A DNA stretch of 58,126 nucleotides, filler included, from Sphacelaria rigidula (taxonomy: Eukaryota), in the NCBI GenBank assembly GCA_964200075.2. It is 4 parts of 4 records of this genome, joined end to end, with 100 filler letters (N's around TTAATTAATTAA, not from the genome) between each part and the next. Parts side by side here need not be neighbours in the genome. Positions count along the whole stretch, not along the records: positions 1 to 14,461 come from CAXNAA020002232.1; 3 more parts are not named here. The stretch is one strand, 5' to 3'. The position numbers and the translations under genes were made by a program. Below are positions 1-58,126 of the stretch, piece after piece (position 1 is the first letter of the stretch; each line of letters opens with the position of its first letter). The notes beneath the pieces were generated by a model, which saw nothing but the letters and a program-made list of their open reading frames with translations, ran no database searches and was not told where the DNA came from.

Positions 1-110
1 TAGCGAAGTGCATGGATAAAAGGTTCCTTCCTGTCCTCTGGGGACAAAAAAAAAAAAAAAAAAACACACACACGTGGACAGATAGCACCCTGTGGGGCAC
101 GTCTACAAGG

Positions 111-272
111 TTCAGGGAAACTGTGCAGTGTTTCTCGCGGGAATTTAGCGGTAGGGTGTATTTTTGCGCCACACAGTACGCTTCACAGGGTTTCAGGGAA
201 ACTATGCAGTGTTTGTCGTGGGGATTTGGCTAAGGGGTTTTATTTCGCGCCGCACACTACGCTTCACAGGGT
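111..272. repeat. Two diverged tandem copies of an ~81-bp unit
   Basis: ttcagggaaactRtgcagtgttt...acgcttcacagggt at 111 and 192. Confidence 0.7.
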
Positions 273-1785
273 TTCGTCACCCCGAGTTATGTTCATCGTT
301 GTTAATATGCTGTACAGCCTTTACAGTGCACATACAATATACCCCATACAGCATGGGCGTGGTCCTGGCAGAAATAACGGTCGAGAAATTGCAGTGTCAG
401 AAGTTGAACTCACGATTTTGTGCTTGCAGTGCGACTGGTTGCACATTGAGCTACCTAATTTATTCGTGGCAGTGTCGCTATTTTTTGCTTTTTATAAATA
501 TCAAGCAAAAAAATATATGAACAAAGGTATGCTCGATTGACTGATTTTGGTAGACTGCGGACCACGGGGTTTTCATAAGCTATGTGGACTTATATGTGAG
601 GTATACACCGCCGTTCCAGCATCCACGCCTTGAGCCAAAGCGTCGTATCTAAGCTCGTGGGCGTGTGGACATACACTCGTAATCAGCGTGTCGGATCTTT
701 ATTAAGCAAAAGCTGTCGAGAAGCATTCATCTTTTTGCCCATGTATACATGAACTGGGAGGCGAAGAATTATTTACTTTCAACATTTTTTTCTGCGTGTC
801 GGATCCCATTCGCTGATAACGGTGCAGTATGCGGGATATGCCCAGCTGACGCTGTTCGTAATAAATCTCTTTTGCCCAATTTCCGGATGAATTGGAGGGA
901 AAAGTGAACATTTATTTCGAGCTTCTTCTCCTGTTCAAATTCCAAATCTGCCAGTGTGCATGGGATTCGCGCAGCAGAAAAAGCTGTTCGAAATAGATCC
1001 CTTTTTCACCCAATTTAAATGGGCGAATTAATGATCTATTTCAAATAGGTTCTTCTGCTGTTCGAAATAGATCTTTGTTTTGCTCAAATAAATTGGGCGA
1101 GAAAAGGATCTGTTTTGAATCGAGCAAAAAAGAATTTATCTCGGACATCAGGAAAAGCTATTTAAGACAAATAATTTTACAGATTTTGTACCATATTGTC
1201 GTCCCCTCGTCCTGAAAAAATCTGTTTTTCACTTTAATTGGTGTTCCAAAAAATCCTCACGGCGTTTCTCAGACGTACGTCAAAACGTCGCTCACTCTCA
1301 CGCAATCATACACCATGCACATTCGGAGGTCACGGCGAATATGCACTAATCTCTCGATGGTGGGGACCAATGGTAGTAACGTACACATTATGAGCACATA
1401 CCGTATCGCCTGCCCAGTTTCTCGCACGCTCTTCCCTACCGTAATCACTCCTCGCAAACGCCAATTCATCCCCGCCTCATGCCTGCGCTGGTACGTCGTA
1501 CTTCCCAAGCCCACTTCGAGTGACTCGTACATGTTACAGGCGCTGTATAATAACACTTATACCACAACAGAATCGACCCTATACATCCCATAAACCCACG
1601 GCAATCACACATGAAACGCTTCGATGATCACCAAGGTGCATTTCATCCGCAGGCTATATCCCATCGGAATTTCCGGGACAGATCTAAATCCCGCTATTTC
1701 GCCGTATTACCGTACCGTACCTCTCCACAAATCCTCTTCTATGTGCCTTTCATCTGCTGCGAATAACGCAACGGAGTATCCCGGA

Positions 1786-2220
1786 AAACTCTATATCCCG
1801 GTTTTTCACCGCGGAAACGTCAACAAAAATTCCCCGCTAAATGAACACTCGTATGCTCCCCGCGTGCCCTTTCGTTCCTCCGATCAACGAAAGGCTCCAC
1901 AGCCACTGTTCTCCCAAAAACTCTATATCCCGGTTTTTCACCGCGGAAACGTCAACAAAAATTCCCCGCTAAATAAACAAATTCCCTTATATCCCGGTTT
2001 TTCACCTCGGAAGCGTCAACAAAAATTCCCCGCTAAATGAAGACTCGTATGCTGGCTGCATGCCCTTTCGATCGTCCGACGAACGAACGGACTCTAAATC
2101 CCCGTATTTCACCGCGGAAACGTCAACGAAATTTCCCCGCAAAATAAACACCCCTATGCTGGCCGCATGTCCTTTCGTTCCTCTGACCAACGAACGACTC
2201 CACAGCCACTGATCTCCCAT
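1786..2220. repeat. Array of four ~50-bp direct repeats interleaved with three hairpin-bearing units
   Basis: The core tatatcccggtttttcaccgcggaaacgtcaacaaaaattccccgctaaat occurs at ~1792, ~1924, ~1989 and, diverged, ~2098. A second unit, cgtatgct...ctttcgtt-N9-aacgaa, occurs at ~1850, ~2046 and ~2155. Confidence 0.9.
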
Positions 2221-2324
2221 GTCATCGCGTCTCTGCGACGAAGCTTCCCCCTCCCCTCCCACCCTTTACACTTCATCCGCGGCTTAAAAAGAACACATTA
2301 CTACCGCAAGCTGTATTGTAGTAT

Positions 2325-4235
2325 ATGTCGGGCCAGGCAATTCACATCACGGTGCCCAACAAAACGAGTTGTGTTCTGGTCGAGAACGGGTACGCTGTTC
2401 GGGAGGCCCTCAAACAACAGAGGTATCGGTACCTGCCTGACGGGGTACCAGGCGTGGTGCCGCCGTCTACGTGGGCCTTCGCCGCGTCCGATCCTGACGA
2501 CGCGAAGGAGGTCGCCCACGACTTGAAGCTATACCTTCGACGGCGATTGAAGGTCAAGGCCAAGGTGGGTCCTCTTACCATGTTATCGTATTCCACCCGT
2601 TTTGTGCGTACACGCAACGTCGTACTGTATCGTACTGAATAGGTTATGTCCTCCTCTTCTGAACTCTCCTTGTCACGACTTCACACCACACTATAAATTA
2701 TTTCAACGCCGGTACAATTCACAACCCTCATTCGTACTTTCGCAGTTTCCTGCACTATCTGTGTTGTATGCACCATCTCCCTCCTTTATTGCCTTCTCCA
2801 CCGTATTTTTATTTTTCGATTCCGCTTCCGCTGTTTTTGTCTCTCACTGTACTGCACTGTGTATTTCGTCATTCTCGACCGCACAACCGCGACGTCACTA
2901 CCCATTGAGTCAATCTCATATTTATTTCCCTCGTTTATTGCGCAGTTCATGTACTTTTTCTGCTTTTTTTTTCGCTTTTCTACGCCTTTCCTGCGCATTT
3001 GTTTCTTCTCTGCCTTTTTTTTTGGTACCTCCAATGTTAAGCGAGGGTAGTAATACCGACGGCGACCGCGTAGGGACCCCTGATCCGACTTTACTTTTCA
3101 ACAGAGCTCCCCACCTTGTCCCCGTCCCCCACCGTAGTACTGGCATGGCTTCACTTTTGATCTCATATGTGCAACATGAACGTGTAACGTGTGCGGCCCT
3201 TGAAGGAGGACGTCAGTCTGTCTGCCTGCGGGTTTTTCGCCCGGGCAAATGGCAACTCTGCGCTGTCGTCTTCGAAATCTGCGCCAATTATGGCCATTTC
3301 TCTTCAAAATCTGCTGTATCTCGGGAATCTCTGCAACATAGTTTTTACTCCTCCTGTTTTTTTCGCGCCCATAGTTCTGCACAAAAATCCTGAATTCTAC
3401 TTCTGCGGCCGCAGATGGACTCAATGACTACACGTAACCTCAAAACCTTTTAAAATTATTCGTTCAATGGGTTGCCTAATCCTCCTTTTTAATTCATCAT
3501 TTCTTTCTTTTGAAGTAGGCAAATTTAATTTTAAAAGTGTAATTATATCTTAATGTCCCTCAACTGCTTTAGCAATATATGCGCCTGCCAAAATTGAAAA
3601 AATAAATAAACAATAGTTTATGTTTTCAGTAAGTAGTCAAAATAAAAAATTAATAAGGTTCCTTATTTTGTTGAAAAACGTCCTCGAATTTGAATATAAG
3701 AATAACAATTTTATGAATATGAATTGGAAATGTTTTCGTCAACTGATTCTGTATAGCATCATCCCTTATAACTAATGTGCTTTGAATACTTGAAGTTATC
3801 ATCTTTTAATTTTAATCACCTCCTCCTCAGTTTCGCCCACGCGATTTCCTACTTCGCATGTCCTTCTCCGACCCGCTGTCCACCGCACACAAGCTAATTC
3901 TATTTCTGATTTCTCACCCGCTACACCGTTCTCTCGTACTTCCCTCTCAGGCGTTCGTCACCAAGTGTACGAAGAAGCAGCGCCGAGCTCTCGAGGAGTG
4001 CGACGTCTTCTCGCGGAAGAAACGAGACGACGTCCTCGAGTGTCTAACGTCCGACGACGAATCAGACGATCACAGCAACGAGTCCGACAACGACGACCAT
4101 ACCAACGACTACGAATCCCCGCCCAAGAAGCAGCGTGTACAAAGCAACACTATAGCCCCCGCTTGGAAGACCGGAACGCCGACTGCCTCCGTCGATTCTG
4201 TCTCCGACAGTGCAACGCTCTCGCCTGATTTGTGA
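2325..4235 (+). CDS. Two-exon gene of unknown function, about 174 aa (exons 2325-2564, 3951-4235); candidate accessory gene of the HUH element
   Basis: Exon 1 ends AAG|gtgggt (phase 0). Exon 2 follows a polypyrimidine tract, tccctctcag|GCG (phase 0). Both exons are GC-rich islands in AT/pyrimidine-rich flanks. The product has NGYAVREALKQQRYRY...TW, a basic stretch, an acidic D/S/N tract and an NLS-like PPKKQRV. Confidence 0.65.
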
Positions 4236-4410
4236 ATTATATCCATCGTTTTTATCAACGTTTATGTTTTGTTTCCATTACTATTTTCTCTTTTTTTTTA
4301 TTTTCTCCGTTTGTCATTTCTTCTGATATCTTCTTCTTTGTCTCTTCTAGTTAATGTTTCCTTCATTTTATTCTTGCATGTTTTACACTCCCAAGTAGTA
4401 CATCCTTTCC

Positions 4411-4666
4411 CACATAAAATATTTATGTACTAAATCGAAAATTCGCGTCTGCACCGCATCTCCATCACCCAATAGTTGCCTATGTTTCTCAAATTTGATC
4501 AAGAGTGTATGGCAACATGGATTTTATCCGTCTTCTTTCACATAAAGTATTTATGTACTAAATCGAAAATTCGCGTCTGCACCGCATCTCCATCACCCTA
4601 TAGTTGCCTATGTTTCTCAACTCTGATCAAGAGTGTATGGCAACATGGATTTTATCCGTCTCCTTT
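4411..4666. repeat. 128-bp tandem duplication, with a partial third copy at ~4925-4960
   Basis: cacataaa..tatttatgtactaaatcgaaaattcgcgtctgcaccgcatctccatcacc...gcaacatggattttatccgtct at 4411 and 4539. Confidence 0.9.
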
Positions 4667-5303
4667 CATATATAAGTAAAATTCCAAGCATGTGTGATAT
4701 AGCCCTAAAAATTATGGGGGGCCGCTCGTTCCGTTTTACGTTTCTTTTACTACTAATATCCTCATTTTCTTCCGGTCTGTATTTTTCTTCCTGTTTTGTA
4801 CGATTTCGTTCGGATCTCTATGGCGCTTTTCTCTCCCACTTCACATTCTCTTCATTTCTTCATTTTTATTTCATGATACCTAACCGTATTTCGTATTCCA
4901 TATCCAATTTCTTATTTATAGTATTTCGAAATAATATCGCGTCTGCACCGCGTCTCCATCAGCGAATATTTTCTCCATGTTTCCCCACTCCATCATCACC
5001 CTGTATACAGTTCTCACTTTGTACGATACGTTAATTTTCTTCTTCCTTTTTACCTTTTCCCCATCTTCCCCTCTCTGGTGCATCAATTCATAAATTCTGT
5101 AATCTTTTCCAACTTTCATCATTACTCTGTATTTATTTGCGCTCGAACACGTTATACCACTGGGGAAAACACCAATTACTACAAGAAAGAACAACGAGCG
5201 CATAGCTTTTATGACGCCTAACTTTACCTTAACTTGTGGGTTTTGAGCTTGTAATTTAATTGTAATTAAAATAAGTAATCAATTCATTAAAGATTGTTTG
5301 AGA

Positions 5304-5803
5304 ATGGATGATTGGATTTTATTTTCCGGGCAAGGGAAATACAATAGGATGGATGATTGGATTGGATTTTTTGGATTTATATTGCTAACCACTACACGCC
5401 ATACAAACGTCATTCCGATTAACGAAATTGTGAGGTCCTGAGTGAAAAAAAAGTATAACATATTATATATTTATTCAACTATTTAAATAATTTATTACTT
5501 GAACATTGTTTGAGGATGGATGGTTGGATTTCATTTTTTGGTCAAGGCAAAGACAATAGATACGAATAAATTATGAGTATATAAAATGAATAAATTATTA
5601 TATATTTTAGGATGCATGGTTGGATTTTACTTTTTGGACAAGGGGAAGACAATTTTCTTTTTCATGAGTTAAGGGCAATAATCTCTTTCCAGGTATCAGT
5701 ACAATATTAGATCAAATGAAGAAATGATATATTTTAGGATGGACGGTTGGATTTTACTTTTTGGACAAGAGGAAGATTTATTTTTTGGACAAGGGGAATA
5801 CAC
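5304..5803. repeat. Cluster of ~45-bp ggatgNNNNNttggatttt..ttttggacaagggg motifs upstream of the HUH gene
   Basis: Copies at ~5304, 5347 (partial), 5513, 5608, 5736 and 5776 (partial). Confidence 0.85.
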
Positions 5804-6045
5804 TGTTTTCGCGACTTTAATTTTTTATTTAGTACTCATTCCTCCTACATAACCTCAGATATTATCTCATGTTCTCATTGTTTATTCTTATTCTTTTCTA
5901 AAACTTGTTCCTTTTCCCCCCGTCAACGCCATTCTCTCCTTCCTCTCTAGCGCGTCGGGCGTCGCCCACGACATTCACGACGGCGTCTCCACCTCGTAAC
6001 CCCGCACATGCCGGAGGAGTCACCCCGTCGCCGCACCCTGCGGCC

Positions 6046-8172
6046 ATGGTGGGTTCTACGGGTACGACTGACGACCAGCCTGCGCCTTCACTTGCGCCCG
6101 ATGGGCCTACGCGCACGGGGCGGTCGCGTGGTCGTCGTCCCCGCGTCTCTACTGCCGAGGATCCCGTCCGGACATCTACCGCCACCGCACCATCCTCTCC
6201 ACTCGCCGGTCAACCGCGACGCCGCGGACGCCCCCGCATCGCCGCCGTCTCCGACGGCGTCACCTCCAATCGCTCCGCCCCCTCCATTCGTACCGCCTCA
6301 GCTATCCCCTCCGGCTCCGACGGCGTCACCTCCAGTCGCACCACCCCCTCCATTCGTACCACCTCAGCTATCCCCTCCGGTTCCGACAGCGCTATGTTCG
6401 CTTCATCCACCGCTGCCAGCGCCGCCAATTCCGGCCGCCCTGCCGGCGCCTCCCCTCGCCCCGCTGCCTCCGACGCCAGGGGTGCCGATGCTTCCTCGGC
6501 CGAACCCCGCACGGCCGGCGACGTCAGCGGTACCTGCCCTCGCTCCGCTACCGACCCTTCCATCCCCTGGCCGCGGCCTCGCGGTCGTCCGCGGCGTCAG
6601 CCATCTCCGGTCCGCCTCTGCCCCCGCACCGGTGACGTCATCGACAACATCATCAATTCCGGAACAGGGAATTCTGTGGACTTCTCTCTGACGATAGCAT
6701 CCCGCGACGCGGGGAACATACCCGCCACCGTTTTCGATGACGCGGCGCACTTCTTCGAGAAGAAGGCGACGCGCGGGTTAGTTAGTCTCGAGCGGGGGGG
6801 GGGGCAAAAGGCGAACCTACACGTCCAGGGGAGTCTTACATTGGGAATCGTGAAGGCCTACGACGATGATAAGAAGATGAACACGGACGTACGTAACAAC
6901 TTGAAGACGTTCGAGAGTTGGGGACCTGATCTACGACTCAAGATTGACGTCAAGCCTCTCGGTGCCAAGCAGTCTTTTGAAGGCAAGTTCTTTTTCTCTT
7001 CGTAGCCTTCCAATTTTATTTCCTTCTTTAAATATCACTAACGCATTATTTCCCACTCTCGTTTCTTACTTGCAGATATTTCTTACAATTCTTCCTCCCT
7101 TTCTTCCGACCCTCACCTCTCCCTCCTGCATTGCGCATCGTACTGTACGCCTTCACTCCCGACCCTTTCCTTCCTCCTATCTTCTTTCCCGTCCATTACC
7201 TCACATCGCTCTTCCCTTTCCGTCGCTCCTTTCTCCATGTGCGCCTTCTATATCCCTCCAGCTAAGGTCGGCTACTGCTCCAAGGATGTCGGGAGAGGCC
7301 ATTTCCGGACCGCGACTATGAACGTGTCACGCACGGAGATTAACGTCGCTCTCGCCGAGTACCGGAAGCTGCAGCATCAGGTCGTGAAGGACGTGCGCCT
7401 CGAACTCGGCAAGAAAAATTTCTGGTGTTGCGTCCGACGCTTTCGGGAGGAATTCTTGCGTCCACTCACACCTTCTCCTGTGGCCATCCTCACGTGGATG
7501 GTCCAAGATGGGGAGTATCTCCCCAGCTCCTCCTGGATTTGTCCCACGAGCGCCCATCCTATGGAAGCGTTGAGGGCCGAAGCTTACTTCGTCGCTCTCG
7601 TGTGCCCCTCCCTTTTCCGACGAGAACATGCGTACACCCTCTTTTTCTCCGGCGGTTCCGGTGGGCGAGTCAACGAGAGTTTCGCTCTTTGGGACCATCA
7701 AGACGCGGAATGGATCGAGCTCACGTGCGATCAGGCTAAGGTCCACGCCGGACGCCGCGCGGAGGTCGCCGATGCCGTCGACGCCGTACGCGATTTAAGG
7801 AACCGCCGCCGAGCTTCCGCCGCCGTCGCCGACCTCCGCATGCCAGGCGTGCCTAACTTCCCCGTTGGCCCGGACAGCGATTCGGACGACGGTGTTCAGC
7901 CGGCCTGCCGCCCTTCCGCTCCAACTCCTACTTTCCGTAACGCTCCTGGAGCACCGGACGACGGCACCGAAGACCTCCCGCTTTTGGTTCATTCTTCTTG
8001 CTCCGAGCCTCGCTGTGTTACAGGTGGCTGTATCGGCATGGTACCGTGTGCCGGTTCTTGCGACGGCTTACTCCACCCAACTTGCGGCCTGTCCGCTTCT
8101 ACCGACGACTCCCGGCGGACGTGCTCTTTGTGTGCTGGTGTCACTCTTGGCAAGCGTCGTAGCCGTACGTAG
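6046..8172 (+). CDS. Replitron-type HUH (Y1) endonuclease/transposase, about 615 aa, 2 exons (6046-6982, 7262-8172), with AT-hooks and a C-terminal PHD-like finger
   Basis: Joining GAA G|gcaagt (GC donor at 6983) to ccctccag|CT AAG (acceptor AG 7260-7261) fuses ORFs 5905-7005 and 7237-8172 in frame. The product has motif I DFSLTI (6679), motif II ERGGGQKANLHVQG (HUQ, His at 6820) and motif III QSFEAKVGYCSKD (Tyr at 7273). These are followed by G.GHF....NVS..EI and M..DGEYLP...W...RA...P...FF blocks that match my recollection of the Replitron consensus. There is no helicase Walker A. The start at gccATGg 6046 is inferred. No internal stops. Confidence 0.88.
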
Positions 8173-8479
8173 CTGCCTCTGCATTCTTCGATTGATTGTG
8201 ATTGCTTCTCCTTTTCTTTTGTGTATTTCGTTTTTTCCCCGGGTGTCTGTCCTTCCTACGGCATTGCAGTAGCCCTTTTCGCGTCGTACTTTCCTTCTTT
8301 CCCCGTACAGTGCAATACGAGTTGCGCCGTTATGGTTACCATTTGTGTGTCAGTATCCTTTCCACTGTCTTTTTAATGATCTTTCCTCTCAGCATTTTTC
8401 CCGCGTGTTCCAAAAGGGTTAAGTAGTCCAATTGACGCCATTAGGGTGGAGAGATCACGGGTTCGATTTCACGCCAGAT

Positions 8480-8560
8480 GAGCAATGCTACGGTAGGAGT
8501 GCACCTTTTGCGCGATATCTTGTCTAGTCCAGGGGTTCCTAACGCTTCCAGATGCACAAC
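8480..8560. mobile_element. Truncated end of the GAGCAATGCTACGGTAGG MITE family
   Basis: Aligns with 13820-13900; no second TIR is present. Confidence 0.7.
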
Positions 8561-8573
8561 AATGGATTTTTGG

Positions 8574-8884
8574 AGGATGCATGGTTCGATTTGGGGGGGG
8601 GGGCAAGGGAAACACAGTCGCTCAACTTCGATACTATATATTTTATATTATTTTTTGTTTATTTTTGTTTTCTTTTGACTTTAATTTTGATTTTGATTTT
8701 GATTTTAATTTTAATTTTAATTCAACAAACTGGTCTATTAATTAATTGATAGATTGACCAAAGATGGATTTTTTTTGGGACAAGGGGACGACATTTTACA
8801 TAACATATTAATGATTACAAAGGGATAATTAATTCACAGATTGATTAAGATGGATTATATTTTTTGGACAAGGGGAAGACAATA
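8574..8884. repeat. Second cluster of the same motif downstream of the HUH gene, same orientation
   Basis: Copies at ~8574, 8763 and 8849 (gatggattatattttttggacaaggggaagacaata). Confidence 0.8.
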
Positions 8885-10117
8885 AATCCTTCGTTTTACG
8901 GCATACATTATTCGCCATGTGTGTTAACCTTTCGTGCCAGATGCACCTCGTCTGGTTTCGCCGTTACGGACGTCCTCGGACATCGTGCAATATTTGTCGT
9001 TGTGTATCTCAAGTCCTGCGTAGGGTAGGTACCCTACACTACGGTGTTTCTTTTGATGTTAACGGTTTGTTTTATCGACCTCGTGCCATTCGTCTCTCGT
9101 CGTCTTCCGATGGTGTGCCCTGTGTATTTCCTGTCGGTCTCGCGGGAGGTTCATACGACCACCTCTTCCAACTAATCTGTTGCGTTTATATGCTTTCTTC
9201 CTTTCTTGGCGGCGGTCATTCGTTTTAAGTTCATCGCTTGTTCGGGTTGGCATTTTTTTTTCTTGTATGTTTATACTTCACATGTACGATTTCCCATGCC
9301 TACATGTTCGTGTTACGATTTTTCCTGTAGTTTGCTTCTCTTCTGTACCGTACTCACCTTATTTTGGTGTTTTCGATGCTTAATTAAAATCAACTGGGTC
9401 TGTCAGTTGCGTGAGTCCTTTTCTTGCTTTTGGGGGGAAATATCTCCGTGCCATCGTCATATTGTTCCTTTATTGTTGTTTTTCCTCTCAGTCCCCCTCT
9501 CGGTTCCGTCCACTACCTACTCCTCGGATTACCGACATACATACGGAAAACGACTACCTACTCCTCCGATTACAGATATGGATCCGGCAATCGCCACTCC
9601 GCGTCGTGTCTTCATTTCTTCCTCCATGACATCTTATATAAAAAAAAAATCATGCCGGGCTCTTCCGTCTTCTATTTCTCTCGCATTTTCCCCAGAATAT
9701 CGAGTCAACTTATTATGTCGTTCGTTCCCTTCTTTACCAATTTGTTCACGTGGCACCTTATTGTTAGGTTCGTCGCTCCTTCCTCTTTTTCCCTTCTCAC
9801 TATTATTGTGAAAGATATATGCACCGCATTTCGGTCCTTCCTTTGTACTGCACTATAATTATTCCACAATTTCATGCATAAGTGAATGTACGTACTATGA
9901 AGGCGGTGTGCCTCATCAACCTCGTCTCCTCCATTTCATGCGCACGGAACCAGCCCCACAGAATTTTGTCCTCAGCCGCGGTGCAACCTGTGGTTTCCAT
10001 ACCCCGTTTCACCTCTTTCTCACGACTTGGCGTTCCTAATTTTACATGTGGTTTCCGACGGATTCCGTCATACCTGCCCAATCCCCGCGATCTCTGTTAA
10101 TTTTTTGTCATCACTCC

Positions 10118-10370
10118 CGACACTTTCTACGATAGCCCCCCCCCCCCGAAACCAGCTCAACGTGTCACGAAAACGTTGGCCATGCAGCGCCTGATGTTCG
10201 GGTTCAGGCTGCATGAAGCGCCTCATATTGGCGACATCGGCTAGAACGAACCCCAGCGCGGAACTCCACAGCTTCTCATTGTGCTCGGCTTTTCCCATTT
10301 CGATTTACGTGAAGTTTTTACCTCCCAAAACCATGCACTTTTGGGGGGGGGGCTATCGTAGAAAGTGTCG
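10118..10370. mobile_element. MITE, about 253 bp
   Basis: TIRs cgacactttctacgatagccccc / gggggctatcgtagaaagtgtcg. A partial reverse-complement copy of its left end is at 14562-14641. No clear TSD unless the terminal CG is the duplication. Confidence 0.85.
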
Positions 10371-12440
10371 GGGGGAGATTGCTGCAACTGCTGTACGTTC
10401 AGCTAATCGCCCAACGCATAGTGGCATCGATGGTGAAATTCCCCATCATCTTATGTTCCGAAAACATGCCAAATTATCATTTTGCGTAAAGTCGGCTCGC
10501 CTGCTTTTCTACACGTAGAATGTCATATTAAAAAGTTGGAGAAAAGACATGGAAAGGTGTCCTAGTAGGCTATGACTCTGATAGTTCGTCTTATAATATA
10601 AATAATGGAGAAACTGGTCGAGCTGTGAGTTCGCGAAATGATACCTTCATAAAACAAGCAGCCGCCAAAGCCATCTCCAGTGATACACGGGCTACATGGA
10701 GAGAAAACAGGGATTAAGATAACATTTTCGAACTTCTAAATGATGAACAGAAGGGAAATTTTCATTTTAACAACGATGTATACGACGGAATTTCTCAATT
10801 GGAGCATTCATCTACAGAGCGGACTACACCAACACAACTTCGTTCTACAGGTAGCCCAGATCAAGCTACATCTCAACCATCAAACACACGCCAAGCCGTT
10901 TTTAGGCTGGCCCAGCTCGTACCTGCATCCTTTCTAGTTTCAACCACGTACAAACAGGCGTTATCTTCACCGTATGCGACAAAGTGGAAAGTTGCCGTGC
11001 TATGTGAACTACAAAGCATTTCGGACCATAAGTTGGCAGACACTATTCCATCAAGTTTGATACCTCTAAACAACAACATAATTGGTACGCGTTAGGTGTA
11101 CAAAGTCAAAGCCGGTGGAAGATACAAGGCCCGCTTAGTTTTCCAAGTTTGGGTACATGAGCTTGGATTCGGCTGTAGGAGTACCTTCGCGCCTATATGT
11201 AGACCGGAAAGTCAAAATATTTATTAGCAATAGCTAAAGCTAAAAGTTGACCTATAGTTGCCCTAGATATACAGGCCTCATTTTTAAACGGCAAATTACA
11301 AGAACCCGTATTCTGTAAACAGCCACCTGGATTCGAAACATCAGACCCAGATACTGGTCAACGACATGTGATGCGTCTTCGCCGTGCCCTGTACGGACTT
11401 CGACAAAGTCCCAATGTGTGAAATTTTGCAATCGACACTGAATTATAAAACGAGGGTTTCAAGTCAACCACAAGTGATCCGTGTGTATGTACGAGAGGAC
11501 AGTAAGGAGATTATGCCATGGTCACTTTGTTCGTTGATGATATCCTAGTTACAGGACCATCCCTCGAAAGTTTACAGAATGTACAAGATACTCTCAAAAC
11601 GAAACTTTCAATATCAGAGTTTGGACCTGTTTCACTTATTTTAGGTACGGAGGTCATCAGAGATTCTGGAAGAGGATTTCTAAAACTTTCTCAGTAAAAA
11701 TAGGTACTAAAGTCACTACAAACGTTCAAAATGGAATCCTGCAATACAGTACATACACCAGGTGAAGCAAATCAACACATAAAGGGACCAGAAGAAATCT
11801 TCTGGATCAAGAGCAGACGAAACAATACCAAGCAATGGTGGTAGTCTTATTTTTCTAGCACAATGCACCAGATTCGACATAGCTTTTAGTGTTACTCAGG
11901 CAGCTCGTCACATGAGTAGACCAAGTGTTCATCATTAAGCTGTAGTAAAGCGTGTATTTCAATCCTTAAAAGGAATACCGGATCTATCACTTACCACTTT
12001 TCGAAGAAGAACTTGAATCTACAAGGATATTGTGATTCTTCATACCGTATCTCCGGCTGACGGGGTAGAATAAGGTCAACTACGGGAACTATGTTCTTTT
12101 TAGCTAACGGATTAGTTCACTTTTCTTCAAGCCTGCAGAAAATTGCAGCTTCTTTAACTACTGAGGTAAAACTCGTATGCTTAGCCAGATGTGACACATT
12201 TGGGATGTATCTGTCAAGATTCCTACGTAAACTCGGTTGGTTATAGATGAAAACACCCACTATTTGCTCAGACTCTCTAGGAGCATTGAAATTGTCATCA
12301 AATTCTTCGTATGGCACAAGTCGCAAACACCTAGCTATAATATTTATAATCTCAGATATATTAGAAGAGGAGATGAAAAAATAATCAATCATGTGAAGTC
12401 AGAAGGTTGACTTGCTGACATACTCACGAAATATTGCGAG
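10371..12440 (+). pseudogene. Decayed Ty1/Copia pol (integrase C-terminus, RT, RNase H)
   Basis: Recognisable motifs in Copia order: GEIAATAV..ANR, GYDSDSSSY, TYKQAL, YKVKAGGRYKARLV, LDIQASFLNG, ALYGLRQSP, SDPCV, LFVDDILV, TRFDIAF, GYCDS, LADILTKY. There are many stops and frameshifts, and no LTRs were seen. Confidence 0.93.
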
Positions 12441-12476
12441 AAAATAATACACTCTTATGGTAGGTAGAAAACTTTA

Positions 12477-12741
12477 TGTCTGCCGGAGAGTGTGTTTTTA
12501 CGCAGGAGAGTTTTATCATCCATTTGCGTATACTCCTGTATACACAGTCATATTTGGTTTCGATAAATATATGGAAATAGGTTCCAGGAAGTGTGCTGGT
12601 AAGAAATATGTTATTTTCACAAACACACACCCTGGAATCTATTTCCATATATTTATCAAACCAAATATGACTGTGTATACAGGATTATACGCAAACGGAT
12701 AATAAAACTCTCCTGCGTAAAAACACACTCTCCGGCAGACA
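12477..12741. mobile_element. Fold-back MITE with TA flanks (Tc1/mariner-type)
   Basis: Near-perfect palindrome TA|tgtctgccggagagtgtgtttttacgcagg ... cctgcgtaaaaacacactctccggcagaca|TA with arms over 100 bp. Confidence 0.88.
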
Positions 12742-13335
12742 TATCCACGCAAGCATATGTATATATTACCACCAAGTTACTATATTTAGATCACTACGAT
12801 GTATACTCGTACCAAATATCGGTGGTATGTTCAATGGTGATAAGTTTACTTTATATACTATAGCTACATGAATCCCGTTTAGAAACATAACATCAGATTC
12901 ATCGCTATCTTCAGTATACCGCACAGACTGTCAGTTGTATAGTTGTACCGTAGTACAGTACAACAGTATGCAGCACTTCCAATCAACGGACAAGGCCGCA
13001 TCGTGATGATTTTTCAACGTGTCACCCACAAGGGTGGTGCAAGAAGTCATGACCCCTAACGGAATAGCAATATAGCCAGGTGTAGTACTGCTTGTGCTTT
13101 GTAGACTACGAATCATTCACACCGTCTTCTTACAGCTGAAGCTGGCAAAAATGAGGAACTGCACCCAAAGCAACGGCGTGTATCCGCCGAGCATTCGAAT
13201 CTTCACTCAGCGCAACCAAGCGAATGCTGATACCGTGGCAGCGTCAGGGAATTCTTTTGATTACGATGCAAAGCGTTTCTACTTCGTTAATGGTACATTG
13301 TGATGAGTATGACAGTTGAGATGGATGTCCCACTT

Positions 13336-13620
13336 TGTTTTTACGCAGAAGAGTTTTACCATCTGTTTGCGTATACTCCTGTGTACACAGTCATATTTGG
13401 TTTCAAGTACATATATGGAGATAGTTTCCAGGGGGTGCGTTAGTAAGAATAACAGATTCCTCGCTAACGTCCCCCCTGGAAACTATCTCCATATCATTAT
13501 TGAAACCAAACATGATTGTGTTCACAGGATATCGCAAACGGATGACAGCACACAGTCATGTTTGATTTCGATGAAGGCATGGATGAAAATAGTTTTCAGT
13601 GGGGTGTTCGTAAAAAATCC
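13336..13620. mobile_element. Diverged, truncated copies of the same fold-back MITE
   Basis: tgtttttacgcagaagagtttt...cacagtcatatttggtttc with a partial inverted arm to ~13545, then another partial arm. Confidence 0.75.
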
Positions 13621-13819
13621 ATTTCATATCTGAAAACGAGTTCCGCTGTAGGATAAGTCACGGTTCAGCATGAACAGCAAACTAAGTAGAAGGTAAAACA
13701 GACAGTAGGAACGGGTTTAACCGTAGGGTAGATAAATGGACAGATCGAACTGTTGGTGTCAAAATAGTGAAGAGCTTGAGTCGAAGAGTCTAGAGTATCA
13801 AGAGTTTGTGCATGTATAG

Positions 13820-14074
13820 GAGCAATGCAACGGTAGGGGTGCACTTTTTGCGCACAATGCCGTCTGGTTCAAGGGCTCCTAAAGATTCTAGTTGCACGAG
13901 AAAACGAGTCAGGGCATCCCCGTTTACAAATTCATTCGGGATATTCCTAGTACATTGGAATAATAATCCTGCCGTACTCTCACATATTTCGTAAGTCGTG
14001 TTTTTGATCAGAAAAAGGCCTTGAACAATTCTAACCTCGCAACATATTTGTGCACCCCTACCGTAGCATCAGTC
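13820..14074. mobile_element. MITE, 255 bp, with 4-bp TSD (ATAG); Sola-like
   Basis: atag|gagcaatgcaacggtaggggtgcac ... gtgcacccctaccgtagcatcagtc|atag. The superfamily is inferred from the GAG terminus plus 4-bp TSD. Confidence 0.75.
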
Positions 14075-14461
14075 ATAGTTCAAGTCGTACAGTTCAGGTA
14101 CAAAAGGTTTTGTTGAGATAGGACACTTTCTTCAGACAGCCATTTGTGGCCACTCTCTATTTTTTCTCCTCTCAACCAAGCCTCTCAGATTGTTGTTGGT
14201 TTCTACGTTCATGAGGAACCAAGCGTTTTATTGTGTTGATTCTGTTTTCGACCAAGTGAAGCACCAACTGTCAACCCTCTTCCTGTCTTTTATTGCACAA
14301 ACAAGTGTTTGATCAGCACTGTGCGACCTCTGCGAGCTCTTTCGTCAGAGCTGGGTTCACGAGCTGAACCGATCGTTCCTGTGAAGTTGACAGTCTAACA
14401 CTAACAACAAATTGTGAGAATTGAGGTTTAACTTCGAGATGAGGCTCAAGCCTAAAACAGT

Positions 14462-14561
14462 NNNNNNNNNNNNNNNNNNNNNNNNNNNNNNNNNNNNNNN
14501 NNNNNTTAATTAATTAANNNNNNNNNNNNNNNNNNNNNNNNNNNNNNNNNNNNNNNNNNNN
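14462..14561. other. Artificial contig spacer
   Basis: N44-TTAATTAATTAA-N44; the linker puts stops in all six frames. Confidence 0.97.
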
Positions 14562-14844
14562 CGAACATCAGGCGCTGTATGGCCATTGTTTTCGTGACGC
14601 TTTTAGCTGGTTTTGGGGGGAGGCTATCGTAGAAAGTGTCGTACGCGGACCACCGTGCCCGTCGAGAAAATCAGAACGTATCATTTGCACCTCGGAACAG
14701 ACGCCGCCTTTCCACTCTTCCCGCAATTTTTTATCGAAAATGTCAACACTCGCGATGAACGTAAATGGAGGAAGACGATGCCATATGTTTTGAGTACGTG
14801 CAATATTTTAACATCAAGAGTATTAAAAAGTATTCAACACTATA

Positions 14845-15282
14845 TTCATGAGATTCAGAGTGTAACATCGGATTCAGAGTGAGACCCGAAACAAAGGACT
14901 TTCCCGTCGATTTTGACATCCCCACAGTCGAGGAGTAATGCGCCCAGCTGGTGAAGCGGTGGCTTCAATGAAAGCTGTCACCTACACGACCAATTTGACA
15001 CATCACTTGGCCGCAACGACGTAGTCAGTTCACTGTAACAAAAGATCCCCTCTTTCAGGAAAAACCGATTAGTGCCTGAAACAGTTTCAGGCCGAAATGC
15101 CCCCCCCAGGCGTAAAAATGCTCTGTGCGGTATCTCACCAACCAGACCGCCGAATTCCTCGAATGGGGTACTGTACGGTAGCTGCATGCACAGGACGTGT
15201 GCTCAAGCAAGGAAAAAAGTTGCCTGTTAGGAACGCTAGAGCATCCACTCTGAATCCGATATTACGCTCTGAATCTCACGAA
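14845..15282. mobile_element. MITE, about 440 bp, TA-flanked
   Basis: TIRs of ~37 bp: ttcatgagattcagagtgtaacatcggattcagagtg / cactctgaatccgatattacgctctgaatctcacgaa. Confidence 0.75.
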
Positions 15283-18200
15283 TATGTTGTTCTTTCAACT
15301 TCCAGCGGCGTTTCCCAATGGTTTCTTCGTGGAAGAAGTCGTTTGAGACACCCCCCGTACGTATAATCTCGTAGAACACACTAGGAACAGTTCCGAGAAT
15401 GCTACCGACAAACCTTTGCGAGGGCTCCAGGGAGAAGCACGTGCTAGAAATACGGCCAAGAGAGAAGATCGTTCATTAGCCATCAGGAGGCCGCGCTAGT
15501 TGGCAGGGACAATCAACTATCACCTCGGAAAAAATCATATACACATCGATCGTACGTATCATGTATTCACGCGCTCTCTCGATATTTCCACTCATGGATC
15601 GGGCGACACGAAAGAGAAAATCGTGTGGTGAAATACGAATGATACGAATATGAGCGGTATGAATCATGATGACGCTTCATCTGCTCTGCGGTTCGTGAAA
15701 ACGTGTGGGACAAGTACATTGTTCCGCACCCCACACGCGCTGTTTGTGCGATACGAGTTCCCAGAAGGCACAGTTTGCCGGTGTCTGATTTCCGCGGGAT
15801 AGATTCTGGGAATTGTGATTCTGTTGTCCAATCTGTGTGCCGCAATACTTGCACTTTTTACCGCAAGTATGGTTTCTTGAGTCGCTCGTAAATTTTCTTA
15901 AACGCCCGTGCGAATTACGTGAGATACAAATGACGAGTTGGCAGTTAACCCTTAGACAACAACCCCCCCCGCAGGTGCACTGATATGTACTATGCCACAT
16001 TTGGAGTTCAGGGCAGATCTATTCTCGCTACACAAGACGCATTTGTTTTTAATCATGTGGATGCTGTGCATCTGCATGGAAAACAGTCTCGGAGAACCCC
16101 TGACCGGTTTTGACCGTGCCGTGTATAGCGTGCAGCCCAAGTTGTGTATGCGGTACCGCGGGATACAACGGCAAGAGACAGTCAGCGTGCCATCGCTCTC
16201 CACTGAACGCAATTTGCTGCATGCATACTGCTGATGCCTCTGCTTAGTGTTCCACAACAACACAACAGACAGTGTGAAGACATGCTGGTAATAAACACAT
16301 GAGGGGTCAGACGGGTGGCGCAGACCACCAACAGAGTACAGAACTCGTATTTTGTGTTCATGTTATTTATGGTTGAATTACCATGACAAAATGATAAATA
16401 CCGCTAGACAGCGAAGTATTCCACCTGTCGTCCACCTGCGGGGGAACTGCGTGCTCATTTTGACAGCCGGGATCGGTCAGAATGGTCGTTCCGCGTCTCT
16501 CGGGCTTCGTTTCTGGCTTTGAATCTTCCGCATGAAACTTCCAAAGACACACGGCTGACTTGGTGAGCGTCTCGGTTGCTCTCCAGACAGAACCCCTCTC
16601 CCACCCCCCACCCCCTCAAAAACCACCCCCCAGAGACATTCAGGAGTTTCCCGTGGCCAGGGGTGTAGACATGCATGATCATGAGTACACCCCTGGTCAC
16701 TGGAAACCCCTGGATGTATCCGGACTGTCAGCGTGTGAAACTGTTTCGAGGCGACGCTCGCTGTCTGAGGGTTAAGCATCAAGAAGGTGATATGCTGTAT
16801 GTGTCATCTATGCTGAAACTGGCAGTTCTACGCTTCCGTCCGAGTCTCGATGATTCTCAATTTTCGCATACGCCAACCCACGGTAGCGGGTGAATCGTAG
16901 TCTAAGCACTGGGATTCACGACTGTAGTGTACACCGACACACTCCCGTGTGTCCATGTCGCGGGATACCGAGTTGTCATCCAGCAACCAAAATGTCGCGA
17001 AACATCATCATCGAGAAAAAGTCTGAGTATTCTTTACTGCGTGGAGCGACTCCCAAAGCGACTAAGCTTTTCAGATAACAATTTGGTCGAAACAATCCTC
17101 TTCATGGCGTGCGGCGGATCAAACGTTGACTTCGGAAGACAAGGCTTCCCGCTGTCCAGACGGGTGAGGCAGCAGCATCGACCCTCAAGCTGGCGTAGAG
17201 GCCGCGACATGAGATGGATCGCTTCGGATTGTACTGGCACGGGGTCGTATGTACCTTCTTCGTTTGAATGAAGGAAGCGTTCAAACGACATTCAAGCAGC
17301 TGACTCACAGCGACGCCTATAAGGGAACCCGCCAAGTGCCATTCACCCGGTTTGAAGCACGAATCTCATTTTACATTTGTTTCTGGGACTCTGTCGTTTC
17401 CTCTCTTTTTCTGTCATCACGTGCTCCTTTCCTGCTTAGCGTCATACGTTGGCGTTTATCTGGCTGCTACAATTTTCCAGCATCGAACGAAGCATGGCCC
17501 TCCAACATCACTGAAACCAGAAATGTTCAGACTCGATTGGCCTGGAACCAAATGCGCAAGCACGAGCCCTACGATTCCACTAAATACGTTTTCACTACCC
17601 CGCATGCCCTGTATTCGGCGCTGTGGGAAGTAAAGCTGGACAGAGGCCAAATCGAGCTTTGTGTAATGAACGACTTCGCCCAACGTTTTTGTCGTGCTTT
17701 CACTCTCCCCTACAAACGACAGCTATCTACTTCCGGTGCCCAAGGCTTCAAGTCTCCTCTTTCCTGATGCGTGCCTGACGAACGTTTTGGGCATTGGATG
17801 AGCCCTCCTGCGCCCGTCAATTTAATTCAGGACCAACTCCTCACGCTTTCGAATGACGGATTTTAGTGAACATATCATCGCCTTCTGGATTCGTAATAAC
17901 AAAGCTCGCATAAAACTGGTCGTACATGGACAGTTGGTGCGCCACCTCGATACTCGTAGCGCGACCCTAGCGACAAAAATTGGCAAGACCTCCCAGGATT
18001 CCTTCGCCGTGGGGGGAACGTGAACGTTTGTCCACGCACCCTTGAGAGGACCGGGTACAGCAACCGGTAGAGGCGTCTCGTATCACAAAAAATGGCACAG
18101 CAGTATCACAAAGCAACTGCTCTTTTTTCTGACTCCTTTCTGTCTCGCCATACTTCCGACCTCTGCTATTCCCCGGGGTGACTCCGTACTCTCGAGAGAT

Positions 18201-18939
18201 CACAACTCATTGCCTCCCGATACGTGCTTGACATCTTCGCGTCACAGATTGGATCAACACTCCCTCACTGTATCGGTTATCGCCAAATCCCTTTGCTTCT
18301 CACATCCCCACCTTTTCAGCAACGAAAATCAGATACCCGAAACCAAAAAAACGCACATAACTGTATCTGCTTCAAATCGAACCCCGAAGCCTCCCCTACT
18401 CGGGGTTGCGATGTGCCCGTCTAACCACCGGGCCGCGGCGTGTATATCCTTTGATGATCGGTTGATTTATTGCCGTACACATTCACTGATTCTCGAGAGA
18501 TCTAACGGTGGTCATCATTCACACGGTAGGAGTACCCAAGGCGAACACAACGGAAGCACTATATAGTCGAAAATCATGCTTTCTGGGGGGAACAAGGGAC
18601 GTTGTGACCCCGTGGGGAGGGGGCGCGTCACCCACTTACTATTACTTTCAGGAGGTGTTTTCAACCATCGAGGCTGGAGACACTACCAGTACGTTTATTG
18701 CAGACCTTCCTCAACCACATCCAAGACACAAGGTGGTCACCAGTGTGTTTTACCCTCTGATGTTTCATGAGCGGGGTTTCCAGGTTGTGTCCGTTTCCTT
18801 CAAGCATCAACGGAACAATGAAATTCCACCCCTTGTTTAGCTGCCGTCGGCTACCTCAACGCCGTAAATTGTGGATACCACCACATAGAAGGGACAAGTT
18901 TCCACAAGTATCTTCTACAAAGGAGTCATATTTTCACAT

Positions 18940-19010
18940 TGGCGACACCATTTGATAGCTCGTACGCTTCACGAACAGAAGGTCTCGGGTTCAAATCCCG
19001 GATCCCACCG
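18940..19010 (+). repeat. tRNA-derived (SINE-head-like) remnant
   Basis: T-arm cggg-ttcaaat-cccg with B-box GGTTCAAATCC, but no complete cloverleaf. It lies between two copies of a ~70-bp repeat (~18870 and ~19229). Confidence 0.4.
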
Positions 19011-19669
19011 AAATGGTGGCAGCCAAAATGGTGGCAGCCAAAAGGAAATGGTGGATACTCTATGAAGCGGAGTTCAAAAGCTCACGGGAAATTTCCTGCG
19101 GTGATTGTTGGCTGAGAGATCCAACACACGTAGAAGATATGTGAATTAAAAGGCAAAATTCCAACCGCTAGCCGGCGTGAAAGGTTACTCCTGGAGACCC
19201 TCCAAGAAGCTCATGAAAGGGGGGCTGATGTGGAAACCGCCACATAGAAGGGGTAAATTCCCACAAGTGTTTGTCAAGGAATCACCTTTTCACAATATTG
19301 CTCTCGACGGGCCAGTTTCCACTGTGTATTCGACCGATATATCCACAAAGTCGTTGATGCTCTTCGGATGCCCAAAGCCCCTCGTCGAAACGTCGCTTCG
19401 AGATGTGCTTCCAACACCTAAGCTGTGACGAAGCTCTGATTTGTCTTAGGTGTGCCCGAGTCGTGAAGTATCGCAAACTACTCCACTTGGAATGTAGCTA
19501 TCGATCGGACATCCAAACCTTCCAGATTTCGTTTTGTTTTTCATCGCACTCTCCATCCCTTCTCTTCCGCGGGACACGTACGTCCACGACTTTACAAGCG
19601 GTCCAATTCATCTCCCCCCCCCGGTATCTATGCGTATGCGTATTGTTTTTTTATCGTTTTTCAACTTAG

Positions 19670-22600
19670 GTTCAATCGGTTCTGGATGATTTCCTCGGAA
19701 ACGATGGGAGAGGTCCCGACATTAGTATCGGTACGTCGCCGAAAAGCGCGTCTTCTCCGACGTCCTCTCCCGCTAGGGTCGGCAAGCGTCGTTCTCCCAC
19801 CAGGGACAGTGGTGTCGGAGGTGAGTCGAGAAGATGACCAGATGCAGGAAAAGCGAGTATATTTCCAGCTATCTGTTTCCATAGGTATTCCCAACGGATC
19901 AACACACGTCTCCCCTGGTACAGTGCCTGCCTTGTCCTCCATGATCAGGAATTGGATTGGCACAGGAGGGTCACTTGAACGGCGGTTCTGATACTATTAT
20001 CCCACATGCTTCTGAGACAAAATGTGGTTGTGGCCATCTGTCGAGGTTTGGTCTCATGTGTGGAATAACGTTGTTGAATCCTGGAAAAACAAAACGTTAG
20101 GCGGACAGAGACGGTCGTCACATGCGCAGTATGCAGAAGGACCCTCCTCCCCCAGGACGCCTGTCGGTGGTGGCGGCAGACAAAGTTCTCTGACATTAAT
20201 TACGGATCAAAGCAGCGGAGCGGGAGGATTGACCTCTCCTTCTGCCGGATATTCTCCTTCGTCTGGTGATAGTAGATTGAGGTACGTGAATGTTCTCCCA
20301 AGACAGGTACCTGACTTCCCGGGGTCCTTGCAATGAAAATATTATTATCCAGGGTGTCCTGGATTTTCGGAGTGCATGCAGACACCCGGAGTATTGCCGG
20401 ATACCTGAGGAGTCGACTGCAAAACCACCATACTAATCATATCCGAAGCACTTGAAGTGTTGAGCCGCACCCGTCTCTACCCTATGGTAAGTCTTGGTGC
20501 GCAATCGTGTAGTCATCTGGCATGTGAGAACCAGCCGCCCAATGTTTTTACGGATAAGTGCTCATGCGACGCAATCAACAAGTACCGCTTCTACGGGTGC
20601 GAGCGATAATGCCGTTTCTGTGGCACATTTTATCCGGCAGGCAGTAGGGTTTACACGACTTGTCGTGGTGAGATCGCAGTTGGAAACTACTTGATTTCAG
20701 AGGATGACTGTCGAATTCAGATCTTTGAAGGGCGGGTAGTCCCGAGTGCTCACATTTTCGCAGGACGCATATTCTGCTACAGTGGACATCTAAGTCGCCG
20801 ATTTGACCTCCATGAACACAAGGTTTGCCTAGCGCACAGGGCACCATGTGCATATCCCCCACCGAGGGTTCTCTACATGGCTTGGATTGAGGTTTTGGTT
20901 ATGGTTAGGGTAAGGCTCGAAATTATATCTAGAACACGAGTGATGAAAGTCAACTCGTGAGTAATTTCTGCAATCGTTTGTGTCTGGGTCTGATTTTTGC
21001 TCGTGTTTGGCGTTCAAAGCATGCATCAGGCTTGTAATGTTAGAACGCGTGTTCTCCGTTGATCAACCGTGTCTGGTGTGAACATTGAAAACGTTTTCCG
21101 ATCTGTTTTTCAAACGTTTCATTGACATGTGGACCGCTGGAGGTACGTAAACGATATGAACATGGCCCGGTTAAGGCTTTCTCCTTCTTTCTTCCCGATT
21201 CAACAAGACCTGGCTGGGAAATAGTTTCCTAGCTCATTTTTTGAAACGAACCACATCCTCAAGAAGCGCAGAGCCAATTTTAGGTTCCTTCGGCTGATAA
21301 AGCGGACTGAAATGACTCACGTCTTTTAAAAACAATATCCTGCGGTGTTTCGAACAGTGCTATCCATAGTCGGTGCGTCGTTGAAAAAAACGCGCCAAGA
21401 CGCACACGATTGGATTGAATCGCTTCTTGGACTTCATTCCAATCAGCGAGCGTTCCCGTTTGGTCTACCTTGCGCGCGTCTAGATTGCAACCGCGGCTGG
21501 ATCTCTTCGAGACCGCTTGATGCACGACAATCAGTCAAACCAGCACATTTACACAATCACACGCACAAGATGAGCCAAACCTCATCATTTCTTCATGCTG
21601 TTTCGCTCCTTCCATTATAATCTCCGGTCGTCTACTCCACATACCTCGTTTGTCTTTTCAGGCGGCGGGTATCGGTGCGGTCTCCGAAGATGGTGGGAGA
21701 CACCTTGCAAATCGCCGAACTATCCACCCTGGGAAATCTCCAGGTGTTTCTGGACGGAAAACAGAAAGAAGTGGCTCAGGCGCACGCACGAAGGACAAAG
21801 GAGTTAGAGGTGGTGCTGGCGAAAGAGGAACAATATTTCAACGCGCTGCTGGAGTGAGTGCATCCAAGTTGCTCACTCGACAGTTGGATTGTGTCAATTT
21901 TTCTTGTGCCTCTTTCGAGGACCTTGTTTGACGTACGATTCACGCTATTCCCTTGAAGCCTAATACTTGTTTGGGACTGTTGTTGTCCATTGTGCAGGAT
22001 TTCGTGTACGACTAGACAAAACAGGACCTACCCTCAATATGGGCTGGCGACATGGCATGGCTCAGACGTGAACTTTTACTTTCGGTATGATTCTACATCC
22101 ATGCTGATAGATGGTACGCTATCGTCAGCAAACATGCCCGGCATACATGAAACAACAAGAATAACTCTACCGCAGGCAAGTAACACGAGGGTACTGCCAT
22201 CTCAGCGATCGAGGAAGCAACAACGCAGCACCGTCGAGCAACACGCCGATACGGTGATATGATACCCAATAAGCAGTCTACTTGCAGTCGCACTCGCACC
22301 AAACGTGGGCAGTTTCTCACGAACCATTTTGTGTCTTTGATGTAAAGTTCGAACGTTGCAAGGGTGGTTGGATAGCGTACGAGACTACATACATTAGTGC
22401 ATTCCTAAAAACCGTTATTCAAGTGCCCGAACCTTGAGTAGAGTATTGCGATCGTACTCAACAATACCCAGACATGGGCTGAAGTATTGCAATCGTACTT
22501 AGCTCTACCCCAGTATTTGCGTATAATTTGAAGATTGGGCCATAGTAACACGAAGTTCGGGAGAGTAAATGCCCGGGTATTTACTCCACCCAACACACCT

Positions 22601-23127
22601 TCGGAAGGTTGGCTTCTTCAACACCTCGAGAGCTAATGGAACATCTCAAACGTGCTTTGAGGGAGGTCACATCAGCAACATCCTCCTTCTCAAAAAAATC
22701 GGCAGGAATACTAAATTTGCACATTCCGACTTGCTTCCGACTCGAGTAAGAGCTCCGGTCTGTACTTACGATCGGCATCATGTGTATTCGTCTTTTTCCA
22801 GAGTGCTGAACGAAAAAGATAAAGACTGTACCGCCGACGAGAGCAAGTATGTATGGACAGGTACCATGTAAGTACATCTTGTTTCGTCATACTTTCAATC
22901 CCTTCCACTTTCGATGGGAACGAGCCCACACCTCTCCCTGTACCCGAATAAAATTTGTTTCTCCAGGACTAAATCATAGGTGCCGCAGCTCGTAGTTTCC
23001 CATCTATTATTTCTTTGCTTCTCGAGTCCTCACTGTGGCAACGAAAGAGACTATGATCACAGCTGTTGAGACTCGGATGCACGGATTCTGACGAACTAAT
23101 TCGGTCATCAGGGAGCGGCGCCTACTA

Positions 23128-23179
<52 letters not shown>

Positions 23180-26100
23180 GCCTTCGCATTAAAACCATCC
23201 AGATTTCTCTCCGGCACTCTGTACTGAGCACCTGATGCGGAAGTCTTACGTGGTCACAAGCAAAGTGACCAAAATAGGGTTTGAGGAAATACAAAAACAT
23301 CGGACCCAGCAAAGCTCACACAGACGCGATATAAGAAGAAAAAAGAAAATAGAAAATAGAGAAGTACAAGAAAATGAAGAAGATGGAAAATATGAAGAAG
23401 AAATACTGCCAATCTCACAAGTTCCGGTGCCGTAGGCAACCTTTCGGGCTACTGGAGGCAGGGCCTAATGGTCCACTCAACACGCAAGGTCAAACACAAA
23501 TGGAGCCTAACGCAGGAATCAAGATCGTCAATCAATATATCTATATAAATCGCAGGGTTTTATCCTTGTGCCTCTAGAGGGACAGCCATGTGTAGGAATA
23601 TACTACGCACAACAAGAAAAACACCACATGACAACACACCAACTCGGGCGGGGGGGCGTACTCATTTGTTGCTTGCCCAAGTCGTTTGACCATCGTTCAC
23701 GCATCCCTAAACTTAAGCGGGGGAGTACATGAAAGGCAGCAATAAGTCGGAAAAAGGAAGGAGACATGGGGAGATGGTGCGGGGTCCTACCACCTCCGCC
23801 ATGTTCAGTTCGGTACAAGCTGGGTACACGTTCTTCAACGTCCTTCCTACTCTCCTTGAAGATCCCGTTTTGTCGCACGTATTGGGCTGAGCTCCTGCTC
23901 GTTCTTATGCTAAGAAGACATCAATTTCTCCGCTCCCTGCAGCACCCCCGCGTGCCACGGTACCCCTCTTTCCTTCTTGGCTGCTGAGGGCCAGAGGACA
24001 CTTTTAACTCCGAACGTCTGTCGGTTGTCGTCCGTAGAGCGTGGTCCTTGAAGATCGTTCCTCAGAAACTCCAGCCAGTTTTGCTCCGGGCACCCTGGTC
24101 CTGGATCCTTCCCCTCCACGAGTGCTCCGAATGCCAGTCGCTTCGGTAGTTGTCCATTTGGTTTCTAGCCAGGGATCCCGCGAGCAGCAGTCGCTGTTGC
24201 CGGACGATGGCTTCACCACTTTGGCATCCGGTCTTCTTTAGGGCCTGGGCGTACGATAACTGTCGGTATGTGCCACGCACGCGGCGATACCCGATAGCTT
24301 GCCGGAGGGGACGGTAGGCTACCGTCCTCAGCAACCGGCAGTGCTCGCGGCGGCGGTTTCGTGTCATGGATCCATACGGTAGGACCCCCACCGCCTCCAC
24401 ATTGAGCAGTCGGAGCTTGAGTCTCCACGGTGCTTTCGATCGGTGACAGAGCTCCCGGGAGGATGTTCTGACGAACCCCCAAGTTGTTGATCTCTTTTGT
24501 GAGCTCGCCATCTGTGCGTATTTTTCTGAGATTCGTTGGATCCCAACCAAGCAGAAGCGGGTAAACACCAATGATCGAACCGTAGTAGAACAGGGGCGCA
24601 TTGCCTCCAACACGGTCCTGGCATAAAACAAGAACAGCACTACATCAAAATACATATTATATTTATTCCCGTGAGTAGACGGTCCGCCCGCCTTGAGACG
24701 GAACACCAGCAAAATGGAGTTTCTCGTCACGAGTGTTTCTCTCGTATATGATGAAGGGACGTCAGCGTTTACACTACAATAGAGTATTTCCAACCATGAG
24801 GTGTCGTCCCTACCCATCCCCTACCGTGGTACGCCCGTCCACACTCTCAGATGCAACGCCTACAGACATGTGTGTTACACGGGTGTCTGCGCGTTTCCGT
24901 GTTTCGAAGAGCAACCGCATCAAAGTTTGTCCACTCAGCCACCCAGCCCTAAGGCTCGGTTAGCTTCTGTTAGGTTAGGTCAGCACAGGGCGCGGAAAGA
25001 GGGGCTGCCGAACAACTTCAACATATCATTAGTAGGTGATACGGGCCCCCCAATTCACGCCTTTTTTTCTGGCTAAAGGTGTCGGTTACTCCACGTCTGC
25101 TGCGATGAGGCAGTCAACATATTCAGCCGACTTCGGTAGACGCGGATAAGTAGATGTCAACGATTGAAGTGGCTCCTCCACGCGAGAAGTGGCAAGAATC
25201 TCCCCACCCCCTCTCCAGTCCACCTCAAAGAAGATTTCGGTATTATCAACCATCCCGAAATACAATGTTGCAAATCTCCGAATACTCCCCGTCGCTACCG
25301 TGAGATGATTCTTCCTCGAATCAACTTCTCGTCGAGAGCAAACGAGCTTTACCCTCCCCCTCCGCTGACCCCTTGGCGACCAGGATCTTCCGAGGGAGAA
25401 ATATTCCCTTCCCACGAAAAGCCACGCCTTTCCGATCCCCACGCTCGCGAAAACATGAGATCATACTCGATTTCGCCACCTAGCTCCATTCCCAAGTTCG
25501 GTGCTGTTCTCAGTCGACACTAGCTTCCTACCAGCCCCTCTTCATTGTTTTTCTCTAGTACTACTTCGAACCCCCATTGTGAGGTGGAAAATCATTTTGT
25601 TTTGCCATGCTTTCAGTCCGTCCTCGGGACAAGTCCGTGGTTTCAAGGGATCGACACACGTCTCTCTCCCCTCCCTGTCTCTGGGTCCCGTCTCGGAAGG
25701 GATGCATGGTCGATGGTCAAACGACTAAGGTAAGCAACACATGAGTACGCCTCCCCCCCAGTCCCTTTTGAGGGTCGACGTTGGTTGGCAAAGATGCCGT
25801 AAAACACGCCATTCAGTGCGTAACCTAGGCAACCAGGCCCCCGCTTTTGTTTCGGTAACCATGGTGGTTGCCGAGATACATCAAATGTGCGGGGTGGAGA
25901 ACCTGAACTCTGCGTGAGGGGGATAATCATACTACGTAGAGTTTAAATGGTGAGGCACTCATGAAGCAGTGCGTAACCCGTGGACATCTCTTGAATTAGC
26001 GATACCAGAAAATGAAGCAACCCATAGGAGGCTGCCATCCGAATGCAAGGTGATCAGAACGCTTCGGACGGCAATTTTTTGGCAGGATGCCACTCGCCCT

Positions 26101-28857
26101 TCATGCGACTCATCAAGGCACTTCGCGCTTGGTAGTTGATGACGAGCCTGGTCCAGTGAAAATCTGGTGCTCCTCCCCGGCTTTGTAGGGATGTGAGCTT
26201 AACGGTCATATGATTATGGCGTACAAGATCATGGGTACACCCATCTCCCTTCCCTAGCACCTACCTGTGTGACTAACGCAAGGGGACACTCAGAAGGGTG
26301 GTTCTACGATAGGGCTGGTGGTCGTTTATTTGCAAGAAACAAGGGGGCCCATGGGTGTGCGTTACATGATCTGACGCTCTCGTTATAGGCTTCCATGTGG
26401 AAACAAATCAGTTTTCAAGCGGCGTGAATGCGTGCTTTATTTTAATGCCTAGAGCATAAAAGTGAATCTGTCGCTTGAAGCGACGCTTCGAATGTGTCCC
26501 TTCGTACGAGCAGTCACTCGCAACACTACGACTCCGACCGAAGATTCTCACAACTGTAGAAGCGGCAGCATCGCCTTTTCTGACACACTTTCAGATCTTT
26601 CCCTGGGCTTCGAACCACAGTATACCTTGACACTTCCGAACAGATACTGTTTAGCTGAGGTTTCTGGAAAATAACAGAGATTTTGTCCTATGATACAGGC
26701 ATCTAGCTGGTCCACTCACGATTGCTTACGCTTACCTGCATTTTAAGTCATTACATCCTGTAATGAACTCATTTGTACTAGATTTTTCCACTATTTGTCT
26801 CATTTTTCGGTTTTCTGCCGTTTATTTTTGTCGCGCTTCCTTCGGCGAATGTTCCTGTTCATTTACCTTGAGGATGAATAATTCGTGACCATAGCCGAGC
26901 TTGTAGCTGGCCAATCGGTATCGCACTCGATGAGATCAATCAAAGCAGACACAACCGTATTCAGACGGTGCTCGAACAGGAACAAGTCGATGCTTGAATG
27001 ACACGTTCATGAATATATCAGAACCTTACATTGAGGGGTCCACTGCAAATCGCTTAGTGACCAAAATCTTCAAGTACCGAATATAAGCTGCAGACCGAAA
27101 TACTTCACAAACAAACCTATGAGACAAAAATATACCCGGCAAACAAAACGCATAAAATGGGAAAATCACGATTTTTGGTTTTGCATTTATTAAAATGTAA
27201 AGTCCTGGTAAAATCGCCATTTTATGTTTTCACGATCTCACATTTTCGGCGATTTTTGCGATTTCGCTGACGGTTAACCCTGGGTGGTAAACGTCGCTTT
27301 CCGAGTTTGGGAAAGATGGGAATAGTCGATCATCAAGCACACCAGGGGTGTCGTTAGGACTTTGGCTAGTGCAGCGAATGGCTGAGGACAAGGTATGCTA
27401 GCGCCGGCATGCCTCAGAAGAGGCGTACGGCCGGCGGGCGTACCGCCCGTGCCGCAGTGCGTGCTCAGGTGCGTTGAGACGATGGCGGGATCCAGGCACC
27501 ATATTAAGAGACGACAACATCGGCACCACTATTTCCCGTTGAGCGTACTGTCCTGTACGTTCAGGGCACTTTCTGCTCAATTGCGCCGCATGAAAGCTTC
27601 AAAACAGTAAATCGGAAATGGGGAAATGCTGCTCTGAACGGCACTCAAAGGACGTTACGTCAGCGTATAACAGTCAGCGTATAACAATGGGATACTTGTT
27701 GACGGCCGAAAAAATCCTGTTGCCATGTTACATGTAAGACTCTAGTTTGCTGTTCCTTCCCATCCCTAGTCATAGCCCAGCTTTGTCCCTAGCGATACGC
27801 TGATCATGTGCTGAGAATGGGGTAACGCTGTTTACGAAATACTGGGGTTGATACGCCGCGCCTCGGAAATCCAGCGGGTGCGCCAACCGTCAGTTTAGGT
27901 GAAACTCATGCGGCGTAATGTTTCTGTAGAATCCGTTTTCTACCCTCGAAAGCAGAAGGACGTGGGCAGGAAAACATCAAACTCGATGACTGTGGTAGAG
28001 CCGCGAAAATGCTTTCCGATGCTTGGAAATACGAAGTCGACTCTTTACCTGAGGAGACCTTGAGTGTATGGATTCATACTGAAGGAGGGGGAGGGGGTGT
28101 GCTCATGATCATGCATGCCATGGTCATAAGAAAGTTTGACCCGGAGAGAGGGGGAGGGGGAGCTTGAAGTATGAAAATGCAGTGTGCAGTATATATGGAT
28201 ATGTGTGGGCTCGTCGCACAAACTCCACGATCTTGATGGGCATTCCTGTGGGTACAAGTCCTTGTCGATGCTAGGGGTCCATCTGGGGGTGCTGTTGATA
28301 TTCCGGGCACTCAAACCGAAATAAGTTGTGCCTAGCGTGAGCGACATTTAAAGGCGCTTTCTTGATCCAGCCCTTCGCTTCATCCTATATGGTAGATTTG
28401 AGTATGAAAAGCCGAGGTAAGACTACGCGGCACGTTTGTTTTCTACGAAAAGTTCAACAGACAAGACCGCATGATGTAGGCACGGATCAATACTGCAAAT
28501 GCGATTTCCTCTTCGGCCCTACAGGATACCCGACTTGAAATAAAACAGTAAGTCAACCATCGTTGATCGTTTCAAAATTGCTGCTGCGTCTGTACTGTTT
28601 TGTTACGAGGCTAGTGCTGAGCTGGAGAAGTTGGGAGTGCGATTGCAAGCGGCATCGAGTTTACTCAGGGGACAGAGTTTGACTGCCGCAGAATTCCGGC
28701 GTGGTAGCCGGCGCTCATCTGACGACGTGCAAGACCAGCTCCGGGCCAAAAACAGGGACGAGATAAAGAAAACCGAGGTTGTGAGGAAGAAACTCAGGAT
28801 GCACCATGAGGAGGCTCGGACTATGCTGGCCAAAAAGATTCAAGTCGAGAACACTAG
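19670..28857 (+). CDS. Partial multi-exon host gene: Ser/Gly/Pro-rich region followed by predicted coiled coil; function unknown
   Basis: Phase-compatible GT-AG exons: 19670-19820 (VQSVLDDFLGND...), 20101-20281, 21662-21853 (…LGNLQVFLDGKQKEVAQAHARRTKELEVVLAKEEQYFNALL), probably 22802-22846, and 28615-28857 (AELEKLGVRLQAASSLLRG...). A possible upstream exon lies at 17075-17163. Start and stop were not found. Confidence 0.6.
23128..23180. repeat. (TGT)n microsatellite
   Basis: Perfect trinucleotide run. Confidence 0.97.
23870..24510 (-). mobile_element. 5'-truncated RTE-type LINE, ORF2 C-terminal remnant
   Basis: RLKLRLLNVEAVGVLPYG...LRT...IGY...LSYAQALKKTGCQSGEAIVRQQRLLLAG, then a frameshift into GPGCPEQNWL. 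This is the typical post-RT region of RTE LINEs. Confidence 0.85.
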
Positions 28858-29018
28858 GTATGATGAAGGTGTCGTTGACGTCGTTTGGTTGTGGTAATGC
28901 CCAAATGGAAACGACCAGTTGTTCACGAAATCGCGTGACTGGAGAGATCTACTGTACCATGATTCTAGGATTTGGGGGAGGGGGGGGCGGAGGGGGGGGG
29001 GTACTCATTCGTTGCTTG

Positions 29019-29118
29019 NNNNNNNNNNNNNNNNNNNNNNNNNNNNNNNNNNNNNNNNNNNNTTAATTAATTAANNNNNNNNNNNNNNNNNNNNNNNNNN
29101 NNNNNNNNNNNNNNNNNN
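29019..29118. other. Artificial contig spacer
   Basis: Same 100-bp N/TTAATTAATTAA/N linker. Confidence 0.97.
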
Positions 29119-30401
29119 CAACACCTTTGACACAAGTACCCCACGTTTGTGCCAGGCGATCTTCATGGTAAACCATCCAGGCGCACGGGGGGGGGGGGAG
29201 TAGGTTGCATCAATAGAACAGAACATAGTGTTGATCACAGAAATCTGTAGTGTTCGGGGTGGTGAATAATCGACAGTTATTATTAGACGGTACATCTGCG
29301 ACAAAGGCTTGTAGATGCACCCTTTTTCGCAAGCAGTCGTGCCGAGGAGGCCCAAGACACACGACAAAGAATGTGCTGTGAGAACGTGGGTTGAACCATC
29401 GCAATCCTGCGCACGTCCGGCAGATCATGATCCGTCTGAAAATTACTTCCTCTCCGTATACTTATCTGGATCATGATCTGGATCACATAACCCCATTTTC
29501 CATGTTTGTTCCTTCCAGCGCCGGACGCTGAGCACGCCGAGTATCGCAAAAGGTTGCGCTTTGGCTTTTCTGACTCCGCGGTCACCTATTTTGTGTCTTT
29601 GGACCAACGGATTCTAAAGCGTTGTTTGATCTGTTGTTTCAGACAGAGCATGATCTGTCCGACGTTGGCAGCCTTGTGACATCAACGCATCCGCACGAGA
29701 GCACAGCCGTGAGCATTGCTGTGTTTTCCGTCAGCGCTCAAATCCCTCGTCATGTACTGTACGAAAAACTGCATTTTACTGCTGGCTGCTCTATGCTCTC
29801 ACAAGCACACCCCCAGCATGAGATCTGCCGCGTACTTCTCGTACTGCCCAGTAACCTATTGGAATACGGACGGTAAGATCAAATAGTATCTCAGCCGCGT
29901 TGTACTCAAGAGAACAAATTATTCACGTGGCTTGACTATCGCCCTTGTGCTAGACCAAGTCGTTTAATCGTACGGGCCAACATACGAGCACGTCATATGC
30001 TTGCCTTCGGAACATTAAGTTGGTAAGAAGACTATTACATGCCACCAGAGGAGGGGCACGCGCGTATCTCTGATGTTACTGTGTTGCATGTTGGGTTTTC
30101 TACCACTGGTCTGATTACAAGGGCGAGAATGAAGGAAACGAAGTTAGTGCTGTAGCGCACCACCCCCTCGGACAGTGTCGATTGAAACGATTCCCCGTCC
30201 CTCAATTAGCAATTCGCTGTGATGTTGATCGGATACTGACGTGTACGGATACCCAGAGGATATTGGCATCTCGAAGTCGATGGCTACAATTTCCGGTAGG
30301 ACAACACGGAATTGTCATTGATGGCATCTCTGCTATAGTGCTGAATCAGTCGTTCTTATCAGCACACGGGCATGTTCATACTCTCGCCCGTTGTCTCTAA
30401 G

Positions 30402-33400
30402 GTACTGGAAACCGAGGAGACGCGGGAGTTGGTGAAGGCTTACGCGCTACTCGTGGGCCAGCTCGCCGACTTCGAAAACGAAAAAATTGAGGTACCGCTT
30501 CACCAGAAATCCAAGAACAGTGTGACTTCTATCGTGTCATCCACCTTCATCTGGCGTGCGTGTTGTCGGAGATGGATTTGCTTTGCATTTGCATATGTCG
30601 GGCTTTGACGAACGCGAGTGGCTTTTTTCCGGGGGGTTATTTCTTGCGAGTATGTGCCCTGGAGGTTGAACGCCGATATTGCGGTGGTAAGGAGTGATTC
30701 GGTAGGCGAGAACCATCTCCTCTATCACACACATCACAGCTCTCTACCGCAAGTCACCCACGGAGATATCAGTAGCACTCTACTCGTATGCCGCAGCAGG
30801 TAGTAGGAGTGGCCTCGCGTTGATGTGTCCGGAGCATGTCTCGGTCCTGTCAAGGTGTGCTTAGCCCACGGCACATTCAAAGCAGTGACGACTAGCAACC
30901 GTCGCTGGGTAGGTGGCACGTCAAAACATGTACTTACGCCGTCTAATATCTATCTTGATCACTCATCCTCTGTGAATTATCAAGCACAGAACGTTGACTG
31001 TGCAATGCCGTGAAGTTGTGATATTTCCGTATTTCTTCGTCGCCTCTTAAGCCAGGCATGGGGAGCCAGCATCCAAGCTTCCATCGAGGACAAACTCAAG
31101 AACCCGCTCCTCACACGAGGCTCGGACAGGTATGCTAGGGTGGGGTTATCCATGTGATCAGCGTCGTGGGTGCATGACATGCACCGTGATGAGCCCCATG
31201 ATTGCAACAGCAGGGACGATGAACGGGATCTGAGGTTTGTGAATATATTCGAGTGACGAGAAACGGATTTCTCGTGTCGATTGTAGAGTCATGCTTGCTG
31301 ATAGGAGGGAAGGGTGTATTGGGTAATTTCTTCCACGAAATCCCACATCAAATTGTCCTCAAAAGCAGCAACGGTTGTTCGAAGGCGCCTGTTACCGATA
31401 AGTAACGCTCACTCATACCGCTTGACACCGGTTTTACCCAAATACAAGCCCGCCGTGATTGTATGAGGCCGTCTGACACACCCATGAGGTTTTTGTCACG
31501 TTGACTCAACCCCGCCCCCTCGCCTATCGTTGCATGACTCCGTCCGTGTTGCGGCACAACACAACACAAGACCATGCAGCGATTATCGGTAGCATAATTT
31601 CTACCGTCTGAATGGCTACAACAAATTCACGAGAACAGTCATACGTGTTGCGATTCTCTCACGCAGGGCTATTGATGGTATGTCTCCATGCAGTGGTGAA
31701 ACGGAGAAGATGGTTTCAACGGCATGAGCCTTGGTGCATGCGAAATTTCTTGGTTCGATTTCGTAAGCATCCTCATAGATTCTCTCTTTGTGCTGAGGAG
31801 TCGGTTTGTTGGCCTTCCGAGTCTCGTTCGATTTTTGCATATTCGATCTCATGGTGTGTCCAACTCTTTCCATATTCTTATTCCTGATGGATTGGACTTC
31901 CAACTCGTTTCCACAATTAGATTGTTGTGCTGACCAAGTTGTTCCGTGCTTCGCATTTTGGGGAGCATATGAATCCCCGACTGACGACAATTTTTCCTCT
32001 ATCTGGGTCCAACGGGATGCCCAAACCGCGCTTTATTCCGTATCTATTCCTACCAGATATTTTGCAGGACATCGCTAAGCGCGATAAATCTGAATGCCGG
32101 GTCGTCAGCAATTCTGCGACGACTTGCCCTGAATTTTTCCCGAGTCGAACGTAGACTGTATCTATTGTTCTTATGTGTTGGCTTAAACTACTTGAGAACT
32201 AATATACGTCAAAACGCTGACCATGACATGTAATGGCTCTTGTATTGCTTCGAATTTTCACGGACGTTCGCCAGTCTTCCCTCACGCAGACACTCTTGCT
32301 TTGCGTATAATGGGCCAGCTGCAAAGCAATACTCGTCAACAGCCAGACCCCCATAAGACCTACTAATCGATGCATCTCCGACGTCTCTGGGGTCAATTTT
32401 CTCGTCTCTCTGATTAAACTTCCGCTTGTTATTTTTCTTTGTACGGCAAAACAAAACAGGATGCTCCACGTAAACTTTGACCCCCTTATCGTGAGACTCT
32501 TGAGAGAGGTCAAGTACTTCTTATTGCTGGGCCTGAAGGTACCGGAATCGGCGTTAGAAGTCTTCGGTCGGGGAGAGGTAAGCGACGAATGCCGACGATC
32601 ACGCCTGTAAAGGGTGATTCTTGTCAAGCTTCAAAGCTTTGCACCACCATACAACGAGTTCGTCACACGAATTGCTACAATATTTTGGCGAAGTCTCCAG
32701 TGGCTTTATGTACCCTAGATATGTTTTTTCCCACTTGACAGATCTGCTTCAACAAAAGAAAGCAAGAAAATGGACGTTTCCATCGGAATCTTCTCCTTTT
32801 CAAATCGGGATCGCGGATTCTCGTGAGCAATCTACTTTTAGGGCTAACAGAGTCATGCTACGACAGAGGGGGGGTTCAATTCCGCGAAAAAATGGGCTCC
32901 CAGGTGCTTAAGATGACCTCAAACACTCGATGTGTGCTTGTATTTTGGCAAATATGATCGGAAGCAAGCGCGTTCGAACAAACCTTGCTGCTATCAACTA
33001 CGTTTTCAAGTAAAGTCTCGTGGGAGAAAATTGCTCAAAATATTTCCCCCCCCCATATCGTAGCATGACTCAAGATACGATGCATACAGCATTACAGAAA
33101 ATGGTCTGGTGGAGCATTACATAGCAGTATCGTGCTGTCGACAAATCCTTACAGTTAGCATCATTTTGAACATTTATTTTTCGCATCATCTATACCTCTC
33201 TCCTCCATTCCTCGCCCCAAATTCGACGGAACTAGGTGCACCTTGAGCGCTGGTCCGTGCACGCAAGCGTCGAAACTGAAACGTCAAAGTGAACATCGTA
33301 GCTGACCACAGCATGGCTTTGATTATTGGTTTTGGAATGATGGAGTAGGCGTCTGATCGCGTCAATAGACCACCGATGAGAAGAGGACACCATGGACGAG

Positions 33401-36400
33401 AGTGATTTTGAGTTTCCAACCGCGATCGTAATCGAACTGTGGGGACTACCCATCGCTGTGGTGCCTAAACATTTTCATACGTGAGTGCAATAAGCAGCGT
33501 CTGAGATTGCGAGACGATCGGTTTGATTATTTTGCGGCTGAATTCATGGGAGCAGGACGTGTTCCGTATACCGTAGACTGCGGAAATAAAACTGCTTACG
33601 ATGTGCCCGCACCACGACTTATCCGAGAAGCGAATCATATTCTATCCGCATTCCCCACGGGAAGCCAACGCATGGTTGATGAAATACAGTTTTTATCCAC
33701 TTGCCATCAACTCGCCCGCCCCACACTGTGCACACGACCCCGCACGAACGACAGCTTTTCAGGCGACACATGGGAAATCTGGACTTGATAGTGCACATGC
33801 ACAACAACGTGGAGGCTACGCTGCTTCCTGTGGAGAGGCCTCTCCTTCAGCATCAACTGGTAAAAGCGCTCTGTTCTTGCTGACCGCGTGCTGCTGCGCG
33901 CAGAGGGCATCCTTGTCGATAGTGAAAGTGCTTGCTAAGAGTGGTGGCGATGGTGGATTCGTTTAACTCTGCATTCAGCGCTATTGATTGGCTACCACCG
34001 AGGGTGGGGACATAGTGTGCAGGTGCATATTTAGGTCCGACACGCTTGTCGCATCTGTACCGGTCGCTCTGCAGCAAGGTTTCAGCACTGTACAACGTCA
34101 GCTTGTTGATATGTCTTATGCGCGGCGAATATGGATACCTCGTTCAGCGTTCTGTACAAACACAGGATTTGGGCAAAACGGGTAGTATAGCACCACCAGC
34201 AGTGTGGAAGACGAGTGGGCTTACATCTCCTTTCCTCGTCGCCTCGAGTTGCGAACCGGACCGTTTGTTCTTTTGTTTCGCACGTGTCCACACGAAGGGC
34301 AGGACAAAATCGACCATCTGCTGGCGCAAGGCATGGGCGGCGACAGCACCAAGCCCCCGAATGCTGCCGCCATGCCCAGAGGAACCAGCAAGGGCGCGAC
34401 GGGTAAGTTAGTACGATCGATCCGTTGTATAAAACCGCTGAACCTTCCCGCAGCAACTACAAGTACATTGCGCAATTCTCCGTTGACGAACTACACGGCG
34501 AAACGAAGCCATGAACGTTCCCGTTTCGCTCAGTAGCGGTGTGTTTAGATCAGAACTTTCATTGCACGCTGGTTGTGAAATTTTATTGACACCGACCGCG
34601 GGCTGACTTCCGACCGCAGGTAAATCAAAAGCGGCTGGTCGTTCACAAGGAAAAAAGGGGGGGGCTTCAGCTTCTCCAAGTGGCCCCACGGGAGGCCCCG
34701 TTGCGCCCACACAGACTCTCAATTGGCGCAGCACTGGCATCGATGGCTTCATCTCCGAAGCTATGACTGAGGTGAGAAATTTGCATTAGCCTTATGCGCC
34801 TGGACCAGGGCTGCCCGCCCGCGGGATTTCACTTCGTGAAAATAACACCGGGGCACTGCCCACATGTCACCTAGCAATCCGGAACAAAAAATGCGGATAT
34901 CGTTACCCCCATGGACCCAGACCCCTGGAGAAATTAGCGTGATTTTATTTTCTAAGGTCCACTTCGGAAGTTATGCATGCCTCCGTTGATTTTGCGCGGC
35001 GAGCGAAGGTCGATGTCAACCGCGGCACTTTTCTCGGAGGGTAAATTCATCGTAACAAGAGACCGAATATGGAATTTTAGGAAAGTAATCAGTAGGTGTC
35101 CCTCGCACTTTTTTCCTTCGTCGTAGCGGTGGGAATGGCACGACTTGCTGAGAAACATCGATGCCGCATACGATTCCCCGCATTGGTCAGTTCTACGCGA
35201 TGAACATTCCGATGCAATCCATGCTATTGATTCATGACCACAAACCGTGTTAGAGCTTTCGGCGGGAGCATTTGTACATGGAGGCCACGGCGAAATAAAA
35301 CCGCCGCACCAGTGCATTTACACTGCCAGTACATCGTCGGCGGGTTTGGGCTAGTTCGTGGTCCTGAATACCCTCCAGTGATGATATGTTTGATTGACTT
35401 CGTAGTGGGAGGTGTCGGGCAGTGACTTGGCAAAAGGTTAACGGAGATCGAGGGGCGGCACCCAGAGCTCGATAACAGGTCGTTAGAAGAGGAAGTATGA
35501 GTCAATTCCTTTAGACTTCGGGCTCGTCGCCGGGAGGGCGAGGAGGGCACGATAAGGAGTATGACAAAATGGAGGGGGGAGAAACAAGTTCGCTTGAAGA
35601 TATGTCAATGTTGATGTTGAAAGAATTGTGAAGTTTCCGTATAACGGATTGATGAGTCATCAACTTGTGAAGACCACATATGTATGAGCGTATATGACAT
35701 CCAAATACGCATGCAAGCCGGAGAAACAGTCCCAGGAACGGAGTCCGCCAGTGACACCCATGAGCGGACTCGCAACGTTAAAACCTGTGAAGCTGGATCT
35801 TTAGCAAACCTAGGCAACGGGATCTCCGGTATAAAAACTCAGAATAGAAAGAGTCACCGCGTGAATCCTGGTTGAAGAGGACCAGTACAGCCGTACCGAT
35901 CCGTTCACTCGTTTTTCTAGCCTACCCTTGACCACGGTCGAATCCTTGCCTAGACGTCAAAGAGCAAATCACGCCTCGCTTTGGAGATCCTTCGGCAGCA
36001 GGGCACAACAACGTTCTACTGCCTCACCTCGAGCGAAGCCTGTTTCACAAACTGCATATTTGATTCGATAATTCGTTCTTTGACAAACTAACTGAGTTCA
36101 TATTTTTCATCGGCGGCGACTTACTCTCATTAAAGTTTCGTGCTTTGGAAGACAACACGGAGAAAAAACGACAGTACGGAGAATACTTGCATCGAGAAAT
36201 CTAGCCTGAGAAGGTGAAATTGGAGAATGGCCACATGAGATGATGGTGATATGACTGGCAACAGCAAACAAGGAAACAATCAAGTACAATAGCAAGTGAG
36301 ACGTGCAGTGCGTCCGAAGGTAAAAACAGTGCTTCAAGACCATCCACAGCCGTTCTGCGTGCAATCAACGGGGAAAATCACGAAGCACAAACGTAGAGGA

Positions 36401-39400
36401 ATCTACTTGCAAGAAGAAATATATTCCGGACGGAGTCAAAAGCCATTCGAAATAGAAGAGGTGTGAGCAAAGGTCAGAGGGGCTGAGAGCACAGGCGGTG
36501 CAAGTGAAACGGTAAGGAGGGCAACTAACAAGCGGTCATGTGTACAGAAGAATGTGAGGATGAAATTCGGACATGCAAGACACCATATGGACCGACGAAT
36601 GCCAAATGAGCGAACGTCCACACCTTTACAAAATTCAGGTGAGCCTCTTTTCCTTTTTCCCAGACAACCTGTCGATGTCTCGTCTCCTGAAACCTTGCTT
36701 TGGGGTTGTTTTTGTCAGTCGGCCAACAGTTTTTACCAGCGCGATAATTGTCTGTGGGCCGTCATTGTACGGGTCAGTGGCACGAACTCTCATTTCCTAC
36801 GAGTTTCGAGGTTCCGATTTAGCACTCATTCTCCCCTTCGCCACAATGATCAGCCTAATGTGCAGAGGCGTCCACGTTTCTATTCGGTAATGCAGACTTC
36901 GGAACTTCCATCCGTTTTGTGCACGCGCGAGAGAGAATCGTAGGCCTTGATGGTCACATCTATCAGACAGATTATGAATCGTGCTGCGTGCGGGTTCTTT
37001 CGCATTCCTTGAGCACTACGTCTTTCGAGCCATACCTAACTCCAACTGTGGCGAAAAGCAAATGGGACTTCGAAACGCTCCGCGTCGATGGTCGTCTTGT
37101 CGCTCGCGCTGGAGTCCGCTGTAGATGGGATATATGTCTCGCAGCCTCCCGGCGTTCACCCCGTCCTTTCCCGCGCGTCGGAAGGTTCTGGGGATTGCCT
37201 TTGAAGACGAAGGGGTGATACACACTGAGATGAAATAGACATGTCGCAGCTTGAGAATTGACGAAACCGAACTGAAGATGGTAGTAGTGTAGGCGTCAAT
37301 TGCAGTGTAGAATGTTCCATGTTGCCGCGAGCTTTTTCCTTCGCCTGAAGACGTTGTGGACTCCATTGTACGTTTCACCGGAAAAGTAACGTTAACAGAC
37401 GGGGTGTCGCTACAGACGGAAAGAGCCGCCGGGGCCAAATAGTGAGTGAAGAAAACTGAGAGCTAGAGGTATAGGAGTACGGCCTAGTGAAAGCGGAGAT
37501 GCACGTCAAAAGTACAGGGCAGGATGCTGCCATCTTGTGGCGGTTGGGGCTAGGTGAGGGTCCGTCGACCTATTCGGGCTTGAGCAAAATTTGTTTTCGT
37601 TTTGGTATTGAGAAAGCTCAGTCCTATTGATGTTTTTACCTTCGAGTTGATTATGGCCGAAGTGTGCGTCATCCGTGGAGGCTGCGGCTGCAGGAGGTTT
37701 CATGTGGGACTTGGCACCGGTTTTCGGCTCTGCCGAAGTAGACAAAGGTTGTATTTCGAGGCGTCATTCACTTGAGGTCGCACGTACCTTTCGTAGCCAT
37801 TGCGTGCGCCCTCCTTTGTTTTATTGTGACTTAGACTGTGGGATCCCATCGTATGTTTGAGGTCAATCACACATGGATACCTAGCTTATCCGATGACCAC
37901 GAGCAACAGAGGGAATATATGATTTCTGAGATCTTCCGCACGGAAAAACCTGTTCGCAACAACAAGGCCTAGGATCGGTACACTTTTTCGTATCACAAAC
38001 CTGTCGTTACTGTACGCAACATTTGAGGGGCTCTCAAAAATATGACCGACGGCTGCCTTGCGAGATCCACAGGGTACAACTGGAGGAACTGGTTCGCACG
38101 CGCGTGTCACTACCCACTAGTGTACCGAAGTATCTTCGGTGGCTACCTAGAGCGACATACAACGTAACATTTAGCGTAGAACTACCGAGTTCGGACGTGC
38201 GGGGACAACAATGATTAATTTACGCTGTTGCACTTGCTATATTTTCCCTGCTATTGCACCGTCCCCAGCGGAGTGTTATTAGAATAAGAACACGGTGCAC
38301 GCCTCCTTTTTTCTCACGCGCTACAGAAAAACAGGGTTCGCGAACGTTTGGTTTCTGGTAATGTAACCGCCATCCTGACAGGTGCGAGAGCTGAGCGACA
38401 CGCTCGCGGGCATGAAGGGAAACCTGAAACACCTAGACACCATGATGCGGACATGGGCCGGGCAGCCGCTATTCGAGCGGGGGGGCAAGACGTCCACGGT
38501 GGAAAATTTCGAGCAGATGCAGCAGACGGTAGTGACGCAGAGGTGGACCCAGATGGGCTCTTCTTTTCCGGAAAAAATGAAATATTTTGGTATTTTTAGC
38601 GTCATCACATAATTTCGGAACTTGTTGGATTGGGTTTGAAACTTTCCAAACCGTACTGTCCAGCACAACAACGAGTGGTAGGCTGGCCATTTGTTGTTAA
38701 TTGTTCATCGTTTTCTTTATTCTCTCTCGCTCTTCATCTCTTTCCGTTTTATTACTTTGTCACCATTTTCAGCATTTTTCATCGAGACCGACTATTCGTG
38801 TTCACATTCTCCTCTCCTCCCCCCTTTTTTTTCATTCCTTTCTGTACGGTCCGTCTCTCGGTTTTGTTCAGTTTACTCCGTTTGTCCTACCCATGTTTTC
38901 CTTGTCTTCTCTCGCTCTCGAGTTTGCCTCAGCACGTCTTTTCATTTCGGTTGCCTTGTGTACGCCTCTCTTGTGGACAATGTCCACGGATAAATCTCTC
39001 GGAGATCAGTCAATAAGCGACAATCAATCAAACAATCAATCGAATCAATCTACAGTACTACATCGCGATATGGGAGGGCAGCACAAACGTCTCCTGGGCC
39101 GGCGTACTGGAGGTAGATCCAGACTATCGCGCACTCGCACTAGTGCAGCTAGGACAAAGTTGCGTCTGAACGCGAGGCGATCCTCTTGCAGGCAATCGCC
39201 ACAAAATGTGAAAAAACATGTCATTGTTCTTTTTCACAGCATGAAAATACTCCCAGACAATGTTTGGCCAACAAAGTTCACCCCCGACCGCAGCTCGACT
39301 CCACTCTGTACAGAGCCCTAGACGTGTGCCTTGTGTATTGCACGAGCCGGCGTTGATGATAGGCACAGAGGTTGCTAACTCAGAAGCATGCTTGCCTAGC

Positions 39401-41000
39401 GGAAGGATTGAACCACGAGCCTCGGGTCGAAGCATTGACAGACATAGCCAACTGTTTGTGCTTCTGGACACACACTCGTGAAGGGGATGTCGCGCCGAAT
39501 TCGAGAGTTGCCGCGTCGAATGCTGGGACGAACGGCACTCTGATAATTGCTGAAGCCGTTTTTATACGGAATAGAGGTGTCCTTGAACGTCTAGTCGCAT
39601 AGATGATACGCGACATATCGTGATTCAGTGGAAACTTGACCTGCGGGTAATGTCTTCGAGATTCAGCGGCACTAAACCGTCCTGCGGAAGTGCGTTACAC
39701 TAAATCAATATTGTCCGATAGGTGAGCTAAGACTTCCTGTATGACCTCAAATAGACGACGCCCTCGGCTGAGCAGGTAAGTCGGTAACCTTTCCACCCGC
39801 GCACTTAGAAGCTTCGCGCATGCGTGCTCTAAGGCACCATGGATATACCGGCGTTGTCTAGCCGAATGCGCAGTCCACGAACAGCAGGAATATTGTTTGT
39901 TGTTGAAAACTGTCGCCCTAACGTCATCGTAGGTGCACCGCCATTCGGGAGGGCGGGTTAGATCTTCACAAGCTTCTGAAGGATACCAACCGCAAGCTCA
40001 AAGTCTCGGCCGGTCTTCCTGACTGGAAAAATTACGTCGATTTCTTCAATTCACTGGTAAGTCTACGTAGTTTAGGCGTAGCGAGCGCGATAACATCCAG
40101 CAGCTTGCTCGTTACAAACACGTGCCGATGGACTCCTAAGATATGCTCGTGTGTGTATGTTGGGGGAGGTGTACTCACGATCATGCATGCCATAGTCATA
40201 AGACCATGTTGGGGGGGGGGGGGGACTTTGGTGCGGGGGGGGAAAGATGAAAAAGCTAAGTGGGAAAAAAAGGGGAGACACGGTATAAGGGTTGAAGAGG
40301 AAACACATGGAANNNNNNNNNNTAACTGTGGCTGTGTGTGGGAGGGGGGGGGTGGTCACCACCCGGCCCTGCACTCCGACATGATAATGCCGGGGGGGGG
40401 GGGGGGGGGGACTTTGCTACGACGTGTTCAATATGACACATCTACGTGGGAAAACAAAGTGTGACCCGTTTTCAGGTTTTAGACGGATACCCCTGGAACC
40501 CATTTTCTCCTCAAGATGCTTGTTGAAAGGTGCATCCTCAGCGACGGTCACACATTGAGCATTCCCTCACCAGCACGAGGAGTGTCCCCTTTTCCCATTG
40601 CATTCATGTTGTACTTCAAATCACCCCACGTTTTCGCGACGAGACCGTAATCTCAATGGACCAACCGATATCTCCTCCTGTAGTTGCCCCAGTGCTATGG
40701 AGTGCTGGATAAGTAGTCCCTCCGTCCACCGATATTCACTGAATTTTTCTATGCTTCGCTGGACACATATAAGTGTACACCTGCATTTTCTCCCCCTCTC
40801 CAATCTACTCCCGACATATACCTTACTCAATACTAGGAATGCATTGCCCACGCTGTTATTGTTGTCAGGTGGTTTCCGGGTTGATCAAAGTAGTGGCTGT
40901 TTCGCTAGCAACCTTGAACCAGCAGATGAGCTCAGCCTATATAGCCAAGCAACAGCTTGCGCCGATGCTGGAGCTGGAGATGCATCTCGCTGGGGGCAAG
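30402..41000 (+). CDS. Axonemal dynein heavy chain, N-terminal tail region (outer-arm beta / DNAH9-11-17-like); partial, 9 exons, 352 codons
   Basis: Exons 30402-30491, 31056-31129, 32460-32577, 33755-33859, 34303-34402, 34620-34771, 38382-38542, 39933-40056 and 40869-41000 are all GT-AG and phase-consistent. Peptides include KLKNPLL, LHVNFDPLIVRLLREVKYF, TLLPVERPLL, LNWRSTGI, WAGQPLFER and PDWKNYVDF. The subfamily is an inference. Confidence 0.92.
32850..33071. mobile_element. MITE, 222 bp, Sola-like, in a dynein intron
   Basis: TIRs gagtcatgctacga / tcgtagcatgactc; the flanks aaca and aaga look like a 4-bp TSD with one mismatch. Confidence 0.75.
38990..39050 (+). repeat. (AATC)n-tailed retroposon 3' end; family members at ~43795-43850 (+), ~45570-45640 (-), ~48105-48175 (-), ~48820-48890 (-)
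   Basis: Shared gatcagt....gcgacaatcaatc tail; three copies also share accacggctgga. Confidence 0.65.
40167..40210. repeat. Interspersed motif (ggtcttatgactatggcatgcatgatcgtgagtacacc), probably a transposon end; also at ~16670, ~28095, ~47326
   Basis: Four similar copies across three unrelated contigs, in both orientations. Confidence 0.7.
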
Positions 41001-41719
41001 GTGTGTCTGATTTAACGTTAGATTTACGCAGGTGTCGAGCGAGAAGCTGTTTTTTGGGGGTCTATATAATGGCGATAGCATCATTGGATCGTATCTGATG
41101 GAATGTATTAGAGCTTTTTTGTTGGTGCTATAGCAATGTCAAGCGAGGGAGAAAAACCCGCAAGTTAAACGGGTTTTCGCGGTCGGCAGGGTGTGCACTT
41201 GAAAATATGTCATCGCTCACTGAAGGACAGGGCGTCGCTTGACTAAAATCAGGCTCTTTCTGATGTTTTCGTAAATCTAGTAGCGGTCAGGTTGTTGGTG
41301 CGAAGGCTCGTTTTCATGTTCGACTATCTTCACAATTTCTCGCGTCACAGCTGAAAACCGAAGTATGCGCTCATACAGGTTTGTTGAGAACGGTCTTGAA
41401 TCTGTGGGTGTGACGTATACTTCCTCTGTCCCATAAGTCTGGTCGGTCATGTTTTTACAAGCCCTTACCCGTGTCCGATCTGGTGTCCGATGTTTTTTTT
41501 CGATTTCTCGGCTGTTTTTTCAGTTACAAGGGTATATACTTCGTATTGTTTTGGAGCTCGCTGTTGAACGATGCGGCCGAACGGCCGCAAAAACGTCAGT
41601 CGATCCAGAAATGGCCGTATTTCGCCCCTTTCTCAGGGGCAAAAAAAGTGTCAGAAAAATATCACTGGTCGATCGAGGAAATTCCCGGTCGTCCCGTCCA
41701 CCTGATCGCAGATGAGGTC

Positions 41720-42140
41720 GATTCGGCGAAGATTCTGAGCAGGGTAAAGGGGGGGGGGGGGTTGGTGCGACGAGACACCTTTGTCGCCCCTTCTTTGTTG
41801 AACTACCGCCGCACGGTCTCCGTACCGTCATCCAGCCCGGTGTCTTTCAGCTGATCGGACACCCACCGGAGCGTAAATGACGGATTCTGCTCGTTGACGT
41901 TCTTCAGCGCTGCATCCCTTGTTGGCGTGAGAAGCGGCGGGCGTCCAGTCCTTGTGTTGTTCGAAAGGTCGACCTCCTGGGTAGCATTCATCTGGGCTAT
42001 TTTTCCACAATTTCGTCGGGTACGCGGGACCAACACCGTAGCGCTCGCAGCCTTCCCTCAGCGAGCCCTTGGGTACCCTCACTTTGCCCGGTGGATTAGC
42101 GAGCGCAACCTCCATCGCACTCGTATAGCGGCGACTCAAT
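41720..42140 (-). pseudogene. Tc1/mariner-like transposase N-terminal (HTH) remnant
   Basis: Across a frameshift: ERYGVGPAYPTKLWK / DLSNNTRTGRPPLLTPT...SFTLRWVSDQL...ETVRR*...RRTNP. No DDD/E domain was seen. Confidence 0.65.
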
Positions 42141-43430
42141 TGTAGGTCGCCACCCGTACGGCGAGGGGGGGGTACTCGAGGGCAAGTTCATCGTATAATG
42201 ATGTCTGTGGTCTACGTGCGGGATGTTCAACACGAATTCTCAAAGTAATTCTAGGAACAATTCTCAGAAGAATTCTATAAACAAACGACCAAAATGGGGT
42301 ATATTCTCACCTGATTTTGGTATTGAAAACTGTTTTTGTTTTCTTCATCAACTTCGTATGCGCTTTATCTTTAATTTAGAATACAACTATAAGGCCATCG
42401 TCAAGGCCGTTGCGCCAAAACAAGAAACCGTCCATAACCTACCGAACTTATGGGACAAAGCAAGTATTTGCTATGCGGAAGCGCAAGCGTTGGATGTGAA
42501 GGTATCGCAGTATTCAGATGTATGAAGGTAGTGCTGAGGGTCTACACCCGGTCTTGTGCACCGCAGAATACTAACTGGAAGATGACAGAATCGCTTTTTT
42601 GCGGGGACAGATGGCAGTACACGAGCGCATATACGCACTTATCCATGCAAAGGTAACCGCACCCCCAACTCACGTATAGACATATGAAGCAGCGCACAGC
42701 CCTTTTCGCTGTGTAGTATCAGCCTCCTACCTGATTCGGTTGCCATGGATGCCCGCTTGTGAATATCTGAAATCAGTCTTGAGTCGTATCCTTCCACGTA
42801 GTACAAAACCAAAATCGCGAAAGCTCAAATTAGCTTCCTGTGGTATGTTTTACGCCTTCACGGTCAGGCACTCATCATAATTTTCACAGAATGACGACCA
42901 TTGTTACAACTGTCACATGACCCTCAGCCAAAAGCAAAATCCTCTTCTTCACGTCTGACCGAAATCGCATGGTTCGTAGCTCGGCATTGGGCACGGATAG
43001 TGCCACACTTACGAGTAGCAGTGGCGGCAGAGCTACCACTGGGGTTTGAGCGAAACAAGTAGAAACAACGAGATAGTCACACACGAGATGGCACGCTGAG
43101 GCATTCCAAGCTTTGCTCTTGCTTTGGTACTAGAATCACCACAATGTTCAATCTTGGCACCTCGGGCGCGGGCAACAGCAGTGCTGATTGGATATTACCC
43201 AATACCTGATCCCCGAGCTACCCAGTGGTGGTCACAAGATGTGTGTATCTCAGGTAACCAAGACGACAACGCTAGCTGTATAAAATGAAATAATAAAAAT
43301 AAACAAAGAAAAATGTTACAGAGCGATGACGCTGGCGTTGATTTGTCTTTTTCGCTTCCTTTGCTTTCCTGCCTCTTCTCTTCTTTCCTTTTTTCTCCTT
43401 CTCCTTCTCCTTCTCCTCTCCTCTCCTCTT

Positions 43431-43525
43431 CCCTTCCCTTCCCTTCCCTTCCCTTCCCTTCCCTTCCCTTCCCTTCCCTTCCCTTCCCTTCCCTTCCCTT
43501 CCCTTCCCTTCCCTTCCCTTCCCTT
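43431..43525. repeat. (CCCTT)n microsatellite at contig end
   Basis: Perfect pentamer run. Confidence 0.97.
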
Positions 43526-43575
43526 TTCTTCTCTTCTCTTCTTTTCTGTTCCTTTTCCTTTCCGTTCCTTTTACT

Positions 43576-43675
43576 NNNNNNNNNNNNNNNNNNNNNNNNN
43601 NNNNNNNNNNNNNNNNNNNTTAATTAATTAANNNNNNNNNNNNNNNNNNNNNNNNNNNNNNNNNNNNNNNNNNNN
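43576..43675. other. Artificial contig spacer
   Basis: Same 100-bp linker. Confidence 0.97.
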
Positions 43676-46065
43676 ATTCGGTAAACCTGAGAAGTTGTGG
43701 TTTTCTCTGGAAGTGTTCTCTTTACAGCTGGCCCAGCTCGTATATAATGCCAGAGCGTGTTTCAGTTTCGTTTTTCTTCGGTACGTCTGTCATGAGACCA
43801 CGGCTGGACCCTGGGGGATCAGTTAAAATGCGACAATTAATCAACTAAAAAAAAAATGCAGGGGCAAGATATGGGCGAATTGCAGGTGAGGCAATCGCCG
43901 AAATTTTCACCTGCAAGCTCTGCTCCAGTGCACTATAAGTTGATATTGCTAGGACACTTCCACAACCACCTTGCCGGGTGCCAGACTGTCACATACTCTC
44001 AAGACGTAGGATCCGCTAGCATTGCTACTGTTTGTACGGGGGGTTGTTGGGGGTGTTGCCCCCTCGTCAGGTACGGATTGGAGCCTGATACTCGATGTAG
44101 AGCATCCTTTTATGTGGGCACGAAACGCTGGGGGTTCTTACTCAAGACTTCGATTTGGAGGATGATACTAGGTGGGCAGCGGCAACTGCTGTTTGTCCAG
44201 GTCCTCGTTGGAGCAGGGTGCGTTTGGTGACCGTTTGACGAAGTTATCCCCCCCAAAACGAAATCGATAGGGGTTGTAGAGTGGAAAAATCTAGCAAGAA
44301 AACTATCGCAAGAATCAGGTCGCAAGAATCCTGACACAAAAACAGAGTCGAAAAAAACAGTTAGTCGAATTTTTACCTGCAGCAGAAACCAACTTCACTT
44401 CGTGGAATCGGAACTGGAACTCTTCTCGATACTTATGCCTTTTTTTCGTGCCGTAAGGCGGACCCCAGGTGCGCAAACCGTATGTAAATTTGGGAGGGTT
44501 TACACGTCCATAAGTGGGTTCAAAAGACACCCATTAGTTACGGTGGTGGTTCAACTCTTGGACTGGCAACCTTCTCAGGAAAAGTCGGCAAGCGATAGAG
44601 TTAACTTCGATTCCAAAAGCAAGAGTACCACGAGGAAAGGTATACCACCATCACGTCCAACGTTGACGAGCTAGGTGACGTGCTACACCTACCGCTTCAC
44701 AACAGGTGCGGGGACTAAAGCTGTACACTCACTCAGCCTTTACACTACGGGTGCTCCAATGCTAGCAGGTGAGACGTGCTTCCCGCAGGCTATTTTCAGT
44801 CACTCATATGGAGAATCGCAAGGTAGTGGCGTCGGTGCTGTTCCGCTCGTAGGGTCGCCACTTCTCGAAGATCGTGTGACTTGTCACAGTTGGAACCGGT
44901 GTTGGAGCTTTTATCACCGTGCGTGACCATGGGCGATCCGTGCTACCGACATACGCTCGACGCCTTCAAAGCAATCCCATTACACTTGTGCGATATAGCT
45001 TTGATCCACACAGTCCCATAGAGGTGATGCCAATAAATTCAAGACGAACGCTTTTTCATTCATGACTCTACATGCATGCTCCTTGGAGCATATTCCCCAA
45101 CAGCTCCTAGTCACTGCAAGAGTTTCGTCGACGAAAACCAGACACAAAAATGTTCCCACATGACTGACTGCAACATTAACGTGAATCGACGAACCTAGCG
45201 GTGGTGGATACCTTTTGCTAGAACGTGAAACCCTCAACTATCACTATATATTTGTAGAAACAGACCGCCGACATCACTGATGGTGGCTCTGTGGATCTAA
45301 CGACCTCTCAAGCACCAGGTCACGTGGGACTTCCAGGTTTGTCGCCCCCACCCGTCGTCGGCAGAATACAGCACGCTACCTCCGTGTCCACCACGCTCGG
45401 TGGACCCTCTATCATTCCGACTAACTTCGACATTGCCTGTTCATCGAAATGGGAAGCACAGGGTAGGATTGACACTCAGGGTCATTTCGGACACGTGCTT
45501 GATGGTGTCGTTTAGGAAAACCTTCCGGACAGTTTTCTCCCTTTTGGATTGAAGAGCGTTCAGGTGATTTGATTGATTGACTGCTTGTCGCACTTCAACT
45601 GACCACCCCTAGGTCCAGCCGTGGTCGCATGATAGACGTACCCAAGAAAAGCAAGTGGGCGATTGTTTTTCGAAAGTATCGACGGGGGGGTAAACCTCCG
45701 CCAGAGACACGTGGCTACGTTTCATAGCATCTTGGGGAAACTATCGAAGACGGTGGATGTTGGCAAGCAGTCCTGCAGTGGACAGCAAAACTCACACTAG
45801 GACAGCTTTGAACTTGTTGGCCTGAATCCCTTGAAGCCAATAGTACCATAGTGCGCAGTCACAATCTAGAAGTGGATCATCGAACAGTTTTCAACTCTCG
45901 CAAGCACACCTTGTGGCGGCAAGGACAAGAATATCGTCTGCTGCTTCAAGGGCAACTTTAAGGGCAACCCCACGTCGCTTTTCTCGAGAACCATCGACGG
46001 CATTCTGCTGCTCCATCTTGTCGACACCTACCGATATGGGCGCGCCACCACGTATGCAGCCTCAC

Positions 46066-46573
46066 CTCCTTGTAGCGTGGGTCCGCGACAGCTGTCTCCA
46101 GTGCCCCCCACGACTCCCATAATGTCAAGGAATGTACTGTGCCTGCAGCCCGGTTCGAGAATACTTGCGCTCCACAAAAACCCTCCACCTGAGCCGCAAA
46201 ATTTCGCGCACCAGATATCAAGTATCCACACACGTAAAATCAGAGCAGGTGAAATACGAATTCGGAACGGCAGGGGAAGCTTGCTAGCGATAGCAACGAC
46301 GGCAACAGCGACGCAAAGGCTACCGTCGCAAGCAATGGGATCCGAAATGGGTCCGGTGGTCCAGAGCATGCGATGCGGCCAGGTCTTCCCGACGGCCCTT
46401 CAAAGAGCGTAGTGTGACAATGCAAAATACACAATATCTCAACAGTCCCACGTTATGTGTCTGGAGACACATAACATGCTCGCTCACCTGAAGGACGGGA
46501 GAAATCGACGTCTTGTACAGGTGAATCACGAGTGAAATGTTGGCCTTCTCAACCTTTACCGTCGCCAATCGCG
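46066..46573 (-). CDS. Two exons of a protein with an ABM-like (dimeric alpha/beta barrel) domain; partial
   Basis: Exons 46573-46488 (RLATVKVEKANISLVIHLYKTSISPVLQ) and 46188-46066 (VEGFCGAQVFSNRAAGTVHSLTLWESWGALETAVADPRYKE) have GT-AG boundaries and a phase-0 join. The P....GF.G...TLWES..AL pattern is typical of the ABM superfamily. Confidence 0.65.
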
Positions 46574-49500
46574 CTGCATGCCAGGCACCAGGCGTGTCAA
46601 CAACAACAAAAAGCCATGGCGCAAACAGGGTAAGGCGATACGTTGTTCATCCTTTTTGATGCTACCGTCACCATGTCTCATTGGTCGCACGCTAGCCGAT
46701 TCCTCAGACTCGTGGTCGGCGGCACATGTGAAATCCAGAGGTGGGAAAGGGATTCGGTACACAAAGTCAGAAGAGTACAGTACAATACCAGACACAACAG
46801 GTCAAGACTGCAAACAACAACAGGGGTTTGTGTGTTTTCCTGAAACATCTTCATCTCCCCCAAGGATTGACGTCGGTTTGGAACGGCGCACTAAAACACG
46901 CCACTCAATGCGTAAGATAGGCAACCAGGATGACGTTTTTTTTCTCGCTTGCGTTTTTTTGCGGTGATCGTGATGGCGGGAGAGTTAGAACTTATTGTGC
47001 GGGATGGGGAGAACATTGTGTCCGCAAAAGGGGATGATCGCACCACGTAGTTTCCAACCGGTGACAGACCTATGGGGCAGTGCAACCCGTAGCTGTCTCT
47101 AAAAGTAGGCGATGTCAGCAGACGAAGCAACTCATTCGAGGCTGTCATCCATATGCAACATAACGAGTACGCTTCGGGCCGAACAATCTTAGCAGAATGT
47201 AGATCAACCCTTCATACGACTCGCCGAACACACCACGGCGTTTCGCGCTTGGTGGTTCGAGTGCGACCCTGGTCCGGTGAAAACCCGGCGTGCTCCATCT
47301 CGGCCTTGCAGGGATGCGAGGTCAATGGTCTCATGACTACGGCATGCAAGATCATCAGTACACCCCCCCTTTCCCTGTTTTCGTGGCAAAAACCGTTCTC
47401 TCTTCGCAATCCCCACGTTTCTCAACTTCACAAAAATCACGCTCGAACTCAGCGCGGCCATTTTCATCAAAAAATGAACTTGGAAACAAATCACGGAGTG
47501 ACAGATGAGTACACAGCAACTACGCGAAGCAGCCACCATTGCACTTGGATGTTCGTGGGTGATATATGGTATATGTTATCGGGCCACGACGTTCGAGATG
47601 CAAGATACGAGCCCTCTCGAACTAGAGAGATAACAATCCAATAAATGAAGGCCAACGGGTTCAACAATTGTTTCAATTCGTCAGGCATAGATCCTGGAGG
47701 GTGACACTGAAATAAATGGGACACCAGCTCCGGTGTACGGCGAACCGAAGCTCCACGGTATGTTCACCACTCCGACATTACCACACTAGAGACGTATCCC
47801 GACACGCTCAACGGGTAACCCCGGGCTTGACTACGAACACAGCGAGTCGATACATGCGCAGCAACTGGTTCAAGAACATACGAGAAATATCCCATCTTGA
47901 ACATCTTAGAAGATCGGTAATACATTTTCCCACGATAAAGTGGTCCACTCAAAATATCCAATCCCTCTGGTGCGTGGCAACAGGGAGAGCACCAAACAGC
48001 AGGACCTGGTTATTATAAAATATGGAGACGAAGAACTCTTGCGTGTGATTGCAAGGCGAAAAACTCCGCTCCTGGCCCCTGAGCCAGCGAGATGTGATTG
48101 ATCATTTGATTAATTGATTGTCGCACTTGAACTGACCCACAAGGAATCCAGCCGTGGTCGCATGATAGACGTCATGACACAACAAAACTGAACAACTACA
48201 GCGAGTGAAAGCCCGAAAGACTGTAGTCCTATTATGCATCAACTGCGGCTTGACTGACCACAAGACGCCTCTCCAGCAAGGATGGTTGAGCTGGAACTGG
48301 CCCGCTTCGCCGTTGACGCGTTGTCATAGACTCCAGCGTCATGCCAAAACTCTTCCTCCGATGGCTTGAGATTTTGCCGTCCTTCTGGCACACCCTCGCC
48401 CTTTTCCCGGGGAACGCGAGATTTCAGTCGTCGCTCCAGCGAGCTATGAGCGGAAGGGTCAACGGTTGCACAGGAGCGAAGGGTATTTGGTGCTTTAGAA
48501 ATTCAATACTGGGGAGGAGAAGAAGGAACTCGTGGAGAGACATCATGATGTTTATGATTGAACTAACTTTTGGGACACCAGGATGAGGGTGGCAAGTGGT
48601 CATTCGAACTCGAAGGGTAAGATGATTGTTGCTGTGTGCGTGACTGGCACAGAGATCTCTCGACACAAACTTGAAGTCGTGGCCTTGAGCTTGAGTGGCG
48701 TACCAAATAGGTATGCTTGCGATCACACTGTGCTGTCACGTGGACGGTGACGGAGTCATGAGTGAGGTGGTGGAGTTGTAACATCATTATTTCTCTCGAA
48801 GGCTTTTGAAGCATTTGAATGATTGTCGCACATTGGCTGATCCCCGGATAATCATAATCCAGTTGTGGTCATTAACCACAAAATCGACGTACCCAAGGTA
48901 ACAGGAAATCAAAACGCTCACAGGAAAAAAAATGGGCACACAACACCATACCCAACACGGAGAAACTGGGAACAAGAAAAACAGAGTCAAGACAAAAATA
49001 ATACAGAACGGAAAAAGGAACGGGGAGGAAATGAAAAAAAACAGAACAGGAGAAAGAGCAGTTAAAAACCGTTTCAGGTGAAAGAGAAACGGAAGTTACA
49101 CTAGAAATGGTGGGCCCCTGCAGCACGGCTTCAGGAAAAAAAGGCTGTACGCGAAAAATATGCACACACATGCACACGAAAAAAAACGTCGTGGAACTAC
49201 TTTGCGGCTTTGAAATTTCACCACACTATTTAGTTATGAGCTCTTACCACGAGTCCCACAGAAGCAGGGCAGAGCCACTGCTACTGTGTAACACTGGAGT
49301 TGGGAAGAGAGCAGAGACAACGAGACAGAGATGGAGAGCAGGTAAGAAGAGATGAGCAAATACGGAAGGAATGGAACCCAAGGACAAAGAAGAATGTGTA
49401 CAGGAACACAACCAGATACACAGCAAGGCCAAGGGGCAAGAAACAAGTCAACAACCGATTGCACGGGCAAGAATATTGACGAAATTGGACACGTTCTCCA

Positions 49501-50099
49501 TAAATAACTCCTTGGATTCCGAGCTATCCATTTGATTCCATTTGCGCCGATGCGAACCATTTCAAGCTTGATCCCCGAGTACGAACGTTCCTGCAATCAA
49601 CGTCAGTGTGCAGTGGTACAGGTGGGGTAACACAAACCACCCATACCCGTAGGCTCACTTGCTCGAAACACTGGTCATTTTGCTCAAGAGGATGCGAGGC
49701 GTACTTTCCCAGTATTCATCAGAGGGGCATACCTGCAAACAAAGAGCATGAGGGAACTACAGTAGTTTACCGACATTGTCGTGCACTGTACTCAAAACAT
49801 GGACGAGATCACAATTGTGGACAACTTTCATTGGCATATTAGTGGGTTCCCGATGACATCTTCTCCAGTACTTTTGCGAAGTTGGTGAGGGGACAACAGC
49901 GCCTGTGGTCAGACCCGCTGTAAATTGTAGAAAAACATTTCTTCCCATTGTTCACGCGTTTAGCCAGTAACAACGGGATGCGCATTTGCAACGCGATATA
50001 TTGTATTAATTCACAAACTTCGCGATGATAAAGTGCACGTGGAATTTGGAAAACTAAACAAAAGTGCTAACGAAACACCAGGTGTTTCTAGCGTTAAGC

Positions 50100-51190
50100 A
50101 AACACCTGGTAGCGATCAACAACTCAAGGGAAAGCCAGGTGTCCCTAGCAAAAAAAATTAAACTCCGAAGAGCCTGGGTTCCAGCAATTGCAATGCTCAA
50201 GCAGCACTGGAAGATGACAACATACAAGGTACAGTACAGGAAGGTGATACGCTCAATGGGGACCACATCATTTTCTCCTGCACTCAAATAAAACCCCGCC
50301 AGGGAGAAAACGGACACAGCTGACGCCACTACCGGCGCTGCCCTCCACTGCGACCGCTCGGGCCCAACCCGTGAAGTCTACGGGTCCGTCAACCACGCAT
50401 CATGAATTCATATAGCTGCCGGAATCCCCTTAGTCCGTGCTTTCGTTCCACCCACAGCGGATGAATGTTCGGACGAAAACCACCCCGTCAGACCACACGC
50501 CACAGAATAGCCATAAAATCTGATACGACACCAGGTAATGGAAACCACTCGTATCATCCATCAACTCCTAAAAATGCTTCTCCCAGGCCATCTCCGTGAC
50601 CCCTCAACGGTACTCGTTGAAAGATCCGACATCGTATACCACACGTGGCTTCGTAGGTTTCACTCTCAGCGGTTGAATCAGTCGCGGATGCGGTGTCCCA
50701 CCGGGCCTTTTTACCTGCGCCCACAGCATCAGACTTCCTTTCGCCACCAATCTTGCCACCTCCGTCTCCACGAAGACGGCACGTTCAGATGGTATCATGT
50801 TCGGAAACACTTGCCGCGGGGAAACATCTACCCGAATTGATAGCCGCAACGACTCCCATTCGGAGCGGTAATTCAAGAACATACTTCCAGCACGTTGACA
50901 GCCTCCACTACCCGTGGCAAGTCTCCCTTCGATCGGGGTCCACATCCACCATATCCCCACTCCACAACCGCGTGTGGTCCCGGAGCGACCCCGGCAAAAA
51001 GTTCTCGCCATCACGAAACGCTAGCTTCCATGGCAGGACTGACTCTACCTGCTCCCAACCCTTCACGACCTCAGCGCTAGAAGGGACCCACACGGGGCGA
51101 TATTTGACCAGCCAGACTTGTCGTGCACATTCTGTTTCTGATTCTGATAATTCCGGCTGTGGCGCCTCCCAAGTCCACTGCACGGTCTCG
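50100..51190 (-). pseudogene. Decayed DIRS/Ngaro-type retrotransposon reverse transcriptase
   Basis: NFLPGSLRDHTRLW, FVETEVARLVAKG, PLRVKPTKPRVVYD, DDTSGFH, GWNES, KGIPAAI*IHDAW (degenerate YxDD) and AGFYLS...VPIERITFL, with stops and frameshifts. No tyrosine recombinase was found. Confidence 0.75.
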
Positions 51191-54100
51191 GATATCTAGC
51201 GCTACCCACCGTGCGTCTGCATCAACCTATGTAATCGCGGCACGGGATACACGCAGTAATCGTGTTATCATATCTGTATGAGTATCGTTGTCACGCAAAC
51301 AGTGATACGATGCGGCAAGCGGTCAGGGTTCCGTCCCAGTTCATCATGGATGGGTTCAGTGACCTCCTACCCCAATGCGGCCCCTGACACTTTACCGTAG
51401 TGGTAATCGCTAATTTTAACCCGGCGGGGCTTGTGCCCGGATCCACAGGGCTACCGGGATCGCTGAGCTGCAGCGCGCACCCCCGCGGGTGCAGGGTACT
51501 CCCGTGATTGTGCAGTAGAGTTCTTTTTACCATGAATCCGCCAATAATGATGGCAACATATCACCGTGACGACATTGGTCAAGGCCTAGCAATCCACCCT
51601 GTGATGCATCGCAAATGAGTGGATGTGCAAAGCGAATAATCATACCATTACATGAATCAACATGCGATTCGGGCTGTTGTTCTACCGCCCAGGCTGAAAA
51701 TGGCCCACGCCTCTTTTTGTCAGTCCTCTGTTCGACCGCCAACACGCACCCCCGTCACTATCCACCCTAGCACCCGGGAATTGGCTCAACGCTGGACACG
51801 ACCCACCGCAAATAAACGGCGAAACCGACTGGAAGAAAGCATCCTCGATGATCCCCTATACCACCAACCCTTACTTGGCTGCACGAGGACTAGATGATCA
51901 CACCAGCAATAGCAGCACCCGCTGCTAGCAATCGGTCTACAAACTCAGGTTCATGCCAAGAGCTCCGCTCTGCGCCCAGTAGGGCGTGATTCAATCAGCC
52001 ATCCGGCCGCGCGTGACACCCCCTACAAAACTCCGCCTCCACAAATTGGCAGTTCCAACTCGGTGAGCACGGTAAAGTTTGAGAAAGTGATACAGCAAAA
52101 CCCGCGCGTGAGCGCATGTCACATGCACCCTCGCGCACATACACCACGGGGCCATGCACCTGCACCAGCCGGCATCCCATGAAGGACGCCTCAACAACGC
52201 AAGGTCGCCTGGCGGACACAAGCAAGCAAATCGAGGAATCATACAGTAGCATTAAAGTAGAAACGTGGCGTCCCGCCAGCGCCACGCTTGCTCAAGCGCC
52301 GCCGCCCTATTGAAGTTGACAGCACTGTTTCTCGCCCATTTCCAATGAGGATAGACAGTCCATGTGCACGACGGAAACTCAAGCAAATCGGTGGGACTAG
52401 GATACAACCGCAGGAAGCCGCTCTTCACCGTGCGACACAAACACTCCCACAGACAGGGGACCCGTCGGGCACATATTCCCTCGCATTTAATCTGCACATT
52501 GGCCCCGCCTGACGCGTGCGACATCAGCGCGTGAACTTCGCACCGCAGGCCTTTGCTTTGCTCTTGCATGCAACACCATGGGCATCAGCTGCTCGGCGTC
52601 CTTCCCTTGCATGGGGTTTGGTACTGGCACACCAGGCCTGCCCCTTCAACGGGCTGCCGTGGGTGTCTGTGGGATAGAACTACGCAATGTCGCACTGCAC
52701 CCGTGGTGGATTGGTTCTTCCTGCACATACCCGACGCAGGAAATGAGCTAACATAGAGCACTACCGCTTGTAACCTACAGCCTCAAATCTGAATACCTGC
52801 AAACCGCATTCGCAGCAGACGTACCCATTGAACATCACCTACCCCCGCCACAAGCACCGTATCACACGCAATTTTGGCCAGCATAATACTGCGCAGGTCG
52901 CCGTACCCTTTCATCTGGGCGTCGGGATCTCTGCTCCCATCACCATCATGCTTCTCCTCGTCACTAGCCGCACCAGACCTGGCTGTTTCAACCTGCTGCC
53001 GTCAAACCCACGGCCGCTGCACCTGTCGTTACCGCTCTCTGACTACCTTATCTGCCGTGCCCTGCGACGGGTCCTCATATCGGTGTGCACTCCCTTCAAA
53101 ATTTGTTACCGCTTTTCGCTTGCTATCGGTGCTTTATGCTGAGGTTTTCAGACAGCCCGTTACGATGAAATGAGACCGTGGTAGGCTCAAAGCCACTAGG
53201 CTGCATGAGTCATAAGTGCCCTCGAAGATGGGTCGTTGTGGTGTACATCAAAGCGTAAACGCTGATTGAATGTAGAAGAGCGGGTGAATTGCCGCGAGCA
53301 CAGGATTATTACGTACGTGGAACACGTCAGAAGAGTGGTCCTATTTGCCGTCTAATTAGAGATGTGTGGTAGACTTTGTATAGGAAATGTCATATGATTC
53401 ATGATGGATATCATATGGGGTGTTTTATCATCATTTAGCAGATGCCAAATGGTACACACCCTCCAAGTAGGAGAATATGGGGGATCAGGGGGTTGGATAG
53501 CTGATAAAAGGTACTGAGCCAGCATATATTGCTGTTCACCGCATGGTGGTATAACCTGGAAGGTGAAAAAATGCTGTCGAACCGTACATACGTTTTACAT
53601 CAACGACTGAACAATAGAGTATCACGGTGCTGCAATATAGTAGGAAACAGTCAGGGTGTCATCGCTCGCCTACGGACACAATATACGCTGTTTCGATGCC
53701 TGCTCAATGTTGTACAACAACAGTGCAGTTATCTTGACAGCACGAGACGGGGCCAACAGGTCGCAAAGACTGCGTAAAGAGCAGAAGCTATCATCTTTTT
53801 GGAGGAGCTTTAATAGTTGAGTGGTCGTTGCAATTGTAAAACACAGCTTCGACCGCCACGGAACCAACTTTGCCCCAGCCAGTCACGCAAACACATGTCA
53901 TGGATGACACGCATTTTGTTTCCACCAAACTATAACGCTAGCTGACCCAAAACTCAACCATTGGCGGACGGAGGACCAAGGGGGAACGGGGGTGGATGGA
54001 ATACCCTGCGCAGAGCGTGCTCGGATTTCAGCCAAAATATATGCGCGCCCTGCGCCCACGCTGGGCGAGCGCTTGGAACTGTAAGCCGTACAAAGATCCG

Positions 54101-55390
54101 AATGTAATGGGTCAACATGAAAGCCAGATGTATGTTCAGCCATCGCCCACTATCGTCGGACTGGGGCAGCCTCTACTGTCACCAGGTGACCGATGTTTGA
54201 TGTTGAGCGTTTGGTGGGGTAATGCAGGCTGCTGGATCATTGTTGGACAAAACTGTTGTGTGTGTGGGGGGGGGGGGAGGGGGGAGGGGGGCAGCGATGC
54301 AAAATAGCCGATTGTGCACTCGTCCTCATGTCCAAATTGCAACGCAAAAACTGTTCACCCTTCGATCGCCAGCATCGCTCATATATTGAATCGACATCAG
54401 TTTCACTTGAAAAATTAATGCCCGACTCAGATGAACTACCCTCGTGGTCAAGGAGTCAACCCCTTGACGGCGAGCATGGGTCATCAGTTGAACCCACTTC
54501 ATCTTCACTTGAAAAACGTATTCATCATCCAGATGGACTACCTTCGCGGCCAAGGGCTCATTAAGGTACATCAGCACGAAAGGAGCAGAGTGACACGGTG
54601 CGGGAAATATCTCGGAGAGCCCATGCTGGGAAAAGACTAGTGGGTGCCGACGTGAATTTTCAGAGCACACGCAGAATTTGGTTGACTCGTCCTGCACGTG
54701 GTCAATATATAAACTCATAGAAAATAGCATAGTCACCAGTCATGTGGGAATGGCGTGCTCTCTTCCGTCCAGTGTTGAGTAGGCAGCAGCGATTCATAGA
54801 GAAAGGCATGCCACGCAAGGCAGATCGCGCCTGGCCACCAGTCATGTGGGAATGGCGTGCTCTGTTGAATGAGAAGTAGTGCAATTCGCGTGGCTCTCGA
54901 AAACTGTTACGTGGGATTTTATCGATCGCCCTATCCTATTGCATACGTCTGACAGCTCATGAGCTAACCGTATCAACTAATCGAAGAGCACGCCCCGATC
55001 CCTCGTCCAAAAACACCGAATACGTGACAGCAGGGTCTGAGAAGCCAAAGCGCCACCTTTGCGCTACTCGGTGAGCTCGGCTTCAAACTCTGTGGGGAGA
55101 AAAATTAGAAAAGGGGCCGCATGAGCTATTGATAGCACATGATCCGATTTAGTAAAGCAATAAAAGGTAATATTCAGGTAGCTCGTGAGGGGTCCGACAT
55201 GGGTCATCATGTCACATGAAAACGGACATGACAAACCGTTGTTCGCCGCACAGCGCACTGGTACGCTCAAGACCGACATCGTAGCGTATTTCGTATCCCT
55301 GTGCTGGTCATGTAGCCCTTACAGTCAGCGAAGGCGTGGTCTGTTTGCGCTTTCTTTGCATCGAGTAGAATTTTGCTCGCGAGTAGCCGG

Positions 55391-55630
55391 TCGCACCGGT
55401 GGCTCGGTTGGTAACCTCAAACCTTCTGACGGTTGGGTCGTGGGTTCGAATTTCGGTGCAGTCACACGATCCGGGATTTTTCTCACACCATGCCCAACGA
55501 TGGAGAGCGACCATGTCGTGGATGCACAAGATTCGATTCCACCGTTGACGAGGGGAAGGGACTGCTGAACCCCTTAATTGATAAAGGCATCGTCCCGTAG
55601 AGGACGCGCTCTGGACAGGGGAATGTGTAT
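55391..55630 (+). mobile_element. tRNA-derived SINE (3' end approximate)
   Basis: A-box-like TGGCTCGGTTGG (55400) and B-box GGTTCGAAT (55443) at tRNA spacing, without a cloverleaf. Confidence 0.55.
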
Positions 55631-56029
55631 ACCTTCTTGTATTAAACTCTCCTGACCTTCACTAACCAAACATCACCCGTGCACGCTCCACCCGAGCTGC
55701 TCTTTTTCACCCAAACGCAATGACCGAAATGCACCAAAAACACAACTGACCGGGGTAGGTAGGACCGTGTACTGGGTTCTCCCATATGCCCTGCATCCAG
55801 TCGTAACACAATCCGTTACCGCAGACGATATCCGATACCCATGATATTTCATCAATCGGCACCGCATGTACCTGAATTAATCCACATACACCTGCACTAT
55901 TCTTCAGCTCGACGATTTTCTATTAGCCCCCCTCATCGAGGCTCAACCTTACTCATAGCACACAAGAAATCTTAGTTCCATCCCATGAGATCGGACAAAT
56001 TAAAAGCACAGATGCCGGGATACATGGCA

Positions 56030-56340
56030 GACTCAGGAAGAAAAAAACAAAATCATCAAGGAGCGTCGCCTCCTGAATTATATGCCCCTCTGACCCCACA
56101 TCATCTCACCATTTTCGGGGGCACTAAGTATCAAAACTCATGACACGTTTTTTGCAAAAATACATCAAGAACAACATACTTTTCTCACCACGGAAGTGGC
56201 GGAATACACGGGGGACTCAGCAAGGAAAAAATCAAAGTTATCAAGGAGAATCACTTCCTACGTTATATGCCCCCCTGACCCCATATCATCTCCACATTTC
56301 GAGAGCATAAAATGTCAAAACTCGGGACGCGTTTTTCCAC
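56030..56340. repeat. Two diverged copies of an ~185-bp unit
   Basis: gactcag..aaaaaa..tcaaggag...ttatatgcccc..tgacccca.atcatctc...tcaaaactc at ~56030 and ~56214. Confidence 0.7.
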
Positions 56341-57119
56341 AAATATCTCACAAACATTTGGCCCGAAATCCAAGATCAATAAATTAATCAACCAAATAGA
56401 ATCCGTCATATGTCATGACCCATTAAAAATTAATCTTGTCATATCGATCGACCCCTTGACCTTTTTCGTGGTGACAGCACATGCTTGGAAAATTTTGAGT
56501 TTCATGCCGAAAATCAAACCCATATGAAGGGAGAATTCCCATCATGTCGTCATCTCGGTGATAATATAAAAAACCGAGAATGAATCACAACAATCGAACT
56601 CAATCGAACTCAATCGAACTGTGGTGAAATGCATGATACACTACAAAGCGTAATATCTCCATGCAAGATTAAACAAATCTTTGTCGAGCATTCCAAATGC
56701 TGCTGCAGATATGATGCCCACTAGTCAAATCCCTGCATTCGGACAGCAGTCACACTGCTGCGCTTTTACTAAAAATCAAAATATTCAATACATGAATCTA
56801 CCATCAAGCTGAAGTGGTCTACAAATAAACACTTGACAGCCCACATTCAGAGAATGATATCCTACAAAGTCCATCTCGGGCTTTCTGCATTCTTCCATGG
56901 TGACGCCCCCCCTCCTCCATCGAACCGGCACCTCATACTTGCTCCACTCCACCGGCATCACTTCCCTGCTGCAACCCATCGGGACCGCCCCCTCGCTCCG
57001 TTTCACCGGTGCCGACGACGCCACGCATTGAAATGTGTTGCCGATTGTGTCGGTGGTGGCGGCCATGGTGTTGGCATTTGTCGTGTCGGACTCGGAGTTG
57101 AAGTAAAAAATGGTTGTTG

Positions 57120-57365
57120 TGGCGCGGCGGTAAGTGAAAATGGTCACGGTGGCACAGCGGTAATAGGTAAATATATGTATGGCGGTGCTGCGGTGGGTGG
57201 AAATGATGACGGCGGCACAGCGGCACTGGGGAAATTTATATGTGGCGGTGCTGCGGTGGGTGGAAATACTGACGGCGGCACAGCGGTAATGGGAAAATGG
57301 GAAATATATATGTGTTGCGGCGCTGCGGTGGGTGGAAATGATGGTCACGGCGGCGCGGCAGTGGT
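57120..57365. repeat. Degenerate ~30/60-bp GC-rich tandem repeat
   Basis: Alternating ggcggtgctgcggtgggtggaaat and ggcggcacagcgg units. Confidence 0.8.
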
Positions 57366-58126
57366 AGAGACGTGCTGGTGTTGATTGGGCGATGAGGCAG
57401 TATGGTATGAAAATGACAGTGGCGTCGGTTCAGCTTTTACCGCGTTCGTCAGCGGCTGCGGGGATGCCGGCGGATCGGCGACGGTACTCGCTCCATAACC
57501 CCCCCTGCCGTCAAGCGGTAACGGTGGTGGTCGCAGAAGCTCTACACGCGGAACAGGTCGCACGGAAGATATACCACTTGCCGGGGAATCAGACTAGATA
57601 CTAACACCTGATGTGTCAGACGGAACGCTTGTAGCGGAGGCGGACTGGACAAAGAAACCGAGGGGTGGAAATACAACGCCTTCGGCGGAATAATGGCGTG
57701 AGCCAGTACTGGGGGAAGAATGAAAACTATCTCTTTCCTCACTCGGGGGCAGACTACAAGACGCTAGAGTTACGGGCGCGCCTGACCCCCCAAAATGCGC
57801 AAAAAAAGTATTACAGACCAACACCACGAAAAGACACGAACAGATCGACTTTTGGGGCTTATCTAAGCCCGTCGGGTAAAATACGCCCCACGTCATCAGA
57901 AGAGAACGATATGGATCAAAAATTCATATAGAGAACCCTACACTTACTTCCGTTGATGTTCCTCATATATTGCATGCCACTGCGTCGCTTTTCGTCCGCG
58001 CTTGCGATACGCTGGAATGCCAGGAGGCTAGTTGGGTTGACCCGAGCCAACCCACACCGAGAACCCTCGGGCAAGGGCGGTACATACATTCTCGAAATAA
58101 AGTGAGGCCTTGGTAGACCCCAAATC

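Follow-up and report, generated by a model that had tools for sequence, protein, structure and literature searches.

A C4HC3 finger at the C terminus of a Replitron transposase from Sphacelaria rigidula, a possible chromatin tether

Replitrons were defined in 2023, and the Rep is their sole recognised protein domain (Craig 2023, PMC10288648). The window analysed here, a stretch of 58,126 nucleotides from the brown alga Sphacelaria rigidula, encodes a transposase of this type whose C terminus is a short, cysteine-rich finger, and the question arises what this finger is and what it could do for the element. An earlier note on this DNA had called it a PHD-like C4HC3 finger fused to the HUH endonuclease and had suggested that it might read chromatin and thereby steer integration. 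Taken together, the data presented below make it very probable that an expressed Rep transposase of the Replitron type (HUH, one catalytic Tyr) carries the finger as an accessory module at its C terminus.

The transposase gene, its transcript and the element ends

The spliced 615-aa protein read from the window is 100% identical to the annotated S. rigidula protein P0105, which reads ...QSFE-A-KVGYC across the intron join (Table 1). The full Replitron_HUH profile (PF21859, positions 1-128 of 128) matched P0105 with 83.4 bits (cut-off 28.5) and E 2.2e-23, and the Rep motifs can be read in the translation: a SUTU-like motif I (DFSLTIA), the HUQ motif II (LHVQG) and the GYxxK motif III (GYCSK) with one Tyr. 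The second Replitron family, Replitron_C (PF21860), reached 22.1-23 bits on the window's copy, which is below its cut-off of 27; in an alignment of 19 rows that is used throughout, it matched ten at E<=1, the best with 1.7e-5. No helicase family was matched on the transposase (Pfam, E<=10 or E<=0.01). Replitron_HUH and the finger lie in one chain of the annotated protein and spliced contigs carry the HUH part and the finger within one record, so that the fusion proposed earlier stands.

Contigs from three runs of two studies (X1, X3 and X6) contain the joint of the GC-AG intron, from 6980 to 7260, with a cut position that may slide by 2. Because of this spliced joint the three runs, whose records carry no RNA label, were taken as RNA. 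In the DNA-type run X9 the joint is absent and an unspliced contig (7087-7315) is present. A contig of X1 (record 3) spans 7260-8504 with zero differences. A transcript that ended or was spliced before 7999 would have refuted the earlier proposal; the spliced contig continues through the finger to 8504 and thus the finger is part of the spliced transcript.

The gene lies in a candidate element whose size fits the 2-4 kb of autonomous Replitrons (Craig 2023, PMC10288648). In all four runs compared, contig likeness was lost before 5506 and behind 8884, with loose ends, which suggests copy boundaries at 5505/5506 and 8884/8885. Repeated motif units are found just inside both provisional ends, and 8851-8883 is 94% identical to 5621-5653 (blastn); two further, degenerate units are located at 5302 and 5347, outside the provisional left end. 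Two repeat sub-motifs occur six times each in 58 kb, where 0.12 and 0.23 matches would be expected; every match is on the + strand and next to the transposase gene. A second Sphacelaria copy, P0107, is 89% identical. Joints that skip about 3,300 letters, from 5524-5557 to 8851-8860, were considered as empty sites and rejected: their sides of 20-27 letters lie inside the repeated motif and they are read as cross-matches within the repeat array. Scans for tRNAs and Rfam families gave no match in 5200-9100 or in the whole window.

As separate observations, the flanking motifs occur in very high copy number in the runs compared and may belong to another repeat family, and a high-copy stretch was seen at 8425-8545.

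Table 1 Features of the Replitron locus of S. rigidula in positions of the window
Feature	Position	Strand	Basis
Candidate whole Replitron element, 3379 bp, provisional boundaries	5506..8884	+	Ends of contig likeness; repeats; size
Left sub-terminal direct repeats, ~47-bp units, GGATGSAYGGTTGGATTT ... TTTTGGACAAGGGGAAGACAAT	5514..5800	+	Motif matches
Exon 1	6046..6982	+	Replitron_HUH match; identical to P0105
Disordered N-terminal region	within exon 1, 6046..6982	+	
Three AT-hook-like GRP motifs	6118-6147, 6217-6243, 6574-6600	+	Translation
Rep motif I, DFSLTIA	6679-6699	+	Exon 1
HUQ motif, LHVQG	6817-6831	+	Exon 1
Intron, 279 nt, GC...AG (GCAAGT ... CCAG)	6983..7261	+	Sequence; contig joints; P0105
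Exon 2 including stop; linker, finger, basic tail	7262..8172	+	Pfam; translation; X1 contig
Catalytic Tyr motif, GYCSK	7270-7284	+	Exon 2
Replitron_C-like domain	7438-7647	+	Exon 2
Conserved helix DQAK...	7729-7797	+	Exon 2
Conserved hydrophobic lead-in (D)LPLLVHSS before first ligand	7972..7998	+	Consensus 'EDLPLIVxPxC' in alignments A1 and A2
Predicted zinc finger core, 45 aa	7999..8133	+	Ligand columns (nearly) invariant in 19 rows; AlphaFold2 model
Basic C-terminal tail AGVTLGKRRSRT, 12 residues, net +4	8134..8169	+	Net +3 to +6 in 19/19 aligned rows
Right sub-terminal copies of left-repeat motif (8575, 8774, 8862)	8575..8884	+	Motif matches; blastn

Ligand pattern and conservation of the finger

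The final 57 residues of the protein are encoded at 7999-8169 (+), from the first Cys codon (TGC, 7999-8001) to the last sense codon, followed by the stop TAG (8170-8172). Their translation follows a Pro/Asp-rich, acidic linker, PVGPDSDSDDGVQPACRPSAPTPTFRNAPGAPDDGTED, has a basic end and contains the C4HC3 series that had been claimed, C-x4-C-x10-C-x3-C-x4-H-x2-C-x12-C-x2-C, with C559, C564, C575, C579, H584, C587, C600 and C603 as ligands. An additional Cys (GGC) inside the 'x10' brings the tail to eight Cys and one His and is not conserved among the aligned rows. A PHD-type regular expression matched none of 20,000 shuffled versions of the 615-aa protein and one of 20,000 when only the last 100 residues were shuffled.

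Do homologues keep the finger? All eight ligands are retained in 14 of the 19 aligned rows, at 29-70% identity to the window, and G32, M36 and G52 are likewise (nearly) invariant. The adjoining linker varies in length and sequence where the ligands stay fixed. As far as sources are named, the aligned finger homologues come from brown algae only; 11 of 102 representative matches reach the finger, and it is absent from the 16 distant Replitron-search matches that were checked (397-706 aa, 15 with a Replitron Pfam family), which argues that it was gained within the brown-algal lineage. A search with the finger only (residues 545-615 of P0105) against 13 candidates (proteins of 338-1077 aa) matched the query alone. 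One homologue, P0106, carries two fingers, and Ectocarpus proteins that lack the HUH domain retain helix, linker and finger; apparently, the module can work apart from catalysis.

One or two ligands are lost in the remaining 5 of the 19 rows. We read these rows as decaying copies; still, the finger is dispensable for persistence of the sequence. Outside the ligands, the mean pairwise identity of the finger is 0.39, compared to 0.37-0.38 for the linker. Non-ligand positions are thus barely more conserved than the linker, and a fixed binding surface is not evident. Such losses and the weak conservation between the ligands would be expected if the finger had no specific function and were a cysteine-rich relic or a scaffold for a nuclear localisation signal in the tail, whose KRR/KKK residues may resemble a monopartite NLS. 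However, the eight ligands and three further positions were kept across 29-70% identity despite a changing linker, the finger was duplicated in one lineage and retained in HUH-less derivatives, and an NLS requires no zinc finger. A finger devoid of function is therefore very unlikely.

Fold and family

AlphaFold2 gave an unusable model of the 79-aa tail from the single sequence (pLDDT 42.7) and a pLDDT of 73.1 with the 19-row alignment. In the latter model the finger resembles a cross-brace that would hold two zinc ions, with a pair of short strands and, behind ligand 7, a helix. Its structural matches are solely PHD, FYVE or RING cross-brace fingers, each of them weak: Foldseek against the PDB returned 111 matches at E<=10 and none at E<=0.001 (best 1wev, a PHD finger, E 0.48), and VIA-align against 48,161 chains returned 38 at Z>=2 and none at Z>=5, in a second look at 110 chains 19 and none, respectively. 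This resemblance speaks for the earlier note; the comparison suggests a fold class, not a family.

The best VIA-align match was 2zet, of the FYVE-like Rab-effector type (Z 3.9-4.3, rmsd 3.3-3.5 over 60 residues). Such fingers bind proteins, and the finger could be a docking module for a host factor of the replication fork or of repair, for another transposase subunit or for the protein's own basic regions, in oligomerisation or auto-inhibition. Replitron Reps have no helicase; they presumably rely on replication or on a helicase of the host and form multimers. Contacts within the protein are also suggested by the acidic finger with its basic tail nearby. On the other hand, PHD rows scored Z 2-3.4, and the FYVE-like matches are indistinguishable from them since the Z values lie within 1; moreover, domain 2 of Replitrons has already been proposed for oligomerisation. 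We regard docking as an unlikely function of the finger.

The family assignment was examined with profiles. The Pfam PHD family (PF00628) did not match the window's copy at E<=10 and matched 6 of the 19 rows, with a best E of 0.084, below the gathering threshold. The best Pfam match of the finger was Znf_SCAND3 (PF23663; E 6.9e-4, 20 bits against a cut-off of 27), which covered profile positions 7-44 of 50 and matched 10 of the 19 rows at E<=1; SCAND3/ZBED9 is itself transposon-derived. No PHD or RING model of Pfam reached its cut-off, and the scan against PHD and RING profiles that had been proposed earlier gave no assignment. In a profile search of the PDB, 13 of 16 weak matches were PHD fingers, including MTF2 (2yt5), PHF23 (6wxk), KAP1 (1fp0), KMT2D (6o7g), TAF3 (2k16) and MLL1 PHD3. 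In the Protein Atlas, bacterial hypothetical proteins came first (0.88-0.90) and PHD clusters next (0.83-0.88), with 129-142 of 256 features shared; this is a lead only.

Inspection of the ligands gives a similar picture. PHD fingers follow C-x2-C ... C-x2-4-C-x4-5-H-x2-C ... C-x2-C, and a Trp two residues before ligand 7 sets them apart from RING domains, whose orders are C3HC4 or C3H2C3; the spacing of RING-CH differs from the Cys-x4-His seen here. The PHD order and the spacing of ligands 3-8 fit 14 of the 19 rows, with a first pair of C-x4-C and not C-x2-C. The Trp is found in 2 of the 19 rows, with R, V, I, K, Q or T in the others. In BPTF and ING2, the Trp of the methyl-lysine cage would sit two residues before the His; here that position reads L, L, L, D, E, A, D, D, H, D, D, N, N, S, D, D, F, Y and V in the 19 rows and is aromatic in two, both degenerate copies; the 19-row consensus has no conserved aromatic residue. 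The term PHD-like therefore holds for the C4HC3 order and the cross-brace-like model and fails at the Pfam cut-off, the spacing of the first pair, the signature Trp and the cage aromatic. Judged from its sequence, the finger is not a demonstrable member of the PHD family.

These data bear on two further possibilities. As a canonical PHD reader of methylated H3K4, the finger would steer integration to active chromatin, similar to the PHD finger of RAG2. It has the C4HC3 order and a C-x2/3-C-x4-H-x2-C core as in PHD fingers, and several of the weak PDB matches are H3K4me3 readers (TAF3, PHF23), but the missing Trp, cage aromatic and Pfam score make this highly improbable. As a RING-type finger, it would have ubiquitin- or SUMO-ligase activity, and RING domains (2csz, 2ecj, 2ct0, 6l99) are indeed among the weak structural matches. 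However, ligand 4 is Cys in 18 of the 19 rows and ligand 5, after x4, is His in 18 of the 19, which is the order of PHD and not that of C3HC4, C3H2C3 or RING-CH, and none of the 19 rows matched a RING family of Pfam at E<=1. A ligase is, hence, extremely improbable.

Possible function and comparison with known systems

We tentatively favor that the finger is a cage-less tether to chromatin or to basic peptides, a proposal derived from the sequence. In one protein, an acidic finger core, a basic tail and three AT-hook-like GRP motifs come together. The finger would act as a tether and have no catalytic role. With its acidic surface it would hold on to a basic peptide of chromatin, and since a methyl-lysine cage is absent, an unmodified histone tail would be the most plausible ligand. 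The basic tail and the N-terminal AT-hook-like motifs may touch DNA or bring the protein into the nucleus. Finger, tail and AT-hook-like motifs together could hold the helicase-less Rep on chromatin, where single-stranded DNA becomes available, and this may bias where the element is copied to; a handle for choosing the chromosomal landing site is plausible. A precedent is the finger of the transposase PiggyMac, a CRD that binds the N terminus of H3 regardless of methylation (PMC8086355). Against a tether stand the family and fold matches, all below significance, and the weak conservation between the ligands. Moreover, motifs are repeated at either end of the element, and the piggyBac CRD, the C-terminal cross-brace finger that has been studied best in a transposase, binds DNA of the transposon ends and not histones (PMC5861402).

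The last two points lead to a different function, in which the finger, like the piggyBac CRD, would bind the sub-terminal direct repeats of the element, double- or single-stranded, and position the HUH domain at the ends. The piggyBac CRD is a C-terminal cross-brace finger that binds TGCGT motifs at both ends and overlaps an NLS (PMC5861402). In the 58 kb of the window, direct repeats of a unit of about 47 bp are confined to the two ends of the element; Replitrons are marked by direct repeats at or close to their termini, for which a role in binding has been proposed. All 19 rows have a net basic tail, and Arg residues are located next to ligands 5 and 7. But in 17 of the 19 rows, including all 14 intact ones, the core of the finger is acidic on balance, core and tail together are near neutral or negative in several rows (-3 in P0014 and P0056), and ligands 6 and 7 are separated by a variable, acidic loop. 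In addition, the HUH domain and the AT-hook-like motifs could already bind DNA, and the high-copy flanking motifs may be another repeat family. Binding of the end repeats by the finger is, in our view, conceivable but doubtful.

It is tempting to extend the chromatin tether to a lineage of rolling-circle-type (HUH) transposons with a chromatin reader of its own, in which the cage-less acidic finger, assisted by the AT-hooks, would bind histone tails that carry no modification, such as those of newly deposited histones, and deliver the helicase-less Rep to replicating or AT-rich chromatin that exposes single-stranded DNA; the HUH-less finger proteins of Ectocarpus would then be domesticated regulators or competitors. 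This is speculative and rather unlikely, but if true, it would be the first chromatin-guided targeting in an HUH transposon. Irrespective of such extensions, a conserved and expressed finger in brown algae is a handle on how Replitrons recognise their ends, gain access to single-stranded DNA and select targets. HUH transposases, like the DDE transposases piggyBac and RAG, would recruit cross-brace fingers, here a modelled one. Should the finger bind chromatin, it would couple the copying of an HUH element to the state of chromatin; should the end repeats be its ligand, it would be the first DNA-recognition module of a Replitron. For annotation, the data are a warning that 'PHD-like' calls on transposases should not be taken as histone readers by default.

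How does the finger compare with known systems? With PHD fingers (PF00628) it shares the C4HC3 order, the core M-V-x-C-x2-C-x4-H-x2-C-G, the length of about 45-55 residues and, in the model, the secondary structure (two short strands, a helix behind ligand 7); it differs in the first pair, C-x4-C, the missing signature Trp and cage aromatics and in scores below the cut-off. The PHD finger of RAG2 reads H3K4me3 and integrases of chromoviruses carry a chromodomain. The concept in common is a reader, fused or bound to a recombinase, that biases targets by chromatin state, whereas RAG2 and the chromoviruses have DDE enzymes and proven methyl-lysine cages, and the Replitron finger is cage-less.

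With Replitrons (Replitron-1 of Chlamydomonas reinhardtii; Craig 2023, PMC10288648) the element shares the SUTU-like, HUQ and GYxxK motifs, a single catalytic Tyr, a probable helical second domain behind it, the lack of a helicase, a long disordered N terminus, introns, a size of about 3.4 kb and direct repeats near both provisional ends. Brown algae are already on the list of hosts (Replitron-1_eEC32; PMC10288648). In that paper the C-terminal region is unalignable and disordered, the Rep is the 'only recognized domain' and no description of a C-terminal finger was found in the main text or the supplements (PMC10288648); unlike these Replitrons, the brown-algal copies end in a conserved, predicted two-zinc finger and a basic tail. 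The earlier remark that this architecture is not standard for Replitrons is thus borne out. Among the Replitron papers listed, titles and openings of abstracts revealed no brown-algal study, and the literature search gave no relevant paper that joins an HUH endonuclease with a PHD finger, or a PHD finger with a transposase and a brown alga.

Parallels are found in DDD transposases. The piggyBac CRD (Morellet et al. 2018, PMC5861402) is a small two-zinc cross-brace finger, likewise located at the very C terminus beside basic/NLS residues. Its Cys/His pattern had initially led to the name PHD/RING, and transposition requires it. No sequence similarity between it and the Replitron finger was detected; piggyBac is a DDD cut-and-paste enzyme with a C5HC2 finger that binds a specific DNA motif at the ends (PMC5861402), whereas the Replitron finger is C4HC3 and net acidic. 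The CRD of PiggyMac, a domesticated DDD enzyme of a ciliate, is a binuclear cross-brace finger and shows no binding to DNA (Guerineau et al. 2021, PMC8086355). It is a circularly permuted treble-clef with another ligand pattern and weak binding, and its contact to H3 is independent of methylation (PMC8086355). The finger of the Replitron Rep described here may behave in this way.

The gene, its transcript and the surrounding element

An open frame on the + strand, from 7042 up to its stop TAG (8170-8172), encloses 7999-8169, whose translation, CSEPRCVTGGCIGMVPCAGSCDGLLHPTCGLSASTDDSRRTCSLCAGVTLGKRRSRT, forms the C-terminal 57 residues of the protein. The spacing that the earlier note had read here, C-x4-C-x10-C-x3-C-x4-H-x2-C-x12-C-x2-C, is matched exactly, and a Pro/Asp-rich linker before the finger and a basic tail behind it are indeed read in the translation. 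One more Cys, overlooked in that note, lies within x10, so that the tail counts 8 Cys and one His in all. In 20,000 shuffles each, a PHD-type regular expression had no match with the full-length protein and a single match with its C-terminal 100 residues.

Pfam finds the Replitron_HUH domain split in two halves between the long frames 5902-7005 and 7042-8172. The gene model that joins them across a phase 1 intron has a product of 615 aa, with 100% identity to P0105, an annotated protein of the same length ('unnamed protein product [Sphacelaria rigidula]'), which places the window in a brown alga. In Pfam, P0105 scores 83.4 bits with Replitron_HUH (cut-off 28.5) and 22.1 bits with Replitron_C, below the cut-off of 27. 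It contains DFSLTIA, LHVQG and GYCSK, which agree with SUTU, HUQ and GYxxK, the defining motifs of Replitron Reps (PMC10288648). The element belongs to the Replitrons.

The stretch was matched in nine public sequencing runs, and contigs of four of these (X1, X3, X6 and X9) were examined. In a contig each of X1, X3 and X6, which come from two studies, 6980 is joined to 7260 with 279 letters skipped; the joint can be shifted by two and is then exactly a GC-AG intron. The X1 contig covers 6490-6980, HUQ motif included, on one side and 7260-8504 on the other, the latter without any difference and spanning both finger and stop; that of X3 spans 5747-6980 and 7260-8168. No such joint was seen in the contigs of X9, a DNA-type metagenome run, in which an unspliced contig covers 7087-7315. 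From the spliced joint we infer that X1, X3 and X6, runs not recorded as RNA, are RNA. Given this, the transcript crosses the finger instead of ending or being spliced before 7999, and the claimed fusion of the finger to the HUH endonuclease is present in one product. The X3 variant has two differences in the finger region, at 8011 and 8135, which by codon reading spare all ligands; X9 also has copies with a 5-base deletion at 7987 and a 2-base deletion at 8127, which are decayed copies.

In all four runs examined, likeness to the contigs is lost before 5506 and behind 8884. The size and direct repeats of the element delimited provisionally in this way agree with the description of Replitrons in PMC10288648. 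The units of about 47 bp have no copies elsewhere in the 58 kb. In the runs examined, parts of them are far deeper than the gene (for example, 5642-5762 in X9 at 67,979, the gene at about 100-200), and they may also be part of abundant non-autonomous relatives or of another repeat family.

Features of the Replitron gene and element
Feature	Position	Strand	Basis or remark
Start of gene model	6046	+	read from DNA
GC donor (GCAAGT), phase 1	6983	+	read from DNA
Acceptor AG, phase 1	7260-7261	+	read from DNA
Direct-orientation units of ~47 bp, GGATGSAYGGTTGGATTT ... TTTTGGACAAGGGGAAGACAAT	5302-5800 and 8575-8884	+	flank the Replitron gene on both sides
Provisional Replitron element	5506-8884 (3379 bp)	+	contig ends, direct repeats, size
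AT-hook-like motifs RGRRPR, RGRPRI, RGRPRR	6118-6147, 6217-6243, 6574-6600	+	disordered N-terminal region of Rep
Extremely high-copy stretch in 3' untranslated region	8425-8545	+	contig depth

The high-copy stretch in the 3' untranslated region reaches a depth of about 5,600-6,000 in X1, X3 and X6 (gene, 10-20) and of 179,136 in X9 (gene, 100-200). Within it GGTTCGATTTCACG resembles a tRNA T-arm; ARAGORN and Rfam scans found nothing there. The stretch could represent a SINE or MITE that has inserted into the element or is carried along with it. A 66-bp tandem repeat at 6238-6391 (+; 2.3 copies, 89% matches) codes for a repeated Ser/Thr/Pro-rich unit of 22 residues in the N-terminal region of Rep. 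Upstream of the element lies a 128-bp tandem repeat (4411-4678, +; 2.1 copies, 95% matches), and 10532-11697 (+) holds a degraded Ty1/copia-type retrotransposon fragment in short broken frames (SH3_retrovirus, E 5.6e-7; RVT_2, E 1.7e-8).

Conservation and class of the finger

A full HMMER search with exon 2 (302 residues) against 1.84 billion representatives at E<=0.001 gave 102 matches, in 11 of which the best aligned stretch reached the finger; word-indexed searches supplied named and further copies. All named sources are brown algae (Sphacelaria rigidula, Ectocarpus siliculosus, Ectocarpus sp. 4 and sp. 12, and Nemacystus decipiens), the remaining homologues being without source name. The C-terminal 79 residues of the window's protein were aligned with 18 homologues, 28-70% identical to them. 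Across these 19 rows the eight Cys/His ligand columns vary little or not at all, and the Cys/His positions are conserved among copies. All eight ligands are present in 14 rows; one or two are missing in five (P0004, P0029, P0041, P0047 and P0060), as expected of decaying transposon copies. Alignment positions G32, M36 and G52 are also invariant or nearly so, and the extra Cys of x10 is not conserved. In most homologues ligands 3-4 are spaced as C-x2-C, and the loop joining ligands 6 and 7 is longer and very acidic. The close relative P0106, with 76% identity in exon 2, has a duplicated module, with two tandem fingers and an acidic stretch between them.

For comparison we used 16 more distant matches of the same search (397-706 aa). 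Replitron_HUH and/or Replitron_C are found at E<=0.01 in 15 of them, P0088 being without family, and in several the chain continues for 190-270 residues past Replitron_C; none of the 16 has the Cys/His pattern of the finger or a zinc-finger family at E<=0.01. Since the finger is absent from these proteins and kept in the closer homologues, we regard it as a lineage-specific addition and not as a general Replitron feature. Non-ligand finger positions of the 14 intact rows have a mean pairwise identity of 0.39, hardly above the 0.37-0.38 at alignable linker positions, which counts against a strongly constrained finger surface. This weak conservation, together with the ligands missing in five rows, would suit a mere scaffold for an NLS or a relic, which we nevertheless consider very improbable.

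The C4HC3 ligand order and the spacing C-x2/3-C-x4-H-x2-C are the PHD consensus, and 'PHD-like', the term of the earlier note, describes it fairly. Assignment to the PHD finger family is not shown, since the Pfam PHD threshold is not reached, the first ligand pair is C-x4-C, a Trp two before ligand 7 occurs in 2 of 19 rows, and an aromatic residue two before the His, which we take to be where BPTF and ING2 have their cage Trp, is likewise present in two rows, both degenerate copies. The ligand order is also what would speak for a classical H3K4me3 reader, but without cage aromatics such a function is even harder to credit than a relic.

The best Pfam match is Znf_SCAND3 (E 6.9e-4; 20 bits, below the cut-off of 27), which matches 10 of the 19 rows at E<=1; PHD matches six (best E 0.084) and PHD_2, PHD_4, zf_VAL1_N and C1 one or two each. 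A profile of the alignment gave 16 matches among PDB sequences at E<=10, none below 0.01; the names of 13 of these weak matches mark them as PHD fingers (MTF2, PHF23, KAP1/TIF1-beta, KMT2D, TAF3, MLL1), and top of the 16 is a DC1 domain (1v5n, E 0.048). AlphaFold2 reached a pLDDT of 42.7 without the alignment and of 73.1 with it, the latter model showing short strands in the region of ligands 3-6 and a helix that follows ligand 7. With this model Foldseek gave no match at E<=0.001, its weak rows being mostly PHD fingers, and VIA-align ranked the melanophilin FYVE-like finger best (Z 3.9 and 4.3; rmsd 3.3-3.5 over 60 residues), with FYVE, RIM, PHD and RING rows within one Z unit. The finger is predicted to be of the cross-brace two-zinc type, in the FYVE/PHD/RING class. 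The weak structural matches to RING could suggest a RING ligase, but the ligand order is wrong, and RING families are absent from the Pfam matches of the 19 rows; of all readings we hold this one to be the least probable.

Possible function and comparison with known systems

A net acidic finger core is found in 17 of the 19 rows, among them all 14 intact ones, and the tail behind it (10-17 residues in intact rows) carries a net charge of +3 to +6 in all 19. Because the finger is acidic and without a methyl-lysine cage, it is tempting to speculate that it could serve as a tether on chromatin that would bind a basic peptide, most plausibly an unmodified histone tail; we favour this tentatively. 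According to PMC8086355, the PiggyMac finger does not bind DNA and binds the H3 N-terminus regardless of methylation. The C-terminal finger of piggyBac, formerly called PHD/RING, is described in PMC5861402 as essential and as binding the transposon ends at a specific DNA motif. With this precedent, and with repeats at both ends of the element, the finger might bind the element's own end repeats, but its core is acidic and we find this doubtful. A role in docking, with a host protein or a self protein as partner, which we consider unlikely, would fit a Rep that has no helicase and may multimerise; for Replitron Reps, single-stranded DNA is thought to come via replication or host factors (PMC10288648).

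Three proteins of about 300 aa from Ectocarpus sp. 4, sp. 12 and E. siliculosus (P0045, P0114 and P0115), one of them named 'expressed unknown protein', have a different N-terminus and no HUH domain and retain an intact finger together with the acidic linker and the conserved Replitron tail helix. As the finger is kept there, the module can have a role apart from catalysis; these proteins could stem from a non-autonomous element or from a domesticated gene. P0045 also has an AT-hook-like motif (VGRPPGRAK).

Brown algae are listed Replitron hosts, and Dataset S1 of PMC10288648 holds the Ectocarpus family Replitron-1_eEC32. The regions flanking the 230-aa core are described as unalignable in that paper, and the Rep domain alone is recognised there, in agreement with the earlier remark that the present architecture was not known as standard for Replitrons. 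Its main text has one instance of 'zinc' and one of 'finger', in a single figure legend according to which no zinc box is shown for Replitron-1, and 'PHD' is absent; 'zinc', 'PHD', 'finger' and 'cysteine' are all absent from its seven supplementary text files. In the full texts covered by the literature search, HUH endonucleases or brown-algal transposases are nowhere joined with PHD fingers. What we rate as new, compared with the Replitrons described there, is a clade with a conserved accessory zinc finger, and it is of moderate interest because this finger is the first feature through which targeting or end recognition of Replitrons could be approached experimentally.

Follow-up and report, generated by a model that had tools for sequence, protein, structure and literature searches.

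As a defined group, Replitrons reportedly go back no further than 2023, and most of the mechanistic knowledge about them is said to come from a single active member, Replitron-1 of Chlamydomonas. The main text of Craig 2023 (PNAS; PMC10288648) describes multicopy elements, ~2-4 kb long and with short direct repeats placed terminally or close to the termini, low in copy number in algae and already reported from brown algae, whose Reps are defined by a motif I of the SUTU type, a conserved upstream Glu, a HUQ or HUH motif II and a GYxxK motif with a single Tyr. Two other groups of HUH proteins offer a comparison. Helitron RepHel is likewise a eukaryotic HUH transposase with a copy-and-paste logic, but has a pair of catalytic Tyr and is fused to a Pif1-type helicase. 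The Reps of CRESS viruses have a single Tyr, together with an oligomerisation domain, an SF3 helicase and a stem-loop origin.

We found that a locus in the brown alga Sphacelaria rigidula is very probably the transposase gene of a Replitron, that is, of a helicase-less Y1 Rep HUH copy-and-paste DNA transposon. It lies in a window of 58,126 nucleotides, the whole stretch of DNA that was analysed, and its features are collected in Table 1. As in the Replitron group, including Replitron-1 of Chlamydomonas reinhardtii, the product is a Y1 Rep with a SUTU motif I, the conserved Glu, HUQ and GYxxK, and its length is like the ~600-660 aa given for Replitron proteins in the main text of PMC10288648.

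The gene spans two plus-strand ORFs, both in frame 1 (5902..7005 and 7042..8172), with the first in-frame ATG at 6046 and the stop codon TAG at 8170-8172. Between them lies an intron that starts with GCAAGT, ends in a pyrimidine tract and CAG, and holds two in-frame stops (TAG at 7003-7005 and TAA at 7039-7041); joining 6982 to 7262 yields a frame of 615 codons without stops. The spliced translation agrees in every residue with a 615-aa NCBI entry titled "unnamed protein product [Sphacelaria rigidula]" (P0002), which uses the identical 6982/7262 junction. The exactly spliced form was also present in contigs of all three organism A runs, X1, X4 and X8, which come from two studies; their joint of 6980 to 7260 is the same junction as 6982 to 7262, an "AG" being repeated on either side of it. 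Intron-bin depth in the three organism A runs was 2.09, 0 and 0.5, against exon depths of ~20, 10 and 5. One record of run X9 (record 27) contains an unspliced stretch of intron and exon 2 (7087-7315). Of the runs that cover the stretch, none is labelled outright as RNA, the labels being "?", "RNA? (a guess)" or "DNA?"; X1, X4 and X8 bear just "?" or "RNA? (a guess)", and we infer transcription of the gene from the missing intron in the run contigs; the flank at 4000-5650 has a depth in these contigs similar to that of the exons. The splice and the stop-free protein of ~615 aa claimed in a preliminary description of this DNA were thus borne out by translation, by the public protein and by the run contigs, and its attribution to a brown-alga genome agrees with the organism named in the identical protein record. 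The gene was not "hidden", however, as that description had it, since NCBI already lists this 615-aa model as a protein with PF21859.

Table 1 Features of the Sphacelaria rigidula locus, in window positions.
Feature	Position	Strand	Basis or remark
Upstream cluster, 4-5 copies of ~45-nt direct repeat, consensus AGGATGGATGGTTGGATTTTATTTTTTGGACAAGGGGAAGACAAT	5289..5807	+	candidate left subterminal region
Exon 1, ATG to donor	6046..6982	+	residues 1-312 and first base of codon 313
AT-hook-like core (presumed)	6223..6234	+	one of three R-G-R-P / G-R-R-P cores
Tandem duplication, 66 nt (22 aa), in N-terminal disordered region	6238..6369	+	family D7, 89% identity
Replitron HUH endonuclease domain, residues 212-347, intron-split	6679..7365	+	PF21859
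Motif I, DFSLTI (SUTU type), strand beta-1	6679..6696	+	sequence and AF2 model
Glu249 of LERGG, candidate third metal ligand, end of beta-2	6790..6792	+	conservation
11-G run in coding sequence (Gly251-253)	6794..6804	+	site of 10-nt loss in contigs
Motif II, HVQ (HUQ variant of HUH), beta-3	6820..6828	+	conservation
Intron, 279 nt, GC..AG, phase 1	6983..7261	+	donor AG/GCAAGT, acceptor CCCTCCAG/C
Exon 2	7262..8172	+	residues 313-615, then stop TAG
Motif III, GYCSKD, helix alpha-3	7270..7287	+	Tyr317 at 7273-7275
Helical "domain 2" core (residues 372-441), Replitron_C-like	7438..7647	+	PF21860 and AF2
C-terminal Cys/His cluster, PHD-like C4HC3 spacing	7999..8133	+	alignment A3, weak Pfam, weak fold
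Very high-depth repeat segment 3' of stop codon	8340..8556		run-contig depth
Downstream cluster, 3 copies of ~45-nt direct repeat, same orientation	8562..8886	+	candidate right subterminal region

The identity of the protein is carried by its nuclease domain. The spliced protein matched Pfam Replitron_HUH (PF21859) with 83.4 bits (E 2.2e-23) over profile positions 1-128, the whole profile, against a gathering cut-off of 28.5 bits. Each exon alone was also above this cut-off, exon 1 with 30.4 bits over positions 1-92 and exon 2 with 35.5 bits over positions 96-128, and because both exons pass the gathering score and their matches abut in the profile, the pairing of the two ORFs goes beyond chance. 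In an alignment of 87 sequences (A1), Glu249, His259, Gln261, Gly316, Tyr317, Lys320 and Asp321 are each at least 90% conserved; with Gly251 they make up the eight near-invariant residues of the family, all of which are kept here and agree with the motifs published in the main text of PMC10288648. Only one Tyr occurs in residues 305-330, which makes the protein Y1, and a Walker-A pattern is absent from its 615 aa. Families of helicases, viral Reps and Helitrons gave no Pfam match to the spliced protein at E<=1, where the only other matches were a weak Replitron_C and a zinc finger. Each element of the preliminary reading of this domain, namely the placing of DFSLTI, ERGG, HVQ and GYCSKD, the Replitron type, the single catalytic Tyr and the lack of a helicase, was reproduced by the translation and the Pfam search. 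Unlike Helitron RepHel, the Sphacelaria protein has one such Tyr and no helicase.

The AlphaFold2 (AF2) model has a confident core (pLDDT >90), in which the motifs are predicted on beta-1, beta-3 and alpha-3, their published places in Replitron-1, and the order of secondary-structure elements agrees with the published Replitron HUH fold. C-terminal to the nuclease domain, the model has helices forming one domain, then a disordered linker and lastly a small finger. When 48,161 chains were compared, the six best structural matches were nuclease domains of CRESS-virus Reps, with 7kii first (Z 9.6, rmsd 2.8 A over 96 residues), followed by 8h56 (Z 8.9), 2hw0 (Z 8.3), 6h8o (Z 8.2), 9pqf (Z 8.0) and 9pqq (Z 7.6); RepB of pMV158 came next, with Z 7.1. 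With the structure comparison used, the best score is commonly a Z of 7-8. A Foldseek search of the PDB gave no match at E<=1e-3 with either model, the best being the DNA-binding domain of papillomavirus E1 (1.5e-3). The HUH fold anticipated in the preliminary description thus fits the model in the predicted placing of the motifs and in its six closest folds.

These fold matches bear on whether the gene could be an endogenous viral element, an integrated fragment of the Rep gene of a CRESS-DNA virus or plasmid. The closest solved nuclease folds are those of circoviruses (7kii, 8h56 and 2hw0), a nanovirus (6h8o) and a vientovirus (9pqf), at Z 9.6-8.0 and with a single Tyr, and the protein has HUQ and YCSK-type motifs, HUQ being common to circoviruses as well according to the main text of PMC10288648. 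Yet identity in the structural alignments is only 12-17%, and the nuclease domain gives way to a helical domain and a zinc finger, with no SF3 helicase, as judged from Pfam at E<=1 and from the lack of a Walker A. Viral_Rep gave no match, against the 83.4 bits of Replitron_HUH, the spliceosomal intron is apparently common to relatives, and no capsid ORF was seen. Nor does a NANTATTAC-type origin lie near the gene: the CRESS-type nonanucleotide ANTATTAC has 5 matches in the window against 4.6 expected, all of them elsewhere, more than 10 kb from the gene. A viral origin is therefore extremely improbable.

Outside the nuclease domain, the N-terminal ~200 residues of the protein are of low complexity and modelled as disordered, with pLDDT <50 over most of residues 1-164, and contain putatively AT-hook-like R-G-R-P / G-R-R-P cores at residues 29, 60 and 179 (the second RGRP at 6580-6591). 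On domain 2, PF21860 (Replitron_C) scored 22.1-23.3 bits, under its cut-off of 27, while a relative (P0028) reached 55.1 bits; AF2 predicts confident helices at the expected place, continuing to about residue 503, and the fold of this domain had no convincing structural match (best Z 4.4). The C-terminal cluster comprises C559, C564, C575, C579, H584, C587, C600 and C603 and is followed by a basic GKRRSRT tail. It is kept in an alignment of eight sequences (A3), two of which are without one Cys each, and its ligand spacing fits C4HC3 apart from the first pair, which is C-x4-C. Matches to Pfam PHD, Znf_SCAND3 and zf_VAL1_N were weak and all under their cut-offs, fold matches to FYVE/PHD/RING-type fingers were weak as well (Z 3.9-2.4), and the A3 profile found the C1-like domain 1v5n alone in the PDB (E 0.037). 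Sequence searches of the PDB with exon 1 and exon 2 each gave nothing meaningful. The Sphacelaria protein thus differs from the Replitron group in its Replitron_C match below cut-off, its conserved PHD-like finger and its RGRP cores. The main text of PMC10288648 does not describe a zinc finger or RGRP for Replitrons; "zinc" occurs there once, among the domain symbols of a figure legend, and "PHD" never.

We found 280 relatives at E<=1e-3, and identity to most family members is just ~20-30%. Three Ectocarpus proteins, P0003, P0011 and P0154 (NCBI "unnamed protein product"), are Replitron-like, with 56-59% identity over the HUH domain and the same motifs, and P0003 scores 92.7 bits against Replitron_HUH and has an RGRP core. 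Their N-terminal regions, however, are unalignable with that of the Sphacelaria protein, and the gene model of P0003 stops shortly past the HUH domain. Within the same species there are three protein-coding loci at 65-100% identity, that is, at least two further loci, which fits a multicopy mobile family. The nearest of these same-species proteins are partial, at 88% identity for P0155 and, for P0159 together with P0010, at 70% and 65%. Among public proteins there is no second near-identical copy, P0002 being alone in its 90%-identity cluster (size 1), and a protein scan confirmed no close relatives in JGI metagenome contigs. A tblastn search for a second Replitron copy within the window returned the gene itself only; a match at 45515-45802 (E 0.13) was rejected as a second copy, being non-collinear and full of stops.

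Around the gene, we scanned 66 of the 90 ORFs of at least 110 aa in the window, leaving out those that overlap the gene (10) or another ORF (14), and obtained no credible Pfam match. In the one 1.5-kb stretch scanned for it, a decayed Ty1/copia reverse transcriptase with in-frame stops was found at ~11.2-11.8 kb, 3 kb from the gene. Of the preliminary statement that every other TE protein in the window is decayed, this one example is what we confirmed. The lack of credible Pfam matches and the decayed reverse transcriptase indicate a gene-poor, repeat-rich setting.

Relatives with 39-81% identity share the whole domain arrangement, from about residue 80 of the N-terminal region through HUH and domain 2 to the zinc finger, and the position of the intron is likely conserved among them. 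Both observations would also suit a domesticated host gene, a Replitron-derived Rep with a cellular function that is inherited vertically outside any transposon, as would the spliced run contigs and the finding of the locus with its flanks in X9, with small differences. We nonetheless hold domestication to be improbable, given the several diverged, partial paralogues in the same species, a truncating allele or copy in X8 and X9, the gene-poor, repeat-rich setting and the retention of all the catalytic residues needed just for DNA cleavage. The intron itself is no obstacle to a transposon, since the main text of Craig 2023 (PMC10288648) describes intron-bearing Replitron transposase genes.

The truncating form consists of a 10-nt loss in the 11-G run, found in contigs of X8 and X9, after which the next stop, at 6851-6853, comes ahead of the in-frame HVQ. 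The loss implies that certain individuals or copies have a broken gene or can do without it. The preliminary description had called the element young and possibly active. Neither was borne out: the cluster of one, the partial same-species relatives at 88% and ~65-70% and the 10-nt loss offer no sign of youth, and the present copy is at most a candidate for activity. The same evidence favours a stranded or ageing copy, in which a genuine, open and transcribed Replitron gene is now immobile, its family old, its ends lost or disrupted, and the ~45-nt repeats an unrelated array into which it inserted. This is a possible reading, though we lean away from it, because the frame of 615 codons is intact, all eight near-invariant residues are kept and the spliced form is found in three runs.

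The flanks of the gene bear on the same question. Where published Replitron families have short terminal direct repeats, the Sphacelaria gene has clusters of ~45-nt repeats on both sides instead, in the same orientation and ~3.2-3.6 kb apart; copies 8851-8883 and 5621-5653 are 94% identical over 33 nt. Within the window these units occur beside the gene only, which argues against an unrelated array, but repeats of like orientation would equally be left on either side by an element that had inserted into an array already present. The unit is itself abundant elsewhere, a point in favour of the stranded copy, as contigs with different flanks begin at 5505 and break off at 8884, where similarity is lost; summed depth in X9 is raised over several bins that hold such units. 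An exact scan of JGI metagenome contigs for the 22-nt repeat core gave 0 matches, and near the candidate ends there are AT-rich palindromes of 9-15 nt only and no distinctive hairpins. Joints of 5522-5530 to 8851-8860 were considered as empty sites or deletion derivatives and rejected. Their sides are just 20-30 nt long and lie inside the repeat unit, so the joints are most simply other unit copies aligned half and half. The high-depth segment 3' of the stop codon, another feature that would fit a stranded copy, reaches ~3,000 against ~20 in X1 and ~100,000 against ~120 in X9; it contains no tRNA and has no Rfam match, and is probably a separate interspersed repeat within the 3' UTR.

If the locus is a Replitron transposase gene, as we favour, its mode of action may be proposed by analogy with the family (Craig 2023) and with HUH enzymology. 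A divalent metal would be held by Glu249, His259 and Gln261, and Tyr317 would nick single-stranded DNA at the element end and become covalently linked to the 5' phosphate. Helical domain 2 would gather at least two monomers, allowing a second Tyr to perform strand transfer, and the single strand would be supplied by host replication or a host helicase. More speculatively, the N-terminal RGRP cores may bind AT-rich flanks, the C-terminal finger may bind chromatin, and the two repeat clusters could be subterminal binding sites of an element of ~3.3-3.6 kb. A fuller version, which we rate as rather unlikely, is that the repeats are iteron-like Rep binding sites forming functional subterminal regions, that their extra copies are non-autonomous derivatives mobilised by the Rep, and that the PHD-like finger and AT-hooks were acquired in this lineage as a means of targeting DNA or chromatin. 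If true, it would provide an end architecture and a targeting module not described for Replitrons.

Because this gene model is already public, as are the family and its occurrence in brown algae, the find is correct but fairly modest. Nonetheless, an intact and apparently expressed brown-algal copy would offer a second, distant system in which to approach helicase-less Y1 Rep movement, the element ends and the role of the zinc finger, and its nuclease domain could be tried as a HUH tag.

Two open reading frames in frame 1 of the plus strand, separated by two in-frame stops (TAG at 7003 and TAA at 7039), make up the gene. Excision of 279 nt (6983-7261) opens a frame of 615 codons, from the first in-frame ATG at 6046 to a TAG at 8170-8172. 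The excised segment begins with GCAAGT, ends in a pyrimidine tract and CAG, and has a G+C content of 46% versus 61-65% in the exons. Splicing of 6982 to 7262 is supported in three independent ways. First, the Pfam profile Replitron_HUH is divided between exon 1 (profile positions 1-92, 30.4 bits) and exon 2 (96-128, 35.5 bits), each exceeding the cut-off of 28.5 bits, and runs without a break over positions 1-128 of the profile in the spliced protein. Second, the spliced translation matches P0002, a 615-aa NCBI entry ("unnamed protein product [Sphacelaria rigidula]"), at every residue. Third, contigs from sequencing runs X1, X4 and X8 (one coded organism, two studies) join 6980 directly to 7260, which is the same joint because "AG" stands at both of its sides; a contig of the DNA-like run X9 crosses the acceptor unspliced. 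The intron and the stop-free protein of ~615 aa proposed in the preliminary description are thus borne out, and its motifs lie where they had been placed, with a single Tyr in motif III and without a Walker A pattern.

Open reading frames of the gene and the repeat clusters that flank it
Feature	Position	Strand	Detail
ORF 1	5902..7005	+	frame 1
ORF 2	7042..8172	+	frame 1
~45-nt unit, upstream cluster	5289-5807	+	4-5 copies
~45-nt unit, downstream cluster	8562-8886	+	3 copies

The assignment to Replitrons held in profile comparison. At E ≤ 1, Pfam matches to the spliced protein were confined to Replitron_HUH (83.4 bits), a weak zinc finger and Replitron_C, whose 22.1 bits fall short of its cut-off of 27; viral Rep, Helitron and helicase families were all absent at this threshold. 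When 1.84 billion representatives were searched in full with HMMER, 280 relatives were found at E ≤ 1e-3, of which 78 reached E ≤ 1e-10 and 12 reached E ≤ 1e-30. We aligned 87 proteins: the query, P0003 from Ectocarpus, and 85 of the 150 listed matches, picked for coverage of the conserved region or the termini. Residues E249, G251, H259, Q261, G316, Y317, K320 and D321 were at least 90% conserved, and these near-invariant residues constitute the same conserved Glu, HUQ and GYxxK signature that is described for Replitrons (Craig 2023, PMC10288648).

An AlphaFold2 model based on this alignment had pLDDT values >90 for roughly residues 205-510, whereas residues 1-164 and 517-615 were mostly of low confidence. 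The model places motif I on beta-1, HVQ (motif II) on beta-3 and Tyr317 on alpha-3. A Foldseek search of the PDB gave no match at E ≤ 1e-3. In an exhaustive VIA-align comparison with 48,161 chains, the six highest ranks all went to CRESS-virus Rep nuclease domains. The leading structure was 7kii (Z 9.6, rmsd 2.8 Å, 96 residues), followed by 8h56 (Z 8.9), 2hw0 (Z 8.3), 6h8o (Z 8.2), 9pqf (Z 8.0), 9pqq (Z 7.6) and then RepB of pMV158 (Z 7.1), values that exceed the tool's "common" level only modestly. That the top-ranking structures are uniformly CRESS Reps nevertheless fits the relationship of Replitrons to CRESS Reps described in the literature.

The intron position is apparently common to relatives, judging from their protein sequences. 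Among the matches listed, seven relatives start at the conserved Met before GY (M-V/T-G-Y...), which aligns to query residue 315, and in five more the stretch immediately before it is unalignable and rich in pyrimidine codons. Several further relatives have non-homologous residues, often "GK..." or "GE...", directly following the QSF/QTF at the end of exon 1. P0014 and P0016 are unbroken across the junction. Such breaks would be expected of ORF-level gene calls if the intron lay at the equivalent place. At the C-terminus, the pattern C-x4-C-x10-C-x2/3-C-x4-H-x2-C-xn-C-x2-C, followed by a basic tail, was present in all eight aligned sequences, with one Cys missing in each of two. This region had pLDDT values of 66-84 in a second AlphaFold2 model (exon 2). 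Its fold matches to FYVE/PHD/RING-type fingers were weak (Z 3.9-2.4) and its Pfam zinc-finger matches were all under their cut-offs, so that the label "PHD-like zinc finger" is reasonable but unproven. Three RGRP/GRRP cores and a tandem duplication of 66 nt lie in the N-terminal region.

The intact frame, the retention of every conserved residue and the spliced form in three runs are in favour of function. The element had also been described as young, which our findings do not support. P0002 is the sole member of its 90%-identity cluster, and further proteins from the same species are all partial: P0155, on a different contig, shares 88% identity over 338 aa, and a third contig carries both P0159 (70%) and P0010 (65%). 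Furthermore, a 10-nt stretch is missing from X8 and X9 contigs at an 11-G run (6794-6804), and these contigs have in common a G>T change at 6833. This loss, not seen in X1 and X4, would bring the next stop to 6851-6853, and that form would be without HVQ and Tyr317. Several diverged copies together with a dispensable allele argue against a recent burst, and they likewise argue against the alternative that this is a single-copy host gene arisen by domestication. Compared with the paralogue P0155, the coding G-run has one extra Gly codon; other stretches of 10-11 consecutive G or C within or near the locus lie at 8593-8603, 10136-10145 and 10343-10352.

The ~45-nt unit occurs on both sides of the gene, always on the plus strand, and has no copy elsewhere in the 58-kb window. 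Its 18-nt core has 6 matches versus 0.07 expected, and the closest pair of units (5621-5653 and 8851-8883) is 94% identical over 33 nt, 3.2 kb apart. Summed X9 depth over several unit-bearing bins is about ten-fold to several hundred-fold above that of the coding region (~120), and contigs with other flanks start at 5505 and end at 8884, indicating further copies of the unit elsewhere in the genome. The units may belong to the Replitron and its non-autonomous relatives as subterminal repeats, or may be a pre-existing repeat array that took the element's insertion. Metagenome scans relevant to the element ends found nothing, the vicinity of the gene has no CRESS-type nonanucleotide, and the palindromes near the candidate ends were all AT-rich and nondescript. 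A short microsatellite-like tract (TTTTGA/TTTTAA units) spans 8680-8720, and reads are seemingly cut at 8636-8729.

The window contains 90 ORFs of at least 110 aa; no credible Pfam match was found in the 66 scanned (10 overlapping the gene and 14 overlapping another listed ORF were omitted). The statement that its other transposable element proteins are decayed stands for one confirmed case, a Ty1/copia reverse transcriptase (~11215-11763, plus strand, frame 1; RVT_2, 121 bits) with several in-frame stops, which an RNase H-like sequence seems to follow. Searches for tRNA and Rfam families gave no match in the window. Two 30-nt arms (10116-10145 and 10343-10372), both of which end in 10 consecutive C or G, form a perfect inverted repeat around 197 nt, with summed bin depths of about 10,000-30,000 in X1, X4 and X8 and about 550,000-750,000 in X9. 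Many contigs diverge at its edges, and it resembles a foldback or MITE-type repeat of very high abundance. Just past the gene's stop codon, 8340-8556 has a depth of ~3,000 in X1 and ~100,000 in X9, versus ~20 and ~120 nearby. It includes a GGTTCGATTT stretch reminiscent of a tRNA T-arm and may be a SINE-like repeat; ARAGORN and Rfam found nothing in it. Depth over 9345-10117 is ~180-190 in X4 and X8 and 39-145 in X1, compared with ~5-20 for the gene, and is single-copy-like in X9. About 4-6% of positions there differ between the window and the contigs from X4, X8 and X1, and this segment, whose ORFs had no Pfam match, may be a transcribed paralogous repeat. A 128-nt unit is tandemly duplicated at 4411-4666 (96% identity), and part of a third copy lies 366 nt downstream (4937-4971).

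Replitrons have been reported from brown algae, with intron-containing transposase genes, low copy numbers in algae, and elements of 2-4 kb with short direct terminal repeats (Craig 2023, PMC10288648). In titles and abstract openings of the Replitron literature among the matches listed, Sphacelaria is not a subject. The apparently conserved intron position, the putative C-terminal finger and the flanking repeat clusters are possible additions to what is known of Replitrons.
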